Shown here: in pieces, positions 1 to 64,000 of the stretch | Position numbering within the stretch: the first letter of the stretch is position 1 | Layout: each line of letters starts with the position of its first letter | Source: an uncultured virus (IMG/VR IMGVR_UViG_3300044729_003472) | Lineage: Duplodnaviria > Heunggongvirae > Uroviricota > Caudoviricetes | Length of the DNA: 64,000 nucleotides | Reading direction: 5' to 3' (one strand) | Virus record (IMG/VR): IMGVR_UViG_3300044729_003472 | The notes under the pieces: generated by a model | Database searches by the model: none | Told to the model about the DNA's origin: nothing | The model's input: the letters and a program-made list of their open reading frames with translations, nothing else | Made by a program: the position numbers and the translations under genes

Positions 1-679
1 CCTGAACTTCATGTGGTTTGGGCGATCCGTGAAACACCAACACAGCAGCGTCAGGACTGATGGTCACGCCGCTCTTGGGTTTGACTGCTTTTTTGCGCCG
101 GAAATCAAATCCGCCGTCTAGGGCCTGCCAGCGAAAACTTTGGAACAGGTGATCAGGGAAAAATCTTTGATGTTCTATTTTCACTGTGGCAGTGATAAAA
201 TCTTGATCACCTGGATAGCGCCGGGATATTTCATCTACAGGATGGCGATCAAATTCTTGCCACACATAGTCAAATTTGGCCGCATTGAACCACATCACAC
301 TGCTGTTATAGGTGGTGCTGTGTCGTCGTTGAAGGTATCTAAAATCTCTAATGGCCCAAAACTTGTTGGGATCAATGTTGCGTATCCAATCTAGATTGCC
401 CACAATCACTGTGTCAAGATCAAAATACAAAAGATTGCCGGTATGGAAATAGGAATTGAACATCTGTACTTTGTACCACCAGGCTCGTCGCGGTCCTCTC
501 ACCCGTGGCCAGTCAATTAGAGCATGTTTGATCATGTGTGGTGGCACTTCACGCTCGGCTTCAGTCCATACATGCCAACGTATTGGTCCAGTGATGTTGC
601 GTTGAACCATGTTGTAGAGTCTGTCCACATAGGTCCAATCATAGGCTGTGCCGTGAATCACACAGCCGCAATCTATCAC
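1..679 (-). CDS. Glycosyltransferase (GT-A fold, GT8-like), truncated by window edge
   Basis: Not in ORF track; hand translation from GTG at 679 gives IDCGCVIHG..YVDRLYNMV, WWYKVQMF, LYFDLDTVI (DxD), NSSVMWF, GDQDFI, VFHGSPKP; start overlaps the stop of the upstream gene. Confidence 0.75.
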   Translation of the reverse strand, partial: MIDCGCVIHGTAYDWTYVDRLYNMVQRNITGPIRWHVWTEAEREVPPHMIKHALIDWPRVRGPRRAWWYKVQMFNSYFHTGNLLYFDLDTVIVGNLDWIRNIDPNKFWAIRDFRYLQRRHSTTYNSSVMWFNAAKFDYVWQEFDRHPVDEISRRYPGDQDFITATVKIEHQRFFPDHLFQSFRWQALDGGFDFRRKKAVKPKSGVTISPDAAVLVFHGSPKPHEVQ

Positions 680-1527
680 TGTGTCTCTAAAGCCGGTGCT
701 ATCCGTGGTAACCATTTTCCTCTTTTGATTTCTTCCAGTGTGTATTCGGTATGACAGATTTCAATCAGCCAGTTCACACGGTCCGGCACTGTCACTGTTT
801 CAATTTGATCAATGTTGATGCTGACTGGATGTGCCAGACTGGTTTCATGCACAATCACTCTAGATCCTGCTATGGCTGCCTGCACGCCAGGACCGCTGTT
901 GTAGTTGACCACGGCGTGATATCCATAGTCAATGTCAAAACTGTCATAGGTATTGATGATGCGGCGCGGCGATTCAATGGTAGTACCGGGTGGTAGGCGT
1001 TGAAAATCCAAGGTAGATCTGGGATGTGGTCTAATTATCACCGGTCTATCTGTGTGCTGTCTCAAATGTGTGACCACGTCTGTGATCCAAGACTCCAGGT
1101 CAACACCTTCAAGTTGCTGACTGCGTAGATGCTGTGCCGCTACCAAGATTTCCGGTCTTGCCTGCGATCTTTCTGCGAGACTCACACCCAGACGTCTTGG
1201 TCTATCTGGATCAAGATTATCATGATGTCCGTAGTAGCCCTGTGCAGTGATATTGTTCACACTGACCTTCCAGGTATATTCTCGATGCAGAGCTCCCACA
1301 TCCAGAATTACCACGGGTCGGCCCAGATTGCGATAGTGTTGATACACTGCTTGATTGGGTCGCATGCGTCCGTTCCACAGCACTGACCAAATCACAGCAG
1401 CATCGCTGTCGCGACTGTTTTCTTGGGTGTCAATACCCGAAGCCTGAAACACATCCAAAACGGCTTCCATTACGGGACCACTGTTTAGAGCACACTGTTT
1501 AGGAAAATAGGCTATGGTTTTGATCAT
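676..1527 (-). CDS. Capsule-polysaccharide-synthesis (KpsS/KpsC-like) GT-B protein, paralog 1
   Basis: RPVIIRPHP, VVNYNSGPGVQAAIAG, PDRVNWL motifs; start moved to ATG 1527 (MIKTIAYF). Confidence 0.55.
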   Translation of the reverse strand: MIKTIAYFPKQCALNSGPVMEAVLDVFQASGIDTQENSRDSDAAVIWSVLWNGRMRPNQAVYQHYRNLGRPVVILDVGALHREYTWKVSVNNITAQGYYGHHDNLDPDRPRRLGVSLAERSQARPEILVAAQHLRSQQLEGVDLESWITDVVTHLRQHTDRPVIIRPHPRSTLDFQRLPPGTTIESPRRIINTYDSFDIDYGYHAVVNYNSGPGVQAAIAGSRVIVHETSLAHPVSINIDQIETVTVPDRVNWLIEICHTEYTLEEIKRGKWLPRIAPALETQ

Positions 1528-1532
1528 AAGTA
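1525..1532 (+). promoter_or_regulatory. Putative T4-type late promoter variant (CATAAGTA), 5 nt before ATG 1538
   Basis: One mismatch to the TAAATA core seen before many genes here; same spacing to ATG; no Shine-Dalgarno. Confidence 0.5.
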
Positions 1533-1537
1533 TCGCT

Positions 1538-2341
1538 ATGAAATATTCAGTAGTTACCACCTTTCATCAAGACGGTTACAATCTGTATGGTCAACGCATG
1601 ATCCAGACCTTTTTGCAAAATTGGCCACAAACAGTTCAATTAGTGGTGTATGCAGAAAATTGCAAAGTGGTTGAATCTGCTGCCAATCTCACAGTGTTGG
1701 ACTTAGATTCAAATTGTCCGGATCTAGTGGCATTCAAGCAGCGTTGGCAAAACGTGCCCTATGCCACGGGAGATGTCAGTAATGATCCTGTGCGAAACAA
1801 AAGAAAAGATGCTGGCAAAGGATTCAAGTGGGATGCTGTGAGGTTTGCTCATAAAGTGTATGCGATTTTTCATTGTGCTCGTACTTCCCCAGCACAGTGG
1901 CTGTTGTGGATGGATGCTGATACTGTGTGCCACAGCGCGGTGTCTGAGCAAAAACTGAACGAACTGTGTCCAGATTCAGCTGAACTGTGTTATCTTGGAC
2001 GACGCAACAAATTTTCAGAATGTGGTCTGTATGCCATGCATTTACCCAGTGCCGCGGTAAAGAATTTTCTTGCGGATTTCCAGAACTTTTATGACAATGC
2101 AGAGTCTGGCATCTTTACCTTGCCTGAATGGCACGACAGTTTTGTGTTTGATGCTGTGCGTAGTCGTCACAGTCTCAAGCAGCTGGACTGGAGCGGCAAT
2201 CTCATAACCGGCGAAGGACATCCTTTGATCAACAGTGCCTGGGGTGCATACCTTGACCATCTCAAGGGCAAACGTAAAAAAACAGGCAGAAGTTTGCCAA
2301 ATGATCTAGTGGTCAAGAGAAACGAGGCCTATTGGAAATGA
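1538..2341 (+). CDS. Glycosyltransferase-like protein (GT-A fold)
   Basis: LLWMDADTVC DxD motif, WDAVRFAHKVYA, EWHDSFVFD, DHLKG; start moved to ATG 1538. Confidence 0.6.
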   Translation: MKYSVVTTFHQDGYNLYGQRMIQTFLQNWPQTVQLVVYAENCKVVESAANLTVLDLDSNCPDLVAFKQRWQNVPYATGDVSNDPVRNKRKDAGKGFKWDAVRFAHKVYAIFHCARTSPAQWLLWMDADTVCHSAVSEQKLNELCPDSAELCYLGRRNKFSECGLYAMHLPSAAVKNFLADFQNFYDNAESGIFTLPEWHDSFVFDAVRSRHSLKQLDWSGNLITGEGHPLINSAWGAYLDHLKGKRKKTGRSLPNDLVVKRNEAYWK

Positions 2342-3027
2342 AAAGTTTTATTATCTGTCTTAGCAAAATTGAATCCAGTATGTCTACAGCAGTGCAATTA
2401 CAACAGCAGTTGAAAGACTACAACATGCCTGTTGAACTGTTTGAAGGCACCTATGGCAACCAAGGGGTTGAGCTGTTGCAGCAGGAACAGCGAACCATCC
2501 ATCCTTTTGGTATCAAAGGGCCCAACCCTGCACCGATCAGCGATGAAGAACAAGACAAACAACGCAGAAAAATACTGGTACCTGGAGTGATTGGATGCTT
2601 CTACAGCCACTTCCGGCTGTGGCAACGATGTGTAGAACTTGATGAATCTATAATGATTTTTGAAGATGACATTGTGCTGTCAAGGCCTTACATTCCAGTT
2701 AAGTTTCAAGATGTGTTGGTGGTGGCCTTGGGTCATCCCACCAAGAGCGAACGCTATATGCCGTATCTCACCGATCCTGAAGACGAGCCCAAGGCCAGTG
2801 GATATGCATCTGCATCCATGCCTGGATGTTGTGGTTACGCCATACATCCACACGCAGCCAAAAAGTTAGTTACAACCTACGCCAAGACCTTTTTGCCCGC
2901 AGACAATGCTATCAATCAACATCATGTCACCATTGAGATCCACAACTACATCATGGGCATTGCTCTAATCAAAAAAGATGGCAAGAAAAGCCTAACCAGA
3001 ACAAAATTTTGGGGCACCTATCAATGA
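2338..3027 (+). CDS. Glycosyltransferase family 25-like
   Basis: SFIICL N-terminus, GCFYSHFRLWQRC, IFEDD, GYAIHP..AKKL, PAD motifs; ATGA overlap at 2338. Confidence 0.75.
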   Translation: MKSFIICLSKIESSMSTAVQLQQQLKDYNMPVELFEGTYGNQGVELLQQEQRTIHPFGIKGPNPAPISDEEQDKQRRKILVPGVIGCFYSHFRLWQRCVELDESIMIFEDDIVLSRPYIPVKFQDVLVVALGHPTKSERYMPYLTDPEDEPKASGYASASMPGCCGYAIHPHAAKKLVTTYAKTFLPADNAINQHHVTIEIHNYIMGIALIKKDGKKSLTRTKFWGTYQ

Positions 3028-3668
3028 ACCAACACAGTTGTTTTGTAGTGTCAAACAAGCCACACATTTTTCCACAGATACAAAACAGCTTAGAGAGTGA
3101 GCCAGTGACCTATTTTGATGGTCAGGGCTTTGACTCATTCAGTAGATTGGTCAACTGTTGTGTGGCTTCGGCATCAACAGAAATTGTGGTAGTAATGTCT
3201 GACAAAGTACGTCCCACCAAACACCATGTGCGCAAAATTGTTGACCTGGTGCAACAAGGTTTTGGTTTGGTTGGGCTGTATCGTTTTGGATTTTTTGGAT
3301 TCAAAAAACAGCTCATGAGGCAGATAGGCATGTTCGATGAAAGATACGTGGGCGGCGGTTACGAAGACGACGACATGTATATTCGTCTCAAAGAAGCCAA
3401 CATTGCCATGTACATCACACAAGAAGTAGAGTATGAAAAATCACGATCTAGCTGGGACTATGCCAGAGCCAGGCCGCACTTTGAGGCCAAGTGGCTGGCA
3501 GTCGACCGACCTGGCTATGATCCCACAGCCAAACCCAGTGCTGAGTTTGTGACACGCCGGCTGCCAGAACAAACCTATCACCATGATCTTGGCCCTGCTG
3601 TGCCCACTGTGTTCTTACCTTGGCATCGCAGTGTGATTGCCACAAACAAAGCCAAAAAATACATTTGA
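3024..3668 (+). CDS. Glycosyltransferase family 2/7-like
   Basis: IGMFDERYVGGGYEDDDMYIRL motif; ATGA overlap at 3024. Confidence 0.6.
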   Translation: MNQHSCFVVSNKPHIFPQIQNSLESEPVTYFDGQGFDSFSRLVNCCVASASTEIVVVMSDKVRPTKHHVRKIVDLVQQGFGLVGLYRFGFFGFKKQLMRQIGMFDERYVGGGYEDDDMYIRLKEANIAMYITQEVEYEKSRSSWDYARARPHFEAKWLAVDRPGYDPTAKPSAEFVTRRLPEQTYHHDLGPAVPTVFLPWHRSVIATNKAKKYI

Positions 3669-3677
3669 GGACCATCA

Positions 3678-4238
3678 ATGAGCAGTGTTATCTTAAATCA
3701 TATTCCCGGAATTGAAAACCACAGCTATCTTGAATTGGGCGTGTTTGACAATCAAAACTTCAACGCCATTCAATGCCGCAACAAGTTTTCAGTTGACATC
3801 AACGGCGAGGCCATGTACACCGGCACAACTGATCAATACTTTGAGCAACTTGAGCCTGACACCAAATTTGATATAATTTTTATTGATGCCAATCATGACT
3901 ATGACTGTGTTGTTCGTGACTTCAACAACAGCATAGATCATGCCACCAAGTGGATTGTGATACATGACATGATACCGCCCAGCAAGAAGTTCACACAAAG
4001 CAAGTTTTGTTCTGACTCGTTTAGATTGCTGAGTTTTCTATTGCAACAAACTGATTTGACAATCTATGCCATGAACAACAATTTTGGGTTGACTTTTGTG
4101 AGAATGCCTGCTGCCAAGATAGCTCCGCCAGATCATTATGCTGCTCTTAGCTATGACGAATTTGCTGACTACATTGCCACAGTAAAATTGTATTCCGATC
4201 AAGAAATAGTAGACATTTTAAAGGCCAATCATGTTTAA
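3678..4238 (+). CDS. Class I SAM-dependent methyltransferase (Methyltransf_24-like)
   Basis: YLELGV, FDIIFIDANHDY, IVIHD motifs; GAGG RBS. Confidence 0.75.
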   Translation: MSSVILNHIPGIENHSYLELGVFDNQNFNAIQCRNKFSVDINGEAMYTGTTDQYFEQLEPDTKFDIIFIDANHDYDCVVRDFNNSIDHATKWIVIHDMIPPSKKFTQSKFCSDSFRLLSFLLQQTDLTIYAMNNNFGLTFVRMPAAKIAPPDHYAALSYDEFADYIATVKLYSDQEIVDILKANHV

Positions 4239-5211
4239 TGGATCAAGAATATTTGTAAGCGGGGCCACTGGATCATGGGGACAGACCTTGATTTCACTGT
4301 TGTTGAGCAATCACGACGTGGGAGAAATTGTGTGTTTTTCGCGTGGCGAATTGCAGCAGGTGTTGATGCGTAGAAAATTCAACAGCCCGAAACTGCGGTT
4401 TGTGATTGGCGATGTGCGTGACTATAATGCAGTATTGGCTGCCACGCAAAACATTGACTATGTGTTTCATCTTGCTGCGCTCAAGCATGTACCGGTGTGC
4501 GAGGAAAACGTTCAAGAAACTATAAAAACCAACATCACCGGTACCACAAACATAGTCAATGCTGCCATTGCTAACCGCGTGAAAAAAGTCATAGATGTAA
4601 GCTCAGACAAAGCAGTTGAACCAATCAATCTCTATGGCATGACCAAAGCCGTGGGAGAAAAAACCATTGTGCAGGCCAATGATCTCAGTGACTATACTAG
4701 ATTTGTGTGCATACGAGGCGGCAATGTCATGGGCAGCAGTGGTTCGGTCATTCCCTACTTTATTGAACAAATCCGTGCAGGTGGTCCCATAACCATCACT
4801 GATCGCAGAATGACAAGATTCTTTCTCACTCTTGAGCAGGCCATTCATTTGTTGTTCAAGGCCAGCATTGACAGCATTGGCGGCGAAACTTTTGTCATGA
4901 ACATGCCCAGTTGCTATATCAAAGATCTAGCCCAGGTGCTGATGCACAGATATGGCACTGTTGAAATTGTAGAAACAGGAATGCGCCCAGGAGAGAAACT
5001 TGATGAAATGTTGATATCACATCACGAAGCGCAGCTCACACGGTGTTACGATGATCACTACTTTGTGACCTTGCCTGCCAACTACAATCAGGCCTTGGCC
5101 ACTAGATATCAGGATCATGCAGCATTTCCTTACAGTGAATTTTCATCAAAAACCAAAATCATGAACCAAGAAGAAATCAAGACCATGTTAGAGAAAGGAC
5201 GATTCATATGA
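4231..5211 (+). CDS. UDP-GlcNAc 4,6-dehydratase (PseB/FlaA1/CapD-type extended SDR)
   Basis: GATGSWG, FSRGELQQ, GDVRD, HLAALKHVPVCE, SSDKAVEPINLYGMTK, GNVMGSSGSV, MTRFF, GMRPGEKL. Confidence 0.9.
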   Translation: MFNGSRIFVSGATGSWGQTLISLLLSNHDVGEIVCFSRGELQQVLMRRKFNSPKLRFVIGDVRDYNAVLAATQNIDYVFHLAALKHVPVCEENVQETIKTNITGTTNIVNAAIANRVKKVIDVSSDKAVEPINLYGMTKAVGEKTIVQANDLSDYTRFVCIRGGNVMGSSGSVIPYFIEQIRAGGPITITDRRMTRFFLTLEQAIHLLFKASIDSIGGETFVMNMPSCYIKDLAQVLMHRYGTVEIVETGMRPGEKLDEMLISHHEAQLTRCYDDHYFVTLPANYNQALATRYQDHAAFPYSEFSSKTKIMNQEEIKTMLEKGRFI

Positions 5212-6029
5212 AAATTCTAGTTGTTGGCAGCAACGGCATGGCCGGCCACATGATCACTGATTACTTGCAACAAAAAAACTACAATGTGTTCACAGTGGCC
5301 AGACACAGTGCTACCTACTGTGTGGACATTGAAGATACCCGAGCCACCACAGAACTATTCGCAGAATTCCGTGACAATTTTGCCTATGTGATAAACTGTG
5401 TGGGCCTGTTGGTCAAAGACAGCAATCACTATCCTGATCGAGCCACGATTGTCAATGCCTGGTTTCCACATCTGCTGGAAGCAACTTTTCGAGGATCCAG
5501 CACCAGGGTGATTCACTTGTCAACTGATTGTGTGTTTGATGGAAGTCAGGGCTATTACAAAGAGCACGATGTGCCGACCGAAACAAACTTTTATGGTCGT
5601 AGCAAATCTTTGGGCGAGCTTGACAACGACAAAGACATCACATTGCGCATGAGTATCATAGGACCTGAAATCAAATCCACTGGCACAGGGTTGTTGCAAT
5701 GGATCCTGAACAATCCAGATTCAGAGTTAACAGGCTGGGACAATGCATTGTGGAATGGCATGACAACCTTGCAATTGGCCAAGTGCATTGAACAGTATAT
5801 TCACAATCCGCGGATAAGCGGAATATATCACTTGGTCAACAATAATGTCAATATCAGCAAATATGAACTGCTGTGTAAGGTAAATGATATTTACGGTTTG
5901 AGCAAAACTGTGCTGCGCGGTAAAGGTCCCAAGAACATAAACAAAATCTTGGTTGACACCCGAATGGGGTTGTCATTTGACATTCCCGAGTACGATCAAC
6001 AACTCAAAGAACTCAGAGATTGGTTTTGA
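5208..6029 (+). CDS. RmlD-like NDP-4-keto-6-deoxyhexose reductase
   Basis: GSNGMAG, VINCVG, IHLSTDCVFDG, YGRSKSLGE, RMSIIGPE. Confidence 0.85.
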   Translation: MKILVVGSNGMAGHMITDYLQQKNYNVFTVARHSATYCVDIEDTRATTELFAEFRDNFAYVINCVGLLVKDSNHYPDRATIVNAWFPHLLEATFRGSSTRVIHLSTDCVFDGSQGYYKEHDVPTETNFYGRSKSLGELDNDKDITLRMSIIGPEIKSTGTGLLQWILNNPDSELTGWDNALWNGMTTLQLAKCIEQYIHNPRISGIYHLVNNNVNISKYELLCKVNDIYGLSKTVLRGKGPKNINKILVDTRMGLSFDIPEYDQQLKELRDWF

Positions 6030-6819
6030 AATTGTAGTCATGATCATGCTCAAAATCTACCACTGATCCAGCATATTGTTCTATCAATTCCAACGCACGC
6101 CCTGATTGCCATTCTTCATTGGTAAACTGTGACCAGGCTAGATGTTCGTGCCATTGATCTCTCAAGACGGGCTCACTGGGGTTTTGCCAATCTTGCAAAG
6201 ACTGTGCTCCAGCTGCCCAGGTTATGCAGGGATGCAGGCTTATGGCTTTTTTACCATACCACAATGCTTCAGCAGTGATTGCTGATCCCTGTGCCACTAC
6301 CAAATCTGCCCAGTACAAGTCTTGGAACAGCGTGGCCCATCTTGCTCCACTTTTTTTAATTTTGTATCGTATGCGCACATCAGCGCCGGGAAATTGTCTA
6401 GCCATGTGTTCTGCCCATTGCCAACCATCCTCAGGGCTCCAGATTGGTGCTGTCATGGCGCTGGGTGCTATCAATACATTTTTTACTTGTCGTACTTTCC
6501 AGGGATGCTTATCCAGTTGCATCACCGACCATCGCGAATGCGGCATAGGTCGCAACTTGATATTGGCCCACCCATTGATGCTGTATCTCCACAACCATCG
6601 TGTTTTGAACAGGTGATTGCCCACATATCCTCTACCAATGTATATTGCAGGTTGTTTTTGATTCAACCATTTTTGAACATGTACGTGTGTCAGCACACTG
6701 CCGGTTATGATAGGTTCCAGGGGATCAATATCTTCCAGTGAATTTTTAACCACAACATTGGACCAATCCTTGAACCAAGGATTTTCATCGTAGTCTGATT
6801 TCAAAACCTGGTATATCAT
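6013..6819 (-). CDS. KpsS/KpsC-like GT-B protein, paralog 2
   Basis: HPWK..KNVLIAP, DLVVAQGSAITAEALWYG, HLAWSQFT.EE..SG; start moved to 6819 (ATGA overlap). Confidence 0.5.
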   Translation of the reverse strand: MIYQVLKSDYDENPWFKDWSNVVVKNSLEDIDPLEPIITGSVLTHVHVQKWLNQKQPAIYIGRGYVGNHLFKTRWLWRYSINGWANIKLRPMPHSRWSVMQLDKHPWKVRQVKNVLIAPSAMTAPIWSPEDGWQWAEHMARQFPGADVRIRYKIKKSGARWATLFQDLYWADLVVAQGSAITAEALWYGKKAISLHPCITWAAGAQSLQDWQNPSEPVLRDQWHEHLAWSQFTNEEWQSGRALELIEQYAGSVVDFEHDHDYNFKTNL

Positions 6820-7730
6820 ACGTAGGTTTTGATATGCGCCCAGCACTGGCCGTTGGACAATTCGTCAAAACTCCAGTGTGACATTGACAAACGTTGAATC
6901 CAGGCATCACGATCTGGCATCACAGGGTTTTCAATATTGGCCAAGTCAACATTGGCCACAGGCAGAGCCTGACTGTGTTGCGGTTCAGGATCGGTCACAA
7001 AAACCGGAATACCTTCAATGGCGGCAGCTACGCCAGGGCTGCTGTTGTAGGTAATCACAGCATGAGCATTGTTTAAATCATCCAATATACTGCTGTGGCG
7101 ACTCACACGCCACGATGAGCCACGCACTGTGAGATACACAGGTGCTTGCTTGTCCCCAGGATGACCTCGTACCACTATGGGTCTTTGAGTATAGCGTCTA
7201 AGAGTTTTAACAGTTTGTGTGAGCCAGTCCATGACACCTAGACCACGCATGCTCCAACCGCCGTTGCGTTGTGTGCATATCAGCACATGATTGCCGTTGC
7301 GTCGCCAAGGCTTAAGCACGATACCGGTTCGTTGACTGATTTGCAGCCAACGTGCAGGATCTGGTGTGTGATCAAAATAACAACCTGTGGTGGGAAACAC
7401 ACCGTCAAAACTGTAACGATGATATGTTACCGGTGTTGCTGGTGCGCTATAGTTGAATAAATTGCTGTCTACAATGAGAGTGCGGCGCCCTAGACGCAGT
7501 TGATTGTGATACACTGCCTCTCTCAGTTGCAGATGCGCACTGCGTTTGCCATGTTCGTGACTCCAGCCCTGTATCATGGCCACATCTGCGTCAACAATAT
7601 CAGTGCCAGTATGTAGAAGACCTTGATCACCTTGAACACACACTCCATCAATGAATCTTTGAAGGATTTCAACCTTGTGAGGATTCTTTTGTTGATTAGG
7701 GATTGCTGACAGATAGGCTACTACTTTCAT
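6816..7730 (-). CDS. KpsS/KpsC-like GT-B protein, paralog 3
   Basis: LKPWRRNGNHVLIC, RPIVVRGHP, AVITYNSSPGVAAAIEGIPV, IENP..PDR; start moved to 7730. Confidence 0.55.
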   Translation of the reverse strand: MKVVAYLSAIPNQQKNPHKVEILQRFIDGVCVQGDQGLLHTGTDIVDADVAMIQGWSHEHGKRSAHLQLREAVYHNQLRLGRRTLIVDSNLFNYSAPATPVTYHRYSFDGVFPTTGCYFDHTPDPARWLQISQRTGIVLKPWRRNGNHVLICTQRNGGWSMRGLGVMDWLTQTVKTLRRYTQRPIVVRGHPGDKQAPVYLTVRGSSWRVSRHSSILDDLNNAHAVITYNSSPGVAAAIEGIPVFVTDPEPQHSQALPVANVDLANIENPVMPDRDAWIQRLSMSHWSFDELSNGQCWAHIKTYV

Positions 7731-8638
7731 TGTAGACTGGCCCAAAAATTTTCGTTCGCTTGCACACATTCATCCAGGGCGTTTTCATACGTCGTAGCAC
7801 GTTGCACAGCGTCTCGCCAGCTTTCGCGTTTTTCCAACACCGCGGGTGCGTGACGGAAAAACTGAAACTTACTGCTCCATACTGATGTCAGCACCACTCG
7901 TTTACCCAGCAAAGTTCCCCAATACACCCCGTGATAACTGTTGGTCAAGATGATATTGGCGCTGCCCAGCAGTTCTATGGTCTGTTCAACATTGCTGCCT
8001 GAGTTGACAAATCTAGGAATACTATCAGGTCCAAAATCCTTGATCAACTGTTTTTTGTGTTCAAACCAAATTACATCATTGCGGATGCTGTAGGTTTTTC
8101 GCAGTGCAGGATGCATACAACTGGCACAGGGTACCCAGTCATATCTGTTGTAGCCTATGTCATCGCGCAGTCCCACCCTGTCAAAATTGGCCAAGGCTTT
8201 GCTGTAACGCAAATCTGCAGCATCGGACACTGGATCTCCATTGTGCCCGGCTCCCCACACATGTTTGAGTGCTGGATTGTTTTCAATGTTGGCCAGGCAA
8301 TTTGAAATCAAGCCATGATACTGCTGATTGAAATTGTTCCACATTTCTTGATAGCGTGAATCACTCAACCTCCATGCATCTTCGTGCATACGCTCCAGCT
8401 GCAACCGATCAGGACTGTTGCACAACATCTGTGCTGCGTCACCAATGAACTGATTGCCAAACAGACCGCCACCGCCAAGGATTATGGGTACACCTGTGGG
8501 ATATGATTCCTTGTACAGGTCGGCCGCATCCACAGTTTGATATTGATCGCTGTCGAGAAAATATTGCAGAGGGTTGCTGGCCACGTCGCCCACGTTGTTG
8601 GAATCTTTGCGATTAACCACTATGTATTGAATAGTCAT
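7727..8638 (-). CDS. Polysaccharide pyruvyl transferase-like protein
   Basis: NVGD, IILGGGGLF, VWGAG, VGLRD, LTNSYHG motifs; start moved to 8638. Confidence 0.6.
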   Translation of the reverse strand: MTIQYIVVNRKDSNNVGDVASNPLQYFLDSDQYQTVDAADLYKESYPTGVPIILGGGGLFGNQFIGDAAQMLCNSPDRLQLERMHEDAWRLSDSRYQEMWNNFNQQYHGLISNCLANIENNPALKHVWGAGHNGDPVSDAADLRYSKALANFDRVGLRDDIGYNRYDWVPCASCMHPALRKTYSIRNDVIWFEHKKQLIKDFGPDSIPRFVNSGSNVEQTIELLGSANIILTNSYHGVYWGTLLGKRVVLTSVWSSKFQFFRHAPAVLEKRESWRDAVQRATTYENALDECVQANENFWASLQ

Positions 8639-9441
8639 ACAGTTTCCTGAAGTATTTGCCACACCGTACCATTTCGCATTTCGTCAACACGAAACTGTCC
8701 GTAGGCCAGGTGACTGGCCCACTGAGTCAGTAAATCTGCGTCAGGGTAGAAAGGTGTTTCAATCCGGGCGAGATCCTGCAAAGCCACTGGTGCGGCAGCA
8801 TTGGCCGGAGCCAACACAAACGCCGGTATCCCATTGAAAATAGCTTCAGTGGCGGCTACACTGTTAAAAGTTACCAAGGCAAACACATCTTGTTCTACCA
8901 AGGCCTGCTGCAGAGTATTGACATGAGTACGCTGTTTGCGCTGAGAAGCACGTTCACGTACCACTATGGGTCTGTCAGTGTACATAGCTATCTGTTGTTT
9001 GGTGTCTGCTATCCACTGGTCACGATCTATGCCGTAAAATTTACAAGGTTTTTCATCCGGAGCAGCAATCATTATGCTGCGGCCCTGGCGACGCCATGGT
9101 GCAAATTTTTTGTAAGAGAAATAAGTATGCCAACGATGTTCGGATCTTGCAATCAAGTCATGATGTTGTAGATTGTTTTTGACTATTCTATGCCATAGCT
9201 TCCAACCATGAGGGTTGTGAGCTGTGATTTCGTTGCCAAAATATCCTGTGTCAACATAATAGAACGTTCTTCCGTCGTTCCAACAACGTTGCATGATCTT
9301 GTGCTTGAGTATGCCACGCAACACTATGGGTTCTAAACTGTCTTCATAGACAAAATCCTGTGTGGCAGTGGGCTTGCGGCCCATGCTGGCTGCTAGTGTG
9401 TTGATATAAGTGTCCTGACCATCTTTGCTGAGAAATATCAT
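8635..9441 (-). CDS. KpsS/KpsC-like GT-B protein, paralog 4
   Basis: YYVDTGYFG, FAPWRRQGRSIMIAAP, DRPIVVR, ALVTFNSVAATEAIFNGIPAF, HLAYGQF; start moved to 9441. Confidence 0.55.
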   Translation of the reverse strand: MIFLSKDGQDTYINTLAASMGRKPTATQDFVYEDSLEPIVLRGILKHKIMQRCWNDGRTFYYVDTGYFGNEITAHNPHGWKLWHRIVKNNLQHHDLIARSEHRWHTYFSYKKFAPWRRQGRSIMIAAPDEKPCKFYGIDRDQWIADTKQQIAMYTDRPIVVRERASQRKQRTHVNTLQQALVEQDVFALVTFNSVAATEAIFNGIPAFVLAPANAAAPVALQDLARIETPFYPDADLLTQWASHLAYGQFRVDEMRNGTVWQILQETV

Positions 9442-10121
9442 TTCATGTGCTGTTGACAATATTCGGTATAGATGCGCTCTCTATGCCATTCTTCCGATTG
9501 TGGTGTGTCGGCGAACTCGTGAAAACACGGTGTACCCAGTGTATAGTGCAGCAGTTTTGCATCTGGATTGGCTCCGTATTCATCTGGTAACCAATTCCAT
9601 TCTGGCGCTAGCTCACCAATGCGATCATCTTCCAGCCATGAGAATCTATGCAGGAAACTGCCTGTGGATCGTTGTACAAATTCTGGAGTGAGTTTGCGAT
9701 TGGGATAGGTGCTGCAATTCCAAAGTATCACACTGCTCCAGTTCTTTCTTGGATAATCTTCGTTCACACTGCCAAGGTATTTTTCTCGGCGTTTGGTTTT
9801 ATAGTCGTGTTTGACCACCATGACATCCTTGCTCATGCTCTGCATATCCCAAAGCTCGGCTATGTCACCACGCACAATCATGTCACCATCAATAAAAATT
9901 GCCCAACCTTGCCAGCCCATGAGATAGGGCACCAAGAATCTTGTGTAGATAAAATGATTGCTGCCGTCTGTGTGCGTTTCTGTGTAGTCTCGAAACAGGT
10001 TCAATGCTACAGGAACAATGGCCACAGGAACGGAACTGTTGCGTATGATACTGTTGACGCAGGTATGATACGCAATGGCTTCTCTTGGGTCATAGCCTAC
10101 AAATATTGGAATTGGTTTCAT
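9438..10121 (-). CDS. Glycosyltransferase (GT8-like, GT-A fold)
   Basis: IFVGYDPRE, FIYTRFLVPYL, IFIDGDM (DxD), YPRKNWSSV, EWNWL, LLHYTLGTP. Confidence 0.8.
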   Translation of the reverse strand: MKPIPIFVGYDPREAIAYHTCVNSIIRNSSVPVAIVPVALNLFRDYTETHTDGSNHFIYTRFLVPYLMGWQGWAIFIDGDMIVRGDIAELWDMQSMSKDVMVVKHDYKTKRREKYLGSVNEDYPRKNWSSVILWNCSTYPNRKLTPEFVQRSTGSFLHRFSWLEDDRIGELAPEWNWLPDEYGANPDAKLLHYTLGTPCFHEFADTPQSEEWHRERIYTEYCQQHMK

Positions 10122-10549
10122 TTTTTACAAACTGATAATATGTATCTGCCGTGTCGATGATGTTTAACACTGCTGTAGAACTTATGCAACAGTGTGTCAA
10201 TGGATGACTCAGTGTATGCTCGACGCCATTCCTTTTTGATCTTGACTGGCAAAGTCAAGATCACACAATTGTCAGCAGCCCGAACCGCATTGTCCAAGGC
10301 CTGATCAGGATTTTCTAAATACTCCAACACTCCTAATACAAGAGCAAGATCAAATTTTTGTTGAAAATCCAGTGGCGTAGAAATGTCAGCTATAATGTCT
10401 GCTGAATACACAATATCAACACCAAGATATTGTGACGGACGGACGTGCTCAAGCACTTCACAGTTACCGCATCCAAAATCAATTATGCTTATATTGTCAG
10501 GAATATAAGTTTTAACAAAACTCCAACGATCACTCCAGGGATTGGCCAT
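10118..10549 (-). CDS. Class I SAM-dependent methyltransferase
   Basis: IIDFGCG, YLGVD, FDLALVLGVLEYL. Confidence 0.75.
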   Translation of the reverse strand: MANPWSDRWSFVKTYIPDNISIIDFGCGNCEVLEHVRPSQYLGVDIVYSADIIADISTPLDFQQKFDLALVLGVLEYLENPDQALDNAVRAADNCVILTLPVKIKKEWRRAYTESSIDTLLHKFYSSVKHHRHGRYILSVCKK

Positions 10550-10555
10550 AATGGG

Positions 10556-11311
10556 TCATCGGCGTTCTATGTCATTTTCTATACAGTTGTCACCAAACTG
10601 TATTTCAATCAGTTTCAATGGCTGATTAGTTTCGTTGCACAGTTGATGCCATTCATTGCGATTGATCCAGCAGTGCTGATGCACCACAAGTTTGCATTTG
10701 GGCTCTATGTCAGTGGCACGATTGAGGGTGTACACCGTGGCTTCGCCTTCGGCCACGAACCAAAACTCTGCTCGCTGATCATGACGTTGCATGCTGAGAT
10801 GTTGTCCCGGCTCCACTGTGAGTTCTTTGAGTTTGGTTTCTGAACCAACTTCATGTAACACTCTATAATAGCCCCAGGTGCGATCAGTGCGCGGACTCTT
10901 CCAGTCCTGAAGAATCCAACTGCTACTGTTGGCTTTGTCTTCTCCGCCTACTCCAAACACAAACTCCACATCATCAAATACCATTTCAGGAATATTGTTG
11001 GCAGTTCTATCGCCGCCGTTGGCAAACACAATCTGATAGGCTGGATATCTTTCACGCACACGTTGGATGGCAGCCTTGGAGCTGCCATCACTGTCGTCAA
11101 AATCTATCACCCAGTCTACACCTTGCATGGCTGACAGCACTGCACCGCGTTCAGACCAGGGCATGAAAGGACGACCTTTTTTGCGTGTCAACCAATCATC
11201 ACTGTTGAGCCCAACTACCAGAATATCACCTAGAGCGCGAGCAGCCTGTAGGTATCGCACATGGCCAGAATGAATGGGGTCAAATCCCCCGGTAACAATC
11301 ACTATTTTCAT
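10556..11311 (-). CDS. Cytidylyltransferase-family nucleotidyltransferase fused to a mannose-6-phosphate-isomerase-type cupin
   Basis: TGGFDPIHSGH, GLNSD, FANGGDR, NSSS in N-domain; RTWGYYRVL, LSMQRHDQRAEFWFVAEG, WHQL, IEIQFG in C-domain. Confidence 0.85.
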   Translation of the reverse strand: MKIVIVTGGFDPIHSGHVRYLQAARALGDILVVGLNSDDWLTRKKGRPFMPWSERGAVLSAMQGVDWVIDFDDSDGSSKAAIQRVRERYPAYQIVFANGGDRTANNIPEMVFDDVEFVFGVGGEDKANSSSWILQDWKSPRTDRTWGYYRVLHEVGSETKLKELTVEPGQHLSMQRHDQRAEFWFVAEGEATVYTLNRATDIEPKCKLVVHQHCWINRNEWHQLCNETNQPLKLIEIQFGDNCIENDIERR

Positions 11312-11316
11312 GTTGA

Positions 11317-11324
11317 TATTTATA
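11317..11324 (-). promoter_or_regulatory. T4-type late promoter TATAAATA, 5 nt before ATG 11311
   Basis: Exact T4 late consensus heading the minus-strand glycan operon. Confidence 0.75.
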
Positions 11325-11340
11325 GACGTATATTTCTACG

Positions 11341-11880
11341 CTAAAAACATTTTTTTAGCATATCATAATTTTTGTCTGGGCTCACAAACCATACATTGTC
11401 TGGCCCAACTTCAAAATTAGGAAAACGTTCGGACACTGCTTGATGAACTGCAGGAAAGTTGATATCGTGTCCTATGAACCATCCTGATGATTTGAGCTTG
11501 GGATTCCAAGCATCTATATCGCGAACTACAGATTTATAACTGTGTCCAGCATCAATAAAATAAAAATCAAGACTGTGATCAGGAACATTGCATGACACAA
11601 TCCAACTTGTGCCTGGCAAAACTTTCAATCGTTCGCCGTAACGGTTTGCAACTGCGCTGTTGTAAAATTGTGAAATGTCTTTGTCGGCTGCCCACATTGT
11701 GAGAGCAGGATTTTGATCCAGCAGATAAAAACTGGTTCTGCCTGTGCGCACACCTATCTCTGCTCCCTGTGTCCAGCCAAAATGTTTGACCAAATCATTG
11801 ATAAACATTTCTCTGCGATTGTGACCACCAACACTGTTGTATGTTTTAGGCACATACAATAATTGTTTGCCTGGCTTCAT
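11341..11880 (-). CDS. Class I SAM-dependent methyltransferase (Methyltransf_24-like)
   Basis: GAEIGVRTG, LDFYFIDAGHSY, GWFIGHD; start moved to 11880 (overlaps uvsY stop). Confidence 0.8.
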   Translation of the reverse strand: MKPGKQLLYVPKTYNSVGGHNRREMFINDLVKHFGWTQGAEIGVRTGRTSFYLLDQNPALTMWAADKDISQFYNSAVANRYGERLKVLPGTSWIVSCNVPDHSLDFYFIDAGHSYKSVVRDIDAWNPKLKSSGWFIGHDINFPAVHQAVSERFPNFEVGPDNVWFVSPDKNYDMLKKCF

Positions 11881-12329
11881 AGTGTGACGTCTTCCATGCC
11901 GGCTGTGCGCAGTCTCACAATGTGACCCATTTGCCACTGTTTGCTGTCAAGACCTTTCAACACGCCTAACCATTTGTTGCGAATCAGTGCAACTTCGTTG
12001 ATAATGGTTTCCATGTCAATGACTTCGTCCTCGCCATCCACATACTTTTCAGCATCTCGAGCGCTGAGAGCTCGAGCATAGGCTTCAAGATATTTTTGAA
12101 AGTGAGTACGGCGAATCTTGCGCAGTCTGATGTTGAGGTATTCAAGCACTGCTTCAATTTCCTGCAGTTGATTGAATCTCTGTTCGGTGATGCCTGGCAG
12201 CTCTTTGATACGATGTTCCAGAACGCCGGAGATCTTGCAGTCGCGTTTGGCCTCCTGTAATTCACGCTCATAGTGAGCGATGAAATCAGGAATATATGAT
12301 AAATCTTGAACTATTCGGCTATACCACAT
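11877..12329 (-). CDS. uvsY: Recombination mediator UvsY-like
   Basis: Helical 150 aa with KYLEAY.RAL.ARDAEKYVDGE and GLDSKQWQMGHIVRLRTAGMED; near uvsX. Confidence 0.8.
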   Translation of the reverse strand: MWYSRIVQDLSYIPDFIAHYERELQEAKRDCKISGVLEHRIKELPGITEQRFNQLQEIEAVLEYLNIRLRKIRRTHFQKYLEAYARALSARDAEKYVDGEDEVIDMETIINEVALIRNKWLGVLKGLDSKQWQMGHIVRLRTAGMEDVTL

Positions 12330-13518
12330 GGTCCAGCCATTTTACAAAACTTTCAGGGAATATGTCAAGTCTCAACTGTCTTCTACGAGCAAACTCCTTG
12401 ACGTAGTTTTGACAATTTTGCTTTTGGACTGGAGTGGGTTCGATCATGATAGATTGTAGAATTAAGTTTTTTGCCTCAGGCGGTAATTGATCCACTGAGT
12501 CCAAAATGATCTGCTTGCTTTGATCATCCATGACATGCAGCGCCAAATAGTCAGGGTCTGTACAGGACGAAAAAGCCGCAGGCACCATGCCAGCCCAGTC
12601 AATGAATTTTTTCAAACCAAAAACTGTGACATTGCTGAGTACACTGTTGAAACTGAAGCTGATACGGCGTTGCTCTATGGCCTCGATGTTTTGTTCAAAA
12701 CGTTTCCAAGAGTTGCCTGCGCGATTGAACTCATATAAGTTGTCGCAGTTTTCGGCACTGACCACTAGACTGACGTTGGGATACATTGACACTGTGTCAA
12801 GATCGCGCTGCAACCGCTTGTTGTCAACTCCAAGGCCTGTCCACACAGTGACAGGAATGGCAAAAGGCATTTGAGCCAAAAGATCCGCAAGATCGTTGTA
12901 CAAAAATGGTTCTCCGCCTGATATCATGATACCACACAGTTTGCCACTGTGTACCAAAGTGCCAATTTCTTTTATCAACAAGCGACGATTGGCAGTGTCA
13001 AGATCGCGTTGGCTAACATGCAGTCGCACACGATCGCGATCATTCAGAATCAGTCTATCATCACGACCTTGCACAGTGTCATAGTCACCGTGTTGTTGTA
13101 CTTCTCTAATCCAGGCTGTGCTATAGTGTTTGCAACAGTAACTACAGGTCATGTTGCAGTCTTTGCCCACCATGATGTTGAGAATCTCAGGATCACTGTG
13201 TAGCTCAGTGTGTGTTACTTTATCACTGTTCATGGTCAGTCGACGACTGGCCACGCCCTGTGATTCTGGTATCCAACATGTTCCGTTACAACTGGCCACT
13301 TGCAGTCCATTGAGCATGGCTGCTCGTTCAGCCAACAATTCAGGTGTGTTAAAAAGTTTTCCTGAATTGCTGCGTAACCAATCAAAGTTCACACGCTGTG
13401 GAGCAGCTGAACAGCAACTCTGCAGTTGACTTTTGTCAAGATCTACACTGAGCCACCAAAATTTTTGACTGCAATAGAATTTTGGGTCTACGTCACTCGT
13501 CCCAATCGGGTTCGTCAT
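12319..13518 (-). CDS. Radical SAM protein with N-terminal twitch/SPASM-like domain
   Basis: CNMTCSYC, SGGEPFL; N-terminal C..CC..CxxxC; start moved to 13518. Confidence 0.85.
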   Translation of the reverse strand: MTNPIGTSDVDPKFYCSQKFWWLSVDLDKSQLQSCCSAAPQRVNFDWLRSNSGKLFNTPELLAERAAMLNGLQVASCNGTCWIPESQGVASRRLTMNSDKVTHTELHSDPEILNIMVGKDCNMTCSYCCKHYSTAWIREVQQHGDYDTVQGRDDRLILNDRDRVRLHVSQRDLDTANRRLLIKEIGTLVHSGKLCGIMISGGEPFLYNDLADLLAQMPFAIPVTVWTGLGVDNKRLQRDLDTVSMYPNVSLVVSAENCDNLYEFNRAGNSWKRFEQNIEAIEQRRISFSFNSVLSNVTVFGLKKFIDWAGMVPAAFSSCTDPDYLALHVMDDQSKQIILDSVDQLPPEAKNLILQSIMIEPTPVQKQNCQNYVKEFARRRQLRLDIFPESFVKWLDHVV

Positions 13519-13729
13519 CGTATTCTTCTTCGTCTTCCTGTTGATCAAGATACGCAGCTAAAGCTCGTTTGATGTCAGCATCGCCTTTGAAAGCGTCACG
13601 AATGTCATCTGGGTCACAGTCATTGTCAATCATGGTGCTGACCACTATTTCTGCTGCTTCGGACCGATCCACTGCTGGAATTAAGTGTTTTAGTTCATCC
13701 CAAAGATCTGTTACCAAAACGTCAATCAT
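13493..13729 (-). CDS. Small acidic hypothetical protein
   Basis: Coupled to the uvsX stop, GGAGG RBS, acidic C-terminus. Confidence 0.65.
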   Translation of the reverse strand: MIDVLVTDLWDELKHLIPAVDRSEAAEIVVSTMIDNDCDPDDIRDAFKGDADIKRALAAYLDQQEDEEEYDDEPDWDE

Positions 13730-14784
13730 TACGCCTCCTCTGTGTCTGGTGTTACTGTGTGGTCTTTGATGTTGGCAAAGTCTGCCATTAATTTATCAAG
13801 GCAACCGTCTTCGTTGCTTTCCCAGGCCTTGCGGAACTGTTTGATAACTTCGCCATCTGTGGTAGTAAATGCCAGACGATTACCATCTTTCTTGAGCAGG
13901 CCTTTTTTCTCAGCCAAGTCAACAAGGCCACTGTAGGGATTCATGCCTGTTTCATAGGGAATCTTGACCTGCACACCTTCAAAGGGCTTGGCATAACGAG
14001 TTTTCATGACCTTGCAGGCACTACGAATACCCATGACATCTGAAATCTTGTTGCCATCTTCGTCCTCTTTGAGCTTGAGTTTCTTCATGGCCACCACAAT
14101 AGAGCTGGCATAGATAAAACCTTGGCCGCCTGAGATCTTGTCATCAGGATCAAACATGTCTTGACTTGCGTAAGTGTGATTGGTACACACCAGGCCCACA
14201 TTGTAGCTACCAAACATGTTGACACAGTTACGAACCAGAGCTGTCAGGGCTTTGGGTTTGCGACCTAGATCGCCTTTGAGATCACCCGAGTCAAACTGAT
14301 TGATGTCTGTGGGTGTCAGCAGCATGCCCAGGCTGTCAATCACAAACAGAACCTTGGGGCGTTCGCCGTCGGGCAAGGCCTTGTATTCTGCCATGAATGT
14401 GCTGATGGTTTTGGCCACATCGTCAATCATGGCCATGCTGAGTTTGAGCAGTTTGCTTTCGTCTGTGCTTACGCCTAGTGCATGCAACCAGGCTTCATCA
14501 AGTGCGTTTTCACTGTCAACCAAAACCACATAGATTCCTTGCTCTTGTGCATTCTTGATGATATTGCCGCTGCAGATATAGCTCTTGCCTGCACCTGATT
14601 CTCCAGCAAACACTGTGACTTTGCCCAGGGGTACTCCGCGGTTGAAGTCTCCGGAAATTAGATAGTTCAGTGCATAGTTGCCGGTAGAGATCCAGTCAGT
14701 GGGATCGTTAAAGCCAATTGATAGTCCATCAATGCTTTTGGTAATTTCTTTTCTAAATTTGCTTACGTCAAAGGGTTTAGCCAT
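13729..14784 (-). CDS. uvsX: RecA-like recombinase UvsX
   Basis: Walker A GESGAGKS, DSENALD, FVIDSLG, NHTY, SGGQG; start moved to ATG 14784. Confidence 0.95.
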   Translation of the reverse strand: MAKPFDVSKFRKEITKSIDGLSIGFNDPTDWISTGNYALNYLISGDFNRGVPLGKVTVFAGESGAGKSYICSGNIIKNAQEQGIYVVLVDSENALDEAWLHALGVSTDESKLLKLSMAMIDDVAKTISTFMAEYKALPDGERPKVLFVIDSLGMLLTPTDINQFDSGDLKGDLGRKPKALTALVRNCVNMFGSYNVGLVCTNHTYASQDMFDPDDKISGGQGFIYASSIVVAMKKLKLKEDEDGNKISDVMGIRSACKVMKTRYAKPFEGVQVKIPYETGMNPYSGLVDLAEKKGLLKKDGNRLAFTTTDGEVIKQFRKAWESNEDGCLDKLMADFANIKDHTVTPDTEEA

Positions 14785-15703
14785 GTTTGTCTGCCTCAAT
14801 AAAATTTAAAATACGTTCAAAATAAATTTGATGCTGCCTGGGTCCTGGGTGTGTTCCATCTTGTGCATAATCAACAAAACCTGCAGTTGAATTTTTTATC
14901 TCATCAACCAAGTCTATAAATCTTGGATACTGTTTCAGCAGTGCCGACATCCAGTTTATGTCCAATAGGTTCACTAGATAAAGTGTGACACCCAGTTTGT
15001 TGCAGAAGTTAATTACCTGCTGTACACTACGCAGGCAAAATAAGGTCTGTGTTTCGCTTTCAAAGTAGTCAATGTTCCAATACCTACGATCGCGATCCAG
15101 TCCAGTATAGGTGTTGACAGTTTCACACTGCATTTGCCAGTCTTGAGCATAGTCGACTCTACCAACATTGGTAAGTCCCCAGATCACAATATCGCCGGGC
15201 CGCAGATCTGCGGTCATGATTTGATCCGCACTCCACCAAACACTGGTGCCACCGCGAGCAAGATTGATCGACGACATGTCCAGAGCCAGTGCCAACCGGT
15301 TGCGCCATTTCTCATGGAGTTCAACATCCAGAGCTTCGGTCATGCTACATCCTGCTGTCCACAACACCGGTGAATCAACATGCCGCACAGATTCACACTC
15401 AAGAGCAGGGCACTGCCAGTCCACTGCAACGCCGCGACGACTCAGTGCATTGAACAGTCGGCCATAGGCAGCAAAGTTATCGTTATTGTGTTTGTCAAAG
15501 TCAAAGTTGACCAATTGCACATCACGTGCTGCCTGCACTGCTGATTCAATGTTGTTGTAGCCAAGGTCCTCCACTGTGGTTTTGAAATTCAACACAGTGC
15601 TGGACGCTAGCATGGCCGCAAGATTTCCTGCTGACAACCATTGAGCATCATTATCATGCCAGGCATGATATTGGTGACTGATGTATAGAGTGTCAATGGC
15701 CAT
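14777..15703 (-). CDS. SGNH/GDSL hydrolase-fold protein
   Basis: AGCSMT, NLARGGTS, DGTHPG (DxxH); start moved to 15703. Confidence 0.6.
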   Translation of the reverse strand: MAIDTLYISHQYHAWHDNDAQWLSAGNLAAMLASSTVLNFKTTVEDLGYNNIESAVQAARDVQLVNFDFDKHNNDNFAAYGRLFNALSRRGVAVDWQCPALECESVRHVDSPVLWTAGCSMTEALDVELHEKWRNRLALALDMSSINLARGGTSVWWSADQIMTADLRPGDIVIWGLTNVGRVDYAQDWQMQCETVNTYTGLDRDRRYWNIDYFESETQTLFCLRSVQQVINFCNKLGVTLYLVNLLDINWMSALLKQYPRFIDLVDEIKNSTAGFVDYAQDGTHPGPRQHQIYFERILNFIEADKHG

Positions 15704-16826
15704 ACAACACCGGAAACACTGCCTGGCTGTTGCATCCACGACGTTGATCCAAGATGGCCAACTGTTTAAGACTGTGTGCAAAATTTTTGGTCACTGGAGT
15801 TTGCAGATATCTCAAAAGATTTTGGTAACTGTTTTCCAACAAGAAACCTGGATTGTCCTCAATGCGTCGCTGTAATTCTTTCACAACAGATTCTAACACA
15901 CTGTCAGGCAAATGTCTAATGTTTAGATGATCTGGCTCCAATAATGCACCAATCACAAATGCATTGGCATGAAAGCCTTGGCAACGTAACCAATCAACAC
16001 AGTCAAATATTGACAGTGGGTTCAGTAAAAAATGCAACATGTTGAAAGTGATGCGGTGTTCCAGTTGTTGAATGTGTTTGAGATTGGTAACAAAATCATT
16101 CCAACTTCCTCCCCAACGAATGTATTCAAACTCATCGTTCATGGATTCTACACTGATGGTCCAATGTACATTTTTGAATTCGCACACTCGTTCAAACACT
16201 TGGGTATCCACCCGACTGAGATTGGTATTGATTCTTATGTTGACATCCGGATTCACTGCTGCCAACAGTTCTAAGTTTTCCTTCATCAACAGTGGTTCAC
16301 CGCCGGCCAAATAAACATGCTTGAGATTTTTGGCCTGATCCAAGATCCACTGTTTGAAATTTTGTTGTTGTTGATCACTGGGGCGGGTTGGCCAAATATC
16401 CAGTTCACTGGCCCAGCGACTGCTGTATTCTGGACTGCAATACACGCAGGCAAAATTGCATAGATTGCTCCAGCGTATGTCAACAGTGTGTAGTTGATGT
16501 TGACCGGGTGTGTACAATTTGGGATTGACCTGTTTTAGTTCGCGAATATAAAAAACTCTGTCGCTAATTATGTTGAACCCGCGAGCATCAGCTTCAAGGT
16601 CTTTACAGGGTTGACAACTTGATACGGCTTGACCATTTACAATTTTGTTCTGACGGTCAAGATTTTCACCTGTGGTCAACAACTGCTCAATGTCATGATT
16701 GGCAATGTTGCCCACAGGTTCACTGCTGCGTATGCAGTTTTTGACAGTGCCGTCATGATTGTACATCACACCAGCCCAAGGCATGGGGCAGAAGTGTGGA
16801 TTGGTCAACATGTCCTTAGGTGTCAT
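15693..16826 (-). CDS. Radical SAM protein with N-terminal twitch/SPASM-like domain
   Basis: CNFACVYC, AGGEPLL, NTNL, YIRWG; N-terminal CPMPW..GTVKNC..CQPC. Confidence 0.9.
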   Translation of the reverse strand: MTPKDMLTNPHFCPMPWAGVMYNHDGTVKNCIRSSEPVGNIANHDIEQLLTTGENLDRQNKIVNGQAVSSCQPCKDLEADARGFNIISDRVFYIRELKQVNPKLYTPGQHQLHTVDIRWSNLCNFACVYCSPEYSSRWASELDIWPTRPSDQQQQNFKQWILDQAKNLKHVYLAGGEPLLMKENLELLAAVNPDVNIRINTNLSRVDTQVFERVCEFKNVHWTISVESMNDEFEYIRWGGSWNDFVTNLKHIQQLEHRITFNMLHFLLNPLSIFDCVDWLRCQGFHANAFVIGALLEPDHLNIRHLPDSVLESVVKELQRRIEDNPGFLLENSYQNLLRYLQTPVTKNFAHSLKQLAILDQRRGCNSQAVFPVLYGH

Positions 16827-17361
16827 AACTAGGTCCAAGGCTTATGTCATACACCTGCAGCGAAGGATCAGTGTCGTACAAAATGGCCATCAAGGTACGT
16901 GTCCACAATTCAAGATCAGCCGAGGGTGGCACTGTTTTTTCCGGAGTGGTTGCAATATCTCCTGGACGCACTAGGTAGATTTTCAATGTGGGATCAATCA
17001 GTCTCAACTGCCGCACAGACTCTTCCAGGGCAACTTTCTGTACTCGATACTGAGCCATGTCATACCCAGGCATCACGCTCACTGGATCCTGTGCCATCAT
17101 GGTAGATATTACCACGATAGATTTGCCAGTGTTTTGCCAACGTTGTGCCACATTCCAAAGCAGTTGTGTCTGGGCGAATCCGCTTTGAGCATTGTTCACA
17201 AACACATCACAGTCGGCCACGGCATTGGTAATTTTTTCTGTGAGATGGATATTTTGGCCAGTTCTGCGACTCAGCCCCATGACCTCGTGACCGCGCTGTT
17301 GATATTCGCGAGCCAAGGCTTGGCCTATGCCATTGGTGTGTCCGGTTATGGCAATCTTCAT
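16816..17361 (-). CDS. Short-chain dehydrogenase/reductase
   Basis: ITGHTNGIG, VFVNNA, YRVQK (YxxxK), RPG. Confidence 0.8.
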   Translation of the reverse strand: MKIAITGHTNGIGQALAREYQQRGHEVMGLSRRTGQNIHLTEKITNAVADCDVFVNNAQSGFAQTQLLWNVAQRWQNTGKSIVVISTMMAQDPVSVMPGYDMAQYRVQKVALEESVRQLRLIDPTLKIYLVRPGDIATTPEKTVPPSADLELWTRTLMAILYDTDPSLQVYDISLGPSYDT

Positions 17362-17939
17362 TGCAGCAACTCCACGGGCTCACGGAAAAAAGTAAAGCTG
17401 GCCACAATTCTGGGCACACCCACAGGATCAACCATCTCCACACTATGAGCACGGCCACTGTTGAACACTATGGGCCAAGGCATGTCTAAAAGTTCGTCGC
17501 ACAAAGTGATTTGATCTTGCGGTATGCCTGAAAGATCATGTACCAAATTACCAAACTGATTGGTGTGTTGTGGGCATTCTTGCAGCACACGAGGTTCAAT
17601 GTGATACCAACGATTGGCCCAACCCACTGTGTTTAGCACAGGAAAATTGATTTTGGCCACCACCGGTGCTTCGTCAATGTGCAAGGGCAGCTGATCATTG
17701 TTTCTGATCACAGTGATCGCACTGTGCCTTGGCATCAGGCTCAGGCTCTTGAACCACAAACCCAATGCAGGCACATGTTGCAACAGTGATCTTGTATCTA
17801 CAAAATTCCAACCAAGATCACCCGTGGTCAACACCGTGGTTTGATTCATCACAAAATCCAAAATACCTTGTGATATTTCTGTTTGTTGATCACAGTGCAG
17901 TCTAGCAAAAGATTTCACTATAATAGTCCTTGTGGTCAA
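17358..17939 (-). CDS. 2OG-Fe(II) oxygenase-like protein
   Basis: LHID (HxD) ... FNSGRAHSV ... PRIVASF; start uncertain. Confidence 0.55.
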   Translation of the reverse strand: MTTRTIIVKSFARLHCDQQTEISQGILDFVMNQTTVLTTGDLGWNFVDTRSLLQHVPALGLWFKSLSLMPRHSAITVIRNNDQLPLHIDEAPVVAKINFPVLNTVGWANRWYHIEPRVLQECPQHTNQFGNLVHDLSGIPQDQITLCDELLDMPWPIVFNSGRAHSVEMVDPVGVPRIVASFTFFREPVELLQ

Positions 17940-18891
17940 TGTTTCTCAGTTGATCTTGCTGTTGCAAAAATCTGTCAAGTTCTTGAGAGTTATCTCTGTC
18001 CACCGCAATCAGTGGCAACAGTGCCTTGCTTTGGCTGTGTGACAGACTCTGTTTGGCAGCCAAAGTAAATCTATTGCGGTAACGCACACTCAACACATCC
18101 GGTGTGTGCAGTAAAGCATAGCTGTGATTGCCTTGTACATGTTCCATGTATTCAAAAATTCTGTCCATGTCCATGACATTGAGCGCATTTACCGTGGTCC
18201 AATGATTTAGCTTGATTCCGGGCATGGATCGATACACTGATAGATTCTGTTCAAAACGTGTCCAGGCTATGGGCCAACGCACGTAGTCATGCACACGACC
18301 AATACCATCAAAACTCACTGTGACTGTTACATCCACACCACTGGCAGCTATTGATTCTAGTTCGTTGATGATCAAACCACAATTGGTATTGACTCTCACG
18401 CTGGTCACACTGGGTGGCAAATTTTGCAACAGTCTGCGATAGTTTGGACTTGCACTGGGTTCGCCGCCGTTGATATCAAGATGAACGATTCTATTCAAAG
18501 GCAATTGCCAAAATTTATTGCTGTTGTCAATCATGACAAAATTTTTGCCATGCAGGCTACCAATTTTGGTACTGAGTTCTTGACTGCAGAACTGACATGC
18601 ACTGTTGCAAACATTGTCTAGCACACCACCAACCACAAGATAATCTGGTTGGGTCTGTTGTTGATGAAAACGTATGGCATGCACACGAATGCTGTCATTG
18701 CCCAGGCTTTCTGTTTCCCTACAGCGTTGACATTCTTCGGGCCACAACTTTTGTTTGATGTTGTACAACCATTCACTGTTGGACATTTCTGTGAGACTGT
18801 CAAACTCCGGAGCGCCCACCATGTGGCCGCAGCGGCTCACAGTGCCGTTGGGATTGAATCTCACAAAGTGATCAAGTCTTGGGCACCACAT
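17902..18891 (-). CDS. Radical SAM protein with N-terminal twitch/SPASM-like domain
   Basis: CNSACQFC, NGGEP, NTN, VSFDG, YVRWP; N-terminal CPR..GTVSRC..CQRC. Confidence 0.9.
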   Translation of the reverse strand: MWCPRLDHFVRFNPNGTVSRCGHMVGAPEFDSLTEMSNSEWLYNIKQKLWPEECQRCRETESLGNDSIRVHAIRFHQQQTQPDYLVVGGVLDNVCNSACQFCSQELSTKIGSLHGKNFVMIDNSNKFWQLPLNRIVHLDINGGEPSASPNYRRLLQNLPPSVTSVRVNTNCGLIINELESIAASGVDVTVTVSFDGIGRVHDYVRWPIAWTRFEQNLSVYRSMPGIKLNHWTTVNALNVMDMDRIFEYMEHVQGNHSYALLHTPDVLSVRYRNRFTLAAKQSLSHSQSKALLPLIAVDRDNSQELDRFLQQQDQLRNIDHKDYYSEIFC

Positions 18892-19540
18892 CAACGAGAT
18901 TTATCAATTGTTTACTGCGTTCAAACACCAGATGATATAGTTCTGAGTGGTTGTGTACTTTTTCTATCAGCTGTCCAAAAGTCATGCACTGATTGACATG
19001 ATCAAACACTATTTGATCCAGGAACATATAGAGTTCAAGGCGCTGCCAATCAAAATCTTGAATACGATTGGCCAGCCAGGCTGTGATAGGTTGTACTCCA
19101 GCATCACTGTTGAGATCAGTCAACTCACTGATCTTGTGCATGGGCTCAAACTGCAACAGTTGATTGCTGCCACCAAAGCTGGCAAGATTCATCAACCAAA
19201 AAAATTGTGGAGCATAGTGTCTGTTGAGAAACAGATAGTTGTCTACAAAATAAAGAATGGTATTGACATCTAGATCAGGATCCTTGCTCAACAGATGTTG
19301 TATGTAGGTGTTGACACCACTGTAAAATCTTTCGCGTGGGTCTCTCACAAACACCGTGATGGGCGCGGCAATGTTGGCTATGTCGTGATTGGTCACAGTG
19401 TTCCAACCACGGTCGGGCATGGTTTCATACAGGCTGCTGCGTCCACATTTGAATATGGGGTACACATAGCTCGAACCAGGTTCAATCTCAATCACCTCAC
19501 AGTGATTGGGAAAAATAGTTTTGGTTATTTCATCAAGCAT
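18872..19540 (-). CDS. Sulfotransferase-family-2-like protein
   Basis: IFKCGRSSL (PSB-loop-like), VFVRDPRERFYSG (3'-PB-like), HYAPQ. Confidence 0.55.
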   Translation of the reverse strand: MLDEITKTIFPNHCEVIEIEPGSSYVYPIFKCGRSSLYETMPDRGWNTVTNHDIANIAAPITVFVRDPRERFYSGVNTYIQHLLSKDPDLDVNTILYFVDNYLFLNRHYAPQFFWLMNLASFGGSNQLLQFEPMHKISELTDLNSDAGVQPITAWLANRIQDFDWQRLELYMFLDQIVFDHVNQCMTFGQLIEKVHNHSELYHLVFERSKQLINLVDVVPKT

Positions 19541-20567
19541 GTATTTCTAATTGTCTAAGCCAGTCACGGCTGAAATACCAGTCATAGTTGTGTTCTATGG
19601 TTTCCTGCTCTAGAAGATACAGATCATGCCATTCGTGTGGTTTCATTTTACTGAAACCCGACACCATTGACAGCAATTTTACCAACCTTTTCACTGGATG
19701 TGGTTCAAGATCAAAACTATAGTCAAAAATCTTTCTAAACAATTTGAATCCCCACACTGACTCTAGATGATGATGAAATTGCCAGGCACCATATGATGCC
19801 CACAGTGACTTGCAAACAATGGGATACATGGTTTTTTCTGTCACCACGGGATGATAGCTCAAGGTGTCAATTTCAGCCACCAACTGTAAAAAAGCCTTGT
19901 TGATACGCAGTGCTGCTGATTTGATCAAGGCACAGTGGTCACTGGGATCATGATATTGATCACTATAGATAGTTTGATAAAACTGCTCGGCCGCCGCATC
20001 ATCGTCAGTCATGATAAATTTCCGCAATATTCGATCATGCTCAGGCAAATCTTGCGTGAGTCGCATGATGTTGCCATCTAGACCTTGCGCGGTATATCTA
20101 AAATTCTTGGTACTTGTGGCAGGATCAAACCAGCCCCATTTCCACATGGCTGCGGTGAGAAACTGTCGACTTTCCCGATTACCGCCCACCAGTGTCATTG
20201 CAAAAGTTTCCCATGATTTGTCAGTGGGCACATCGTGTGCATCCAAGAGGTTTTCATTGAACTTCATGGCACGTTCCGGACTGACCAAGTCTACTCTAAA
20301 ATCAATGTTGGGATAGCGTTGACGCACAGTGTCATTGAACACATAGTAACTGTACAGTGTCAGGGGTCTGCCCAAATCCTGTAGTTGTTGTATGTATTCA
20401 TTGCCACCGTTGATGTCAATGAAGCCTATGGAATCACTGTGATAAACAGTGTTGACATCATCAGGCACCTCAAGTGGATCCCATTCAAGATCACGCACTT
20501 GTTCTTTGCCAGCGTTGATAGCATGTTGACTCCAACTGGGAGGTTTGGTGTAAATCGCCTTGCTCAT
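19533..20567 (-). CDS. Hypothetical protein, possible GT10-like glycosyltransferase
   Basis: LVAE..VVTEKTMYPI..GFKLF..FDYSFD; paralog of 40557..41600; start moved out of the hairpin to ATG 20567. Confidence 0.45.
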   Translation of the reverse strand: MSKAIYTKPPSWSQHAINAGKEQVRDLEWDPLEVPDDVNTVYHSDSIGFIDINGGNEYIQQLQDLGRPLTLYSYYVFNDTVRQRYPNIDFRVDLVSPERAMKFNENLLDAHDVPTDKSWETFAMTLVGGNRESRQFLTAAMWKWGWFDPATSTKNFRYTAQGLDGNIMRLTQDLPEHDRILRKFIMTDDDAAAEQFYQTIYSDQYHDPSDHCALIKSAALRINKAFLQLVAEIDTLSYHPVVTEKTMYPIVCKSLWASYGAWQFHHHLESVWGFKLFRKIFDYSFDLEPHPVKRLVKLLSMVSGFSKMKPHEWHDLYLLEQETIEHNYDWYFSRDWLRQLEIHA

Positions 20568-20575
20568 AAAATGAC

Positions 20576-20603
20576 ACAGGCGAGACATTGCTGCCTCGCC
20601 TGT
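20576..20603 (-). terminator. GC-rich stem-loop downstream of gp32 (leaky terminator or stability element)
   Basis: ACAGGCGAGGCA-GCAA-TGTCTCGCCTGT, 12-bp stem with one G-U pair and a GNRA loop; weak U tract. Confidence 0.6.
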
Positions 20604-20610
20604 TAGTGAT

Positions 20611-21618
20611 TTACTGCTTTTGTTGTCTAGCGCGGATCATGGCCAGGATGTCTTCGGCCTTTTGAGTTCCAGCTGGTTTGGCCACTGGTGCCGAAGCCAC
20701 TGCAGGCTCGTCTTCGTCCTCGGCCACAGGTGCCGGTGCTGGCTTGGCTGCCGGAGTCACCACCTTGAGTGCAGGTGCTGGAGTGTCCTCATCAACTTCG
20801 GCTGCGGTGTTTGCAGCAGTGCCGGCCGGTGCTTGCACCCCCGCAGGACGGAAGTATTGACCCCAACGCTCTACATCATAGGGCTGACCGTCAACGCTGG
20901 CTTCGAACATTTCTTTGATAACACGCAGCTCTACGTCTGTGGGCTTCTTGGGCAGGAATGTGCTCAAGTCATAGAGGCCATGTGCTTCAATTGCTTCAAG
21001 TTCTTCGGTCTGCAAGCCAGACTCTTTGCGAGCCCATTTGCTGGTGTTGTAGTCAGCATAGCCGCCTTTGGAGGTCTTGGCAATGCGGAAATCCAGACCA
21101 CGCTGCATGTCAGTTGGCAGTTCTTCCAGTTCAGGATCCATCAAGGCCGACTTGATGATGGTAAACAGTTGCGGTCCAATAATGAACTTGCGAATAGGAT
21201 TGTCCGGAGTCTTGTCATCGGCAATGGGATTTTCGCGCACAAAGCCTTGAAAGATATAGCTGCGTTTCTTCCAATACTTGCGACCCATTTCTTCTAGGCT
21301 CTTGTCTTTGAACCAAGTACGCACTTCTGCCAAGATAGGGCAAGCTTCGTTCCACATTTCCATGCAGGGCACTTGCACCATGACTTGTTTGGATTCCATT
21401 TCGCCCTTGACACCATTGAAGGGCAAGCGAATCATTGCTCGCTCAACCCAGAAAAAAGTGTTTTTGCTGTTGCCATCGGGCAGGAACCTGATCAAGGCGC
21501 TTTGGCCTTCTTCCATGTTCCAGTGTGGGTAAATTGATTTGTCTCCGCCTTGGGAGTTGTTTGAACCTTTGCTTTCTGCTGCCTGTAGTCTTGCTCGAAT
21601 TTCTGCTAAAGATGCCAT
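20611..21618 (-). CDS. Single-stranded DNA-binding protein (T4 gp32-like)
   Basis: IRFLPD, CPI, YWKKRSY, DFRIAKTSKGGYADY..SKW, flexible Ala/Pro/acidic tail; AAGGAG RBS. Confidence 0.9.
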   Translation of the reverse strand: MASLAEIRARLQAAESKGSNNSQGGDKSIYPHWNMEEGQSALIRFLPDGNSKNTFFWVERAMIRLPFNGVKGEMESKQVMVQVPCMEMWNEACPILAEVRTWFKDKSLEEMGRKYWKKRSYIFQGFVRENPIADDKTPDNPIRKFIIGPQLFTIIKSALMDPELEELPTDMQRGLDFRIAKTSKGGYADYNTSKWARKESGLQTEELEAIEAHGLYDLSTFLPKKPTDVELRVIKEMFEASVDGQPYDVERWGQYFRPAGVQAPAGTAANTAAEVDEDTPAPALKVVTPAAKPAPAPVAEDEDEPAVASAPVAKPAGTQKAEDILAMIRARQQKQ

Positions 21619-21632
21619 AGTAGTTTCTCCTT

Positions 21633-21682
21633 AAAGTTGCCTATGTTGTGTTGCCTATCTAAAAATTAGATCAAAGTTGCCT
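21633..21682 (-). repeat. Three AGGCAAC direct repeats in the gp32 leader
   Basis: + strand gttgcct at 21636, 21650 and 21676; two copies extend to aaagttgcct. Confidence 0.75.
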
Positions 21683-21708
21683 GTGAAACAAAGTGCAGAC
21701 ACGTATGT

Positions 21709-21737
21709 AGTATACGTGTTCTGCAAAGTTGTGTCAA
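21709..21737 (-). promoter_or_regulatory. Sigma70-type promoter for gp32 (TTGACA-17-TATACT)
   Basis: -35 at 21732-21737, -10 at 21709-21714, 17-bp spacer; an additional TAAATA lies at 21741-21746. Confidence 0.8.
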
Positions 21738-21739
21738 TG

Positions 21740-24172
21740 TTATTTAGTGCGATTGGGGAAAGCCAGTGATTTTATTCTTGCCAAAGGATCGCTAGACTCG
21801 TAATAGCTGCCAGTAATGGCTGCGTTGTAGTTCATGGGATCGTCATCCTCTTCCACAAAACTGTTGAGATTGTCACCTTCAGGTAAATCATCAATTTGTT
21901 GGTTAATCTTATTCATCATTTCTTGACGATTACCTATTTTTTGCATCAAAGACTCATACTCATCAATTGATGGAGCAAATGATTTCAATTTCTCATTGCT
22001 GGTACTGGGAGGCTCAGGACTGGTTGCTGTTGTTGGTGTTGATGAGCGTGTTGCTGCTGTGTTGGGGACAGCAGGAGCAAATGATTTCAGTTTCTCAATG
22101 CTGGCACTGGGAGCCTCAGGACTGGTTGCTGTTGGTGCTGGTGCCATTGAGTCTGATGCAGGCGTAGATGTTGACGTTGGTGTTGAGGTTGTTGTTGAAG
22201 AAACCGGTGCCTGTCTTGCAGCAATCTTGTCAAGGGTATCACCTGCCTGCACAGTGTAACTGCCGGCGCCGCCAGGCAACGTAAGAGTTTGACCGACTTT
22301 GATTTTGTTAACGTCAGCCACGCCAGACAGTTTGGCAATTTCTTGAGCGCCAGCGGTGCCTTTGTAGGTTGAAGGTGTTTTGGGAGCGGCTGGTGTTTTA
22401 TTAGGTGCTGCTGCTGGTGTTTTGTCTGCCGCTGCTGGTGTTTTGTCTGCTGCTGGTGCTGCTGTTGGTTCTTTGTCGGCCGCTGGTGCTTTGTTGGTTG
22501 CTGGTGTTGCGTTTCCACCACCAGACAAACTAGATACCATGGCAAGTGGTACCCCTGCGCCAATCACCAATCCGCCAGCTCCTGATGCTATGTTGGATAG
22601 TTTTCCTGGTGCTCCAGGTCCTGGAGGACGCGAACCAGCAGTCATTGATTGCGGGGCGGCCAAGGCTGGCGGCTGAACCTGAACGGCCTTACCCATGAAT
22701 TTTTCAGGCTGACGTAGAATAGTCCCGCGACCGGTGCCGCCTAGACCTATGTCAATATTCATTGGCGATCCTCCGCGACCACCTAGTCCAAATGTGCCGC
22801 CGCCACCACCGCCTGAGCCGCCGCCAAAACCTCCGCTGGCGCCGCCTTCCCAAGGCACAAGATTTTGTTTGCCAAATTCCATGCTTTTGTTTTCTGAAAC
22901 CCCATCACGTTCGGTATTGCTTTGGACCTGATCTGGTGTTTGATCAACATTGAGACTCACGCCCAACTGTTGCAGTCGGGCCTGTACTTCGGTGTCGTCC
23001 CAGCAGTTGGCATTGGGATCTTCTTTGGCCAGTTCTTGTAAACGGTCAAACAATCGATCATCACCTATGATATCATCCAACTGTTCAGTGGCATTCATGG
23101 CTCCGGCGCCGACCATGAGTGGTTCGCTCATGAGTTGCTGTAACTTTTCCCACTTCTCAGGAGTGTCTGGCAAGGCCCAGGTTCCTTCTACCAAGCGATT
23201 GGCCCAGCTTTCAAAAATTTCTGCTTCTTTCATGGTGTTTTGCCTCAAACGTGCTAAGAGAGGCAAAGCAGCCTCTATTCTGTAATCAAGTGTCTGTTCA
23301 ATAAACATGGTCTTGATTGAGTCAACCAGTTCCTCCTGCAGAGTGATTTCGGCAGGATGCCATGTTTCAAAATAATTCTTGTACCCGGACGCGGTGCCCA
23401 ATCTCCGCATTGATTCTCTAAGTTCATTGTAGTAGTGATGTGCTGTGTCAACCAATTCTGCTGTTACGCCTTCCAACACATGTCTGGCACTGGCGCGATT
23501 GAATCTTGACAACACAGCTATTTCATTGACCATTTCTGTTATGTGGCTGCCACGTATGTCGTATGGCTTGCCGCCTTGACGAACATGCTCTAACATTGCC
23601 TTGGCGCCTGCAAGGTTTTTGTACTGCAATTTGTAACGCTCGCCTTCACTGGTTTCAATGAAAATGCTTTCAATGTAACGATGTCTAGCATCATTTTCGC
23701 CCAAGAGCTTGGCATGATTTATGACCAAACGTGCTTCAGTGGCCTGTCCCATGTAACTGGTACGACGATTGCCGTAATAGCCCTCAAACAGTCCTTCCTT
23801 GATTGCGGCCATGCCACGCATGGTGTGCTTGAGCTTGCTGATATTGGTGGGGGTCCAGTCCCAGCGATTGCGCTTGGCAAACTCTCCCAACTGAACGAGA
23901 AAATCAAAAAACTCCTGCTTGTCTTCGGGATCGTCAATACCGCGTCCAAGGTTATCGCCAAAAAATCCTTGGACAGTCCGTTGTTTTTTCTCGTCGTTGA
24001 GTATCAGCACCATGCGACCATAGTTGTTGCCACTGCTGGCCACATAATCAAAGCTGAAAACTTTGGCATTTTCTGCGTCGCTGTCCATGCCCTGAGCATC
24101 TTTTATTTCAATGTCAAAGTCACGAGTGGTCAGCAGATCTGCCAACTTGGTGGATATATTTTGTTGTGCCAT
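21740..24172 (-). CDS. Large hypothetical (probably virion-associated) protein with a low-complexity insertion and LysM-like domain
   Basis: Follows terminase; own TAAATA promoter; start moved to ATG 24172 (MAQQNIS); PAAADKT repeats and LysM motifs. Confidence 0.7.
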   Translation of the reverse strand: MAQQNISTKLADLLTTRDFDIEIKDAQGMDSDAENAKVFSFDYVASSGNNYGRMVLILNDEKKQRTVQGFFGDNLGRGIDDPEDKQEFFDFLVQLGEFAKRNRWDWTPTNISKLKHTMRGMAAIKEGLFEGYYGNRRTSYMGQATEARLVINHAKLLGENDARHRYIESIFIETSEGERYKLQYKNLAGAKAMLEHVRQGGKPYDIRGSHITEMVNEIAVLSRFNRASARHVLEGVTAELVDTAHHYYNELRESMRRLGTASGYKNYFETWHPAEITLQEELVDSIKTMFIEQTLDYRIEAALPLLARLRQNTMKEAEIFESWANRLVEGTWALPDTPEKWEKLQQLMSEPLMVGAGAMNATEQLDDIIGDDRLFDRLQELAKEDPNANCWDDTEVQARLQQLGVSLNVDQTPDQVQSNTERDGVSENKSMEFGKQNLVPWEGGASGGFGGGSGGGGGGTFGLGGRGGSPMNIDIGLGGTGRGTILRQPEKFMGKAVQVQPPALAAPQSMTAGSRPPGPGAPGKLSNIASGAGGLVIGAGVPLAMVSSLSGGGNATPATNKAPAADKEPTAAPAADKTPAAADKTPAAAPNKTPAAPKTPSTYKGTAGAQEIAKLSGVADVNKIKVGQTLTLPGGAGSYTVQAGDTLDKIAARQAPVSSTTTSTPTSTSTPASDSMAPAPTATSPEAPSASIEKLKSFAPAVPNTAATRSSTPTTATSPEPPSTSNEKLKSFAPSIDEYESLMQKIGNRQEMMNKINQQIDDLPEGDNLNSFVEEDDDPMNYNAAITGSYYESSDPLARIKSLAFPNRTK
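21972..22510. repeat. Intragenic direct repeats
   Basis: ~60-bp duplication encoding TATSPE.PS.S.EKLKSFAP (from ~21972 and ~22074) and ~21-bp PAAADKT-type repeats at ~22385-22510. Confidence 0.8.
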
Positions 24173-24179
24173 GATTCTA

Positions 24180-24187
24180 TATTTAGC
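24180..24187 (-). promoter_or_regulatory. Late promoter GCTAAATA, 7 nt before ATG 24172
   Basis: TAAATA core that includes the terminase TAA stop. Confidence 0.6.
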
Positions 24188-25760
24188 GCATGATACTGAT
24201 AAACGGCATGGGTTCAATCACGTTGTCACTGTGATCTTTGAGGTGAGCGTCAAGATCACTGTGATAGGTTTGCAGCAGCATCAGCATGCGCACTGCCAAC
24301 AGCGAAGACATCACAAGATCGTCTGTTTCCCCGGGCTTGGCTGCGTAGCTGGTACCCGAAGCCACAAAGGTTTTGAGTTCACTCACCAGGGGACGACTAA
24401 ACAATTTCATGCGCCCGCTTTCTACCAAGATTTTGAACTTGTTGCAGGCAGTGAGCTTGGCCTTGTGAGTGGTGTTGAAACCTTTGCGGAATCTACGTCC
24501 GCTGCTGCCAACCACACTGTTGTCGCTGAGAAAGTAACCAGGAATGTTTTCTTCCCCATATTCTGCAATGCTCAAAAGAGCAGCTTCGCCTATGGTGTTG
24601 TTCTCCACGCTGTAATAGACATTTTTAGAATCTTTTATCACAGCATGTATTTCTTTAACAATGTCCGCCAAGATACGTATCTGGCTGGGTATGTCAGTGC
24701 GATTGTGGCGCCATTCTGCCACTTGTTCTGTGGTGCCTGCTTCAAACACCTGTATACCAGCAGGATCACCTCCGGTGCCTAGACTGGGATCAAGTGCCAC
24801 AACATATATGGCGTTTGGCTTGATTTCTCGGTACCAACGAACTTGACCAGTTTTACGCACAGGCTCTGTGCCTTCGAGATCCATGAGCTTGATGGGTGAG
24901 ATGAGAGTTTCATCGTTGATAACAAACTCGCAGTCCATTTCTCTGCGGAAACGTTCATCGCCCAGTTGCTGCCGTTGCTGTTCGCCCCAGCTGTCGTCGC
25001 GCTCAGGATGTTCGCGCCAGTAACTGCGAAACGCCTTGAAACCATTGATGCCAAGCTCGGTTTGATTGCCGTGTTCGTCCTCGCACTTGTTGGCGCCCTT
25101 CCACAAAAAAGCAAATTGATCTTCGTCAGAGTTGGGAGTAGAGGTTATGATTGCCTTACCACCTGTGGCCAAGGTAGGCGAAATAGAAGTCCAGAATTCT
25201 TTGGCTATGGTAGGTCGCACAAACGCAAATTCGTCAGCGTACAGCAGCGAGATACTCATGCCTCGTCCCGTGGTTTCTGTTGTGGTCTGACTCACAATAC
25301 GACTACCATTGTCAAACTCCAGGCTGCCTTTGTTGTAACTGGTGCTGCCTGCTCTGATGTGATTGGGACACAGTTCATAAGCATAGCGAATACGTTGCAT
25401 GATTTCCTGTGCGCCAGTATATTTGTGTGCTGCAATTAAAATTGTTGAATCAGGCACAAACATTGCGTACCACAAGAGATATCCCGCAGCCGAAGTTGAC
25501 TTGCCTGTCTGTCGCGGCATCAACGATATTGAAAATCTGTAGTTGTGATAGGTCTTGATCAGTCTGTGCTGATACTCAAAGGGATGATACAGCATCTTGC
25601 CGCGTGTGGGGTGCTGTATGTAGAAAAAGTTGTCTAGGAAGTAGATAGGACCGTCCACAGGATCTGCACAGCGGCTGAATTCTTCTATTTGTTGTTCTGT
25701 GTAGACTTCAAAGCGATGTGGCGCTTTGACCAACACAGTTTCCATGAGATTGGGTTTCAT
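24183..25760 (-). CDS. Terminase large subunit (gp17-like)
   Basis: PRQTGKS Walker A, LLYADEFAF Walker B, ITSTPN, ALDPSLG, DDLVM nuclease motifs. Confidence 0.97.
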   Translation of the reverse strand: MKPNLMETVLVKAPHRFEVYTEQQIEEFSRCADPVDGPIYFLDNFFYIQHPTRGKMLYHPFEYQHRLIKTYHNYRFSISLMPRQTGKSTSAAGYLLWYAMFVPDSTILIAAHKYTGAQEIMQRIRYAYELCPNHIRAGSTSYNKGSLEFDNGSRIVSQTTTETTGRGMSISLLYADEFAFVRPTIAKEFWTSISPTLATGGKAIITSTPNSDEDQFAFLWKGANKCEDEHGNQTELGINGFKAFRSYWREHPERDDSWGEQQRQQLGDERFRREMDCEFVINDETLISPIKLMDLEGTEPVRKTGQVRWYREIKPNAIYVVALDPSLGTGGDPAGIQVFEAGTTEQVAEWRHNRTDIPSQIRILADIVKEIHAVIKDSKNVYYSVENNTIGEAALLSIAEYGEENIPGYFLSDNSVVGSSGRRFRKGFNTTHKAKLTACNKFKILVESGRMKLFSRPLVSELKTFVASGTSYAAKPGETDDLVMSSLLAVRMLMLLQTYHSDLDAHLKDHSDNVIEPMPFISIMR

Positions 25761-25761
25761 T

Positions 25762-26904
25762 TTATTGCACCAAAAAATCTAGTTCTGGCCATAGGGTTTT
25801 GAATTGGCCAGCTGTGTCAGGATGATACAATTCTTCTGTGATTCGTATATGATCACGAAACGCCTTGGTAATTTTGGTCACAGGTGCAGAAATTTCAGCA
25901 TACTGCTTGATTGCGGCGGTGAAAAACTGTTGTTCTTCCGGCGAAGCAAGCCCAGAATCAAGAAACCGTTGAGACTCTTGCCGGGCCAATTCAGCCACTC
26001 TTGAATCGTGTTGGAACGGATCAAGATATTCAGGTTGAAACAAATTTTGCCACTTACATGTGAGTTGGTTGTCAGCTAGGTACTGTCTAAATTCACACAC
26101 TCTTGTGGCATTGTACAAATTGTAAACAGCATGCACACCGCCCCAGTGGCCTTGTGATCGCATCAGATGTTTGACTAAATCGAGATTTTTTTGCATTAAG
26201 TTCCAGTCGGATCCATGTCTAACATACTCCAGTCTTTGGTCTATGTTGTCAAAGCTTATACTCCAGCCCACTCGGTTTCGTTTGGATAATTTTTCAACTA
26301 TGCGATTGCGTTCAAAATCAACATTGAGATTAGTGATCAAGGTAATGATCACCGACTCAGGCACCACATCCAACAATCTTTCATTTTCAGGCAACAGCAG
26401 AGGTTCTCCCCCCACCAGAGCCACTTCGTGAATGTGTTGGCCATGTTTGGCAATGAAATCACACACACTGTCAAAATAGGGTCTAGTACCACTGCGGAAT
26501 GGGATGTGTTTGATTGAAGCCCACTTGCTACTGCAGGCTTCGCCGCAGTAGTTGCAACTGAGATTGCAAGTGGTGTTCCATCTCACATCCACGATCACCG
26601 GATAGTGATACAGTTCACCTGCTGTGCTGTAATCAAAATCAGGATTAACGGCATTGTGCCATTGACGTTCACCGTCTGCCCCAAAACGTTCTGCTTTAAC
26701 ACAGTTTGTGCAATAACTGTGTGCTTGACCTTGTGATATGCTGCGGCGAATTTCACGCATGACTTCGCCATTGAGGATTTCTTCAATAGTGCTGTTGTTG
26801 AGATTGCCCAGCATGTTGGGATTACCAGCACAACAGGTTTTTACGTCACCGCGAGGATTGATATGTAGACCGCGCCAGGGCGCTGCACAAAAGAATTTGG
26901 ACAT
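25762..26904 (-). CDS. Radical SAM protein with N-terminal twitch/SPASM-like domain
   Basis: CNLSCNYC, VGGEPLL; N-terminal CAAPW..GDVKTCC..CTNC. Confidence 0.9.
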   Translation of the reverse strand: MSKFFCAAPWRGLHINPRGDVKTCCAGNPNMLGNLNNSTIEEILNGEVMREIRRSISQGQAHSYCTNCVKAERFGADGERQWHNAVNPDFDYSTAGELYHYPVIVDVRWNTTCNLSCNYCGEACSSKWASIKHIPFRSGTRPYFDSVCDFIAKHGQHIHEVALVGGEPLLLPENERLLDVVPESVIITLITNLNVDFERNRIVEKLSKRNRVGWSISFDNIDQRLEYVRHGSDWNLMQKNLDLVKHLMRSQGHWGGVHAVYNLYNATRVCEFRQYLADNQLTCKWQNLFQPEYLDPFQHDSRVAELARQESQRFLDSGLASPEEQQFFTAAIKQYAEISAPVTKITKAFRDHIRITEELYHPDTAGQFKTLWPELDFLVQ

Positions 26905-26909
26905 GTAGT

Positions 26910-26917
26910 TATTTACA
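26910..26917 (-). promoter_or_regulatory. Late promoter TGTAAATA, 5 nt before ATG 26904
   Basis: TAAATA-ACTAC-ATG, no RBS. Confidence 0.65.
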
Positions 26918-26938
26918 TGTCCGTTTTTAGGGTGTTAG

Positions 26939-27373
26939 TTAATTGCACCAGCTCTGTTTGGCTTCGCCGTAGTATTCTCTGGCAAATCCATTGGCAATCA
27001 ACATAGAGCGTAGGCTTTGCCCATCCAAGATCATGTCACCCAACACACGACCACCAAACTTATCCCAACCGTAAAGTACAACTTGGCGCTTGAGTGATTT
27101 AGCTACCGCATTTTTTGTAAAGGCAGTGGCAGCTTCGCCTCGCTGTGCTTCACTGGGGCACTGTGCTCTGTGACCTTTTTCTGGCGTATCAACACCAAAT
27201 ACTCTAACAGCCAACTCTGGCTTGAGTGGTGCTGGTAAGAATGGTGCTGAAATAACCACAGTATCGCCGTCGTTGACTCGCACGATCTGTGCGTCATATG
27301 TAACACCCTGTGGTGTTTTTTGTGCTAGTGCTAGTGCTGGAACTAACAACAGAGTGAGTAGTAGTTTTTTCAT
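26939..27373 (-). CDS. Thermonuclease (SNase) family protein with signal peptide
   Basis: MKKLLLTLLLVPALALA signal; DGDT, RVFGVDTPE, DKFGGRVLG, GFAREY. Confidence 0.9.
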   Translation of the reverse strand: MKKLLLTLLLVPALALAQKTPQGVTYDAQIVRVNDGDTVVISAPFLPAPLKPELAVRVFGVDTPEKGHRAQCPSEAQRGEAATAFTKNAVAKSLKRQVVLYGWDKFGGRVLGDMILDGQSLRSMLIANGFAREYYGEAKQSWCN

Positions 27374-27378
27374 TTTTG

Positions 27379-27386
27379 TATTTAGG
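27379..27386 (-). promoter_or_regulatory. Late promoter CCTAAATA, 5 nt before ATG 27373
   Basis: TAAATA-CAAAA-ATG; overlaps the upstream TAA stop. Confidence 0.65.
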
Positions 27387-27990
27387 CTATCTGATATGTG
27401 CCAGAGATGTCAAAGTGTGCTCCGGATTGCCAGGCACCGGTAGCGGGAGTGTTGAATTTCCAGACCAGGTCTGTGGTGCTGCCAGAATAATACAGTTTCA
27501 TCACTGTGGTGCTGTCTGCGACATCCGTGATGCCGGCGATGTGATACAGGGCCGGGGAACCTGCGCCTGCTGTTTGATGCAAAGTGCCGCCAGCCAGTCT
27601 GAATGTGTTTGCGGCTGGTGCGGGCAAGGTGATCTGATAACCAGTGCTGCCAAAGTTGGTGACTCCTGTGAAATCAAAATACACATGTATGAACATCAAG
27701 GGACCCATACGCACATAAGATGCTGTGGCTGTGCCGCCGGCAAATGTGCCGGATCCATCAGTGAACTGGGGATTGAATACTGTGCTGCTGGTAACGCCAG
27801 ATCCGTATGCTACCAAATTCAAGTTGCCGTTGGTGTTGCCTACATAAAGATTTTGCGTGAGTTGGTCTACCACAAGTTCGCTGGGTCGAGCTACGCCGTT
27901 GTATTCGCCAACAGTTTCTTGTGCGTTGTCTTTCATCACGGCACGACTGATGCCTGTTATGTTGTCGTATGGTGGTGGCGGGTTTGCCAT
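27382..27990 (-). CDS. Putative virion fibre/decoration protein
   Basis: N-terminal ELVVDQLTQNLYVG resembling Mtd-type fibre N-termini; beta-rich C-terminal domain ending ISGTYQI. Confidence 0.5.
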   Translation of the reverse strand: MANPPPPYDNITGISRAVMKDNAQETVGEYNGVARPSELVVDQLTQNLYVGNTNGNLNLVAYGSGVTSSTVFNPQFTDGSGTFAGGTATASYVRMGPLMFIHVYFDFTGVTNFGSTGYQITLPAPAANTFRLAGGTLHQTAGAGSPALYHIAGITDVADSTTVMKLYYSGSTTDLVWKFNTPATGAWQSGAHFDISGTYQIA

Positions 27991-28376
27991 TATCTTGGGT
28001 ATCCTTGAAAGGGTCTGATCGGACTTTGAGTTGTCACAAAGTCAGGTTCTGCACTGTCAGGGGTGCTGACCAACTTTTTCCCGCCCTGGGTATCAGTCAT
28101 AGACAGTGCTGTATCAATCACATCCTCAATGCCAGAATTCATGCCTGATATCACGGCATACTTGCCAAATGCAGCTTCAGCTGACCATTCTGGCATGAAT
28201 GGATTCACATCATCTTTACGATAATCGCTGCGAGCACGAGCAATGGCAACTCCTGTGCGATAGGTACGATAAGGATCACTGGAACTAACACCGGGCAACG
28301 AATATGTATATCGCATGGGCTCAGCAGTTTCGGCTGGTAGCTCACGCTGTTCTTTGATGAACTCTCGGGCTCGCAT
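27990..28376 (-). CDS. Putative internal head protein
   Basis: N-terminus MRAREFIKE; paralog of the next ORF (shared SPI.PF.GY C-terminus). Confidence 0.5.
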   Translation of the reverse strand: MRAREFIKEQRELPAETAEPMRYTYSLPGVSSSDPYRTYRTGVAIARARSDYRKDDVNPFMPEWSAEAAFGKYAVISGMNSGIEDVIDTALSMTDTQGGKKLVSTPDSAEPDFVTTQSPIRPFQGYPR

Positions 28377-28741
28377 CAGTAGCCCCCAAACGGTTTGATA
28401 GGGCTATCAACGTGTGTGGATTTGACTTCTTCTGACTCTAGGTCGCCATTGTTCAAGTCTGTGTACACTGCTCCTGCTGCTCGGAAAGCCTGTTTGAGCA
28501 TGTCTTGTTCAATTTCTGTGTATGGATAAGCGCCTCGTCGTTTGCCTATCCAGGATTTGGCATCCATGTCAATTTCGCTGCCATCACCGTTGGCCATGGC
28601 CACAGCCATCATCACACGATTCAGTGTGTAATCACTATTGGTTTGTTCTCCGTCGCTGAACAAAACTAGACCTTTGGTGGCTGACTGCCTACGATGTCCA
28701 ATTTTGCCATCACGTTCAAAAACAAATTCTTTGGCTCTCAT
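28376..28741 (-). CDS. Putative internal head protein
   Basis: N-terminus MRAKEFVFE; C-terminus SPIKPFGGY. Confidence 0.5.
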   Translation of the reverse strand: MRAKEFVFERDGKIGHRRQSATKGLVLFSDGEQTNSDYTLNRVMMAVAMANGDGSEIDMDAKSWIGKRRGAYPYTEIEQDMLKQAFRAAGAVYTDLNNGDLESEEVKSTHVDSPIKPFGGY

Positions 28742-28750
28742 GTCAATGCA

Positions 28751-29086
28751 TCAAAAACTACCAGTGCCGCGTGATCCTGCCTGTGCCGAACTAGCTGTGC
28801 CTAGTTCCTGCGCAGTGAAATTGGCACCCGCAATGGTTAGCTTGTTGCCTACACCAACATAGATATCTTGACGTGAGTTGGCTGGTACACTCACTGCATT
28901 GCTGTAGATGTTGCCTGCGGAAAAACTGCTTTCAGCGTTGGCAACCACTCCATTGCCAGGTTGAACATAGGTCAACTGCACTGCTTCTACTTGAAAAGTC
29001 ACAGCAGTGTTGCCAGTAGAAATTCTTGCTTTGTCAGTGTACCAGGCTTGATCAGAAACACTGGTGTAAACATTTGCTTGTGCCAT
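28751..29086 (-). CDS. Hypothetical virion protein
   Basis: Beta-rich 111 aa; AAGGA RBS; lies in the structural operon. Confidence 0.55.
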   Translation of the reverse strand: MAQANVYTSVSDQAWYTDKARISTGNTAVTFQVEAVQLTYVQPGNGVVANAESSFSAGNIYSNAVSVPANSRQDIYVGVGNKLTIAGANFTAQELGTASSAQAGSRGTGSF

Positions 29087-29256
29087 TAGTTGTTTTCCTT
29101 GTTAGGCTGAGGTGGCACGTAAGGCTGATACAGATTGCGTGTCTGATCCAGTACTCCAGGGATATCTACCGGAGTCTGTTTCACTGTGGCTGGTGCCGGA
29201 CTGTGCGGATTTTGCTGCACAGGAAAATCTTGATTGTTGTAGGGTCGGTATACCAT
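29086..29256 (-). CDS. Small Pro/Gln-rich hypothetical protein (56 aa, below ORF-track cutoff)
   Basis: AAGGAG RBS; MVYRPYNNQDFPVQQNPHSPAPATVKQTPVDIPGVLDQTRNLYQPYVPPQPNKENN; TAA overlaps the next ATG. Confidence 0.65.
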   Translation of the reverse strand: MVYRPYNNQDFPVQQNPHSPAPATVKQTPVDIPGVLDQTRNLYQPYVPPQPNKENN

Positions 29257-29266
29257 GATATTCTCC

Positions 29267-29950
29267 TTACCAGGCGCGGCAACTCCAGTACCGTGCTTTC
29301 CAGCGCGGTCCAGGATTGTCGCAGTTGTGTCGAGCTCTAAAACTTTTGCGTCGTGCAGGGTTGCTTTTTTTGATTTTCATGGTCTTGTCACCAAAATTGA
29401 CTTTGACCACGTTGCCCTTGGGACCGCGCACATATACCTTGGATTTCTTTACATCACCTGCCATGGGCTTGCCCAAGGAAACTTCGCGTCCTTGATACTT
29501 GGCTTCGTTGCTTTGAGTGCTTTTCCAATCATCAAAGCTGGTGCCAGGCGGTACTTTGAGAAATTTTTTATCTAGTGAAAACTTGTCAAGATCCGACATT
29601 GAACCACGAGAAATAGGAGTGCCTGCATGTCCTTGCTGTGCTCTAAGTCTGCCTTGTTCCAAATCTTGTGTGGTTGCTGTGGCTGGTTTGACTCCGGCCT
29701 GGATATCGTCAAGATCAGCAAATGCAGCCTGCGCTCGCTGACTCAGCGTTGATTGCTCCAACAAACCGTAGCCCTCAAGCACAGACATGGTTTTGTCATC
29801 AGCATGCAATACGATACCATCTTCGGTTTCTTCTAACACGTATGTTTCCAGCAAGAATTCTTCGCGGATGTTGATTGCAAAATCATCACCCGCTACTGGA
29901 TTGTAGAAACTGTGTTCGCTTTCAGCTAGATATTCTTGGAACGATTTCAT
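29267..29950 (-). CDS. Putative internal head protein with basic C-terminal domain
   Basis: N-terminus MKSFQEYLAE; C-terminal KVNFGD..RRKSFRARHNC..ARYWSCRAW. Confidence 0.6.
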   Translation of the reverse strand: MKSFQEYLAESEHSFYNPVAGDDFAINIREEFLLETYVLEETEDGIVLHADDKTMSVLEGYGLLEQSTLSQRAQAAFADLDDIQAGVKPATATTQDLEQGRLRAQQGHAGTPISRGSMSDLDKFSLDKKFLKVPPGTSFDDWKSTQSNEAKYQGREVSLGKPMAGDVKKSKVYVRGPKGNVVKVNFGDKTMKIKKSNPARRKSFRARHNCDNPGPRWKARYWSCRAW

Positions 29951-29957
29951 ATCAGTC

Positions 29958-32351
29958 TCATTTATATTGCCACAAACGTTTCATTTCAGCCAAACTTTCA
30001 CTGAATTCATCTCGTAGAGCGTCATCGTTGTAGACACCATAGCCATCAGTCTTTGATTCATCATTGAAACGCCAGACCATGACATTCTCACCGTCTATAT
30101 AGCCACGCACTTCCATGCCATCATCGCTTTCAACTTCGTTGTCAAAGTGATCTGCTTCAAACTGACCAAAGAAATCATCGCTGCTGGGATAGAATTCTCC
30201 ATCGTCGGCTTGCAGATCTTCCTTGACAGATTGCTTGGCATCATGTGCTGCCTGCTTCATGGGCTCGGTCTTGTTGCCATCATTGTCAAGATCAATATAG
30301 TCAGGCTTGGCTGCTTCTTTGGTAATCGCAGATTGATCGTCCTTGCCAAATCCAATAGTCACGTTACGTGGTCCACCAACACGATCGTCTGGAGAATGAA
30401 TTGGCAAAGGAAGTTTGGATTGATCCGGTGCTTCAGGTTTTTTGGGTGGAGGGAAAGTTGCGCTCACTCTACCTGTTGCAGGATCCTTTTTGATGTCAGG
30501 ACCGGTTGAGTCCATTTCTCCTTCCATGGCAGGTTTTGTGGGATTCTTAATAAAATCTTTCAAGCCCTGCATCACACTCTTGTTGGTATTGTTAGTAGGA
30601 TTGAGCTTTTCTTGTGGGCTCAGTGCGTCCTGTCCAATAGGGTAAGGGTTTGCAGTTTCCTTGATACCAGCACTGGCACGCATGCGACGCAGTTCGTCCT
30701 CGTCTGCACTGTGTACTGCTGTGACAGGCACTGTGGTTTGACCATCGCCGGCCACATCAGTCTTGGGCTTGTTGAGACCGCCTGAATACTGTAGAGCATC
30801 CATGCTGGTTTCTGTGTTGGTGGGCCAGTCTGGCTTGTTTTCGTCTACCATTTCTGAGTTACCGCAACCACACGGACTTGATCCGCAACCGCAGCCAGAA
30901 TCTTGACCGCCTACGCCGGCCATTTTTAACAGTGCTGCTAATTTCATGGCATCTTCGTCAGTGGCTGTCACAGTTAGACTGCGTCCAGGACCACCGTTGC
31001 TGTCACTGTTCATGTTCATGCTGAGGTTCATGCTCTCAGCAATCATGGTCTCTAGCTGACGATTCCAGTTGTCATAGATACCTTTGCCAAATTGGAATCC
31101 ACCCTTGCCGGCTTTGCCGCTGGTGGGAGCTGTGGCCACACTACCTGCTGTGGTAGTTTCTTCCACTTCTTCTTTCTTTTTGCCTTTCTTTTCAGGCAGA
31201 CCTTTGTGCTTGGTCTTGGCAAAATCTTCAACGTCGCCTTTCTTCATGGTCTTTGCTACTTTTTTCAACTCTTTGCTTGCGCCAGGAATCTTTTCGCCTT
31301 TTTGCATGGCATGTGCCATGCCCATGAAACGTTGTTGTCGTCTGCTCAGCGACTTTTCATCAAGCTTTTCCATGTCGTCACTGTCATGACGCTCTTGATC
31401 CATGTAGTCGTTGCTGGTATTGATGAACTCTAGAGCCTTGGTAATCTTGCTCTGTACCCACTCTGGCAGATCTTGATCATCGTCAAGGATGCTGGACAGT
31501 TCCTGCGCTGCCTTGGTCAAGGTGTGCAGTTGGTCCTTGGCCATGTCGCCTTCTTGATCGTATTCGCCTTGATCCATGACATCATCAGCACCTTCATTCT
31601 TGGGTTTTTTGTACACATCAACCGGACCATGCTTGCTACCTTTCTTGGGCAAATGCACTTCATCTGGTGGCGAAGGCAATTGGTCACCTTCGTCCATCTT
31701 GTGCTTGATGCTTTTGCCTTTGAATGACTTGGGAGGCTTGCCCACACCCATGGCCTTTGCCAAGGGATCATCATCATACTTTTTCACAGCACCGGTTTCG
31801 TCACTGCCTTTCTTGGGGCGGCCTCGACCGCGCTTGGCTTCAGGCTGCTTGGCTGATTTTTCATCACCTTCTTCGTCGGTGTCAAACTTGCGACCATAAC
31901 CGCCTGCACCGGCTTTGTGAACAACACCGCGTGCGGTTTTTTCTACAGCTTCGTTTTTGGATTTGCCTGGATGCTTTTTGCCACCCATTTCGTCCTTGCC
32001 AAGGCGACCAGCAATCACATCACCTCTTGTGATTTTGTCGTAGGGTTTGGCATTGTTGGCCAGATTGCCATCATTGCCTTCTTCGCTCAATGCGCCTCTG
32101 ATGTCACCTTTGGCCAATTTCTTTAGTGGACCGCCAATGTCTTTGGCAATCTTTTGACCAACAGTCTTTGGTTCAGCACGACGTGTTGACAAGTTCTTTT
32201 CGGCTTGATCAGCACGTTGTTGTATGCCCATTGAGCGAACCTTTGCATCCATTTCTAATTCTTGCGGATGTGGTTTTCTGTCTTCGTTGAGCTGCTGTGG
32301 ATTATCAGAAATTGCAGCTAGTTTTTTGTTGAGATCGTAAAAAAATGACAT
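29958..32351 (-). CDS. Large low-complexity modular protein, probable head-internal polyprotein
   Basis: Highly charged; AT-hook-like KRGRGRPKK, DUF3008-like segment, DLDNDG motif, many hydrophobic-x-E sites. Confidence 0.6.
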   Translation of the reverse strand: MSFFYDLNKKLAAISDNPQQLNEDRKPHPQELEMDAKVRSMGIQQRADQAEKNLSTRRAEPKTVGQKIAKDIGGPLKKLAKGDIRGALSEEGNDGNLANNAKPYDKITRGDVIAGRLGKDEMGGKKHPGKSKNEAVEKTARGVVHKAGAGGYGRKFDTDEEGDEKSAKQPEAKRGRGRPKKGSDETGAVKKYDDDPLAKAMGVGKPPKSFKGKSIKHKMDEGDQLPSPPDEVHLPKKGSKHGPVDVYKKPKNEGADDVMDQGEYDQEGDMAKDQLHTLTKAAQELSSILDDDQDLPEWVQSKITKALEFINTSNDYMDQERHDSDDMEKLDEKSLSRRQQRFMGMAHAMQKGEKIPGASKELKKVAKTMKKGDVEDFAKTKHKGLPEKKGKKKEEVEETTTAGSVATAPTSGKAGKGGFQFGKGIYDNWNRQLETMIAESMNLSMNMNSDSNGGPGRSLTVTATDEDAMKLAALLKMAGVGGQDSGCGCGSSPCGCGNSEMVDENKPDWPTNTETSMDALQYSGGLNKPKTDVAGDGQTTVPVTAVHSADEDELRRMRASAGIKETANPYPIGQDALSPQEKLNPTNNTNKSVMQGLKDFIKNPTKPAMEGEMDSTGPDIKKDPATGRVSATFPPPKKPEAPDQSKLPLPIHSPDDRVGGPRNVTIGFGKDDQSAITKEAAKPDYIDLDNDGNKTEPMKQAAHDAKQSVKEDLQADDGEFYPSSDDFFGQFEADHFDNEVESDDGMEVRGYIDGENVMVWRFNDESKTDGYGVYNDDALRDEFSESLAEMKRLWQYK

Positions 32352-32352
32352 G

Positions 32353-32961
32353 TTATCCTCTTGGGTTAGCGCCAGTGGCAGGCTTGGGTGGTCGTTTGAT
32401 TGTGGTCATGGGACTCTTGGTACCCAGTGGCAAATCATTTGTGGTCTTGGCTGGCGGTGTCTTTCCACCTGCCACAGTGAAGTCACTGCGATAGGCATTT
32501 TTCAACACAGCATGGTCATAGGGTCCGGTTGCATAATCTTTCTTGAGTGCTCGCTGTTCGCTGTCTGGGGCAGGATATTCTGTATCCTTCAAGAGATCTT
32601 TGTTTTCATCGTCAATCTTGTCTGACTCGTCGCGCAGACTATCTTCGTAACCAACAGTGTTCATCACGATGCGATTGGGATCAAAGCCCATGATCTGAGC
32701 AATCTGTTTGATCTGGGGTTCAATGGCAGGATATCTAAACTCCACATCAACGATGCTCATGCTTTCGTTGGGGAAAGCTGGAAAGTCTGGATTGACTTTT
32801 CGCACTGGTGTGGTCTTGGCATCTGACATTTTGATCACGTCAAACTGCGCCAACTTTTCTTTTAGTTCACGTACAAATCCAGCAGGTACATCACCTACCA
32901 TTTTGATACGATAACTGTAAGTACGTTCAGATTCAGCAAGGTATTTGGCAAATGTTTTCAT
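32353..32961 (-). CDS. Putative internal head/core protein
   Basis: N-terminus MKTFAKYLAE; AATAAATA promoter at 32979-32986 and AGGA RBS. Confidence 0.55.
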   Translation of the reverse strand: MKTFAKYLAESERTYSYRIKMVGDVPAGFVRELKEKLAQFDVIKMSDAKTTPVRKVNPDFPAFPNESMSIVDVEFRYPAIEPQIKQIAQIMGFDPNRIVMNTVGYEDSLRDESDKIDDENKDLLKDTEYPAPDSEQRALKKDYATGPYDHAVLKNAYRSDFTVAGGKTPPAKTTNDLPLGTKSPMTTIKRPPKPATGANPRG

Positions 32962-32981
32962 ATCAGTGTCCTATTCCTTAT

Positions 32982-33482
32982 TTATTCTTTTTCAGCTTTT
33001 TGATCTTTACGGCCCAGGATTCGCTCCAAGAGATCGTTGCGGCTCAACACTACGCCGTTGCCTTGCTGTACAGGCGATACTGCGCCAGCGTCGCCGCGAG
33101 CGGCCTGTTGATCCAAACGCATTTTCTTCAACTGGAGATCAATCATCTTGAGTTTTTTGTCTAGCTTGGCTGTCTTGGCTGTGATGGCATGCCCCAGCAT
33201 GTTGCTGGCCACACCAAATATCTCGCTGGCAAACCTTGAATCCACCTGCATGCCCAGATCCATGAGATCTTTGTAGCTGGCTTCAGCCATGATGGCCAAA
33301 TTATCCATTTCTTGATCTGTGGCCTCTAGCCCGCGCACGCCAGGCAGCGCAGCATCAATCTTGTCAATGGTGGCATCAATTTCCTTCAGAGTCACACGGT
33401 TTTCTGCCAAGTCGGGTATGGCAGCATCAATTTCTTCAGGGCTGGGAGGTAAGTCAAACAACTGTTCAAGTTTACGGGTCAT
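32982..33482 (-). CDS. Probable terminase small subunit (gp16-like)
   Basis: Helical, SRFASEIF..KMIDLQLKK..VLSRNDLL pattern resembling T4-like gp16; next to gp4; GCTAAATA 4 nt before ATG. Confidence 0.55.
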   Translation of the reverse strand: MTRKLEQLFDLPPSPEEIDAAIPDLAENRVTLKEIDATIDKIDAALPGVRGLEATDQEMDNLAIMAEASYKDLMDLGMQVDSRFASEIFGVASNMLGHAITAKTAKLDKKLKMIDLQLKKMRLDQQAARGDAGAVSPVQQGNGVVLSRNDLLERILGRKDQKAEKE

Positions 33483-33496
33483 GCCGTATTTAGCGG

Positions 33497-33928
33497 CTAT
33501 TTGCGCCCGTTTCTAAACATGTCGTCTTCGGTGATGACTCTAAAATGTAGGCCTTGACTGCGGCACCACTTGGTAGCAGCGTCCCATTTGGCATAGTTCA
33601 CGGCCACTGCGGCACGATCACGCACACTCTGTTTGCTTTCAATCACACTTTGTTTTTTGGGTTTGATTTCTATCACTTCGGCTCGCACAGTGTTGTCTTT
33701 GTTGCGATACATGATGAGAAAGTCAGGCACGTAGATGGTCTGTTTGCCAGTGAGTGGATTGCGATAGGGAATGTGTATGCTCTCGCTGGCCCACTGCAAC
33801 ACATGGTCATTGAGATCGCAAAATCTCATGAAGCTGAATTCCCAGCCCGAACGGTAACGTGGAGTGTTCTTACCTACGTATTTGTTGGGGTTGACAATTT
33901 GATAGCTGCCCTGTGCCCACTTGCTCAT
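33497..33928 (-). CDS. Head completion protein (T4 gp4-like, TnsA-type nuclease fold)
   Basis: NPNKYVG, YRSGWE, WASE, YVPDF, IEIKP, NYAKWDAA, FRVITE. Confidence 0.9.
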   Translation of the reverse strand: MSKWAQGSYQIVNPNKYVGKNTPRYRSGWEFSFMRFCDLNDHVLQWASESIHIPYRNPLTGKQTIYVPDFLIMYRNKDNTVRAEVIEIKPKKQSVIESKQSVRDRAAVAVNYAKWDAATKWCRSQGLHFRVITEDDMFRNGRK

Positions 33929-34287
33929 TGCAGTACCAATTGCTGTGCGTAGAAGTTAGGCTGCACTGCAACTTGTACGCCCAACAAGGTGGCACGATTT
34001 CTGATGAGATTGAGATAGTACGCTAGGTTAGCAGTGAGATTGATGCCAGTGCCGTTGTTTTCAAACTCTTGCAGCAACACCAAGGGTGCAATGCGAGTGT
34101 CCTTGGCCACCTGAAACAGACTCACTGTGAAATTGCCGGCAGTGATGTCATTGTCAATCTGGCTTCTAAAATAACTGTATACTAGATCATATTCATTGGC
34201 TGGAATTGACAGTTCGTTACGATAGAACGTGTCAAACACTCTCACGGTTTGATCAATGTTGCGGTTGATTTCGTTGATACTTGCCAT
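33925..34287 (-). CDS. Hypothetical protein
   Basis: Fills the operon between the tube-like gene and gp4, with stop/start overlap. Confidence 0.6.
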   Translation of the reverse strand: MASINEINRNIDQTVRVFDTFYRNELSIPANEYDLVYSYFRSQIDNDITAGNFTVSLFQVAKDTRIAPLVLLQEFENNGTGINLTANLAYYLNLIRNRATLLGVQVAVQPNFYAQQLVLQ

Positions 34288-34292
34288 GTCTA

Positions 34293-35423
34293 TCAGTTGG
34301 TTGGCGGATTGGTGGCTGTGGGGAATACCCGACCACCGTTGTTTCTAATGCCTTGCGACACTGCTTGTGTGCCCAAGCCCAAACTTTCACTGGTAGCAAT
34401 GCTGGCCAAATCAGCACCTTTGAAAGTGTTGTAAGTGGTGCCGGCCTTGAGCGCAGCACCAATCAAGCCAGCCGGACCACCCTGCTGTAGATCTTCCAAG
34501 ATACCGCCACCAGCATCCAACAAACCGCCTTGACCAAAAACGTTGCGTTGTGCGCCTGGTGTGGCCAATGGACTCAGTGTGGTGTCGTAGTGCGCGGGAT
34601 CTGCGAAACCCTGTACATTGATACTGGGACGACTGGTGCCCACTACTGTGTTGTAGTATTTCACTGTCTCATAGGCAATGGTCATGGTGTTTTGCATGGT
34701 ACCACTGCTTTCGTAATAATTGTATGTGTCATGCCCAAATCGTGTGATTATGGGATTTATCAAGATATATGTGGCTGCTTTTTTTTGATCCAACCCATAA
34801 ATTCTTATGTCTTTGAAAAACGGAGGTTTGCCTGATCCGCCTGGAGTCTGGCCATCGTTGAACGCTTCGCCAATGAAACCCCAATCATAGTTGGTCTGTG
34901 TGTGGTCGTATAGATTGCGCGGCCAATTGCCTGACCCTCTTACCTGCACCTGATTGTTGCCTGGACTGCCGTTTATAGCCGGAGCGTTGGTATAGGGCTG
35001 CGTTGCGTCTTTGTAGTAGTATGAGTAATAATTGTACCACAGCAATCTACTGTTGTCGCCAGCGTCGTCGTGAAAAGTTATGGATATTGGTTCGTATTGA
35101 ATCTGTGTCTGCACCAGTCTTTTGCGGTTGTACTGATTCAGTGTTTCGTGTTTGATATTGTACTGAGGCAGTGTGATTGATTTGACAATATAACTTAGAT
35201 TGTAAATGTCACGTGTGGCAAATATACTGTTGAGTGCAGGAATTTCTGTGTTGATGGTAAAACTCACATGATACAAAAATTTGTATCTGGGCTTTAATTC
35301 AAATCCGTTGGTGGTAAAGGTCTTACTTGCGTGAGTATAATCGCGCAAGTAAGACGTTCCAAATAAGCCTTGTGTTATTCCTTCGCCAAGGCCTTGAAAA
35401 GGATTTTGGCCAAAAAAAGGCAC
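34293..35423 (-). CDS. Tail-tube-fold protein (baseplate tube initiator-like)
   Basis: KSITLP, NQYNRKR, YEPISITFHDD, LINPIIT..MTIAYE; adjacent to the tail tube gene. Confidence 0.65.
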   Translation of the reverse strand: MPFFGQNPFQGLGEGITQGLFGTSYLRDYTHASKTFTTNGFELKPRYKFLYHVSFTINTEIPALNSIFATRDIYNLSYIVKSITLPQYNIKHETLNQYNRKRLVQTQIQYEPISITFHDDAGDNSRLLWYNYYSYYYKDATQPYTNAPAINGSPGNNQVQVRGSGNWPRNLYDHTQTNYDWGFIGEAFNDGQTPGGSGKPPFFKDIRIYGLDQKKAATYILINPIITRFGHDTYNYYESSGTMQNTMTIAYETVKYYNTVVGTSRPSINVQGFADPAHYDTTLSPLATPGAQRNVFGQGGLLDAGGGILEDLQQGGPAGLIGAALKAGTTYNTFKGADLASIATSESLGLGTQAVSQGIRNNGGRVFPTATNPPTN

Positions 35424-35426
35424 AGA

Positions 35427-36089
35427 TTAGACGCTGTTGGATGAAGCAACGCCAGTCACAACTGATCCAAGTGCTCGTCCAATATTTAGACCAATACCAA
35501 CACCACTGGTCTGAAGAGCAGCCGCTTGGCTCTGTGCTGCGTTGTCGTAAGCAATGGATAATTCAATAGTCACTGCTTCGTTGCTGCCGTAGTTCATGTC
35601 ACCGTAGTTGGCGCCCTTGAGATAGCAACCATACAGTTCCCATGCTTCTAATACCACAGGAGCTGCTGTGCCGTTGCCGCCGTCCAGGACTTCAATCACT
35701 GTTTTGAATTTGTAATCAATACCAGCAGCAGCCGAAGCCATTTCCAAGAAATCCATCTGCTTCTGAAGCTGTTGTCCCACCAACTTGGATACCGAAGCAG
35801 TGGCATCATCTCTGATGCTGCAGGTGATGTCTGCCCAGGTGGGCTTGCCTGCCAATTTCAAAGTGCTGTTGTAAATGGGCAGCGCAATCTCTTCAAAAGT
35901 GAGATTGGGTCTAGTGATATTGATCACTTGTTTGGTGAGTTCGCTTGTGGGCGAAGTTGTTCCAAAGTTTTCAAAAAACACTCTAAAGCGGTACTTTAGT
36001 TTGGGCATCAACAGGCCCTGGCTGCCGTTGCTTTGATCGCCCGCGGCTGCTATGGGTACTGTCATTCTTTGTAATGATGAAACTGCCAT
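35427..36089 (-). CDS. Tail tube protein (gp19-like)
   Basis: PKLKYRFRV, AGKPTW, WELYGC, IELSIAYD; follows sheath; GGTAAATA at 36108-36115 and GGAG RBS. Confidence 0.85.
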   Translation of the reverse strand: MAVSSLQRMTVPIAAAGDQSNGSQGLLMPKLKYRFRVFFENFGTTSPTSELTKQVINITRPNLTFEEIALPIYNSTLKLAGKPTWADITCSIRDDATASVSKLVGQQLQKQMDFLEMASAAAGIDYKFKTVIEVLDGGNGTAAPVVLEAWELYGCYLKGANYGDMNYGSNEAVTIELSIAYDNAAQSQAAALQTSGVGIGLNIGRALGSVVTGVASSNSV

Positions 36090-36118
36090 TTTGTTCTCCT
36101 ATACTTTTATTTACCTAT

Positions 36119-36146
36119 AATGGTGACCAATTTTTTGGCCACCATT
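36119..36146. terminator. Stem-loop between the sheath and tube genes
   Basis: AATGGTGACCAA-TTTT-TTGGCCACCATT inverted repeat with one mismatch (a G-U pair on the minus strand), followed by a T run on the + strand. Confidence 0.5.
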
Positions 36147-36163
36147 TTTTAGGCTGTTCCTCA

Positions 36164-39100
36164 TCAATTACCTGCTGCTATTTCGCCTGTGTTCTTGATA
36201 CGCAGCGGAATGTAAATGAATTCCACAGCTTTCACAGGCTCAATAGCTATGTCAACCCAAAGTTCGTTGCGATCAATTCTGGCCGGAGTGTTGTTGCTTT
36301 GATCGCACACCACCAGATAATCATACAAGGCTCGTTTGGCCACCAGGTCAATCATCAAGCTGTCAATCACGTTGGAAATCTCATTGCGTGTGAGCTCGTC
36401 ATTGGGTTCAAACAAGAACTGCTTGCCAATTTCTTCCAGTCTACCACGCAAGAATGCCACCAAACGTGCCACGTTGATTCTATCCAATGCTGTTGTAGCT
36501 GTAGCTGTGGTTTTGTTACCAAAGTTAACAATGCCCACACCCGGGATAAACGTGATTGGGTTGATGTTGCGCTCATACAGGATGTCGCGCACAGCTTGGC
36601 TCACACCAATCTGCTGGAACTCACCAGTTGTAGCATCAATATAGCCAATGGCACTGGCATTGTCAACCACACCACGACGTGTACCAGCTGGTGCTAACCA
36701 TGGGTAACTTACAGCATCGCTGCGCAGTATGGTTCTCACCATCATGTGGCTGGGCGGTGCTACCACAGTGTTACCTGACAGATCATTGGTCTGACAGCTG
36801 GGATAGAACGCTGCGGCATAGTTGCTGACAGCATTGTTGCCATCTTCGGTCAGTAGACCCAGCCCATTGTTGTTGGTTGCCCACTCTACCAGGCTGTTGC
36901 CTGTGGAGTCTAGACGCATGGGTGTGTCTGCCACAACAAACAGAGTATTGTTGCGTTCATTGCTTAGTGCAATCATGTTCTGTGTCAATTCAGGATAGGC
37001 CGGTGTGGCTATCAAGTTGAATTGATTTTGTTCTTCTCTTGCAGCAATGCTGGTGTCAATACCTGCTTTCAAGGCCTCAACGATCAATTGACGTTGCGCT
37101 TGACGTCCACTCCACATGGCACCATTGTCTTTGTTGCCACTGGCCGTGAGCCAGGTAGTAGACACAGCTGGATAGGTCTGATCCGGAATCCAGCTTGGAA
37201 TGTCTGGGAAGTTTTGCTCGTCAAGATAGGTTGTAAACTCTTTGACGTTGTACCCGCTGCGGCGTGTGTTAAACAACAACATGCCCTGAGGATACAATGC
37301 TGGATCAGGTGCGTCAAGGTCAAGATAATCACTCACCAACAGGCTTTCAATTGTTGGGAATGGGTCAGCCACTGGATCTGTGTTTCCATTGGGTGCCCAA
37401 CGAGCATCAGCAAACAAAATGCCATTGGATGTTACTTGATCAGTAGTGTCAATTTCTACCCATTGCTGCACACTGTCAACACTTTCCCAACGATAAAGCT
37501 TGGGATAGTTTTCCAAATCACTGGTATCAACCCAGAGATCACCCAACTGTAACGGACTTTCAGCTGCGTCGTTCTGTGTCAGCGGAGCGGATGCACTGAT
37601 AATTGGTCCACTGGCATTGGTCAGGCTTAGATCGTATCCACGTACATCATTGGTGACATTTTGGTATCCTTGCCAAGTCCCGTTGTCTTGGATCATGATA
37701 TCAACATCGCTCACTGTGCTGTAATACCACAAGCGACCGTTGTCAGGATCTTGATCAGGGGCAGTCAAGCTAGCAGTGTACTCAAACAGAGGTGTTGTCA
37801 CAAAGTTACTGAGAATATAAACAGCCACACCGTTGCTGACTGCGTCGCGTACTTTGGGGGTGTTGGCATCAAAACCAGCTGCCTCCACTGCTGATGTTTG
37901 TTCAAGAGCAATGGTACCGCCTGCTGAATGTATAAACACCAAGTTACCTGCTGAATTCAATGTGCATGACACATTGGCAACATTGGCTGCACTAACACCA
38001 GAAATAAATTGCGATACTCCCACAGGTCCAGATCCACCAATGGTCACTGTGGCAGTATTGGCGTCAGTGGTGCCTGGAATGGTAGCTGTGAGTGTGAATG
38101 TGTCGCCACCAGTGAATGGTGTACCAGAACTCACCACTGTGGTTCCTGTGACTTCTGTGGCGCCGCTGGCAAAACGTTCGTACACTGTGTATTCAAAAGT
38201 GGTCAGCGGAACCAAAGCCGGAGATGCGATACCAGTTAGAGCAATGTAAGTTGTACCTGCTGGGATGTTGCGACCGCCACCCGAAGGATCAAGTCCAAAC
38301 AGAGCCGTGCCATCATCTATATATTCTGGGCAAGGTTGTGCCACAAATGTAGCCAATGCAGAATCATACTTCTTGATACTGACATTCATGCCATTGTTGG
38401 CAGCACTGACGTTTTGCCAAACAGACCCAGTGGGGCGGCCACCTTGAACATCTGTGGTTCTCCAGCGTGGGGCTTGATAGCTATAGGCCGACAGGTATTC
38501 TGGTGCAGGATAAGCGTTGGTAGAAATTCCCAGGGCTGTGAGCAATGCAGCTCCACTGTTGGGACCTTGTTCAATTTCAATAAAACCATTGTTGGTCAAT
38601 GTACTGCCATCGCTGCCAGCTGTACTGTCAGCAAAAATATACAGCTTGCCGCTGATTTCTGCTGCTGTGACACCTGTGATAGCAGCACTGTTGATGTTGT
38701 TGGCTAGGCCTGCAATGTTGTTGTCAGGTGCTGTAGGCACTGCTACCAGACTGCCATTGATGTAAAGGTTGGCGTTGGCTGTGAGTGTGGTTGGTGCATT
38801 TTCGCTGACCACTGTGGCCCAGCTTGATTTCCACTCATCGCTGCCGATCAATACCCAGGTGTTTTCATAGTTTTTGTAGTAACCAAAAATCAATGCATCT
38901 GAATCGGTCATGGTCACAGCATAATCACCAATGCTGCCCACTGTGGTCAGCGGAGTATTCTGTTCGGCCGCTGTGCCGCCGGTACCTGTTACATCAGCAC
39001 CATCAGTTATGATCAAAGGTACTTTGTTGGTAAATGTATTGGTGGTTTGATTCCACTCAAAAATACCCCAGGTAGTGGCGGTGGTGTCAAACCAGTATGT

Positions 39101-39499
39101 GCCATCATTGGGCTCGCCACGTGGACGACTCAAGCTGGCCGTGAGCTCAGTGAGATCAATGTTCGCACGTTGCACATAAGCACGATTGGTAACTCCCAAC
39201 GCACTGTACGCTGCCAACAAACCATACTCATTGAGTTCATATCCATTGATGGGAGTGCCTGCTGTGGTGTTGTAGAAAAATGGTACACCAAAGGTGGCAG
39301 CTAGATCTCGTTGGCTTGTGATCAAATAAGTTTTGTTTGCGTTGACAGCCAATGTACCAGCAGCAACAGTGATGCCATCAGCACTGACTTTGTCTTGGGC
39401 TGTGGCAACCAAGAAATAAGGGACTGTGTTTACGGCTGAGGGAATGTATTGACTCTCGTCAATTACTGTTACCTCTACGCCAGGCGATATTAAGGCCAT
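36164..39499 (-). CDS. Tail sheath protein (gp18-like, enlarged)
   Basis: MALISPGVEV N-terminus; PWLAPAG.RRG, LY..NINPI, ALDRINVARL, FEPND, NNTP..IDRNEL, P.KAVEFI. Confidence 0.97.
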   Translation of the reverse strand: MALISPGVEVTVIDESQYIPSAVNTVPYFLVATAQDKVSADGITVAAGTLAVNANKTYLITSQRDLAATFGVPFFYNTTAGTPINGYELNEYGLLAAYSALGVTNRAYVQRANIDLTELTASLSRPRGEPNDGTYWFDTTATTWGIFEWNQTTNTFTNKVPLIITDGADVTGTGGTAAEQNTPLTTVGSIGDYAVTMTDSDALIFGYYKNYENTWVLIGSDEWKSSWATVVSENAPTTLTANANLYINGSLVAVPTAPDNNIAGLANNINSAAITGVTAAEISGKLYIFADSTAGSDGSTLTNNGFIEIEQGPNSGAALLTALGISTNAYPAPEYLSAYSYQAPRWRTTDVQGGRPTGSVWQNVSAANNGMNVSIKKYDSALATFVAQPCPEYIDDGTALFGLDPSGGGRNIPAGTTYIALTGIASPALVPLTTFEYTVYERFASGATEVTGTTVVSSGTPFTGGDTFTLTATIPGTTDANTATVTIGGSGPVGVSQFISGVSAANVANVSCTLNSAGNLVFIHSAGGTIALEQTSAVEAAGFDANTPKVRDAVSNGVAVYILSNFVTTPLFEYTASLTAPDQDPDNGRLWYYSTVSDVDIMIQDNGTWQGYQNVTNDVRGYDLSLTNASGPIISASAPLTQNDAAESPLQLGDLWVDTSDLENYPKLYRWESVDSVQQWVEIDTTDQVTSNGILFADARWAPNGNTDPVADPFPTIESLLVSDYLDLDAPDPALYPQGMLLFNTRRSGYNVKEFTTYLDEQNFPDIPSWIPDQTYPAVSTTWLTASGNKDNGAMWSGRQAQRQLIVEALKAGIDTSIAAREEQNQFNLIATPAYPELTQNMIALSNERNNTLFVVADTPMRLDSTGNSLVEWATNNNGLGLLTEDGNNAVSNYAAAFYPSCQTNDLSGNTVVAPPSHMMVRTILRSDAVSYPWLAPAGTRRGVVDNASAIGYIDATTGEFQQIGVSQAVRDILYERNINPITFIPGVGIVNFGNKTTATATTALDRINVARLVAFLRGRLEEIGKQFLFEPNDELTRNEISNVIDSLMIDLVAKRALYDYLVVCDQSNNTPARIDRNELWVDIAIEPVKAVEFIYIPLRIKNTGEIAAGN

Positions 39500-39524
39500 A
39501 GTGATTTCCTTTGCAAGTTATCTA

Positions 39525-39590
39525 TATTTATTGAGTTGGGTCAAAAAACCTGCTCTAGCCAACCCTTTGGCAAAGGTTCTACTATAAATA
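39525..39590. promoter_or_regulatory. Divergent late promoters (AATAAATA minus at 39525-39532; TATAAATA plus at 39583-39590)
   Basis: Motifs upstream of the sheath gene and of the HNH-like gene; imperfect palindrome at 39561-39578 between them. Confidence 0.7.
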
Positions 39591-39594
39591 TGGC

Positions 39595-39942
39595 ATGAAA
39601 CGTCCTGTCTGTCAGGCCTGTACCCAAAGACCCTGTGCAATCAACTATTATCGCGACGGGGTCGCGCACTATCGCACCAGGTGCGAAAGTTGTTTGAGGA
39701 AAAATCGCGGACTCAAAAAACGATCTCCGCTGTGGGAATCAGCAGGTTACAAGAAAAAATTGATATGTGATCGCTGCGGGTTCAAGGCCAAATACAGCGC
39801 TCAAATCATGGTGTATCACATGGACGGCAAGCTTTCAAACTGCGACATAAAAAATCTTCGCAGCATTTGTCAAAACTGCGCTGTGGAAGTGGTCAGGAGT
39901 GACTTGCCGTGGCGTCGCGGTGATCTTGAACCAGATCTGTGA
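39595..39942 (+). CDS. Zn-finger HNH-like protein
   Basis: Four CxxC pairs; VYHMDG..N..NL..CQNC. Confidence 0.65.
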   Translation: MKRPVCQACTQRPCAINYYRDGVAHYRTRCESCLRKNRGLKKRSPLWESAGYKKKLICDRCGFKAKYSAQIMVYHMDGKLSNCDIKNLRSICQNCAVEVVRSDLPWRRGDLEPDL

Positions 39943-40549
39943 TCTGCTGGTACAGAGCATCAACACTGCTGTTGTTGTCCAGCACAGCGTCAAAGTCAGT
40001 GCCAACCCAGGCGTATTCACTGGCATGAATTCCGGCTTTTTCCAAGGCATGCCTGCCCAATGCCCAGCCAATTTTGTTAGGGCCAGCGTTGAATCGCAGT
40101 GCATCGTTGTACCACACCGGTTCAGATCCACGCACTACTCTCACAATTTTGCCCCCAGAGTTTCTTATGGCAGCAATTTCATTGGGAAATCTGCAGTCTG
40201 AAATAACCACATCATCATTGCTGTTGCGTAGCTTGTTTTCTAGGCTAGCTATCCAAATATCATCGTGAAAATGTGCGCGGCAGAGATCAGTGCCCCAGTG
40301 TTGCAGTACCCAACGCGGTGTGATTTCGCGTCCTAGTCGTTGGCTCCACCAGGCATCAGGCTGTTCGCGCCACTCACGACTGCTGCGTGTGCGTCCTTCC
40401 AGCATGTCTCTGTCCCAGCCAAACACAGCACTCACTGCATCTTTCAATGTGGCAGCAAAGCTTTCCCTACGAAAACAATGCGTGTTGACCAAGTAATCTG
40501 CCACAGTGTCTTTGCCACTGCCTATAAATCCACATACTCCTATGATCAT
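39893..40549 (-). CDS. Deoxynucleoside monophosphate kinase (T4 gp1-like)
   Basis: GFIGSGKDT, SFAATLKD, TPRWVLQHWGT, ISDCRFPNE, HASE. Confidence 0.92.
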   Translation of the reverse strand: MIIGVCGFIGSGKDTVADYLVNTHCFRRESFAATLKDAVSAVFGWDRDMLEGRTRSSREWREQPDAWWSQRLGREITPRWVLQHWGTDLCRAHFHDDIWIASLENKLRNSNDDVVISDCRFPNEIAAIRNSGGKIVRVVRGSEPVWYNDALRFNAGPNKIGWALGRHALEKAGIHASEYAWVGTDFDAVLDNNSSVDALYQQITDLVQDHRDATASHS

Positions 40550-40556
40550 GGTTTCC

Positions 40557-41600
40557 TCATTTGTCCACAGTTGGTACTATTTGTTCAGGTGTTGCGTCAA
40601 TGCCAAATTGCTTGATCAAGTTTTCTAGCAGAGCTTCATTGGCTCGAGCCTGGGTCAAAGCACATTGATAGTTATGTTCAATTTTTTGCATCACAACATG
40701 TGTGTCTGGGATCTCCTGCATCCATTGTTGTGTGTTTCTCACTATGCTATCCAAGCGTAGTTCGCTGTCAAGCACCAGATCATAGGGTTCAACAAGATGC
40801 TCGTCAAATGTTTCGTAACCTCTGCCACGTAAGCTGGCCAAAATGCCAGGCTGGGCTGCCATGATCCATGGCACTTTATTAAACAGAGTGATATAAGTTT
40901 TTTCAGTGCTGAAGTGAACCGAAGGCAATGCAGGAATGATGTTACCAAATATAGATTCACTGATCACTCTAAATTTGGTGTTGGAAAACAGTCGAGCATC
41001 GTAGGGAATACCACAATAGTGATACATAGTACCGTATCTTTTGACTTCAATGCTGTCTGGATTGCGATGCCAGGACTGCAATTTTGATGCTAGATTCACA
41101 TCAGCTATTTCTGGCAGCAGCTTGGCTAATTCATCAACTTGATCTGGCGCTGACCAAAAACTCCAACAACAACGATCTAAAAGATCTGCTTGTTCAAATT
41201 TCCAAAGCAATCTTGCTCGATGCTGACGATCAGGCTTGCCAGTCAAAAACAAAAAACGATCAGCCGTACTGTTCCAGTTGTTGTTGACTCCACTGCTTTT
41301 CTTGTTGAATATTTCATTGTAACAACGCCACAGGTGAAAATTTATCAGTTCCACACAGTCGGCTCTGATTCCTGACAGATCCTGAAATGCTACATCAGTG
41401 TTCAAGATCAAAACTGTAGACACACCCATGCCCCTGACACTGTCTAAAATCCAATTTAGACCGTCCTTTTTGTCAGGTATAGTGAAATAATCAGTGGCCA
41501 ACAACAAAACCGCTACCTGCGCCTGGTTTTCGCGTATGAGAGTGACCAACTCCTCTAGGTACTGATCTATGGCATTAGGAAAGGCACCTTCCACAGACAT
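40557..41600 (-). CDS. Hypothetical protein, possible GT10-like glycosyltransferase
   Basis: FLFLTGKP..HR, FRVISES..FSTEKTY..GYETF; paralog of 19533..20567; start moved to 41600. Confidence 0.45.
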   Translation of the reverse strand: MSVEGAFPNAIDQYLEELVTLIRENQAQVAVLLLATDYFTIPDKKDGLNWILDSVRGMGVSTVLILNTDVAFQDLSGIRADCVELINFHLWRCYNEIFNKKSSGVNNNWNSTADRFLFLTGKPDRQHRARLLWKFEQADLLDRCCWSFWSAPDQVDELAKLLPEIADVNLASKLQSWHRNPDSIEVKRYGTMYHYCGIPYDARLFSNTKFRVISESIFGNIIPALPSVHFSTEKTYITLFNKVPWIMAAQPGILASLRGRGYETFDEHLVEPYDLVLDSELRLDSIVRNTQQWMQEIPDTHVVMQKIEHNYQCALTQARANEALLENLIKQFGIDATPEQIVPTVDK

Positions 41601-41614
41601 TGATACAAACTTTT

Positions 41615-42136
41615 TCAAGCCAGTTCCTTGACTTTGAGATATTGCAAAGTTGTCTGTAACAGACCAATCTGTCTGCGACAGTCTTCCAAGGCATGGTGAC
41701 TGGTGGGCGGTTTCTCTAAGCCGGGCCACAACGAAAAAACAGTGCGACTGTCACGTACAGCAAAATACTTCCAGGGAATGGGTTTGTTGTAGCTTTTGTA
41801 TGCATGTTCCAAGATGTTCATGTCGTATGTTGGACCCTGTGCCCAGATTCGCTTGCTGTGCCAAATCAGGCGGCCCAATTCATCCAACGCCCGATCAAGA
41901 GGCACTCGATTATCTTCAGCAAAAGCTTCGTTTTTGGCTGCTGCTGGCTGAGTAGCCCACCATTCAAGAGTGCCCTGTTCTATTCTACGATCAGGTTGGC
42001 TGTCAAGATCAATCCTTGCATAGTAATGCTGCGGATACCAACCGGACCCAAATGGATCAAATGCCTGCGCAGCAATGGTTAGAATGGTAGTGTCAGGACC
42101 GGTGGCCAGTCCCTCAAGATCAATCATCAGGTCCAT
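41615..42136 (-). CDS. DEDD 3'-5' exonuclease (DexA/RNase AS-like)
   Basis: LMIDLE, WAQGPTYD, RDSRT, HHALEDC. Confidence 0.85.
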   Translation of the reverse strand: MDLMIDLEGLATGPDTTILTIAAQAFDPFGSGWYPQHYYARIDLDSQPDRRIEQGTLEWWATQPAAAKNEAFAEDNRVPLDRALDELGRLIWHSKRIWAQGPTYDMNILEHAYKSYNKPIPWKYFAVRDSRTVFSLWPGLEKPPTSHHALEDCRRQIGLLQTTLQYLKVKELA

Positions 42137-42140
42137 GCTG

Positions 42141-42150
42141 TATTATAGCA
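42141..42150 (-). promoter_or_regulatory. Extended -10 sigma70 promoter TGCTATAAT, 5 nt before ATG 42136
   Basis: TGnTATAAT-ACAGC-ATG with no RBS. Confidence 0.6.
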
Positions 42151-42177
42151 TGGAAAATTATTGAATTGTGATACTAG

Positions 42178-42942
42178 TTATCCAATGACCCAGGTCAAAG
42201 GCTGACTACCGTCAACGTAGTTGACCAGTTGCAGAATAAGTGACTCCATGTCGGCCTTGGCTTCGGCCTTCATGGCTTGCCCGTTCAGTGTAGTTCCGCC
42301 CTGTGGTCCTGCTATGGTTCCAAACTTTTCTCTGGCCTCACCTATGATCATTTTGCAGTTGGCCAGCATGTAGTCTTTGATCCACTGACTTATCTGTAGA
42401 TCCTGTAGCAGTACCACTTCGGGTTTGAGCTGCCATACCCACAGCAAAACATTTTCGCCGGTGCCTTTGGGATCGCGAATGATTTGAAGCTTTTTGGTAA
42501 CCTGATTCCAGGTGTAGTTTACAAAACCACCAAACATTCTGGCAGCCAATTCCACATACTGTGTGTAGAAATCATAAGTGGCCAGGCCGCCTGCGGTATT
42601 GAAGTTCATGAGATACACGTTGATGGATGCCTGGGCAAACGGATCAAAGTTGCTGGCAAACGGGCCTGTGGCAGTGCCAAAAGTGCGTCGGAAAATCTGA
42701 CGCACACTCACAACTTCTTGGGGCAATGTGTAGATGTTTACGTCCTGAATCAGCTCCATGAAGATATAGGCTTCTTCATAAGCATTGTTAGCACGTTGCC
42801 GATAGGTTCCTATGGTTTTTTGATAGGCTGCTTCATAATGTGCTGGATCCAACTCAATATCTACGATTTCGTCAGCCAGTTGCAGTCGCACATACTCAAT
42901 GAGATTTTGTTTGAGCGTGGGTAATGTAATTTCTGTGTCCAT
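42178..42942 (-). CDS. Neck protein (gp13-like)
   Basis: VRLQL..IELD, WIKDY..A..K..GEAREKF..GPQGG..LNG; GGTAAATA at 42961-42968. Confidence 0.8.
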   Translation of the reverse strand: MDTEITLPTLKQNLIEYVRLQLADEIVDIELDPAHYEAAYQKTIGTYRQRANNAYEEAYIFMELIQDVNIYTLPQEVVSVRQIFRRTFGTATGPFASNFDPFAQASINVYLMNFNTAGGLATYDFYTQYVELAARMFGGFVNYTWNQVTKKLQIIRDPKGTGENVLLWVWQLKPEVVLLQDLQISQWIKDYMLANCKMIIGEAREKFGTIAGPQGGTTLNGQAMKAEAKADMESLILQLVNYVDGSQPLTWVIG

Positions 42943-42963
42943 GGGAAACTCCGTTCCCTATAT

Positions 42964-43599
42964 TTACCGCGTAGACTCAATCCAGCCATGCAGGCGGCTA
43001 GCAATCATGTCATGCCCCAGTTGATTGGGATGTGCGCCATCTGCACCAATGTAAGGATTGTTTTTGGTATTGACCAAATGTTCACCGTTGTGTTCAAAGA
43101 GTCCAAACCAGTTGGCTGCGGTTTCCTGTCCTTTGGCCCAGATTCTGTCAAGATCAACCCCGGGCAGCCAAGTGTGATACTGTACCCAGCCCGAAAAATA
43201 AAAGTCCCTGATTCCCATGCCAGCACACCAGTGCTGCAAAGCACTCACTGTGGAACTGCTGCGCACGACTTCATGCCCGGGCTCATGAAAATGCAAGTAC
43301 AGTTCTTTGAGCTTGGTGTCAGCATTGGCCCAACTGAAAAATCTGGGAAAATGTGCGGTGCGGGCCGGATTGGTCAAAAAGAATATTGCAGTGGTATTAC
43401 CTAGGTCATCATGGTGTTGTGAAACAAAAGTCTGAAATTGATACAAAAGATCCTCGTTGCTGGCACCACCTGATCCGTAGTTGCAAAACTCATCAACTTG
43501 CATGAGTTCGGCCAGCGTTTCGCCGTAACGGCGACCGCTGCCAATGCCGGCGCCTTCTGGCCAACTGTCGCCAAACGTGGCCAAGATTTTTTTGCTCAT
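42964..43599 (-). CDS. SGNH/GDSL hydrolase-fold protein
   Basis: TFGDSW, NYGSGGASN, DGAHPNQLGH. Confidence 0.7.
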   Translation of the reverse strand: MSKKILATFGDSWPEGAGIGSGRRYGETLAELMQVDEFCNYGSGGASNEDLLYQFQTFVSQHHDDLGNTTAIFFLTNPARTAHFPRFFSWANADTKLKELYLHFHEPGHEVVRSSSTVSALQHWCAGMGIRDFYFSGWVQYHTWLPGVDLDRIWAKGQETAANWFGLFEHNGEHLVNTKNNPYIGADGAHPNQLGHDMIASRLHGWIESTR

Positions 43600-44561
43600 T
43601 GAAAACCTGATGTGCTGTTGGGTTTTTTGCTCACTGCTCGTATTGTGGTATTGGCTGAGTAGTTACTGGGACAGAATTTACACTGCGGAATGGGGTCATC
43701 AATTGTGGCAAGAAACTGTTGGCCACGATCTGCAAACTGCGACACTTCCAAGGGACGATAGCTGTTGAGCAGTTCACGATCTTGATCAGATATGTCTAGA
43801 TTGAATTGCTTATCAAATTCCGGAAACAGCGCCACTGGCCCGCATTTGTACAGAGCCCCACCTATGAAATGATAACATTTGTATCTTACAAATCCGCAAT
43901 TGTCGTGTGCCAGCTTGACATCACTGTTGTGCAGTGTATGTCGGCCTGATTCATTGAAAGTAATGGCTGCTGTGTAAAAACTATCATAATCCCAGACTGG
44001 GATACGCACATTGTTCTTGTCAATAAATGCTTGTGCAGCCCCCATGGTCACACTGTTGTTGTGGTTTTCTGCGTCGTGCTTTTTGACCATGCGTATGGGC
44101 GGTTGCAGAAATTTATGTATTTCTTCATACAAGCGATCTCTATCCGCTTCATTGTGCATGCTGATACCAATCCAATTGCGCACCCAAGGCAGACGTGGAT
44201 CAATACCACTCTGCAACAAAACTTCATATAGCCCAGGCACTTTGTTGATTCGAGTGCCATTGGTCTGTATCTGTACTGCTTTGTTCCACAGTTGATTGAT
44301 GCCTTTGACCCAATCCAACAATGAGGGATTCAGCAGTGGCTCCCCGCCCAGGATGGTAACTTTTTGAAATCTTACATGTTTGGCCCATTCGGCGTAGACC
44401 GCAGCATGGTCTTGCCACAGCTGGTGTCCGCGGAAATGATAGTTGTTGAATCTATTGCAGTTATGGCAATTGAGATTGCAAACATTGGTAATGTAAAACT
44501 CAACATAGCCAATCAGCGTTCTAGGATCTTCAGGATAATCGTCAACTATGGTATATGCCAT
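43596..44561 (-). CDS. Radical SAM protein with C-terminal Cys cluster
   Basis: CNLNCHNC, LGGEPLL, TNG; C-terminal C..C..GALYKC..CKFC. Confidence 0.9.
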   Translation of the reverse strand: MAYTIVDDYPEDPRTLIGYVEFYITNVCNLNCHNCNRFNNYHFRGHQLWQDHAAVYAEWAKHVRFQKVTILGGEPLLNPSLLDWVKGINQLWNKAVQIQTNGTRINKVPGLYEVLLQSGIDPRLPWVRNWIGISMHNEADRDRLYEEIHKFLQPPIRMVKKHDAENHNNSVTMGAAQAFIDKNNVRIPVWDYDSFYTAAITFNESGRHTLHNSDVKLAHDNCGFVRYKCYHFIGGALYKCGPVALFPEFDKQFNLDISDQDRELLNSYRPLEVSQFADRGQQFLATIDDPIPQCKFCPSNYSANTTIRAVSKKPNSTSGFQ

Positions 44562-44568
44562 GTGCTGG

Positions 44569-45705
44569 TCACCAACTCTTGAGTATCACAATGTGTTCGT
44601 TGCCGCGTCCGTTGAACGCTGTTTCTGTGGTTTTGATGTCTTTGTAGGTTTTTCTTGCAGCAGGTTTACCTCCGGCCATCAACTCCTTTAAAACTTCGGC
44701 GGGTTTGCGCAGAGTCTTTTGCATGCTTTCAGCAGTGCTGTAACCTATCACGGTGTTGTTCTTGAGCGTGAATTGTCCCACGTGTGAATCTGCAACCAGG
44801 TGAATCAGTTTGCGTGTCTTGGTATTGTATAACCATGCTTCACTTTTGTCCACCAACTGGCTTGCGGCCAAGCTCTTGAGTTTGAGTTCTGCAAATTCAG
44901 CTAGATATTTAAACTTGCTGGCTCGCTTTTCTGGACTCACAGGTTTTGCCTTGCGTGGCTTGCGTTCAACCTTTTTGATCTGTACATAGGCACCGCAGTC
45001 ATTGATCACTGTGTCGCAAAATTTTACTACGTTGCGCAGTTGAATTTTGGTCAGGTGTTGATAGGCTTCAACCAACTGAGCATCCGTACCATCAATCACA
45101 GCCGTAAACTCAGCCAATCTCTGTTTCCATGCCTGTGCTATTTCATTGACCATTTGCGGTGCTACATTCATGCCACGCATGGTAGCTATGGGTTTGAAGT
45201 CAGCTGACATCTTGGCACCGGCTGCAATAAAGTCATCAAACATGCCATCTATCTCACCTGCACACTCACTGACCTTTTCACGCAGTCGATCCTGTATGGT
45301 GGCTTTTGGTACTGCTGGCGCTGGCTCATCAATTTCTGGCTGTGCGTTGGTCTGTTCTTGTGCCAACATTGCTGAGATCATTCGATCCAAACTTGACCGC
45401 TCATCGGCCGTGAGCTCAAGACCCACTGTGTTCATACGACACAGCCAGGCCGCTGTGCAACGTATGGCGCTGTCGGGCACTCTGCGCAGTCGTTTTATGT
45501 CAGGTTTCCTGCCTTGAGATTCCAGCCAGGCCACTAGCATGTCTCGAGCTTCTTTTTTGCCAAAGAAATAGTTGTACCAAGTAAACGCTCGGGTCAGCGA
45601 ACTGGTACGATTTTCGACATCAGGCTGCTTGCGCCAATCTGGTTCTGGGCCGGTGTATTTGGTGTCCGGGCTTTTGGGATTGATCAGCTTTACTGCTGTT
45701 TTCAT
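44569..45705 (-). CDS. Hypothetical early protein
   Basis: Start moved to ATG 45705 (MKTAVK) after a GGAG RBS and a consensus sigma70 promoter; basic C-terminal domain. Confidence 0.7.
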   Translation of the reverse strand: MKTAVKLINPKSPDTKYTGPEPDWRKQPDVENRTSSLTRAFTWYNYFFGKKEARDMLVAWLESQGRKPDIKRLRRVPDSAIRCTAAWLCRMNTVGLELTADERSSLDRMISAMLAQEQTNAQPEIDEPAPAVPKATIQDRLREKVSECAGEIDGMFDDFIAAGAKMSADFKPIATMRGMNVAPQMVNEIAQAWKQRLAEFTAVIDGTDAQLVEAYQHLTKIQLRNVVKFCDTVINDCGAYVQIKKVERKPRKAKPVSPEKRASKFKYLAEFAELKLKSLAASQLVDKSEAWLYNTKTRKLIHLVADSHVGQFTLKNNTVIGYSTAESMQKTLRKPAEVLKELMAGGKPAARKTYKDIKTTETAFNGRGNEHIVILKSW

Positions 45706-45729
45706 GGCATTCTCCAGGGTCAACACAGT

Positions 45730-45758
45730 ATTATAACACTCTATCAAGTTTTGGTCAA
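45730..45758 (-). promoter_or_regulatory. Sigma70 promoter TTGACC-17-TATAAT with TG extension
   Basis: -35 at 45753-45758, -10 at 45730-45735. Confidence 0.85.
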
Positions 45759-45766
45759 GCACGGGC

Positions 45767-45774
45767 GGTAAATA
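45767..45774 (+). promoter_or_regulatory. Late promoter GGTAAATA, 7 nt before ATG 45782
   Basis: TAAATA core heading the plus-strand neck operon; no RBS. Confidence 0.6.
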
Positions 45775-45781
45775 CAAAACT

Positions 45782-47077
45782 ATGCCCAGACTCAGCCTTT
45801 ACCGCCCAAATCGCACTCGTGATTACCAATTTTTAGATAGAACTGTGTCCGAAATGTACACAGTGGGCGGCCTTGACATATTTGTACACAAGTACATGGG
45901 CCCAATCACTGGTCCCACCGAGGGGACCAATGATGCCACTATCCCTATTTACGACAACGAAAATCCCCTGAACATTCAAGACCTATTGTTGCTGGAAAAC
46001 CGGGACAGAGTATATGATCCAGATATCTATGTCATGAGAGGTGTGTACAATCAACAAGACATTGATTTTGACCTTACTCAGTTTGGGCTGTTTTTGCAGA
46101 ACGACACCCTGTTTATCACGTTTCACTACAATGACATGATAGACACGTTTGGGCGCAAACTCATGAACGGCGATGTGCTTGAGATACCCAATCTCAAAGA
46201 TTACAATCCACTCAATCCCAATCGTTTGCCGTTGCCAAAATATTACGTGATCCAAGACGCGGCTTTTGCCAGCGAAGGATTCAGTCAGACCTGGTTGCCG
46301 CATGTGTGGCGTGTCAAAGCCACGCCCATGACCAACAGCCAAGAATTCAAGGATATTCTAAACAAACCTCAGGTCACAGAAAATATCTGGGACAATGGAA
46401 ATTTCTATCCCGTGGGCTCCGTTGTAAACTACAACGGTGGTTATTATCAAGCCATTCAAAACACTCCCAGTGGCATAGACATTACCAATGCACAGTATTG
46501 GATGGCATACACGCCGCCTACCGAGGCCGAGACCATGACCACTCGGCCCAAGGATCAAGAAATCAATGATGCGATACTGACTCAGGCCGAAATTGAAGTA
46601 CCATTGAGCGGATATGACACAGCTCTGTTCTACATTGAACCAACCTTGAACGGGGAGCCAGCCAATCCTGATGGACTCACTGCTGACGATACTGCTGTGA
46701 CTGTGGATGGTACCCAAGGCGGCATGAACATCACTCCCAGTGGTCCAGGTTACACTCGAGGCTATCTCACTGGCGACAACGTTCCCAATGGATATCCTGT
46801 CACCAGCGGTGTGGCGTTTCCGGTCAGTCCTGTGGTAGGCGACTACTGCTTGCGCCTAGATTATTTTCCAAATAGACTGTTTAGATACGATGGCATTCGT
46901 TGGGTCAAGATTGAAGATGGTGTGCGAACCAGTCTCAACAACGGACCAGAAAACAAAACTTTGCGCAGTGGCTTTGTCAACAACACCGACACTGTCAACA
47001 CCACTGATCGTGGAGCTATACCCAGTAGACAGAGTCTCAGTGATATACTGCGTCCTCAAGCAGACAACGGCGGTTAA
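45782..47077 (+). CDS. Neck/head-closure protein (gp14-like)
   Basis: LLLENRDR.Y, LTQFGLF, GRKLMNGDVLE; immediately upstream of the gp15-like gene. Confidence 0.6.
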   Translation: MPRLSLYRPNRTRDYQFLDRTVSEMYTVGGLDIFVHKYMGPITGPTEGTNDATIPIYDNENPLNIQDLLLLENRDRVYDPDIYVMRGVYNQQDIDFDLTQFGLFLQNDTLFITFHYNDMIDTFGRKLMNGDVLEIPNLKDYNPLNPNRLPLPKYYVIQDAAFASEGFSQTWLPHVWRVKATPMTNSQEFKDILNKPQVTENIWDNGNFYPVGSVVNYNGGYYQAIQNTPSGIDITNAQYWMAYTPPTEAETMTTRPKDQEINDAILTQAEIEVPLSGYDTALFYIEPTLNGEPANPDGLTADDTAVTVDGTQGGMNITPSGPGYTRGYLTGDNVPNGYPVTSGVAFPVSPVVGDYCLRLDYFPNRLFRYDGIRWVKIEDGVRTSLNNGPENKTLRSGFVNNTDTVNTTDRGAIPSRQSLSDILRPQADNGG

Positions 47078-47080
47078 TTT

Positions 47081-48499
47081 ATGCAACAATTTTTTTACGA
47101 TGATCAAATACGCAGATTCCTTCTGCAATTTGCTAGAATCTGCAGCAACTTTCAAGTTGAATACGGTCGCGAAGAAAATAGTGATCAGGCTGCACTGTTG
47201 CGAGTTCCAGTACGATACGGCGATGCTACACGCAATGCACAGACCATAATTCAGGAAAATTCGGCCAACAACTTGCCATCAAGCCCATTGATGACATTTT
47301 ATGTTCACAACCTTGAATATGACCGGCCCCGCATGCAAGAGCCGTATTTTGTCAGCAAAACAAATGTGCGTCAAAGAACCTATGATGAACAAACAGATTC
47401 ATATGAACGCACACAGGGCAATGCATTTACCATAGAACGGTTGATGCCGGTACCTTACAGTCTTGGTATCACCCTGGATATTTGGACTTCAAACACCAAT
47501 CAAAAATTGCAACTATTGGAACAGTTATTGATACTGTTCAATCCCAGTCTAGAAGTTCAAAGCACTGACAACTTTATTGACTGGACCAGTCTCAGCTTGG
47601 TTTATCTTGACAGTGTGAACTGGAGCAGTCGCACCATTCCCACCGGCACCAATGATACCATAGACATCGCTACTCTCAAGTTCAGTTTGCCCATTTGGAT
47701 CAGTCCACCAGCCAAACTCAAGAAGTTTGGAGTAATTGAACGTGTGATAGCCAGCATGTATGACGTACAGGGCGACATCAACAATGCCATTCTCAACAGT
47801 GATTTGCTGCTGGGCACTAGACAGATTATCACTCCCTACAACTACGCAGTTGTGGTAATAGGAAATCGCATACAGATAGCACGACCAGCACAGGCTTTTG
47901 CTGAAGAGCCTGCCAACGACAGTATTGACCCCACTGTAATAGTGAGTGACAGCAATCTTCTTTGGCCTGCTGTGATTGACCTGTACGGCACATTGCGTCC
48001 AGGTGTAAGCCAAATTCGTCTAACACAGGCCGACGGCACCGAAGTAATAGGAACTGTGACACTGGATCCCTTGGACGATCGCTTTCTGCTGTATGATGTT
48101 GACGTTGACACTATACCACAAAATACATTACCGCCTGTGGATGCAGTGATAAATCCCTTAGTCAGCGCACCAAGATTTGGCTTGCCTAATCCTGCAGACG
48201 GCCAACGATATCTCTTGACCGAAGACACTGGCTTTCCTGGGCAAGGCAGTAACATTGCTGCCACTGCCTGGATCGGGGATGGGCAGCGATCGGACATACC
48301 CTTGGTGGCACGTGCCAACGACATCATTGAATATCGCGGCAATCGTTGGCAAGTGGTGTTTCCTGCAGCACAGGTCACCACAGGTGGTCAGTATGTGACC
48401 AATTTGACAACTGCAATTCAATACGAATGGAACGGTGAAAATTGGATAAAAAGTTACCAAGGGGTATACGAAGGGGGTCTCTGGACTCTAGTGCTTTAA
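47081..48499 (+). CDS. Tail sheath stabilizer/terminator (gp15-like) with C-terminal extension
   Basis: FFYD.QIRR, VPVRYG, MPVPY, QKLQLLEQLLILFNP, F.LPIWISPP. Confidence 0.8.
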   Translation: MQQFFYDDQIRRFLLQFARICSNFQVEYGREENSDQAALLRVPVRYGDATRNAQTIIQENSANNLPSSPLMTFYVHNLEYDRPRMQEPYFVSKTNVRQRTYDEQTDSYERTQGNAFTIERLMPVPYSLGITLDIWTSNTNQKLQLLEQLLILFNPSLEVQSTDNFIDWTSLSLVYLDSVNWSSRTIPTGTNDTIDIATLKFSLPIWISPPAKLKKFGVIERVIASMYDVQGDINNAILNSDLLLGTRQIITPYNYAVVVIGNRIQIARPAQAFAEEPANDSIDPTVIVSDSNLLWPAVIDLYGTLRPGVSQIRLTQADGTEVIGTVTLDPLDDRFLLYDVDVDTIPQNTLPPVDAVINPLVSAPRFGLPNPADGQRYLLTEDTGFPGQGSNIAATAWIGDGQRSDIPLVARANDIIEYRGNRWQVVFPAAQVTTGGQYVTNLTTAIQYEWNGENWIKSYQGVYEGGLWTLVL

Positions 48500-48927
48500 A
48501 AGCAGTAGGCGTCTGGTTCAGATCAAACAGCACTGGTAGATATCTCTATCTGCTGCGCAACGATGTCAAACACCCTGGAAACTGGGGGCTGCCCGGCGGC
48601 AAATTAGAATCTGGAGAAACCTTGCTCAGCGGCATGGAACGCGAATGCATTGAAGAACTGGGTTACTTTCCCCAATATCAACGACTGGTGCCACTGGAAA
48701 AATTCACTTCAGCTGACAGAACTTTTGAATATCACACCTGGGTATGCAGCGTGGATCAAGAATTTGTACCGACGCTCAATCACGAACATCTCGGCTACGC
48801 TTGGATCAACGCAGGCATATTTCCCCGACCCATGCATCCTGGTCTTTGGAACACTGTAAACATTGACGCTGTAAAAGACAAAATCCTGCGATTGGAGCAG
48901 GATTTTGCTATAATCACCCCAACCTAA
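48442..48927 (+). CDS. NUDIX hydrolase
   Basis: Nudix box GGKLESGETLLSGMERECIEELG; start uncertain. Confidence 0.9.
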   Translation: MDKKLPRGIRRGSLDSSALKAVGVWFRSNSTGRYLYLLRNDVKHPGNWGLPGGKLESGETLLSGMERECIEELGYFPQYQRLVPLEKFTSADRTFEYHTWVCSVDQEFVPTLNHEHLGYAWINAGIFPRPMHPGLWNTVNIDAVKDKILRLEQDFAIITPT

Positions 48928-48930
48928 TTT

Positions 48931-51900
48931 TTAGGCCTGGCTTTCCTGGAAGCTGATCTGCACTTCGCCCACAGGGTTACTGACTGTGTTTAGTGATTGA
49001 ACAGTCACTGCCAAAACTTCTGGACCATTGGGATATGTGCCTGTACCTGGAATAGCCGAAGTTCCCAGCTGTTTGACTTGACCCAGATCCAACACACCCT
49101 GGTTCACCGAACTTACCGGAATAGCAAACAAACGTTCACCACCCTGAATGTCCACAGTCACCGCTTGTACAGTCAAGTTCAGATCGTTCAGCGGCGTTGC
49201 GCCGCCGATCAAGTTTCCTGTAACTCTCAGTGTGTCGCCCACTGCATAACCACTGCCTGCCACCTGTACAGTGATTGCTGTGGTTGTAACACTGTATGAA
49301 GTTCCTGAGCTTGTTAACTGCACAGTGACGTTAGCACCAGTACCGCTTGAACTCACCACAGTGGGACTGATACCGCTAAAAGTTTGAGTTCTGCTGAATG
49401 TTACTTTGACACCTGATCTACTAAAACCACCAATGGTGTTCAAAGGTGCGTCAGTTACACCGCCTGACGTTATGTCTGTGTATCTTGGCGAAGTACTGAA
49501 CTGTGTGAAGCTGGGCTGAAAGCCGCCGCCTGCGTTGTTGATACCTACCCAGGTGGTATTGGCACTGTCAATATTGGTGGGATTGATAATGCCTTCCACA
49601 AGATATCGACCAGTAGTAACTTGAATATTCAAACCTGTCAGTGCCAGAGCAGATCTGTTCACAAGATCGCGTTGTCCTAGATTACCAATAATACCGTTGC
49701 TGACACTGGGCGCCAATCTCATGGCAAATACCAACAGTTTTGTACCAATTGTGTTAGGTAAACCAAAGTTGGTACGGTTAAAAGTGAATTGGAAGCCTTC
49801 GTCACCGTCGAAGTCACCATCCATGATAATTGCACTACCCCAGTGGTTCACCAGGGGTGTACAGGTATTACTGATAATCAGCACACCGGTGTTTTCATCA
49901 TGGCTGGTAGCAGCACTGCTGGTAAAGCTTCGGTTGGCTCCCTCAATCCATTGAGTGAATGTAGCGCCGCGTGTGCATCCCTGTAACACATTGCCTTCTT
50001 TGTTGGTGTATTTGATGATTTCACTGTCAATCATCACAAACACCGGATAAGGAACACTAGCGTCTGGATAGTCTGTTGCATCCAGCAAAGTGATTTGTGT
50101 CGCACTTGGGTCAATAGCACTGGCCAAAGCACTGACCGGCGTTTCATTAATAGCTTCATATCTTGCTGGCAGGTTACCAGTACGCATGAATGCTTCGATG
50201 TTGACGTTGTTGTTGATTCTACGATGTGCCCAGGCAAATCTACCATCTTGTCCACGGATCATCCAGATCACACTACCAGCACCGTACCAGCTGTATTCCA
50301 AGGCATACATCTGCATCTTGGTAGCATCATATGTAAATGCACTGGGGCCAGTGCCGTCTATGGTATCAATGTTGAAATCTGGCTGTCTCACACGAATTTC
50401 TGTACGCAATGCCATTTTCACGCGAGTTTGATTTTCCACTCCACGGAAGGGAGGAACCACTGTGAGTCTGTTGTTGTCAATGATGCTGGTCACTGCATAG
50501 GTCATGCCACGAATCACAACAATGTCACCATTGTTGAGCTGATCTTGGAATCTACAGGTACCATCACCAGTGACCAAGTTGCTGCTGATACCAATGCTGA
50601 CCAGACCTGCCAATTGACTGGTACAACTGCGTTGAACCACGCAGCAATTCTGTCCGTCATGTTCCCAGAACATGCCGTTTTGATCATCGTACATGCCGGT
50701 TCTCACCGCTGCACCGTGCCAGCTAGTGATGCTGACTCTGGGCTGCTGTCCCAGTATAGGAGTCACACTGCCCAATACTGCTTGTGCTTCTACCTTGAAC
50801 GCGATATCGCTCACGATTTCAGTCACAACATAACCATCAAAATCGTAGCCCGAAGTTGTGACATTTTGAATCCAGCATGTAGCACCAGGATTGAGACCAT
50901 GTGGCAGATCCACTGTGACAGTAATATTGCTGTTGATAGCAGTGCCGTCAGCCACAATGTCGGCGATGTCATATGTGGGCTGAAGTGTGGTACCAGTGGA
51001 GAAGAAGATGCCTTTACCAGACTGATAACGGAAATATTTTTTGGTTTGTCGCTGTGCGCTGGCACCACGAGTTGGCGATCCAGAACTAATTACCACGCCG
51101 CCATCAAATGGTCTTGGCAAGAAAGTGGCATTGCTTCGCACATATAGCTGCCCATCAAGACTGCCCGAAACCGCGGCTCCGGTCTTGGCCTGATAGGTAA
51201 AGGTTGTGGTTGTGGGCACACTGAGAATTAGGAAGCTGCCTTCGCCATATGCTTGGTTGGTGCCTGAAGTCAAGTTCACCAAAATTGGAGTTCCTGGCAC
51301 CATGCCATGTGCATATCGTGTGGTGATTGTTATGGTACTAGGGTTAGCGCCGTCACTCACAATGCTAACAATGTCAAAGTTTGCACCTGTGTAAGGGAAA
51401 GCCTGACGCACCACTGAAGCATAGTTGTTGATGGGGAAGCCCGGAACCAGTGCAGGACTGCGTCGTGGATAATAGAAAAAGTTATTGGTGTTGTCTTGGA
51501 ACACAAGATTGATACCGTCAACGTTGGTGTTTTCTGTGTTTTGACTACTGATAAATTCACCTGCGTCAATGGGAGTATCACTTTGATTTACTCCAACCTG
51601 CGGTATGTTGTTGTCACCAGTGGCATAGAAAATGCCGGTCATGCGTACCATGAAGCTGCCTGCACCTGCACCAGTGAGTGCAGTGGTGCTGAACTGACCA
51701 CGAGAGATAGTCTGTGATCCGTTGATAGCAGTGCTGACTGCTGTGTGTTGTACAAGTTCAACGTTGCTGCTGACTTTTTGCATCACACTGCCAACTCCGT
51801 ATTGTGCTGCAGGCGGAATGTTGTACCAACCACGTGTGAGCTGCACCTGTGTTGCGCTGGTTACTTCGTCAATTCTGGCTACCTCAATACGATCAACGTT

Positions 51901-52923
51901 GGTGACACTGGCGCCAATCAGCAGATTGGCGTTGCCTGCGTTTGTGTTGTTGGTTTGTCGTGTCACTGTGAGAATGTTGGCGGTAACACCAGTCACAGCA
52001 CATGCTTCAAACACATTGGCTGTTTCAGTAGCAATCAAGATATAGGAACCGTCCACAATGTTGGCAGCGGCTGCATTGGCCACGTTGATTGTGGTTGTAA
52101 GGGGACTGGTTACGTTGGCCACTGCCACAGTGGTGCCGCCAGCACCGCTCAAGGGGCAGCGCAGCAACAACACATTGTCGCCAACAGTGAATCCAGTTGT
52201 ACTGCCAACGTTGAATGTTCGTTCCGCTGAACTTTGTACATTGCTGGTCACATAGGTTGTGTTGAAAGCTAGAGTGTTGCCTTGAGTCTGGCTAATCAGC
52301 AAGGCATAATCATTGGTTACCCATTGCGGACTCAAAACGCTTGTGGGTGTAACAGTTGAAGTAGGATTGCTCAGGCGCAATGCTGTATCAGTGTTAGATG
52401 TAATCAAATCATCGCCGGCCAAAAGACTGGCATAGCCGTTGACGTTGTATACCAAGTCGCCGCCAATGTCTTCGTAAAATCCCGGAATATAGTTGTTGGT
52501 GCTGACGTTTTCCCACTTGGTTTTCTGCAAGCCGTATTCAAAGTCAGCGTCAATCAGAGATTCAGGGTTTGAAACACGGCTTCGGCCGATTGCATCTACA
52601 CCAAAATTCCAGGGCACTACCTTGAGATTTTGATCCTCATAGTAAATGGCCAGTTCGTCTGTGCTACTCATGGTCACTGTACTGGCGTTCAGTGTCAGTG
52701 TGGTTGTTCCCGCATAGGCAGTGGGAAAATCAGCATCAGTGCCCGGAGTCCAGACCGCAGTACCCCCTAGAGTATTGTCTGCAAAGTTGAAAATTGGCAG
52801 ATTGTCGGTGGTGTTATAAATGGCCAGGAAATCTTCAATAGGAACATTGTTGGGTACTTTGATTGTGCCTAGCCCGGCTGTGCCTGGTGTAAACACATAA
52901 TTGTAAATTCTTGATCTTGCCAT
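48931..52923 (-). CDS. Large virion structural protein (fibre/baseplate-associated)
   Basis: 1330 aa Thr/Gly/Val beta-rich; last gene of the fibre operon; DAIGRSRVS and YFRYQSGKG motifs recalled from phage structural proteins. Confidence 0.65.
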   Translation of the reverse strand: MARSRIYNYVFTPGTAGLGTIKVPNNVPIEDFLAIYNTTDNLPIFNFADNTLGGTAVWTPGTDADFPTAYAGTTTLTLNASTVTMSSTDELAIYYEDQNLKVVPWNFGVDAIGRSRVSNPESLIDADFEYGLQKTKWENVSTNNYIPGFYEDIGGDLVYNVNGYASLLAGDDLITSNTDTALRLSNPTSTVTPTSVLSPQWVTNDYALLISQTQGNTLAFNTTYVTSNVQSSAERTFNVGSTTGFTVGDNVLLLRCPLSGAGGTTVAVANVTSPLTTTINVANAAAANIVDGSYILIATETANVFEACAVTGVTANILTVTRQTNNTNAGNANLLIGASVTNVDRIEVARIDEVTSATQVQLTRGWYNIPPAAQYGVGSVMQKVSSNVELVQHTAVSTAINGSQTISRGQFSTTALTGAGAGSFMVRMTGIFYATGDNNIPQVGVNQSDTPIDAGEFISSQNTENTNVDGINLVFQDNTNNFFYYPRRSPALVPGFPINNYASVVRQAFPYTGANFDIVSIVSDGANPSTITITTRYAHGMVPGTPILVNLTSGTNQAYGEGSFLILSVPTTTTFTYQAKTGAAVSGSLDGQLYVRSNATFLPRPFDGGVVISSGSPTRGASAQRQTKKYFRYQSGKGIFFSTGTTLQPTYDIADIVADGTAINSNITVTVDLPHGLNPGATCWIQNVTTSGYDFDGYVVTEIVSDIAFKVEAQAVLGSVTPILGQQPRVSITSWHGAAVRTGMYDDQNGMFWEHDGQNCCVVQRSCTSQLAGLVSIGISSNLVTGDGTCRFQDQLNNGDIVVIRGMTYAVTSIIDNNRLTVVPPFRGVENQTRVKMALRTEIRVRQPDFNIDTIDGTGPSAFTYDATKMQMYALEYSWYGAGSVIWMIRGQDGRFAWAHRRINNNVNIEAFMRTGNLPARYEAINETPVSALASAIDPSATQITLLDATDYPDASVPYPVFVMIDSEIIKYTNKEGNVLQGCTRGATFTQWIEGANRSFTSSAATSHDENTGVLIISNTCTPLVNHWGSAIIMDGDFDGDEGFQFTFNRTNFGLPNTIGTKLLVFAMRLAPSVSNGIIGNLGQRDLVNRSALALTGLNIQVTTGRYLVEGIINPTNIDSANTTWVGINNAGGGFQPSFTQFSTSPRYTDITSGGVTDAPLNTIGGFSRSGVKVTFSRTQTFSGISPTVVSSSGTGANVTVQLTSSGTSYSVTTTAITVQVAGSGYAVGDTLRVTGNLIGGATPLNDLNLTVQAVTVDIQGGERLFAIPVSSVNQGVLDLGQVKQLGTSAIPGTGTYPNGPEVLAVTVQSLNTVSNPVGEVQISFQESQA

Positions 52924-52927
52924 TTGT

Positions 52928-53320
52928 TTAAACTCCGAATATGATCTGTAATGCAGTCAAACGCGACTGGGTATTTTGACCCAGTTTGTCATAAGTGATA
53001 GCGCCATTCTGTATTTTGGCTGTGCTCACGGTGTTGTCACTGGGCGTGCCAGTATATAGTGTGTCTCCAAATATCAAGCCAAAGAATGGTGTGTTGAGAG
53101 CCGGGGCAACTGCAAAACTTATAGTGCTGGCCGTTATACTGAAATCTACTCCAGGGTTGAGCACCACATTGTTGAGACTCACCAGCATGGCAAATGACGA
53201 TGGGGGACTGGCACTTTGCCCGCCCACTGTAATGGGAAAGCTCTGAGTGCTGCCGTCAAATGTGAGATTGTCCAGTTTGCGATACTGTCCAATCTGTGGG
53301 GTATTACCTACATAAGCCAT
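52928..53320 (-). CDS. Small virion adaptor-like protein
   Basis: MAYVGNTP..FDGSTQSF..PGVDFSI..FAVAP domain shared with the N-terminus of the upstream fibre. Confidence 0.6.
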   Translation of the reverse strand: MAYVGNTPQIGQYRKLDNLTFDGSTQSFPITVGGQSASPPSSFAMLVSLNNVVLNPGVDFSITASTISFAVAPALNTPFFGLIFGDTLYTGTPSDNTVSTAKIQNGAITYDKLGQNTQSRLTALQIIFGV

Positions 53321-53329
53321 TGTGAATCC

Positions 53330-56300
53330 TTATAATCTACCAACTACTATCTCTATTGTGCCGCGTTCATCTAGAAAATCTTCCAGGGCCTTGCCTATCA
53401 CTGTGCCCATCATGGGCGCTGCTGATGCCTGCGCATACCCGTTGGCGCAGCTCACCATGAGATCGCCTTTGTGAACTGGACCTACTACATTGGTTGGAAC
53501 TCGTCCCACAAGAGCAACCACTGCTGTGTGATCGCCCTCAAGTCCGCTGTTCATGACGTGCGCAGGATTGGTTGAAATCACACCGGCCACTCTTGGATCA
53601 CTGGATTGACGACTCATTGTGACTTCTTTGTCTCCACCAAACACAACCACTGTGCCCGGCGCATAGTCTGCATCTGCCAAGTATGTTTCTGCCAAGTCAG
53701 CATACAATGCAGATGTTGCTCGTGCAAAGATTATATTGAAGCCTGCACCTGCAGCACCAATGTTGCCTATAGCATTGCCGTTGGCGTTGATAATGTTACC
53801 CAGTCTCACGGTGCCTGTAGCAACGTCTACGTTGGCTGCTGTAACATTACCGGTCACTGACAACAGTCCAGTGACAATGGTTTGACCTGTACCATTGGGA
53901 ATCAATCTAATGTTGCCATTTGAAGCTGTCAAAATACCAAGTTCACCAGTGGTTGTTCTAATGTTACCTGCCACAAGCAGATTGCCACCTGTGACATTGC
54001 CTGTGGCTGAAACCAATCCACCTGTGATTATGTTTCCGCCTGTGACATTGGCTGTGCTTTGAATAGCACCAGTGGCAGTGATCAATCCACCTGTGATTAT
54101 GTTTCCGCCAGTGATGTTGGCGGTGGCTTGTATGGTACCAGTGGCAGTGATCAAACCACCTGTGATCAAATTACCTGCTGTGATGTTGGCTGTGCTTTGG
54201 ATGGTTCCTGTTGCGGTTATCAACCCGCCTGTGATCAAGTTACCGCCAGTGACGTTACCAGTTGTGGAAAATGCCGCACTAGCAATAATATTACCACCAG
54301 TGATATTGGCTGTGGTAGTGATACCACTGGTTGAATTCAAATCTGTCAACACATTGCCACTTAGGCTTAGTGTACCAGTTTGCACATTAGCTGCAATTAC
54401 ATTAGTCGTAGCGCTGACTGTGGCACCTTGAACCAAGTTAGTTGTAATCAAGTTGCCGCCTGATACATTAGCAGTTGATTGAATTACACCAGTGGCTGTA
54501 ATTAACCCTCCAGTAATCACGTTGCCACCTGTGATGTTTCCAGTGGCTGTGATTAGTCCTGCAGTGGATATATTACCGCCAGTGACATTAGCAGTGCTCT
54601 GTATAGCACCTGTGGCTGTGATCAGCCCAGCAGTGATGATGTTGCCACCGGTTATGTTGGCAGTGCTTTGTATTGTGCCTGTGGCTGTGATTAAACCAGG
54701 CGTGGTTATGTTGCCGCCTGTGACGTTGGCTGTGGCCGACATCAATCCAAGACTTACTAAATTGCCGCCCTGAACGTTGCCAACAAATGTTGCTTGTAGA
54801 TTTCCGGTTACATTTCCAGTAAAATTAAACTGGTTCGTAGCTGCTGTCCAGGTTGGACCTGCAGGAAATGCATTGCTGCTGTAATATACTCCGTTGGTAT
54901 CCACACCCAACCATATGGCTTGGTCATTGCCATTGATGGGATCAACATTGGCTATGTTGGAAGTATAATAAAGCTGGGCGAAATCTTCGCTAGATAGGCT
55001 AGCGCCTCTAGTGGCTGCTGCCACAAGATTGAGATTGGTGGCATTGAGACTTTGAACCTGTGCGTAAGGCTCTGATGCCACAGTCCTTGTGTTTATTCTT
55101 AGATTGGCAAGATTCAGTTCAAAGCCGTTTACATTGCCAGTGGCCGATACCACACCTGGAGTAGTGACATTACCGCCACTAACGTTGCCGGTGGCTGATA
55201 TATTACCACCAGTGATGTTACCTGCCACGCTCAGCGCAGATCCACCAGTGTTTGCTACAGTCACAGTGGTTCCGGTGGCAAATGTTGCTGTACCAATGCC
55301 TGCGGCTGCAACAGGGCCAATATTGATATTGGTCGTTGATCCTGCTGCGCCGTTTTCACCAAATGATATGGTCTTGGTGTTGCCGCTGCTGGTGGCACCG
55401 TTGCCAATAAACAGTGTTTGTGAAGCAGTTGATTGACCTAGCACAATGGGGCCAGTACCGGCGGTCCCTCCTATCCTTACATCGCCGGTTGATTGAGTGC
55501 CTTGTATGGTAACTGTGTAAATGGTCCCACCAAAGCTGCTAGTTCGAGTTGAGGATAGTGTTGATGCACCAACTGATGATGCAAGAATTGTTCCCGTGGC
55601 GCTGAGGTTGCCTGTGAGTGTGTTGCCGCTGGTGGCGATATTGCCACCTTCAACGTTGCCAGTAACAAACGCACCGCCGCCGGTTATGATGTTGCCACCT
55701 GACACGTTGGCACTAGACGCTATGTTGCCAGTAGCTGATATCAATCCGCCAGTTATAATGTTTCCGCCAGTGATGTTGCCGGTGGCACTGGCAGTGCCGG
55801 TGGATGTTAAATTTCCAGCTACAGCTAACCCGCCTGCAGAAAATAAACCAATAGTGACAGCGTTGACATTGGCTAAAATGTTGCCGTTGTTGGAGGGGAT
55901 GATTACTGTGCTATTACCATTGAGAATACCACTGCTGGCAGTGGAGATGCCTGTGAGCTGACTACCATTTCCAACAAAAAATGTTGCTTCAACGTTGCCG
56001 GTGGCAGTGACATTGCTGAGTATTAGATCCGTGTATTTAAAACTGGGATCAGCGGTATCAACCACTGTGGTAGGCTGCACTGTCAGGTTGGTAAACAGTT
56101 TGTATTTGCCGTCAGTGACATCTCTAAAATAACCAGTGTATCTTTGTGTGCCGTCGTTGTAACTGGCAATCACACCCATGTCAAAGCTGTCACCTGCATT
56201 GGTATTGGCCAAAAAGATAAAGGGATCTGCTACTGCCAAGCTGTCTGTGGCAGTGGTGGTAAAGTTACCGTTGACTGTGAAGTCACCAATACACACCAAA

Positions 56301-56899
56301 TCGCCACCAACATTGAGGTTGCCTGCAATACCCACACCGCCTGTTGTGACAATAGCACCACTGCCAATGTTGGCACTGTTGGTGGTATTGGCCACCGTGA
56401 GACGTCCACTTTGAAACACGTTTCCGGTCAACCCAATGCCGCCTTGTACTGTCAGTGCACCTGTGCTGTTGCTCACAGTTTGAATATTGTTGCTAAAAAT
56501 TGCGCGATTGGCGCCGGCCACTGTGACTGCAAACGTTACAGCATTGGCCCAATACAGTCCGGTATTGTTGGCAGCCACAGAATATACACTGGGCAATCCC
56601 ACAGTGCCAGCCTGAAACACGCTGGTTGACAAGTTGAGACTGTTGAGCGCACCTGCTCGGTAAGTTACTACAACATTGTTGGCACCAGCTCCGGGTGCTG
56701 TTGTAAACAACAACTGTAGGTTTTGAGCATTATAGTCAACAAAAGGTTTTTGTGCTACACTGCCCACAATAATATCTAGATCGCTGGCACTGGCCACTGA
56801 CCGATCTAGGAAAAATTCAATGGTACTACCGTCGCCGTTGAAAAACTGAGTACTGGTGTTTAACAGTTGCGATTGTGGATCTAGACCTAGATAACTCAT
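53330..56899 (-). CDS. Tail fibre protein with C-terminal intramolecular-chaperone (peptidase G2-like) domain
   Basis: ATGNITGGN repeats; C-terminal YADLAETY..PGTVV..GVIST.PA..MN..ALVGRVP..KGD. Confidence 0.8.
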   Translation of the reverse strand: MSYLGLDPQSQLLNTSTQFFNGDGSTIEFFLDRSVASASDLDIIVGSVAQKPFVDYNAQNLQLLFTTAPGAGANNVVVTYRAGALNSLNLSTSVFQAGTVGLPSVYSVAANNTGLYWANAVTFAVTVAGANRAIFSNNIQTVSNSTGALTVQGGIGLTGNVFQSGRLTVANTTNSANIGSGAIVTTGGVGIAGNLNVGGDLVCIGDFTVNGNFTTTATDSLAVADPFIFLANTNAGDSFDMGVIASYNDGTQRYTGYFRDVTDGKYKLFTNLTVQPTTVVDTADPSFKYTDLILSNVTATGNVEATFFVGNGSQLTGISTASSGILNGNSTVIIPSNNGNILANVNAVTIGLFSAGGLAVAGNLTSTGTASATGNITGGNIITGGLISATGNIASSANVSGGNIITGGGAFVTGNVEGGNIATSGNTLTGNLSATGTILASSVGASTLSSTRTSSFGGTIYTVTIQGTQSTGDVRIGGTAGTGPIVLGQSTASQTLFIGNGATSSGNTKTISFGENGAAGSTTNINIGPVAAAGIGTATFATGTTVTVANTGGSALSVAGNITGGNISATGNVSGGNVTTPGVVSATGNVNGFELNLANLRINTRTVASEPYAQVQSLNATNLNLVAAATRGASLSSEDFAQLYYTSNIANVDPINGNDQAIWLGVDTNGVYYSSNAFPAGPTWTAATNQFNFTGNVTGNLQATFVGNVQGGNLVSLGLMSATANVTGGNITTPGLITATGTIQSTANITGGNIITAGLITATGAIQSTANVTGGNISTAGLITATGNITGGNVITGGLITATGVIQSTANVSGGNLITTNLVQGATVSATTNVIAANVQTGTLSLSGNVLTDLNSTSGITTTANITGGNIIASAAFSTTGNVTGGNLITGGLITATGTIQSTANITAGNLITGGLITATGTIQATANITGGNIITGGLITATGAIQSTANVTGGNIITGGLVSATGNVTGGNLLVAGNIRTTTGELGILTASNGNIRLIPNGTGQTIVTGLLSVTGNVTAANVDVATGTVRLGNIINANGNAIGNIGAAGAGFNIIFARATSALYADLAETYLADADYAPGTVVVFGGDKEVTMSRQSSDPRVAGVISTNPAHVMNSGLEGDHTAVVALVGRVPTNVVGPVHKGDLMVSCANGYAQASAAPMMGTVIGKALEDFLDERGTIEIVVGRL

Positions 56900-57234
56900 T
56901 ATGTGATTTCCATGATACTCATTACAGCATCAACGCTGCTGGATGCACTGCTTTGAACAAACATACTGTCCCCAGTTTCAAGCACAATTTTTTGATCGCC
57001 ACCGCCCACAACCAAGCTGGATCCTGCGCTGATAGGAGCGTTGACCACCAAATATGTATTTGCTACAGCCACATCCTGAATATAGACATTTGCAGTGATC
57101 GCACTGCCAGTTCGGTTTGTGACCGCAAACCCTACCACAATCGTAGTGGTATTTGCTGCCACTGTGTAGCCACCTACATCTGTGGGAGTTGTGCCTATTG
57201 AACTGCTGAGTTTTCTTTTGAATGTATTTGCCAT
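56899..57234 (-). CDS. Small virion structural protein
   Basis: MANTFKRK..KIVLETGD..SIMEIT, beta-rich, between two fibre genes. Confidence 0.65.
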   Translation of the reverse strand: MANTFKRKLSSSIGTTPTDVGGYTVAANTTTIVVGFAVTNRTGSAITANVYIQDVAVANTYLVVNAPISAGSSLVVGGGDQKIVLETGDSMFVQSSASSSVDAVMSIMEIT

Positions 57235-57237
57235 GTT

Positions 57238-60200
57238 TTACCCTAATGCTATGGCCAACGCTGTTGCGTCAGCTTGCGTTGCCACTGGTTCGCTGCCAAT
57301 ATTTAGCGCCAAATTTGCGGTGATTGTGTTGGCGGTAATCGCACCAGTGACGTTCAAATTGTTGTTTAGAGCCACCGTGTTTGCAGTAACCACGTTGGCT
57401 GTGACATTGCCACCAGTCACTAGACTACCGCCCTGTATGGTTTGACTCATCACAATGTTGCCCAGTGCGGTCATTTCCTGTGTCATCAACACATTGCCGG
57501 TCAAGCTCAAAATGCCACCTGGTGGATTGACTGTGTTGGTATTGACCTGTGTGCTGATATTGGCATTTGGGGCAAACACTGTGCCCACGGCACTGACATT
57601 TCCGCCCACGATGTTGCCAGTAGCAGTAACTATGCCGCCTGTGACAATGTTGCCACCAGTGATATTGGCCAAACTTTGAATAGTGCCTATTGCGGTGATC
57701 AAACCACCAGTGGTGATATTAGCGCCTGTGACATTGCCAGAAGCTGTGACTATGCCAGCAGTTGTGATGTTACCGCCAGTGACATTGCCTGTGGCAGTAA
57801 CCAGACCTGCTGTTATCAAGTTCCCGCCCGCAACATTGCCCGTAGCTGTGACCAAACCTGCTGTGGTGACATTGCCACCAGTGACGTTGCCTGTGGCAGT
57901 AACCAAGCCAACAGTGGTTATATTACCACCTGTGACATTGCTGGTAGCTGTAACAATGCCAGCAGCGATCACGTTACCGCCAACCACATTGCCTGTGGCT
58001 GTTACTACACCTTGTGTGATAATATTGCCCGTAGCTGACACTATTCCTGCGGTTAATAGATTACCGCCAGTGACATTGCCAGTTACCTGTGCCAGTCCTG
58101 CAACATTTAGATTACCAGAGCCTTGCGCTGAAATGTTGCCCTGTACCAACAATGCATTGGCCGCGTAGTCAAATACTATGCCTGCGCTGGCACCAATTAC
58201 ACCGTTTTGATTGAATAGAACCTGAGTGTTACTGCCTGGTGTTGTTACGTTGCCTGCTAGGTTACCAACAAAATTTACAGCAATCACATTGCCTGCAGCA
58301 GTGATGTTGCCAGCTGCTGACATCTGTCCTGTTGATGTAACAAATGCGCCCACAACATTGGCACCGTTTACGTTGCCGGATGTTGAAATTAGGCCCGTAG
58401 ATACAATGTTACCACCAACTACGTTGGCACTAGTTGTCACAAAACCTGCTGTGACTAGGTTGCCGCCAGTTATATTACCTGTGGCACTGATAGTAGTAGA
58501 TGCAGTCAGCGAACCTGTGCTTACCAATCCGGTGGTAGTGATGTTACCACCTCCAACATTACCTGTGGCAATGACCTCGCCTGCTGTGACAATATTTCCG
58601 CCCACTACGTTGGCAGTAGCAGTAACTATGCCTGCAGTGACAATATTTCCGCCCACTACGTTGGCAGTAGCAGTTACGATACCTGCTGTGGTAATGTTTC
58701 CGCCTGTGACATTGCCTGAGGCACTCACAGTAGTTGCGGCTACCAGCGTGGTGTTAACATTACCGCTGTCAACATTTCCTGTGGCACTGACAAATGTTGC
58801 ATTTACATTGGCAGTTGTGACATTGCCTGTGACACTGACCAAGTTAGCATAGGCGTTGGTAACATTGAGATTTAGACTGTCAATGTTGCCAGTGGCACTG
58901 ACAAATCCAGTATTGACATTGCCCGCCACAAGATTTCCAGTGGCACTTAGTGTTGTAGCAGCAACAACATTAGCGCCGGTGATGTTACCGCTGTTAGTGA
59001 CTGTGAATTCTGTGGCAGATATGGTATCATTGGCAGTGATAGTTCCAACTGCACTGATTACACCTGAGGCACGTATGTTGCCAGCGTTGATGTTGGCTGT
59101 GAGATTAAGGTTGCCTAGTATATTACCAGTTAGGCTCAAATTACCAGTGGCAATATTTCCTGTGGTAAGATTACCTGTCACAGTAATCAATCCTGGTGTG
59201 CTGATGTTGCCTGCTGTTAGATTGCCAGTGGCAGAAACTTCTCCTCCAGTTACTACGTTTCCAGCAGTAACATTGCCTGTGGATGAAACTAGGCCCAGAG
59301 TTATGATATTTCCACCAGACACATTGCCTGTGGCAGAAATCACACCTGGTGTTTCAATATTGCCTGCTCTAGCATTGCCCACTACGTTGGCTGATTGCAC
59401 AAACAGATTACCGGCCTGCAGTGTGCCAAACTGATTGACTGTGACTATTTCATTGGCTATTGTGACGTTGGCAGCGGCAATAATGTTGCCGGATGAATTT
59501 TGCCAACCAATAAACGCAGAGCCCTCTGCGCCCTTGTAATACCAAAGTTGCTCACCACGATCTCGTCCGTCATCTGTGGTAAGCGGAGCATTGTTTGCGC
59601 CACGACCAAGGCCAAGTATGGGATCTTCAACATTGAGGTCAGTGACGTTGATATAGACTAGATTGCCTTGTATAACAGCATCGCCACCAATGATAACATT
59701 GCCAGTGGTTGATAGTTGTGCTGCGCTAACAATACCCACGGTTATGATATTGCCACCAACCACATTGCCCACTGCGCTGATCAAACCGCCGGTGTTGACA
59801 TTGGCTGCTGTGATGTTGCCAGTGGCACTGATTGCAGCACCTGTGATATCTTTGGTGTCAGCATTGACAATTACCTCGGTGTCTTGAGCCAGTACGTTAC
59901 CAACCAACTGTCCATCAAAGAATGCTGCTGTGACAACATTGGTTGCATTTATATTGTTGGCGTTGACGTTGGCTGTGGTCTGCACATTGCCCAAAAGACT
60001 CACAATATTGCCAGTGTACGTGGGCAGATAAGCTGCCACATTGGCATTGGCGTAGCTGACAATGTCGCCGTTGCCACTCAGGTTGAACACATTGCCATTG
60101 GGTAATGTGAAAATAAACGCAGAGCTGTTGGCGCTGAGGTTGGCATTGTTCAAGAACAAGCTGGCATTGCTGAGATAAAGATCTTTGAATGCTGCTGTGG

Positions 60201-63200
60201 GGCTACCAAGATTGTAGCTTATATTTGCTGCCGGCAAAATGTTGCCTGGCACTGTGGTATTTCCTGAATTAGCAAATGTCCACGTTCTTGCATTGGCATT
60301 GACTACCACATTGCCCACAAGGTTTTGTACCAAAAGATTGGCAGTGTTGGCAGTGGCATCTGTTGGAATGCGCACTAGAGCATTGCCAGTGGTGTTGTTT
60401 GGTGCAATTACGATGTTGCTGTCAGTTGCTCCCGACTGCAAGAAAATGTTTCCGCCAAGAAAATCAATGTTTCCTGTGACATCTGTCAGTGCAATACCGT
60501 TGCCCACAAAGTAGTTTGCAGTGATATTACCTGTGACAGAGATGTTGCCAGACTGTATTAGACCAGTGTTGTTGATATTGCCAGTGGCTAGATTTCCAAA
60601 GCTAGCAGTAGCAGCAAACATAGCATTGTCAACTGCATCAACCATGACTGTGCTGTCATCTGCAAACACGCTGCCTTTTAGATCACCAACAAATGCTGTA
60701 GCTGTCACTGTTTGAGCAACAGATACATTATTTGCGGCCAGACTCTCAGTGACAGTAACGTTATTGGCATTGACATTGGCTGTGGATGTTATGTTGCCGG
60801 TGGCAGTGATCAAGCCTGATGTACCAATGTTGCCACCCGTGATATTGGCAGTTGCAGTGACCTGTCCCGCGGTTACAATGTTGCCGCCTGTGATGTTGGC
60901 AGTGGCAGTGACTATGCCGCCTGTGGTAAGATTGCCACCAATCACGTTGGCCACAGCAGATACATTGTTAGCTGTGGCATTGCCCACTACATTGCTTGAC
61001 TGAGCAAATATATTGCCAGCCTGGAACGTTCCAAAACTGTTGACTGTGACTATTTCGTTAGCAATGGTGACATTGCTGGCTGCTATCAAATTACCGCTGC
61101 TGTTTTGCCAACCAATAAAGGCAGATCCTTCCGCAGTGGTGTAATACCACAATTGTTCACCGCGATCCTTGCCGTCATTGAGCACCAAAGGTGCATTGTT
61201 GGCACCACGTCCTAGAGAAATAATTGGATCCTCAACGTTGAGTTCGGTGATGTTTATGTAGGTGGTGTTACCATTTACAACCAAATTCTGTCCAACAATG
61301 ACGTTGCCAGTTGTTTCAAGATTTCCTAGATTGACATTGCCTGTGACGCTGATCACGTTGCCAATGAACCGATCAGCATAGACATTGCCAACGGCACTGA
61401 TCAATCCACCGGTGTTGATATTGGCAGCGGTTAGATTTCCTGTGGCCGAGATCAAGCCACCGGTATTGATATTGGCCGCTGCCAAATTACCTGTGGCAGT
61501 GATTACACCACCAGTGATCAAATTACCACCAGTGATGTTGGCAGTGGCTGTGATCAACCCTGCTGTGGCGATATTGCCACCCGTGATGTTGCTGGTAGCA
61601 CTGATCAAACCGCCGGTGTTGATATTGGCTGCTGCCAAATTGCCTGTGGCAGTGATTGTGGCATTGGCTGTGATATTGTTGGCCAGCACATCTCCCACTG
61701 CTGTGATGCTGCCTAGAGATCTTAGATTTCCACCGTTGATGTTGGCAGTTGATGTGATGTTGCCTGTGGCTGTGATCAAACCGGCTGTGATCAAGTTGCC
61801 ACCAGTGATGTTACCTGTGGCAGTGATCTGTTGAGCAGCCTGAATGTTGCCACTGGCAGTGAAAGTTATGGCGCTGACTACATTGGCACCGGTGATGTTG
61901 CCTGTGCCGGGTGCACCGGCCACGGTGATAGCCTGTCCAACAATGAGATTGCTGGTAATGTTGGCGTTGGCGCCAAGATCAAGATTGCCAGTGATATTGG
62001 CAGCACCGTTCAGGAACAAAGCATTGGTAGTCTGATTGAATGTGAATGCTGGACTGGCACCTACGTTGCCATCCAAGTTGTACAGTAGTTGAGTATTAGA
62101 CCCAGGAACTGCTAGGTTACCAGTGATATTACCTACCAAGTTACCAATAAAAAAGCCGCCGCCGCTGACCACAATGTTGCCAGTGCTGGTAATAATACCA
62201 GCATTGACAATGTTGCCAGAGTTGATGTTGCCTGTCACACTGGCTGAGTTCGCTCGTACCACGTTGGCATTGACATTGCTGCTGTTGACGTTGCCTGTGG
62301 CACTGACAGTGGTTGCGGCCACCAATGTGGTGTTGACATTGCCACTGTCAACGTTGCCTGTGGCACTGACAAAAGTTGCATTGACATTGCTGCTGTTGAT
62401 GTTGCCTGTGGCACTGACAAAAGTTGCATTAACGTTGCTGCTGTTTATGTTGCCTGTGGCACTGACAGTGGTTGCAGACACCAATGTGGTATTGACATTG
62501 CCACTATTGACATTGCCTGTGACACTGGCAAAAGCTGCATTGAGATTGCTGCTGTTGACGTTTCCTGTGGCGCTGACAGTGGTAGCTGCCACCAGTGTGG
62601 TATTGACATTGCCGCTGTTGACATTACCAACAATGCTGGCAAATTGAGCATTTACATTAGCAGCGTTGACGTTGCCCGTGACATTTAATGTGCTGGTAAC
62701 ATTGCCTGAGAGACTCAAAGTCTGTGCTTCAATGTTGCCAGCCACAAAATTGCCATAGCTGTTGACTGTGACAATTTCGTTGACAATGGAAACATCAAGC
62801 GCAGCAAACAGTTTTTGTGTGGAATTGTCTAGACCAATAAATGCAGACTTCTCACTGGTGGTATAGTACCAAAGTTGTTCACCGCGGTCTAGTCCATCGT
62901 TGTTGGCCAAAGGTGTGTTGTTTGGACCGCGACCAAGACTGATTATGGGATCTTGAACGTTGAGTTCAGTGATGTTGATGTAAATTATGTTGCCGTTGAC
63001 AGCAAGATTGCCACCAATCACTGCGTTGCCAGTGATGTTTAGGGCACCACCATTGACCAGGCCTGTGGTATTGAGATTGGCTGCTGTGGCATTGCCTGCA
63101 GCACTGAGTATACCACCTGTGGTGATATTGCCACCCACAATGTTGCCACTCACAGTGAGATTGCTGATGCTGCTGTTGCCGCTTACAACAAACTGGCCAC

Positions 63201-63819
63201 CTGCTGGGTTGGTAATAACCACTGCTGTGGCATTGCTTGTGATTGTTGCTCCGCCAAAATCTACACCATTAGCGGATGTCCATAATTTGTTCCAGCGATT
63301 ACCCGCAGTGCCTAGACCATAAACATTGTTGCCCCAGGGGTTGACATTGGCCTGCCAAGTTGCTGCGGTATTGCTAATGGTCATGACATTTTCAGTGCCG
63401 CTGACCTGCAAACGTATGTTGCCGTTGGCAACAGGGATGCCCAACACAGTTGAACCGTTGGCAATGCTTTGAGCTACGTCAACAAAGATACCAGTGAGTC
63501 CACGCCCGTTGCCTACATAGAATTCTGAGTAAACTGTGCCAAATGTGCGATTAGCTGCACCTATGTCGTAAACCCCATTTGCAGCGGGCATGATGGTGCT
63601 GTTGGCCTGGATATTGCCAATTCCGTTGGCTGCCAAAACCAAGTTGTTGTTGACGCCAGTTACAGTGATTGTATTACCGGTGATCCGGACGTTGCTGCCT
63701 ACCGGTCCGGCTGTGTAGATTTCTGTAAAATTTTCGTTTACAGCCTGGAACGCATTGCGTAACGGCTCGCCAGTCCCGTCATTGGGCTCAGTACCAATGT
63801 TGATTATTTGCTGTGACAT
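57238..63819 (-). CDS. Very long fibre protein (2193 aa)
   Basis: N-terminal INIG..PNDGTGEPLR.AF..N.NF.E baseplate-anchor motif (T4 gp9/gp10-like); extensive N/T/G/A/V repeats; GGTAAATA at 63843-63850. Confidence 0.85.
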   Translation of the reverse strand: MSQQIINIGTEPNDGTGEPLRNAFQAVNENFTEIYTAGPVGSNVRITGNTITVTGVNNNLVLAANGIGNIQANSTIMPAANGVYDIGAANRTFGTVYSEFYVGNGRGLTGIFVDVAQSIANGSTVLGIPVANGNIRLQVSGTENVMTISNTAATWQANVNPWGNNVYGLGTAGNRWNKLWTSANGVDFGGATITSNATAVVITNPAGGQFVVSGNSSISNLTVSGNIVGGNITTGGILSAAGNATAANLNTTGLVNGGALNITGNAVIGGNLAVNGNIIYINITELNVQDPIISLGRGPNNTPLANNDGLDRGEQLWYYTTSEKSAFIGLDNSTQKLFAALDVSIVNEIVTVNSYGNFVAGNIEAQTLSLSGNVTSTLNVTGNVNAANVNAQFASIVGNVNSGNVNTTLVAATTVSATGNVNSSNLNAAFASVTGNVNSGNVNTTLVSATTVSATGNINSSNVNATFVSATGNINSSNVNATFVSATGNVDSGNVNTTLVAATTVSATGNVNSSNVNANVVRANSASVTGNINSGNIVNAGIITSTGNIVVSGGGFFIGNLVGNITGNLAVPGSNTQLLYNLDGNVGASPAFTFNQTTNALFLNGAANITGNLDLGANANITSNLIVGQAITVAGAPGTGNITGANVVSAITFTASGNIQAAQQITATGNITGGNLITAGLITATGNITSTANINGGNLRSLGSITAVGDVLANNITANATITATGNLAAANINTGGLISATSNITGGNIATAGLITATANITGGNLITGGVITATGNLAAANINTGGLISATGNLTAANINTGGLISAVGNVYADRFIGNVISVTGNVNLGNLETTGNVIVGQNLVVNGNTTYINITELNVEDPIISLGRGANNAPLVLNDGKDRGEQLWYYTTAEGSAFIGWQNSSGNLIAASNVTIANEIVTVNSFGTFQAGNIFAQSSNVVGNATANNVSAVANVIGGNLTTGGIVTATANITGGNIVTAGQVTATANITGGNIGTSGLITATGNITSTANVNANNVTVTESLAANNVSVAQTVTATAFVGDLKGSVFADDSTVMVDAVDNAMFAATASFGNLATGNINNTGLIQSGNISVTGNITANYFVGNGIALTDVTGNIDFLGGNIFLQSGATDSNIVIAPNNTTGNALVRIPTDATANTANLLVQNLVGNVVVNANARTWTFANSGNTTVPGNILPAANISYNLGSPTAAFKDLYLSNASLFLNNANLSANSSAFIFTLPNGNVFNLSGNGDIVSYANANVAAYLPTYTGNIVSLLGNVQTTANVNANNINATNVVTAAFFDGQLVGNVLAQDTEVIVNADTKDITGAAISATGNITAANVNTGGLISAVGNVVGGNIITVGIVSAAQLSTTGNVIIGGDAVIQGNLVYINVTDLNVEDPILGLGRGANNAPLTTDDGRDRGEQLWYYKGAEGSAFIGWQNSSGNIIAAANVTIANEIVTVNQFGTLQAGNLFVQSANVVGNARAGNIETPGVISATGNVSGGNIITLGLVSSTGNVTAGNVVTGGEVSATGNLTAGNISTPGLITVTGNLTTGNIATGNLSLTGNILGNLNLTANINAGNIRASGVISAVGTITANDTISATEFTVTNSGNITGANVVAATTLSATGNLVAGNVNTGFVSATGNIDSLNLNVTNAYANLVSVTGNVTTANVNATFVSATGNVDSGNVNTTLVAATTVSASGNVTGGNITTAGIVTATANVVGGNIVTAGIVTATANVVGGNIVTAGEVIATGNVGGGNITTTGLVSTGSLTASTTISATGNITGGNLVTAGFVTTSANVVGGNIVSTGLISTSGNVNGANVVGAFVTSTGQMSAAGNITAAGNVIAVNFVGNLAGNVTTPGSNTQVLFNQNGVIGASAGIVFDYAANALLVQGNISAQGSGNLNVAGLAQVTGNVTGGNLLTAGIVSATGNIITQGVVTATGNVVGGNVIAAGIVTATSNVTGGNITTVGLVTATGNVTGGNVTTAGLVTATGNVAGGNLITAGLVTATGNVTGGNITTAGIVTASGNVTGANITTGGLITAIGTIQSLANITGGNIVTGGIVTATGNIVGGNVSAVGTVFAPNANISTQVNTNTVNPPGGILSLTGNVLMTQEMTALGNIVMSQTIQGGSLVTGGNVTANVVTANTVALNNNLNVTGAITANTITANLALNIGSEPVATQADATALAIALG

Positions 63820-63893
63820 AGGTGTTCATGGTCCTCTTTCTATATTTACCAAAACACCAAGATTACTTTTTTGTGGGTTTTTAACTGCGTGGT

Positions 63894-63999
63894 TTATTCT
63901 GGTATAATTGGATTGCCGTTGGCGTCACACTGAGCATAGGTCATGCTGCCATTCTCGTTATGAATCACCGCAGTAATAGCAAAGCAGTTTTGGATGCTG
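63894..63999 (-). CDS. 3' end of an upstream ORF, truncated by window edge
   Basis: Open frame QHPKLLCYYCGDSYENGSMTYAQCDANGNPIIPE-TAA. Confidence 0.35.
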   Translation of the reverse strand, partial: SIQNCFAITAVIHNENGSMTYAQCDANGNPIIPE

Positions 64000-64000
64000 T

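Follow-up and report, generated by a model that had tools for sequence, protein, structure and literature searches.

The window, that is the whole 64,000-nt stretch of DNA that was analysed, stems from a lake-water jumbo phage, uncultured and kin to the Rak2/CBB/GAP32 group. The 13 open reading frames (ORFs) that the original prediction had assigned to a single tailoring cluster were all found on the minus strand where they had been placed, and all coordinates below refer to that strand unless stated otherwise. Profile HMMs confirmed the three predicted core genes, namely those of the gp32-type ssDNA-binding protein (20611..21618; phrog_1192, E 7e-65), the UvsX recombinase (13729..14799; phrog_97, E 1e-68) and the UvsY recombination mediator (11877..12329; phrog_231, E 5.5e-15). 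The gp32 protein showed a median identity of 72% in relatives, and UvsX was 61-68% identical to its counterparts in Rak2-like jumbo phages. In the cultured relatives Vibrio phage 2.275.O and Pectobacterium phage CBB the genes gp32, uvsX and uvsY are contiguous with nothing inserted, and this bare core supports the prediction that uncharacterised tailoring enzymes lie inside the module. Cargo hotspots are the junctions of the conserved backbone of terminase, gp32, uvsX and uvsY. The small acidic ORF (78 aa; 13493..13729), which had been counted as a cluster member, is a conserved neighbour of uvsX that occurs in nearly all relatives whether a radical SAM gene is present or absent, and is not cassette-specific. 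A dNMP kinase gene is also encoded within the window.

The genes are tightly packed, as had been noted. From ORF351 to the methyltransferase gene the longest ORFs overlap by 1-89 nt at 11 of the 12 junctions, the sole gap being 22 nt between gp32 and ORF351, and overlaps of 1-26 nt persist with homologue-supported starts. This co-directional run extends to 6013, past the originally delimited region of 12319..20567. A sigma-70-like site (TTGACA-17-TATACT, 21709..21737; 11/12 consensus matches only) does lie upstream of gp32, but the claim that it is the single promoter was not supported because a second site with an equal score (11/12) precedes uvsY at 12368-12339. Since 40 promoter-like sites were found against 25.8 ± 5.2 in shuffled sequences, individual sites carry little weight. 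In the interval between the stop codon of gp32 and the start of ORF351 we detected a 12-bp hairpin (20576..20603), seven of whose pairs are G-C, with a T-rich tail behind it. Eight small contigs from the RNA libraries of one study matched the window at an identity of at least 99%. One of them (20558-20892) spans the hairpin and bridges gp32 and ORF351, another bridges ORF351 and ORF222, and one extends to 21728, at the gp32 promoter-like site. These contigs give a weak hint that the region is expressed.

Composition and distribution of the cassette

Two sets of loci from relatives were compared, one anchored on ORF222 (76 loci, drawn from the 80 best among 295 matches and falling into 49 clusters at 90% identity) and one anchored on uvsX (62 loci containing both gp32 and uvsX). 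In the first set the gene of radical SAM protein rSAM-A followed ORF222 in all 72 testable loci, and the mini-SDR and rSAM-B genes were present in 68/69 and 52/53 loci, respectively; gp32 lay immediately upstream of ORF222 in 65 of 67 loci and uvsX downstream of the cassette in 39 of 39. In the second set the whole cassette was observed in 11 loci and a partial one in none; gp32 abutted uvsX in 16. The sulfotransferase, rSAM-A, SDR and rSAM-B genes thus constitute a self-contained cassette, inherited either whole or not at all, and a 2OG oxygenase (13/69 ORF222-anchored loci) is an add-on in a minority of relatives, the window included. The cassette genes overlap or abut and include no cassette-specific small ORF. 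Many close relatives lack the cassette although their UvsX is equally similar to that of the window (∼82-91% identity). The predicted co-occurrence therefore held for this core set, with or without the oxygenase, but the 13 genes do not make up one multi-step pathway; ORF351, ORF334, the downstream genes and the radical SAM gene in the uvsX-uvsY interval are distributed independently among relatives.

The first cassette gene, ORF222 (18872..19540), had been described as sulfotransferase-like. No Pfam sulfotransferase model scored it, even at E 0.5, and its identification as a PAPS-type sulfotransferase-like protein comes from its fold and invariant motifs. The AF2 model (pLDDT 85.7) had as its best BFVD match an uncultured-phage protein annotated as 'Sulfotransferase family' (E 2.8e-15, TM 0.77), and the best 11 entries in a VIA search of the PDB were all sulfotransferases (Z 6.9-3.8). 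The nearest solved folds were those of carbohydrate sulfotransferases, the heparan sulfate 3-O- (Z 6.9), 2-O- (Z 5.9) and N-sulfotransferases (NDST, Z 5.5), which are Pfam Sulfotransfer_2-like; Cpz8, the sulfotransferase of the caprazamycin pathway, was a weaker match (Z 3.5). The invariant residues are K31, G33, S36 and R66...S74, and these Lys-Gly-Ser and Arg...Ser positions coincide with what we take to be the PAPS-binding motifs. ORF222 differs from carbohydrate and annotated viral sulfotransferases in its length of just 222 aa, in the missing Pfam score and in its constant pairing with a radical SAM gene. Family searches found no PAPS-synthesis gene in the window and none in a 98%-complete relative, so that sulfation would depend on the host.

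Both the SDR and the oxygenase predictions were borne out. The mini-SDR (16816..17361), an NAD(P)H oxidoreductase of 181 aa, scored 28.4 bits with adh_short against a cut-off of 26.6, and its TGxxxGIG, NNAx and YxxxK motifs are legible in the translation. The optional ORF193 (17358..17939), whose probable start is a GTG at 17918 giving 186 aa, was not scored by any Pfam model and was recognised as a 2OG-Fe(II) oxygenase from its fold and its invariant residues H80-x-D82, H158 and R170. Its AF2 model (pLDDT 95.7) has a DSBH fold, and Foldseek matched it to FIH and JMJD7 (E 2e-4, probability 1.0); PHD2 and AspH were also similar in structure searches. The best VIA match was Cpz10 (7v4m, Z 12.2), followed by AlkB (Z 11) and protein hydroxylases (Z 10.5). 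Cpz10 is a nucleoside-antibiotic hydroxylase of caprazamycin biosynthesis (PMC9814697).

Two neighbours of the cassette are independent cargo. ORF351 (19533..20588), between gp32 and the cassette, had been called GT-like, and this assignment found no support, since 0/12 members matched any glycosyltransferase family; ORF351 had no Pfam, PHROGs or NCBIfam family and no PDB sequence match. In 9 of the 62 uvsX-anchored loci the cassette is absent and an ORF351 homologue is the sole cargo between gp32 and uvsX. ORF334 (14777..15781; probable start 15703) was present in 6/39 ORF222-anchored loci and is possibly an SGNH-type hydrolase, as proposed. The basis of that proposal is four invariant motif blocks (G-C-S, G..S, G-L-T-N and D..H) and weak Lipase_GDSL matches in two of four members.

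Radical SAM paralogues with an N-terminal twitch domain

The three radical SAM genes predicted in the region were recovered with the NCBIfam model NF033640 (N_Twi_rSAM; 398 positions, cut-off 170 bits), together with a fourth outside it. The cut-off was exceeded by rSAM-B (15693..16838, probable start 16826; 244.8 bits) and rSAM-D (25762..26904; 202.9 bits), whereas rSAM-A (17902..18894; 131 bits, model positions 11-381) and rSAM-C (12319..13548; 147.5 bits) fell short. The alignment covers most of the model for all four, and all four retain four N-terminal cysteines, CX3CX2C and GGEP, as do the bacterial members; rSAM-A retains every cluster cysteine, and in rSAM-B the invariant ones are C17, C35, C75, C78 and C127, C131, C134. 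Judged by profile and motifs, the four paralogues belong to NF033640 and have a predicted N-terminal twitch domain. An identity as NrdG, QueE or MoaA was rejected (best scores 28-31 bits against cut-offs of 131-284). More than 3005 homologues of rSAM-B were found at E<1e-10. Our literature search found no paper describing NF033640 and no characterised member or assigned reaction; as the family is a named sequence model only, membership gives no function.

The rSAM-C gene is a lone radical SAM gene in the uvsX-uvsY slot, which a radical SAM gene occupies in 29/73 loci with no association to the cassette (2x2 table 7/7/18/28). The slot of rSAM-D, directly upstream of the terminase gene, is filled likewise in several relatives, and rSAM-D, like rSAM-C, is cargo separate from the cassette. 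The 98%-complete relative (340-kb genome) has 12 NF033640 matches, 10 of them above the cut-off. Among Bdellovibrionota, members above the cut-off were present in 110/401 genomes, and the operon of one metagenome-assembled genome encodes NeuB, an unknown protein, a CMP-type cytidylyltransferase and two N_Twi proteins. Six further bacterial regions were hand-picked from the top matches; in five of them the family adjoins GT2, GT1, PMT_2, ABC-2 exporter, NTP-transferase or carbamoyltransferase genes, and one of these five is the operon GT2, GT2, N_Twi, N_Twi. A carbamoyltransferase gene also adjoins the tandem N_Twi arrays in 3/3 phage records that have such arrays.

Characterised SPASM/twitch radical SAM enzymes are mostly peptide maturases, and the only PDB sequences matched by the rSAM-B profile were SkfB (E 0.0045) and one unnamed radical SAM protein. 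These matches, the weak NCBIfam matches of the radical SAM proteins to WgkB, PapB and YhhB and the resemblance of ORF193 to FIH, JMJD7, PHD2 and AspH would fit a cassette that acts, with the N-twitch enzymes, on a phage or host protein, such as a virion protein, or on a RiPP-like peptide, by cross-linking or epimerisation, hydroxylation and sulfation. An Asp_Arg_Hydrox gene and a nitroreductase-family gene in one bacterial array, and a conserved 33-aa ORF within the tandem array of one relative, point the same way. We nevertheless consider a protein or peptide substrate rather unlikely. The tightly packed cassette offers no small ORF of its own, the 78-aa acidic ORF occurs regardless of it, and the 33-aa ORF was matched neither in the window nor at the gp32-uvsX loci. 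Moreover, carbohydrate sulfotransferases (Z 6.9) match the fold of ORF222 better than tyrosylprotein sulfotransferase does (Z 3.0), and the bacterial relatives lie within glycosyltransferase and NeuB operons.

Glycan genes and the substrate of the cassette

Directly downstream of uvsY, outside the originally delimited region, we found a ∼12-kb island of glycan genes. Its minus-strand part (6013..11937) comprises eight genes in the order Methyltransf_24, HldE-type nucleotidyltransferase-cupin fusion, methyltransferase, GT8, ORF274, polysaccharide pyruvyl transferase, ORF317 and ORF277; the first of these (11341-11937, E 6.7e-13) is the methyltransferase that had been predicted after uvsY. The remainder (676..6029) has genes on both strands, with ORF294 on the minus strand and, on the plus strand, genes for a weak GT2 match, GT25, GT7C-like and Methyltransf_24 proteins, a PseB-like UDP-GlcNAc 4,6-dehydratase (TIGR03589, 322.8 bits, under its cut-off of 407.75) and an RmlD-like reductase (rmlD, 80 bits). 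Homologues of island genes follow uvsY in 23 of 29 relatives' loci. The cassette was present without a glycan gene after uvsY in locus L014 and in 6/29 loci, and the island is cargo separate from the cassette.

The island, the bacterial glycan neighbourhoods, the carbohydrate-sulfotransferase folds of ORF222 and the intact catalytic residues argue for sugar or glycan editing plus sulfation, a function to which we give about an even chance. Against it stand the minimal cassette, which itself encodes neither a glycosyltransferase nor a nucleotidyltransferase, the loci that have the cassette but no glycan gene after uvsY, the dependence on host PAPS, the missing Pfam scores of ORF222 and ORF193, the nearest structures of ORF193, none of which is a sugar enzyme, the hand-picking of the bacterial regions and the mostly peptide-acting known SPASM/twitch enzymes, with SkfB and the unnamed protein as PDB matches of rSAM-B.

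The minimal cassette also lacks a transferase to a polymer, as would be expected if it made or altered a diffusible metabolite, for example a nucleoside-like compound carrying a sulfate, or else a cofactor or the head group of a lipid. The best structural match of ORF193 (Z 12.2) is Cpz10 of caprazamycin biosynthesis, and ORF222 matched, more weakly, the fold of that pathway's Cpz8 (Z 3.5). Such a product appears quite unlikely, however, since these fold matches are generic, the cassette is not accompanied by genes that would build a scaffold (NRPS, PKS, aminoglycoside or nucleoside core), and the neighbourhood of glycan genes favours polymer-bound sugars. Carbamoyltransferases like those beside the N_Twi arrays act on antibiotics too, which would suit a small molecule.

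As to the substrate, the findings on balance favour a sugar or glycan over DNA. Modification of phage DNA bases or of the dNTP pool, evading host restriction, is very improbable, even though the cassette sits between gp32 and uvsX in a replication and recombination operon, AlkB-family proteins are among the closest folds of ORF193 (Z ∼11), the window encodes a dNMP kinase and phage thymidine hypermodification pathways employ radical SAM enzymes. The phage clusters for thymidine and cytosine hypermodification are likewise multi-enzyme tailoring cargo near replication genes, some with radical SAM enzymes. In contrast to them, the 98%-complete cassette-bearing relative had no ThyA-family pyrimidine hydroxymethylase (0/5 records), and no DNA-glycosylase-like, aGPT-Pplase-like or DNA glycosyltransferase family matched in the window. 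The oxygenase is optional (13/69 loci), the bacterial context of NF033640 is one of glycan genes, and, because the cassette is patchy among close relatives, a role in DNA modification would make close relatives differ in DNA chemistry.

Sugar editing has precedents in AprD4/AprD3 of apramycin biosynthesis, a radical SAM diol-dehydratase paired with an NADPH-dependent SDR reductase, and in BtrN, a twitch radical SAM sugar dehydrogenase. AprD4/AprD3 share with the cassette the pairing of a radical SAM enzyme and a short-chain reductase, which in their case acts on a sugar ring, and in both systems a twitch-type domain carries an auxiliary [4Fe-4S] cluster like the one predicted for the cassette enzymes. 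That domain is C-terminal in them and N-terminal in the cassette, which in addition is phage-borne and has two radical SAM enzymes per SDR and a sulfotransferase; the rSAM-B profile showed no similarity to AprD4/AprD3 or BtrN among PDB sequences. Viral glycan sets are known from the LPS/glycan genes of cyanophages, the glycosylation machinery of chloroviruses and mimiviruses and the virion glycosylation of mycobacteriophages, and they include accessory nucleotide-sugar enzymes, glycosyltransferases and methyltransferases, as does the phage of the window. We know of no such set in which the radical SAM family is expanded or in which a sulfotransferase, radical SAM enzymes and an SDR form a cassette.

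If the cassette acts on a sugar, whether a free nucleotide sugar or one already in a glycan, the CX3CX2C cluster of each radical SAM enzyme would, with SAM, remove a hydrogen atom from one of the sugar carbons, and the N-terminal four-cysteine auxiliary cluster would accept an electron, giving a keto or dehydrated intermediate. The mini-SDR would reduce the ketone, with epimerisation or deoxygenation as the net result; the oxygenase, if present, would put on a hydroxyl, and the sulfotransferase would take sulfate from host PAPS to cap a hydroxyl or an amine. A phage-specified glycan, carried by virion proteins or by the envelope of the infected cell, would be decorated with the product, and the many radical SAM paralogues per genome may diversify that glycan.

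Gene run around gp32, uvsX and uvsY

The minus strand of the window carries a run of 20 ORFs, almost without interruption, between positions 6013 and 21618. Profile searches detected in this run gp32 (20611-21618; phrog_1192, E 7e-65), uvsX (13729-14799; phrog_97, E 1e-68), uvsY (11877-12329; phrog_231, E 5.5e-15) and a gene for a Methyltransf_24 protein (11341-11937), all on the minus strand. Together with three radical SAM genes and a gene for a short-chain dehydrogenase/reductase (SDR), these matches bear out most of the gene list given in the original prediction. When the longest ORFs were taken, overlaps were found at 11 of the 12 junctions from ORF351, the gene following gp32, through the methyltransferase gene. 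Overlaps of 1-26 nt persisted with the starts supported by homologues (16826 for the radical SAM gene rSAM-B, a GTG at 17918 for the oxygenase gene ORF193 and 15703 for the cargo gene ORF334). A consensus match to a sigma-70-like site precedes gp32 (21737-21709, minus strand), an equally good one precedes uvsY (12368-12339, minus strand), and a sequence scan placed a hairpin after gp32 (20603-20576, minus strand). Promoter-like sites numbered 40 against 25.8 ± 5.2 in shuffles, a modest enrichment only. We found eight RNA contigs at an identity of at least 99%, all of them small and derived from two RNA libraries of one study. Five were placed on gp32, one of these crossing the hairpin into ORF351, two on uvsX, and one spanned ORF351 and the neighbouring ORF222. 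Most of the four-gene cassette described below had no RNA contig cover in either library; the contigs were of low depth and hence uninformative on silence. The RNA contigs are only a hint of expression, DNA carry-over being possible.

Other genes of the window include that of an 825-aa virion-protein homologue (21740-24217, minus strand; phrog_13484) with a LysM motif and, in its middle part, a long low-complexity stretch rich in Gly, Pro, Ala and Thr; the C-terminal half of this protein diverges strongly between relatives. A dNMP kinase gene (39893-40549, minus strand; phrog_139, E 6e-53) and a NUDIX hydrolase gene (48442-48927, plus strand) both lie amid tail/head genes.

The UvsX protein is 61-68% identical to that of the Rak2-like jumbo phages Vibrio phage 2.275.O, CBB, GAP32, Atu_ph07 and Phosso. 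The gene order in 2.275.O and CBB is terminase, structural protein, gp32, UvsX and UvsY, with no insert. A megablast search of cultured phages with the 8.3-kb region gave no match, and tblastn of rSAM-B against cultured phages returned only radical SAMs of 21-24% identity, from KVP40-like vibriophages and RsoM2USA. The phage is common: near-identical DNA was present in 18 lake-water DNA runs from 17 studies, with eight flagged as the possible source sample.

A linked four-gene cassette and separate cargo genes

The original prediction had treated 13 genes as one radical SAM tailoring pathway. We compared gene neighbourhoods in IMG/VR using two anchors, and the resulting locus counts rest on tblastn labels, fragmentary contigs and top-ranked subsets. 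For the first scan the anchor was ORF222 (18872-19540, minus strand), which encodes a sulfotransferase-like protein. The best 80 of 295 matches comprised 54 distinct sequences in 49 clusters at 90% identity, and the counts cover the 76 loci with less than 98% identity to ORF222 of the window, with testable loci as denominators. Directly upstream of the ORF222 homologue was gp32 (65/67 loci), and next to it came the radical SAM gene rSAM-A (72/72), followed by the SDR gene (68/69) and rSAM-B (52/53), with uvsX after the cassette in 39 of 39 loci. The 2OG oxygenase gene (13/69), ORF334 (6/39) and a second SDR gene (4/53) were found in a minority of loci.

With UvsX as its anchor, the second scan was blind to cargo; it used the best 80 of at least 600 matches, at 80-92% identity. 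Eighteen of these had no gp32 on the locus, and the other 62 were classified by what lies between gp32 and uvsX. The whole cassette was present in 11 of the 62 loci and a partial cassette in none; 16 had nothing in this interval (a gap of at most 80 nt), nine had an ORF351 homologue without the cassette, and 26 carried further inserts of 283-2288 nt that resemble no part of the window. The interval between uvsX and uvsY contained a radical SAM gene in 29 of 73 loci, and a small acidic ORF or a short gap only in 43 of 73. Presence of the cassette showed no association with that of the uvsX-uvsY radical SAM (2x2 table, 7/7/18/28). The 78-aa acidic ORF was considered as a precursor peptide and rejected, since it occurs irrespective of the cassette.

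In the UvsX tree 52 of 75 branches had SH-aLRT support of at least 80, and the 15 cassette carriers among 66 labelled rows required 15 changes, which is not fewer than the mean of 13.7 obtained with shuffled labels. The median identity to the window was 41-58% for the cassette proteins, versus 86% for UvsX and 72% for gp32. Cargo is exchanged at the gene junctions within a strongly conserved recombination module, and its presence is unclustered on the tree of the neighbouring gene. The predicted co-occurrence of the genes in relatives stands for the four cassette genes, which were linked in both scans, but not for ORF351, ORF334 and rSAM-C, the radical SAM gene between uvsX and uvsY, which vary separately. 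Instead of a single 13-gene pathway, the relatives show a conserved backbone with cargo hotspots, in which four genes form one closely linked cassette and several other, unrelated cargos consist of a single gene each.

For two of these cargos the proposed functions were also reconsidered. The ORF351 product (19533-20588, minus strand) had been called glycosyltransferase-like, and this label was not sustained: none of 12 members matched any GT family at E up to 0.5, searches of PDB sequences with the single sequence and with a profile gave chance-level rows only, and hhalign against ORF274 gave a probability under 1%. For ORF334 (14777-15781, minus strand), described as an SGNH protein, the four invariant blocks (G-C-S, G..S, G-L-T-N and D..H) fit the label, but the GDSL matches were sub-threshold only. 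Lipase_GDSL was matched in two of four members (E 0.005 and 0.48), both under the cut-off, single and profile searches of PDB sequences gave nothing usable, and hhalign against one GDSL protein returned a probability of 0.4, i.e. under 1%. The ORF334 homologue of one relative (L052, 9152-10087) has an in-frame stop codon, so that a pseudogene or an assembly error is possible.

Radical SAM enzymes and their cassette partners

The radical SAM proteins match NF033640 (N_Twi_rSAM), the NCBIfam model 'twitch domain-containing radical SAM protein', which has a curated cut-off of 170 bits for the whole-protein HMM score. On the minus strand, rSAM-B (15693-16838; 244.8 bits) and rSAM-D (25762-26904; 202.9 bits), directly upstream of the terminase large subunit gene, scored over this cut-off. 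The cassette enzyme rSAM-A (17902-18894; 131.1 bits, model positions 11-381 of 398) and rSAM-C (12319-13548; 147.5 bits, model positions 2-339 of 398) scored under it. The other paralogues of the window share 22-27% identity with rSAM-B. The place of rSAM-D upstream of the terminase is taken by an Endonuclease_NS gene in one relative (L014). Four N-terminal Cys residues, CX3CX2C and GGEP are common to the four phage paralogues and three bacterial members (alignment A5), and the four Cys and CX3CX2C are invariant in 25 rSAM-B orthologues (alignment A3). Pfam SPASM matches the radical SAM N-terminus weakly. The sequences point to an N-terminal twitch-like domain, whose cysteines would serve a putative auxiliary Fe-S cluster, ahead of a radical SAM core with CX3CX2C. 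Assignment to a housekeeping family would have counted against the original prediction, and this does not apply, because the best NCBIfam scores were far under the cut-offs (NrdG2, 28.3 vs 131; QueE, 30.6 vs 260; MoaA, 31.3 vs 284). A fifth radical SAM of 321 aa (43596-44561, minus strand) lies amid head-tail structural genes, bordered by ORFs without an assigned family (42964-43599 and 44569-45777). It falls outside the N-twitch family (NF033640, 26 bits), and its best matches, to MoaA and viperin models, are weak (about 40 bits). No paper on NF033640 or the N-terminal-twitch radical SAM family turned up in our search of open-access papers and bioRxiv, nor did that search find reports of jumbo-phage cassettes with radical SAM or sulfotransferase genes, or of the expansion of the family in Bdellovibrionota.

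The ORF222 protein matched no curated sulfotransferase model in Pfam (E up to 0.5), NCBIfam or PHROGs, and Sulfotransfer_2 was present on 15% of the members of one atlas cluster. Residues K31, G33 and S36, and R66...S74, eight residues apart, are invariant in 36 homologues; the Lys would correspond to the 5'-PSB and the Arg...Ser to the 3'-PB motif for PAPS. The AlphaFold model (pLDDT 85.7) had as its top BFVD match an uncultured-phage 'Sulfotransferase family' protein (E 2.8e-15, TM 0.77/0.84). In a Foldseek-independent scan of PDB representatives (VIA) the top 11 rows were all sulfotransferases, with a middling best Z of 6.9; those for heparan sulfate 3-O-, 2-O- and N-sulfation stood first among them (Z 6.9-5.5). 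On the modelled fold and the PAPS-motif residues, the proposed sulfotransferase-like character of ORF222 holds.

The optional ORF193 (17358-17939, minus strand) was scored by no Pfam model. All 35 sequences compared keep H80-x-D82, H158 and R170, and the model (pLDDT 95.7) was recognized by Foldseek as a double-stranded beta-helix oxygenase (probability 1.0, E 2e-4). This fold, the iron-binding HxD...H triad and a basic residue that would hold the 2OG carboxylate agree with the predicted 2OG oxygenase, and the model strongly indicates a 2OG-Fe(II) enzyme. VIA Z-scores ranged from 12.2 to 10, with Cpz10 (7v4m) at 12.2, AlkB at about 11, and PBCV-1 prolyl hydroxylase and AspH at about 10.5. Cpz10 is described in PMC9814697 as a hydroxylase of the caprazamycin pathway. 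A small-molecule product of the cassette appears improbable to us. Modification of a protein or peptide, for which there is a precedent in twitch/SPASM enzymes and which would suit the protein-hydroxylase-like fold of ORF193, is somewhat less improbable, but a cassette-linked precursor is missing: no RiPP-type precursor gene was found in the cassette, whose genes are packed without spare room and without a small ORF among them.

The SDR (16816-17361, minus strand) is unusually short (181 aa). It scored 28.4 with adh_short against a cut-off of 26.6, over residues 3-55 only, and TGxxxGIG, NNAx, a Ser and YxxxK are readable in its translation. The score above the model cut-off, the Gly-rich motif and the Ser-Tyr-Lys set mark this mini-SDR as a predicted classical short-chain dehydrogenase/reductase. 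Taken together, the four linked genes appear to encode a unit for sugar editing that ends in sulfation, a reading to which we give about an even chance. The two radical SAMs would activate C-H bonds, the NADPH-type mini-SDR would then reduce the resulting ketone, the optional oxygenase would add a hydroxyl and the sulfotransferase would use host PAPS. The scheme would have parallels in AprD4/AprD3 and BtrN; a profile search of PDB sequences found no similarity to these.

Glycan context in phages and bacteria

On the minus strand downstream of uvsY are genes for an HldE-domain-II-type nucleotidyltransferase fused to a mannose-6-phosphate-isomerase-type cupin, two methyltransferases, a GT8 protein and a polysaccharide pyruvyl transferase. 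Four paralogous ORFs without a family (676-1560, 6013-6846, 6816-7769 and 8635-9459, minus strand; 274-317 aa, 25-29% mutual identity by tblastn) also lie there; one of them gave a weak match to DUF6716 'putative glycosyltransferase' (E 0.01), and their homologues recur after uvsY in many relatives. The opposite strand of this glycan island carries GT2-like, GT25 and GT7C-like genes, another Methyltransf_24 gene, an RmlD-like reductase gene and one for a PseB-like UDP-GlcNAc 4,6-dehydratase (322.8 bits, under the equivalog cut-off). The island genes directly downstream of uvsY fall outside the region (12319-20567) to which the tailoring cluster had been assigned. Island homologues follow uvsY in 23 of 29 relatives, and some cassette-bearing relatives (L014) pass straight to core helicase genes.

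A 98%-complete, 340-kb cassette-bearing relative (G404) has 12 matches to NF033640, of which 10 score over the cut-off, and two further partial genomes contain 12 and 13. Five tandem N-twitch radical SAM genes lie beside a carbamoyltransferase gene in this relative (G404:C1:139107-146604), and like arrays were observed in two other genome records (G405 and G406). A 33-aa basic ORF lies within the array/carbamoyltransferase locus (L196, G404:C1:128000-147999, at 9854-9955, minus strand; L186 at 17881-17979), with 76% identity between the two phage records and no counterpart found in the window. A 'Legionellales' MAG (G003), which had likewise seemed rich in the family, was rejected as an independent bacterial example, since terminase, gp32 and uvsX genes are present on its contigs, which also share synteny with the phage array. 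Its contigs L018 and L186 are jumbo-phage DNA in a bacterial bin, through mis-binning or a host link.

Cassette-bearing virus records, including the 98%-complete one, yielded no NeuB or APS kinase. The ThyA-family dUMP/dCMP hydroxymethylase (PF00303) was found in none of five related virus records, again including the 98%-complete one, and in 10 of 14 control genomes. This lack of a hydroxymethylase and the patchy distribution of the cassette among close relatives speak against a modification of DNA or nucleotides, to which the location of the cassette and the AlkB-like oxygenase fold would point, and we regard such a role as very improbable.

In agreement with a carbohydrate substrate, as in the sugar-editing reading, would be the bacterial neighbourhoods of the family. 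NF033640 was detected in 110 of 401 Bdellovibrionota genomes versus 0 of 14 control genomes. One bacterial MAG has an operon of NeuB, a function-unassigned gene, a CMP-type cytidylyltransferase and two N_Twi genes, with an Asp/Arg hydroxylase, a nitroreductase and a carbamoyltransferase nearby. Six further bacterial regions were hand-picked from top matches on long contigs, and their counts stand without a base rate for glycan genes. Four of them contained GT1 or GT2 genes, two of these also PMT_2; among the four, one has the operon GT2, GT2, N_Twi, N_Twi and another an ABC-2 exporter. A fifth region contained a nucleotidyltransferase. The cassette partners were not found in the bacterial N_Twi arrays, which gave no tblastn match to ORF222, the SDR or ORF193.

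A wider proposal, which we put forward only tentatively and consider rather doubtful, is that the N-twitch family is a new carbohydrate C-H-activating class. Its members would form a combinatorial toolkit for a hypermodified, sulfated glycan on the virion or the infected cell, with cassettes swapped by recombination at recombination-operon hotspots as an arms-race device. The parts of such a toolkit would be the 12 family matches (10 over the cut-off) of the one near-complete genome, together with sulfo-, carbamoyl-, methyl- and pyruvyl-transferases. No description of sulfation or radical chemistry on phage glycans was found in open-access papers and bioRxiv.

If the sugar-editing reading is true, the cassette would offer a tractable entry into a seemingly unstudied radical SAM family, since the all-or-none occurrence of its four genes, on about 3.2 kb, shows which enzymes belong in joint expression. 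The family occurs in 110 of the 401 Bdellovibrionota genomes sampled, and metagenomic homologues of rSAM-B by itself run into the thousands. Were the toolkit proposal also true, NF033640 would gain its first function, and a sulfated glycan would for the first time be known to be made by a phage.
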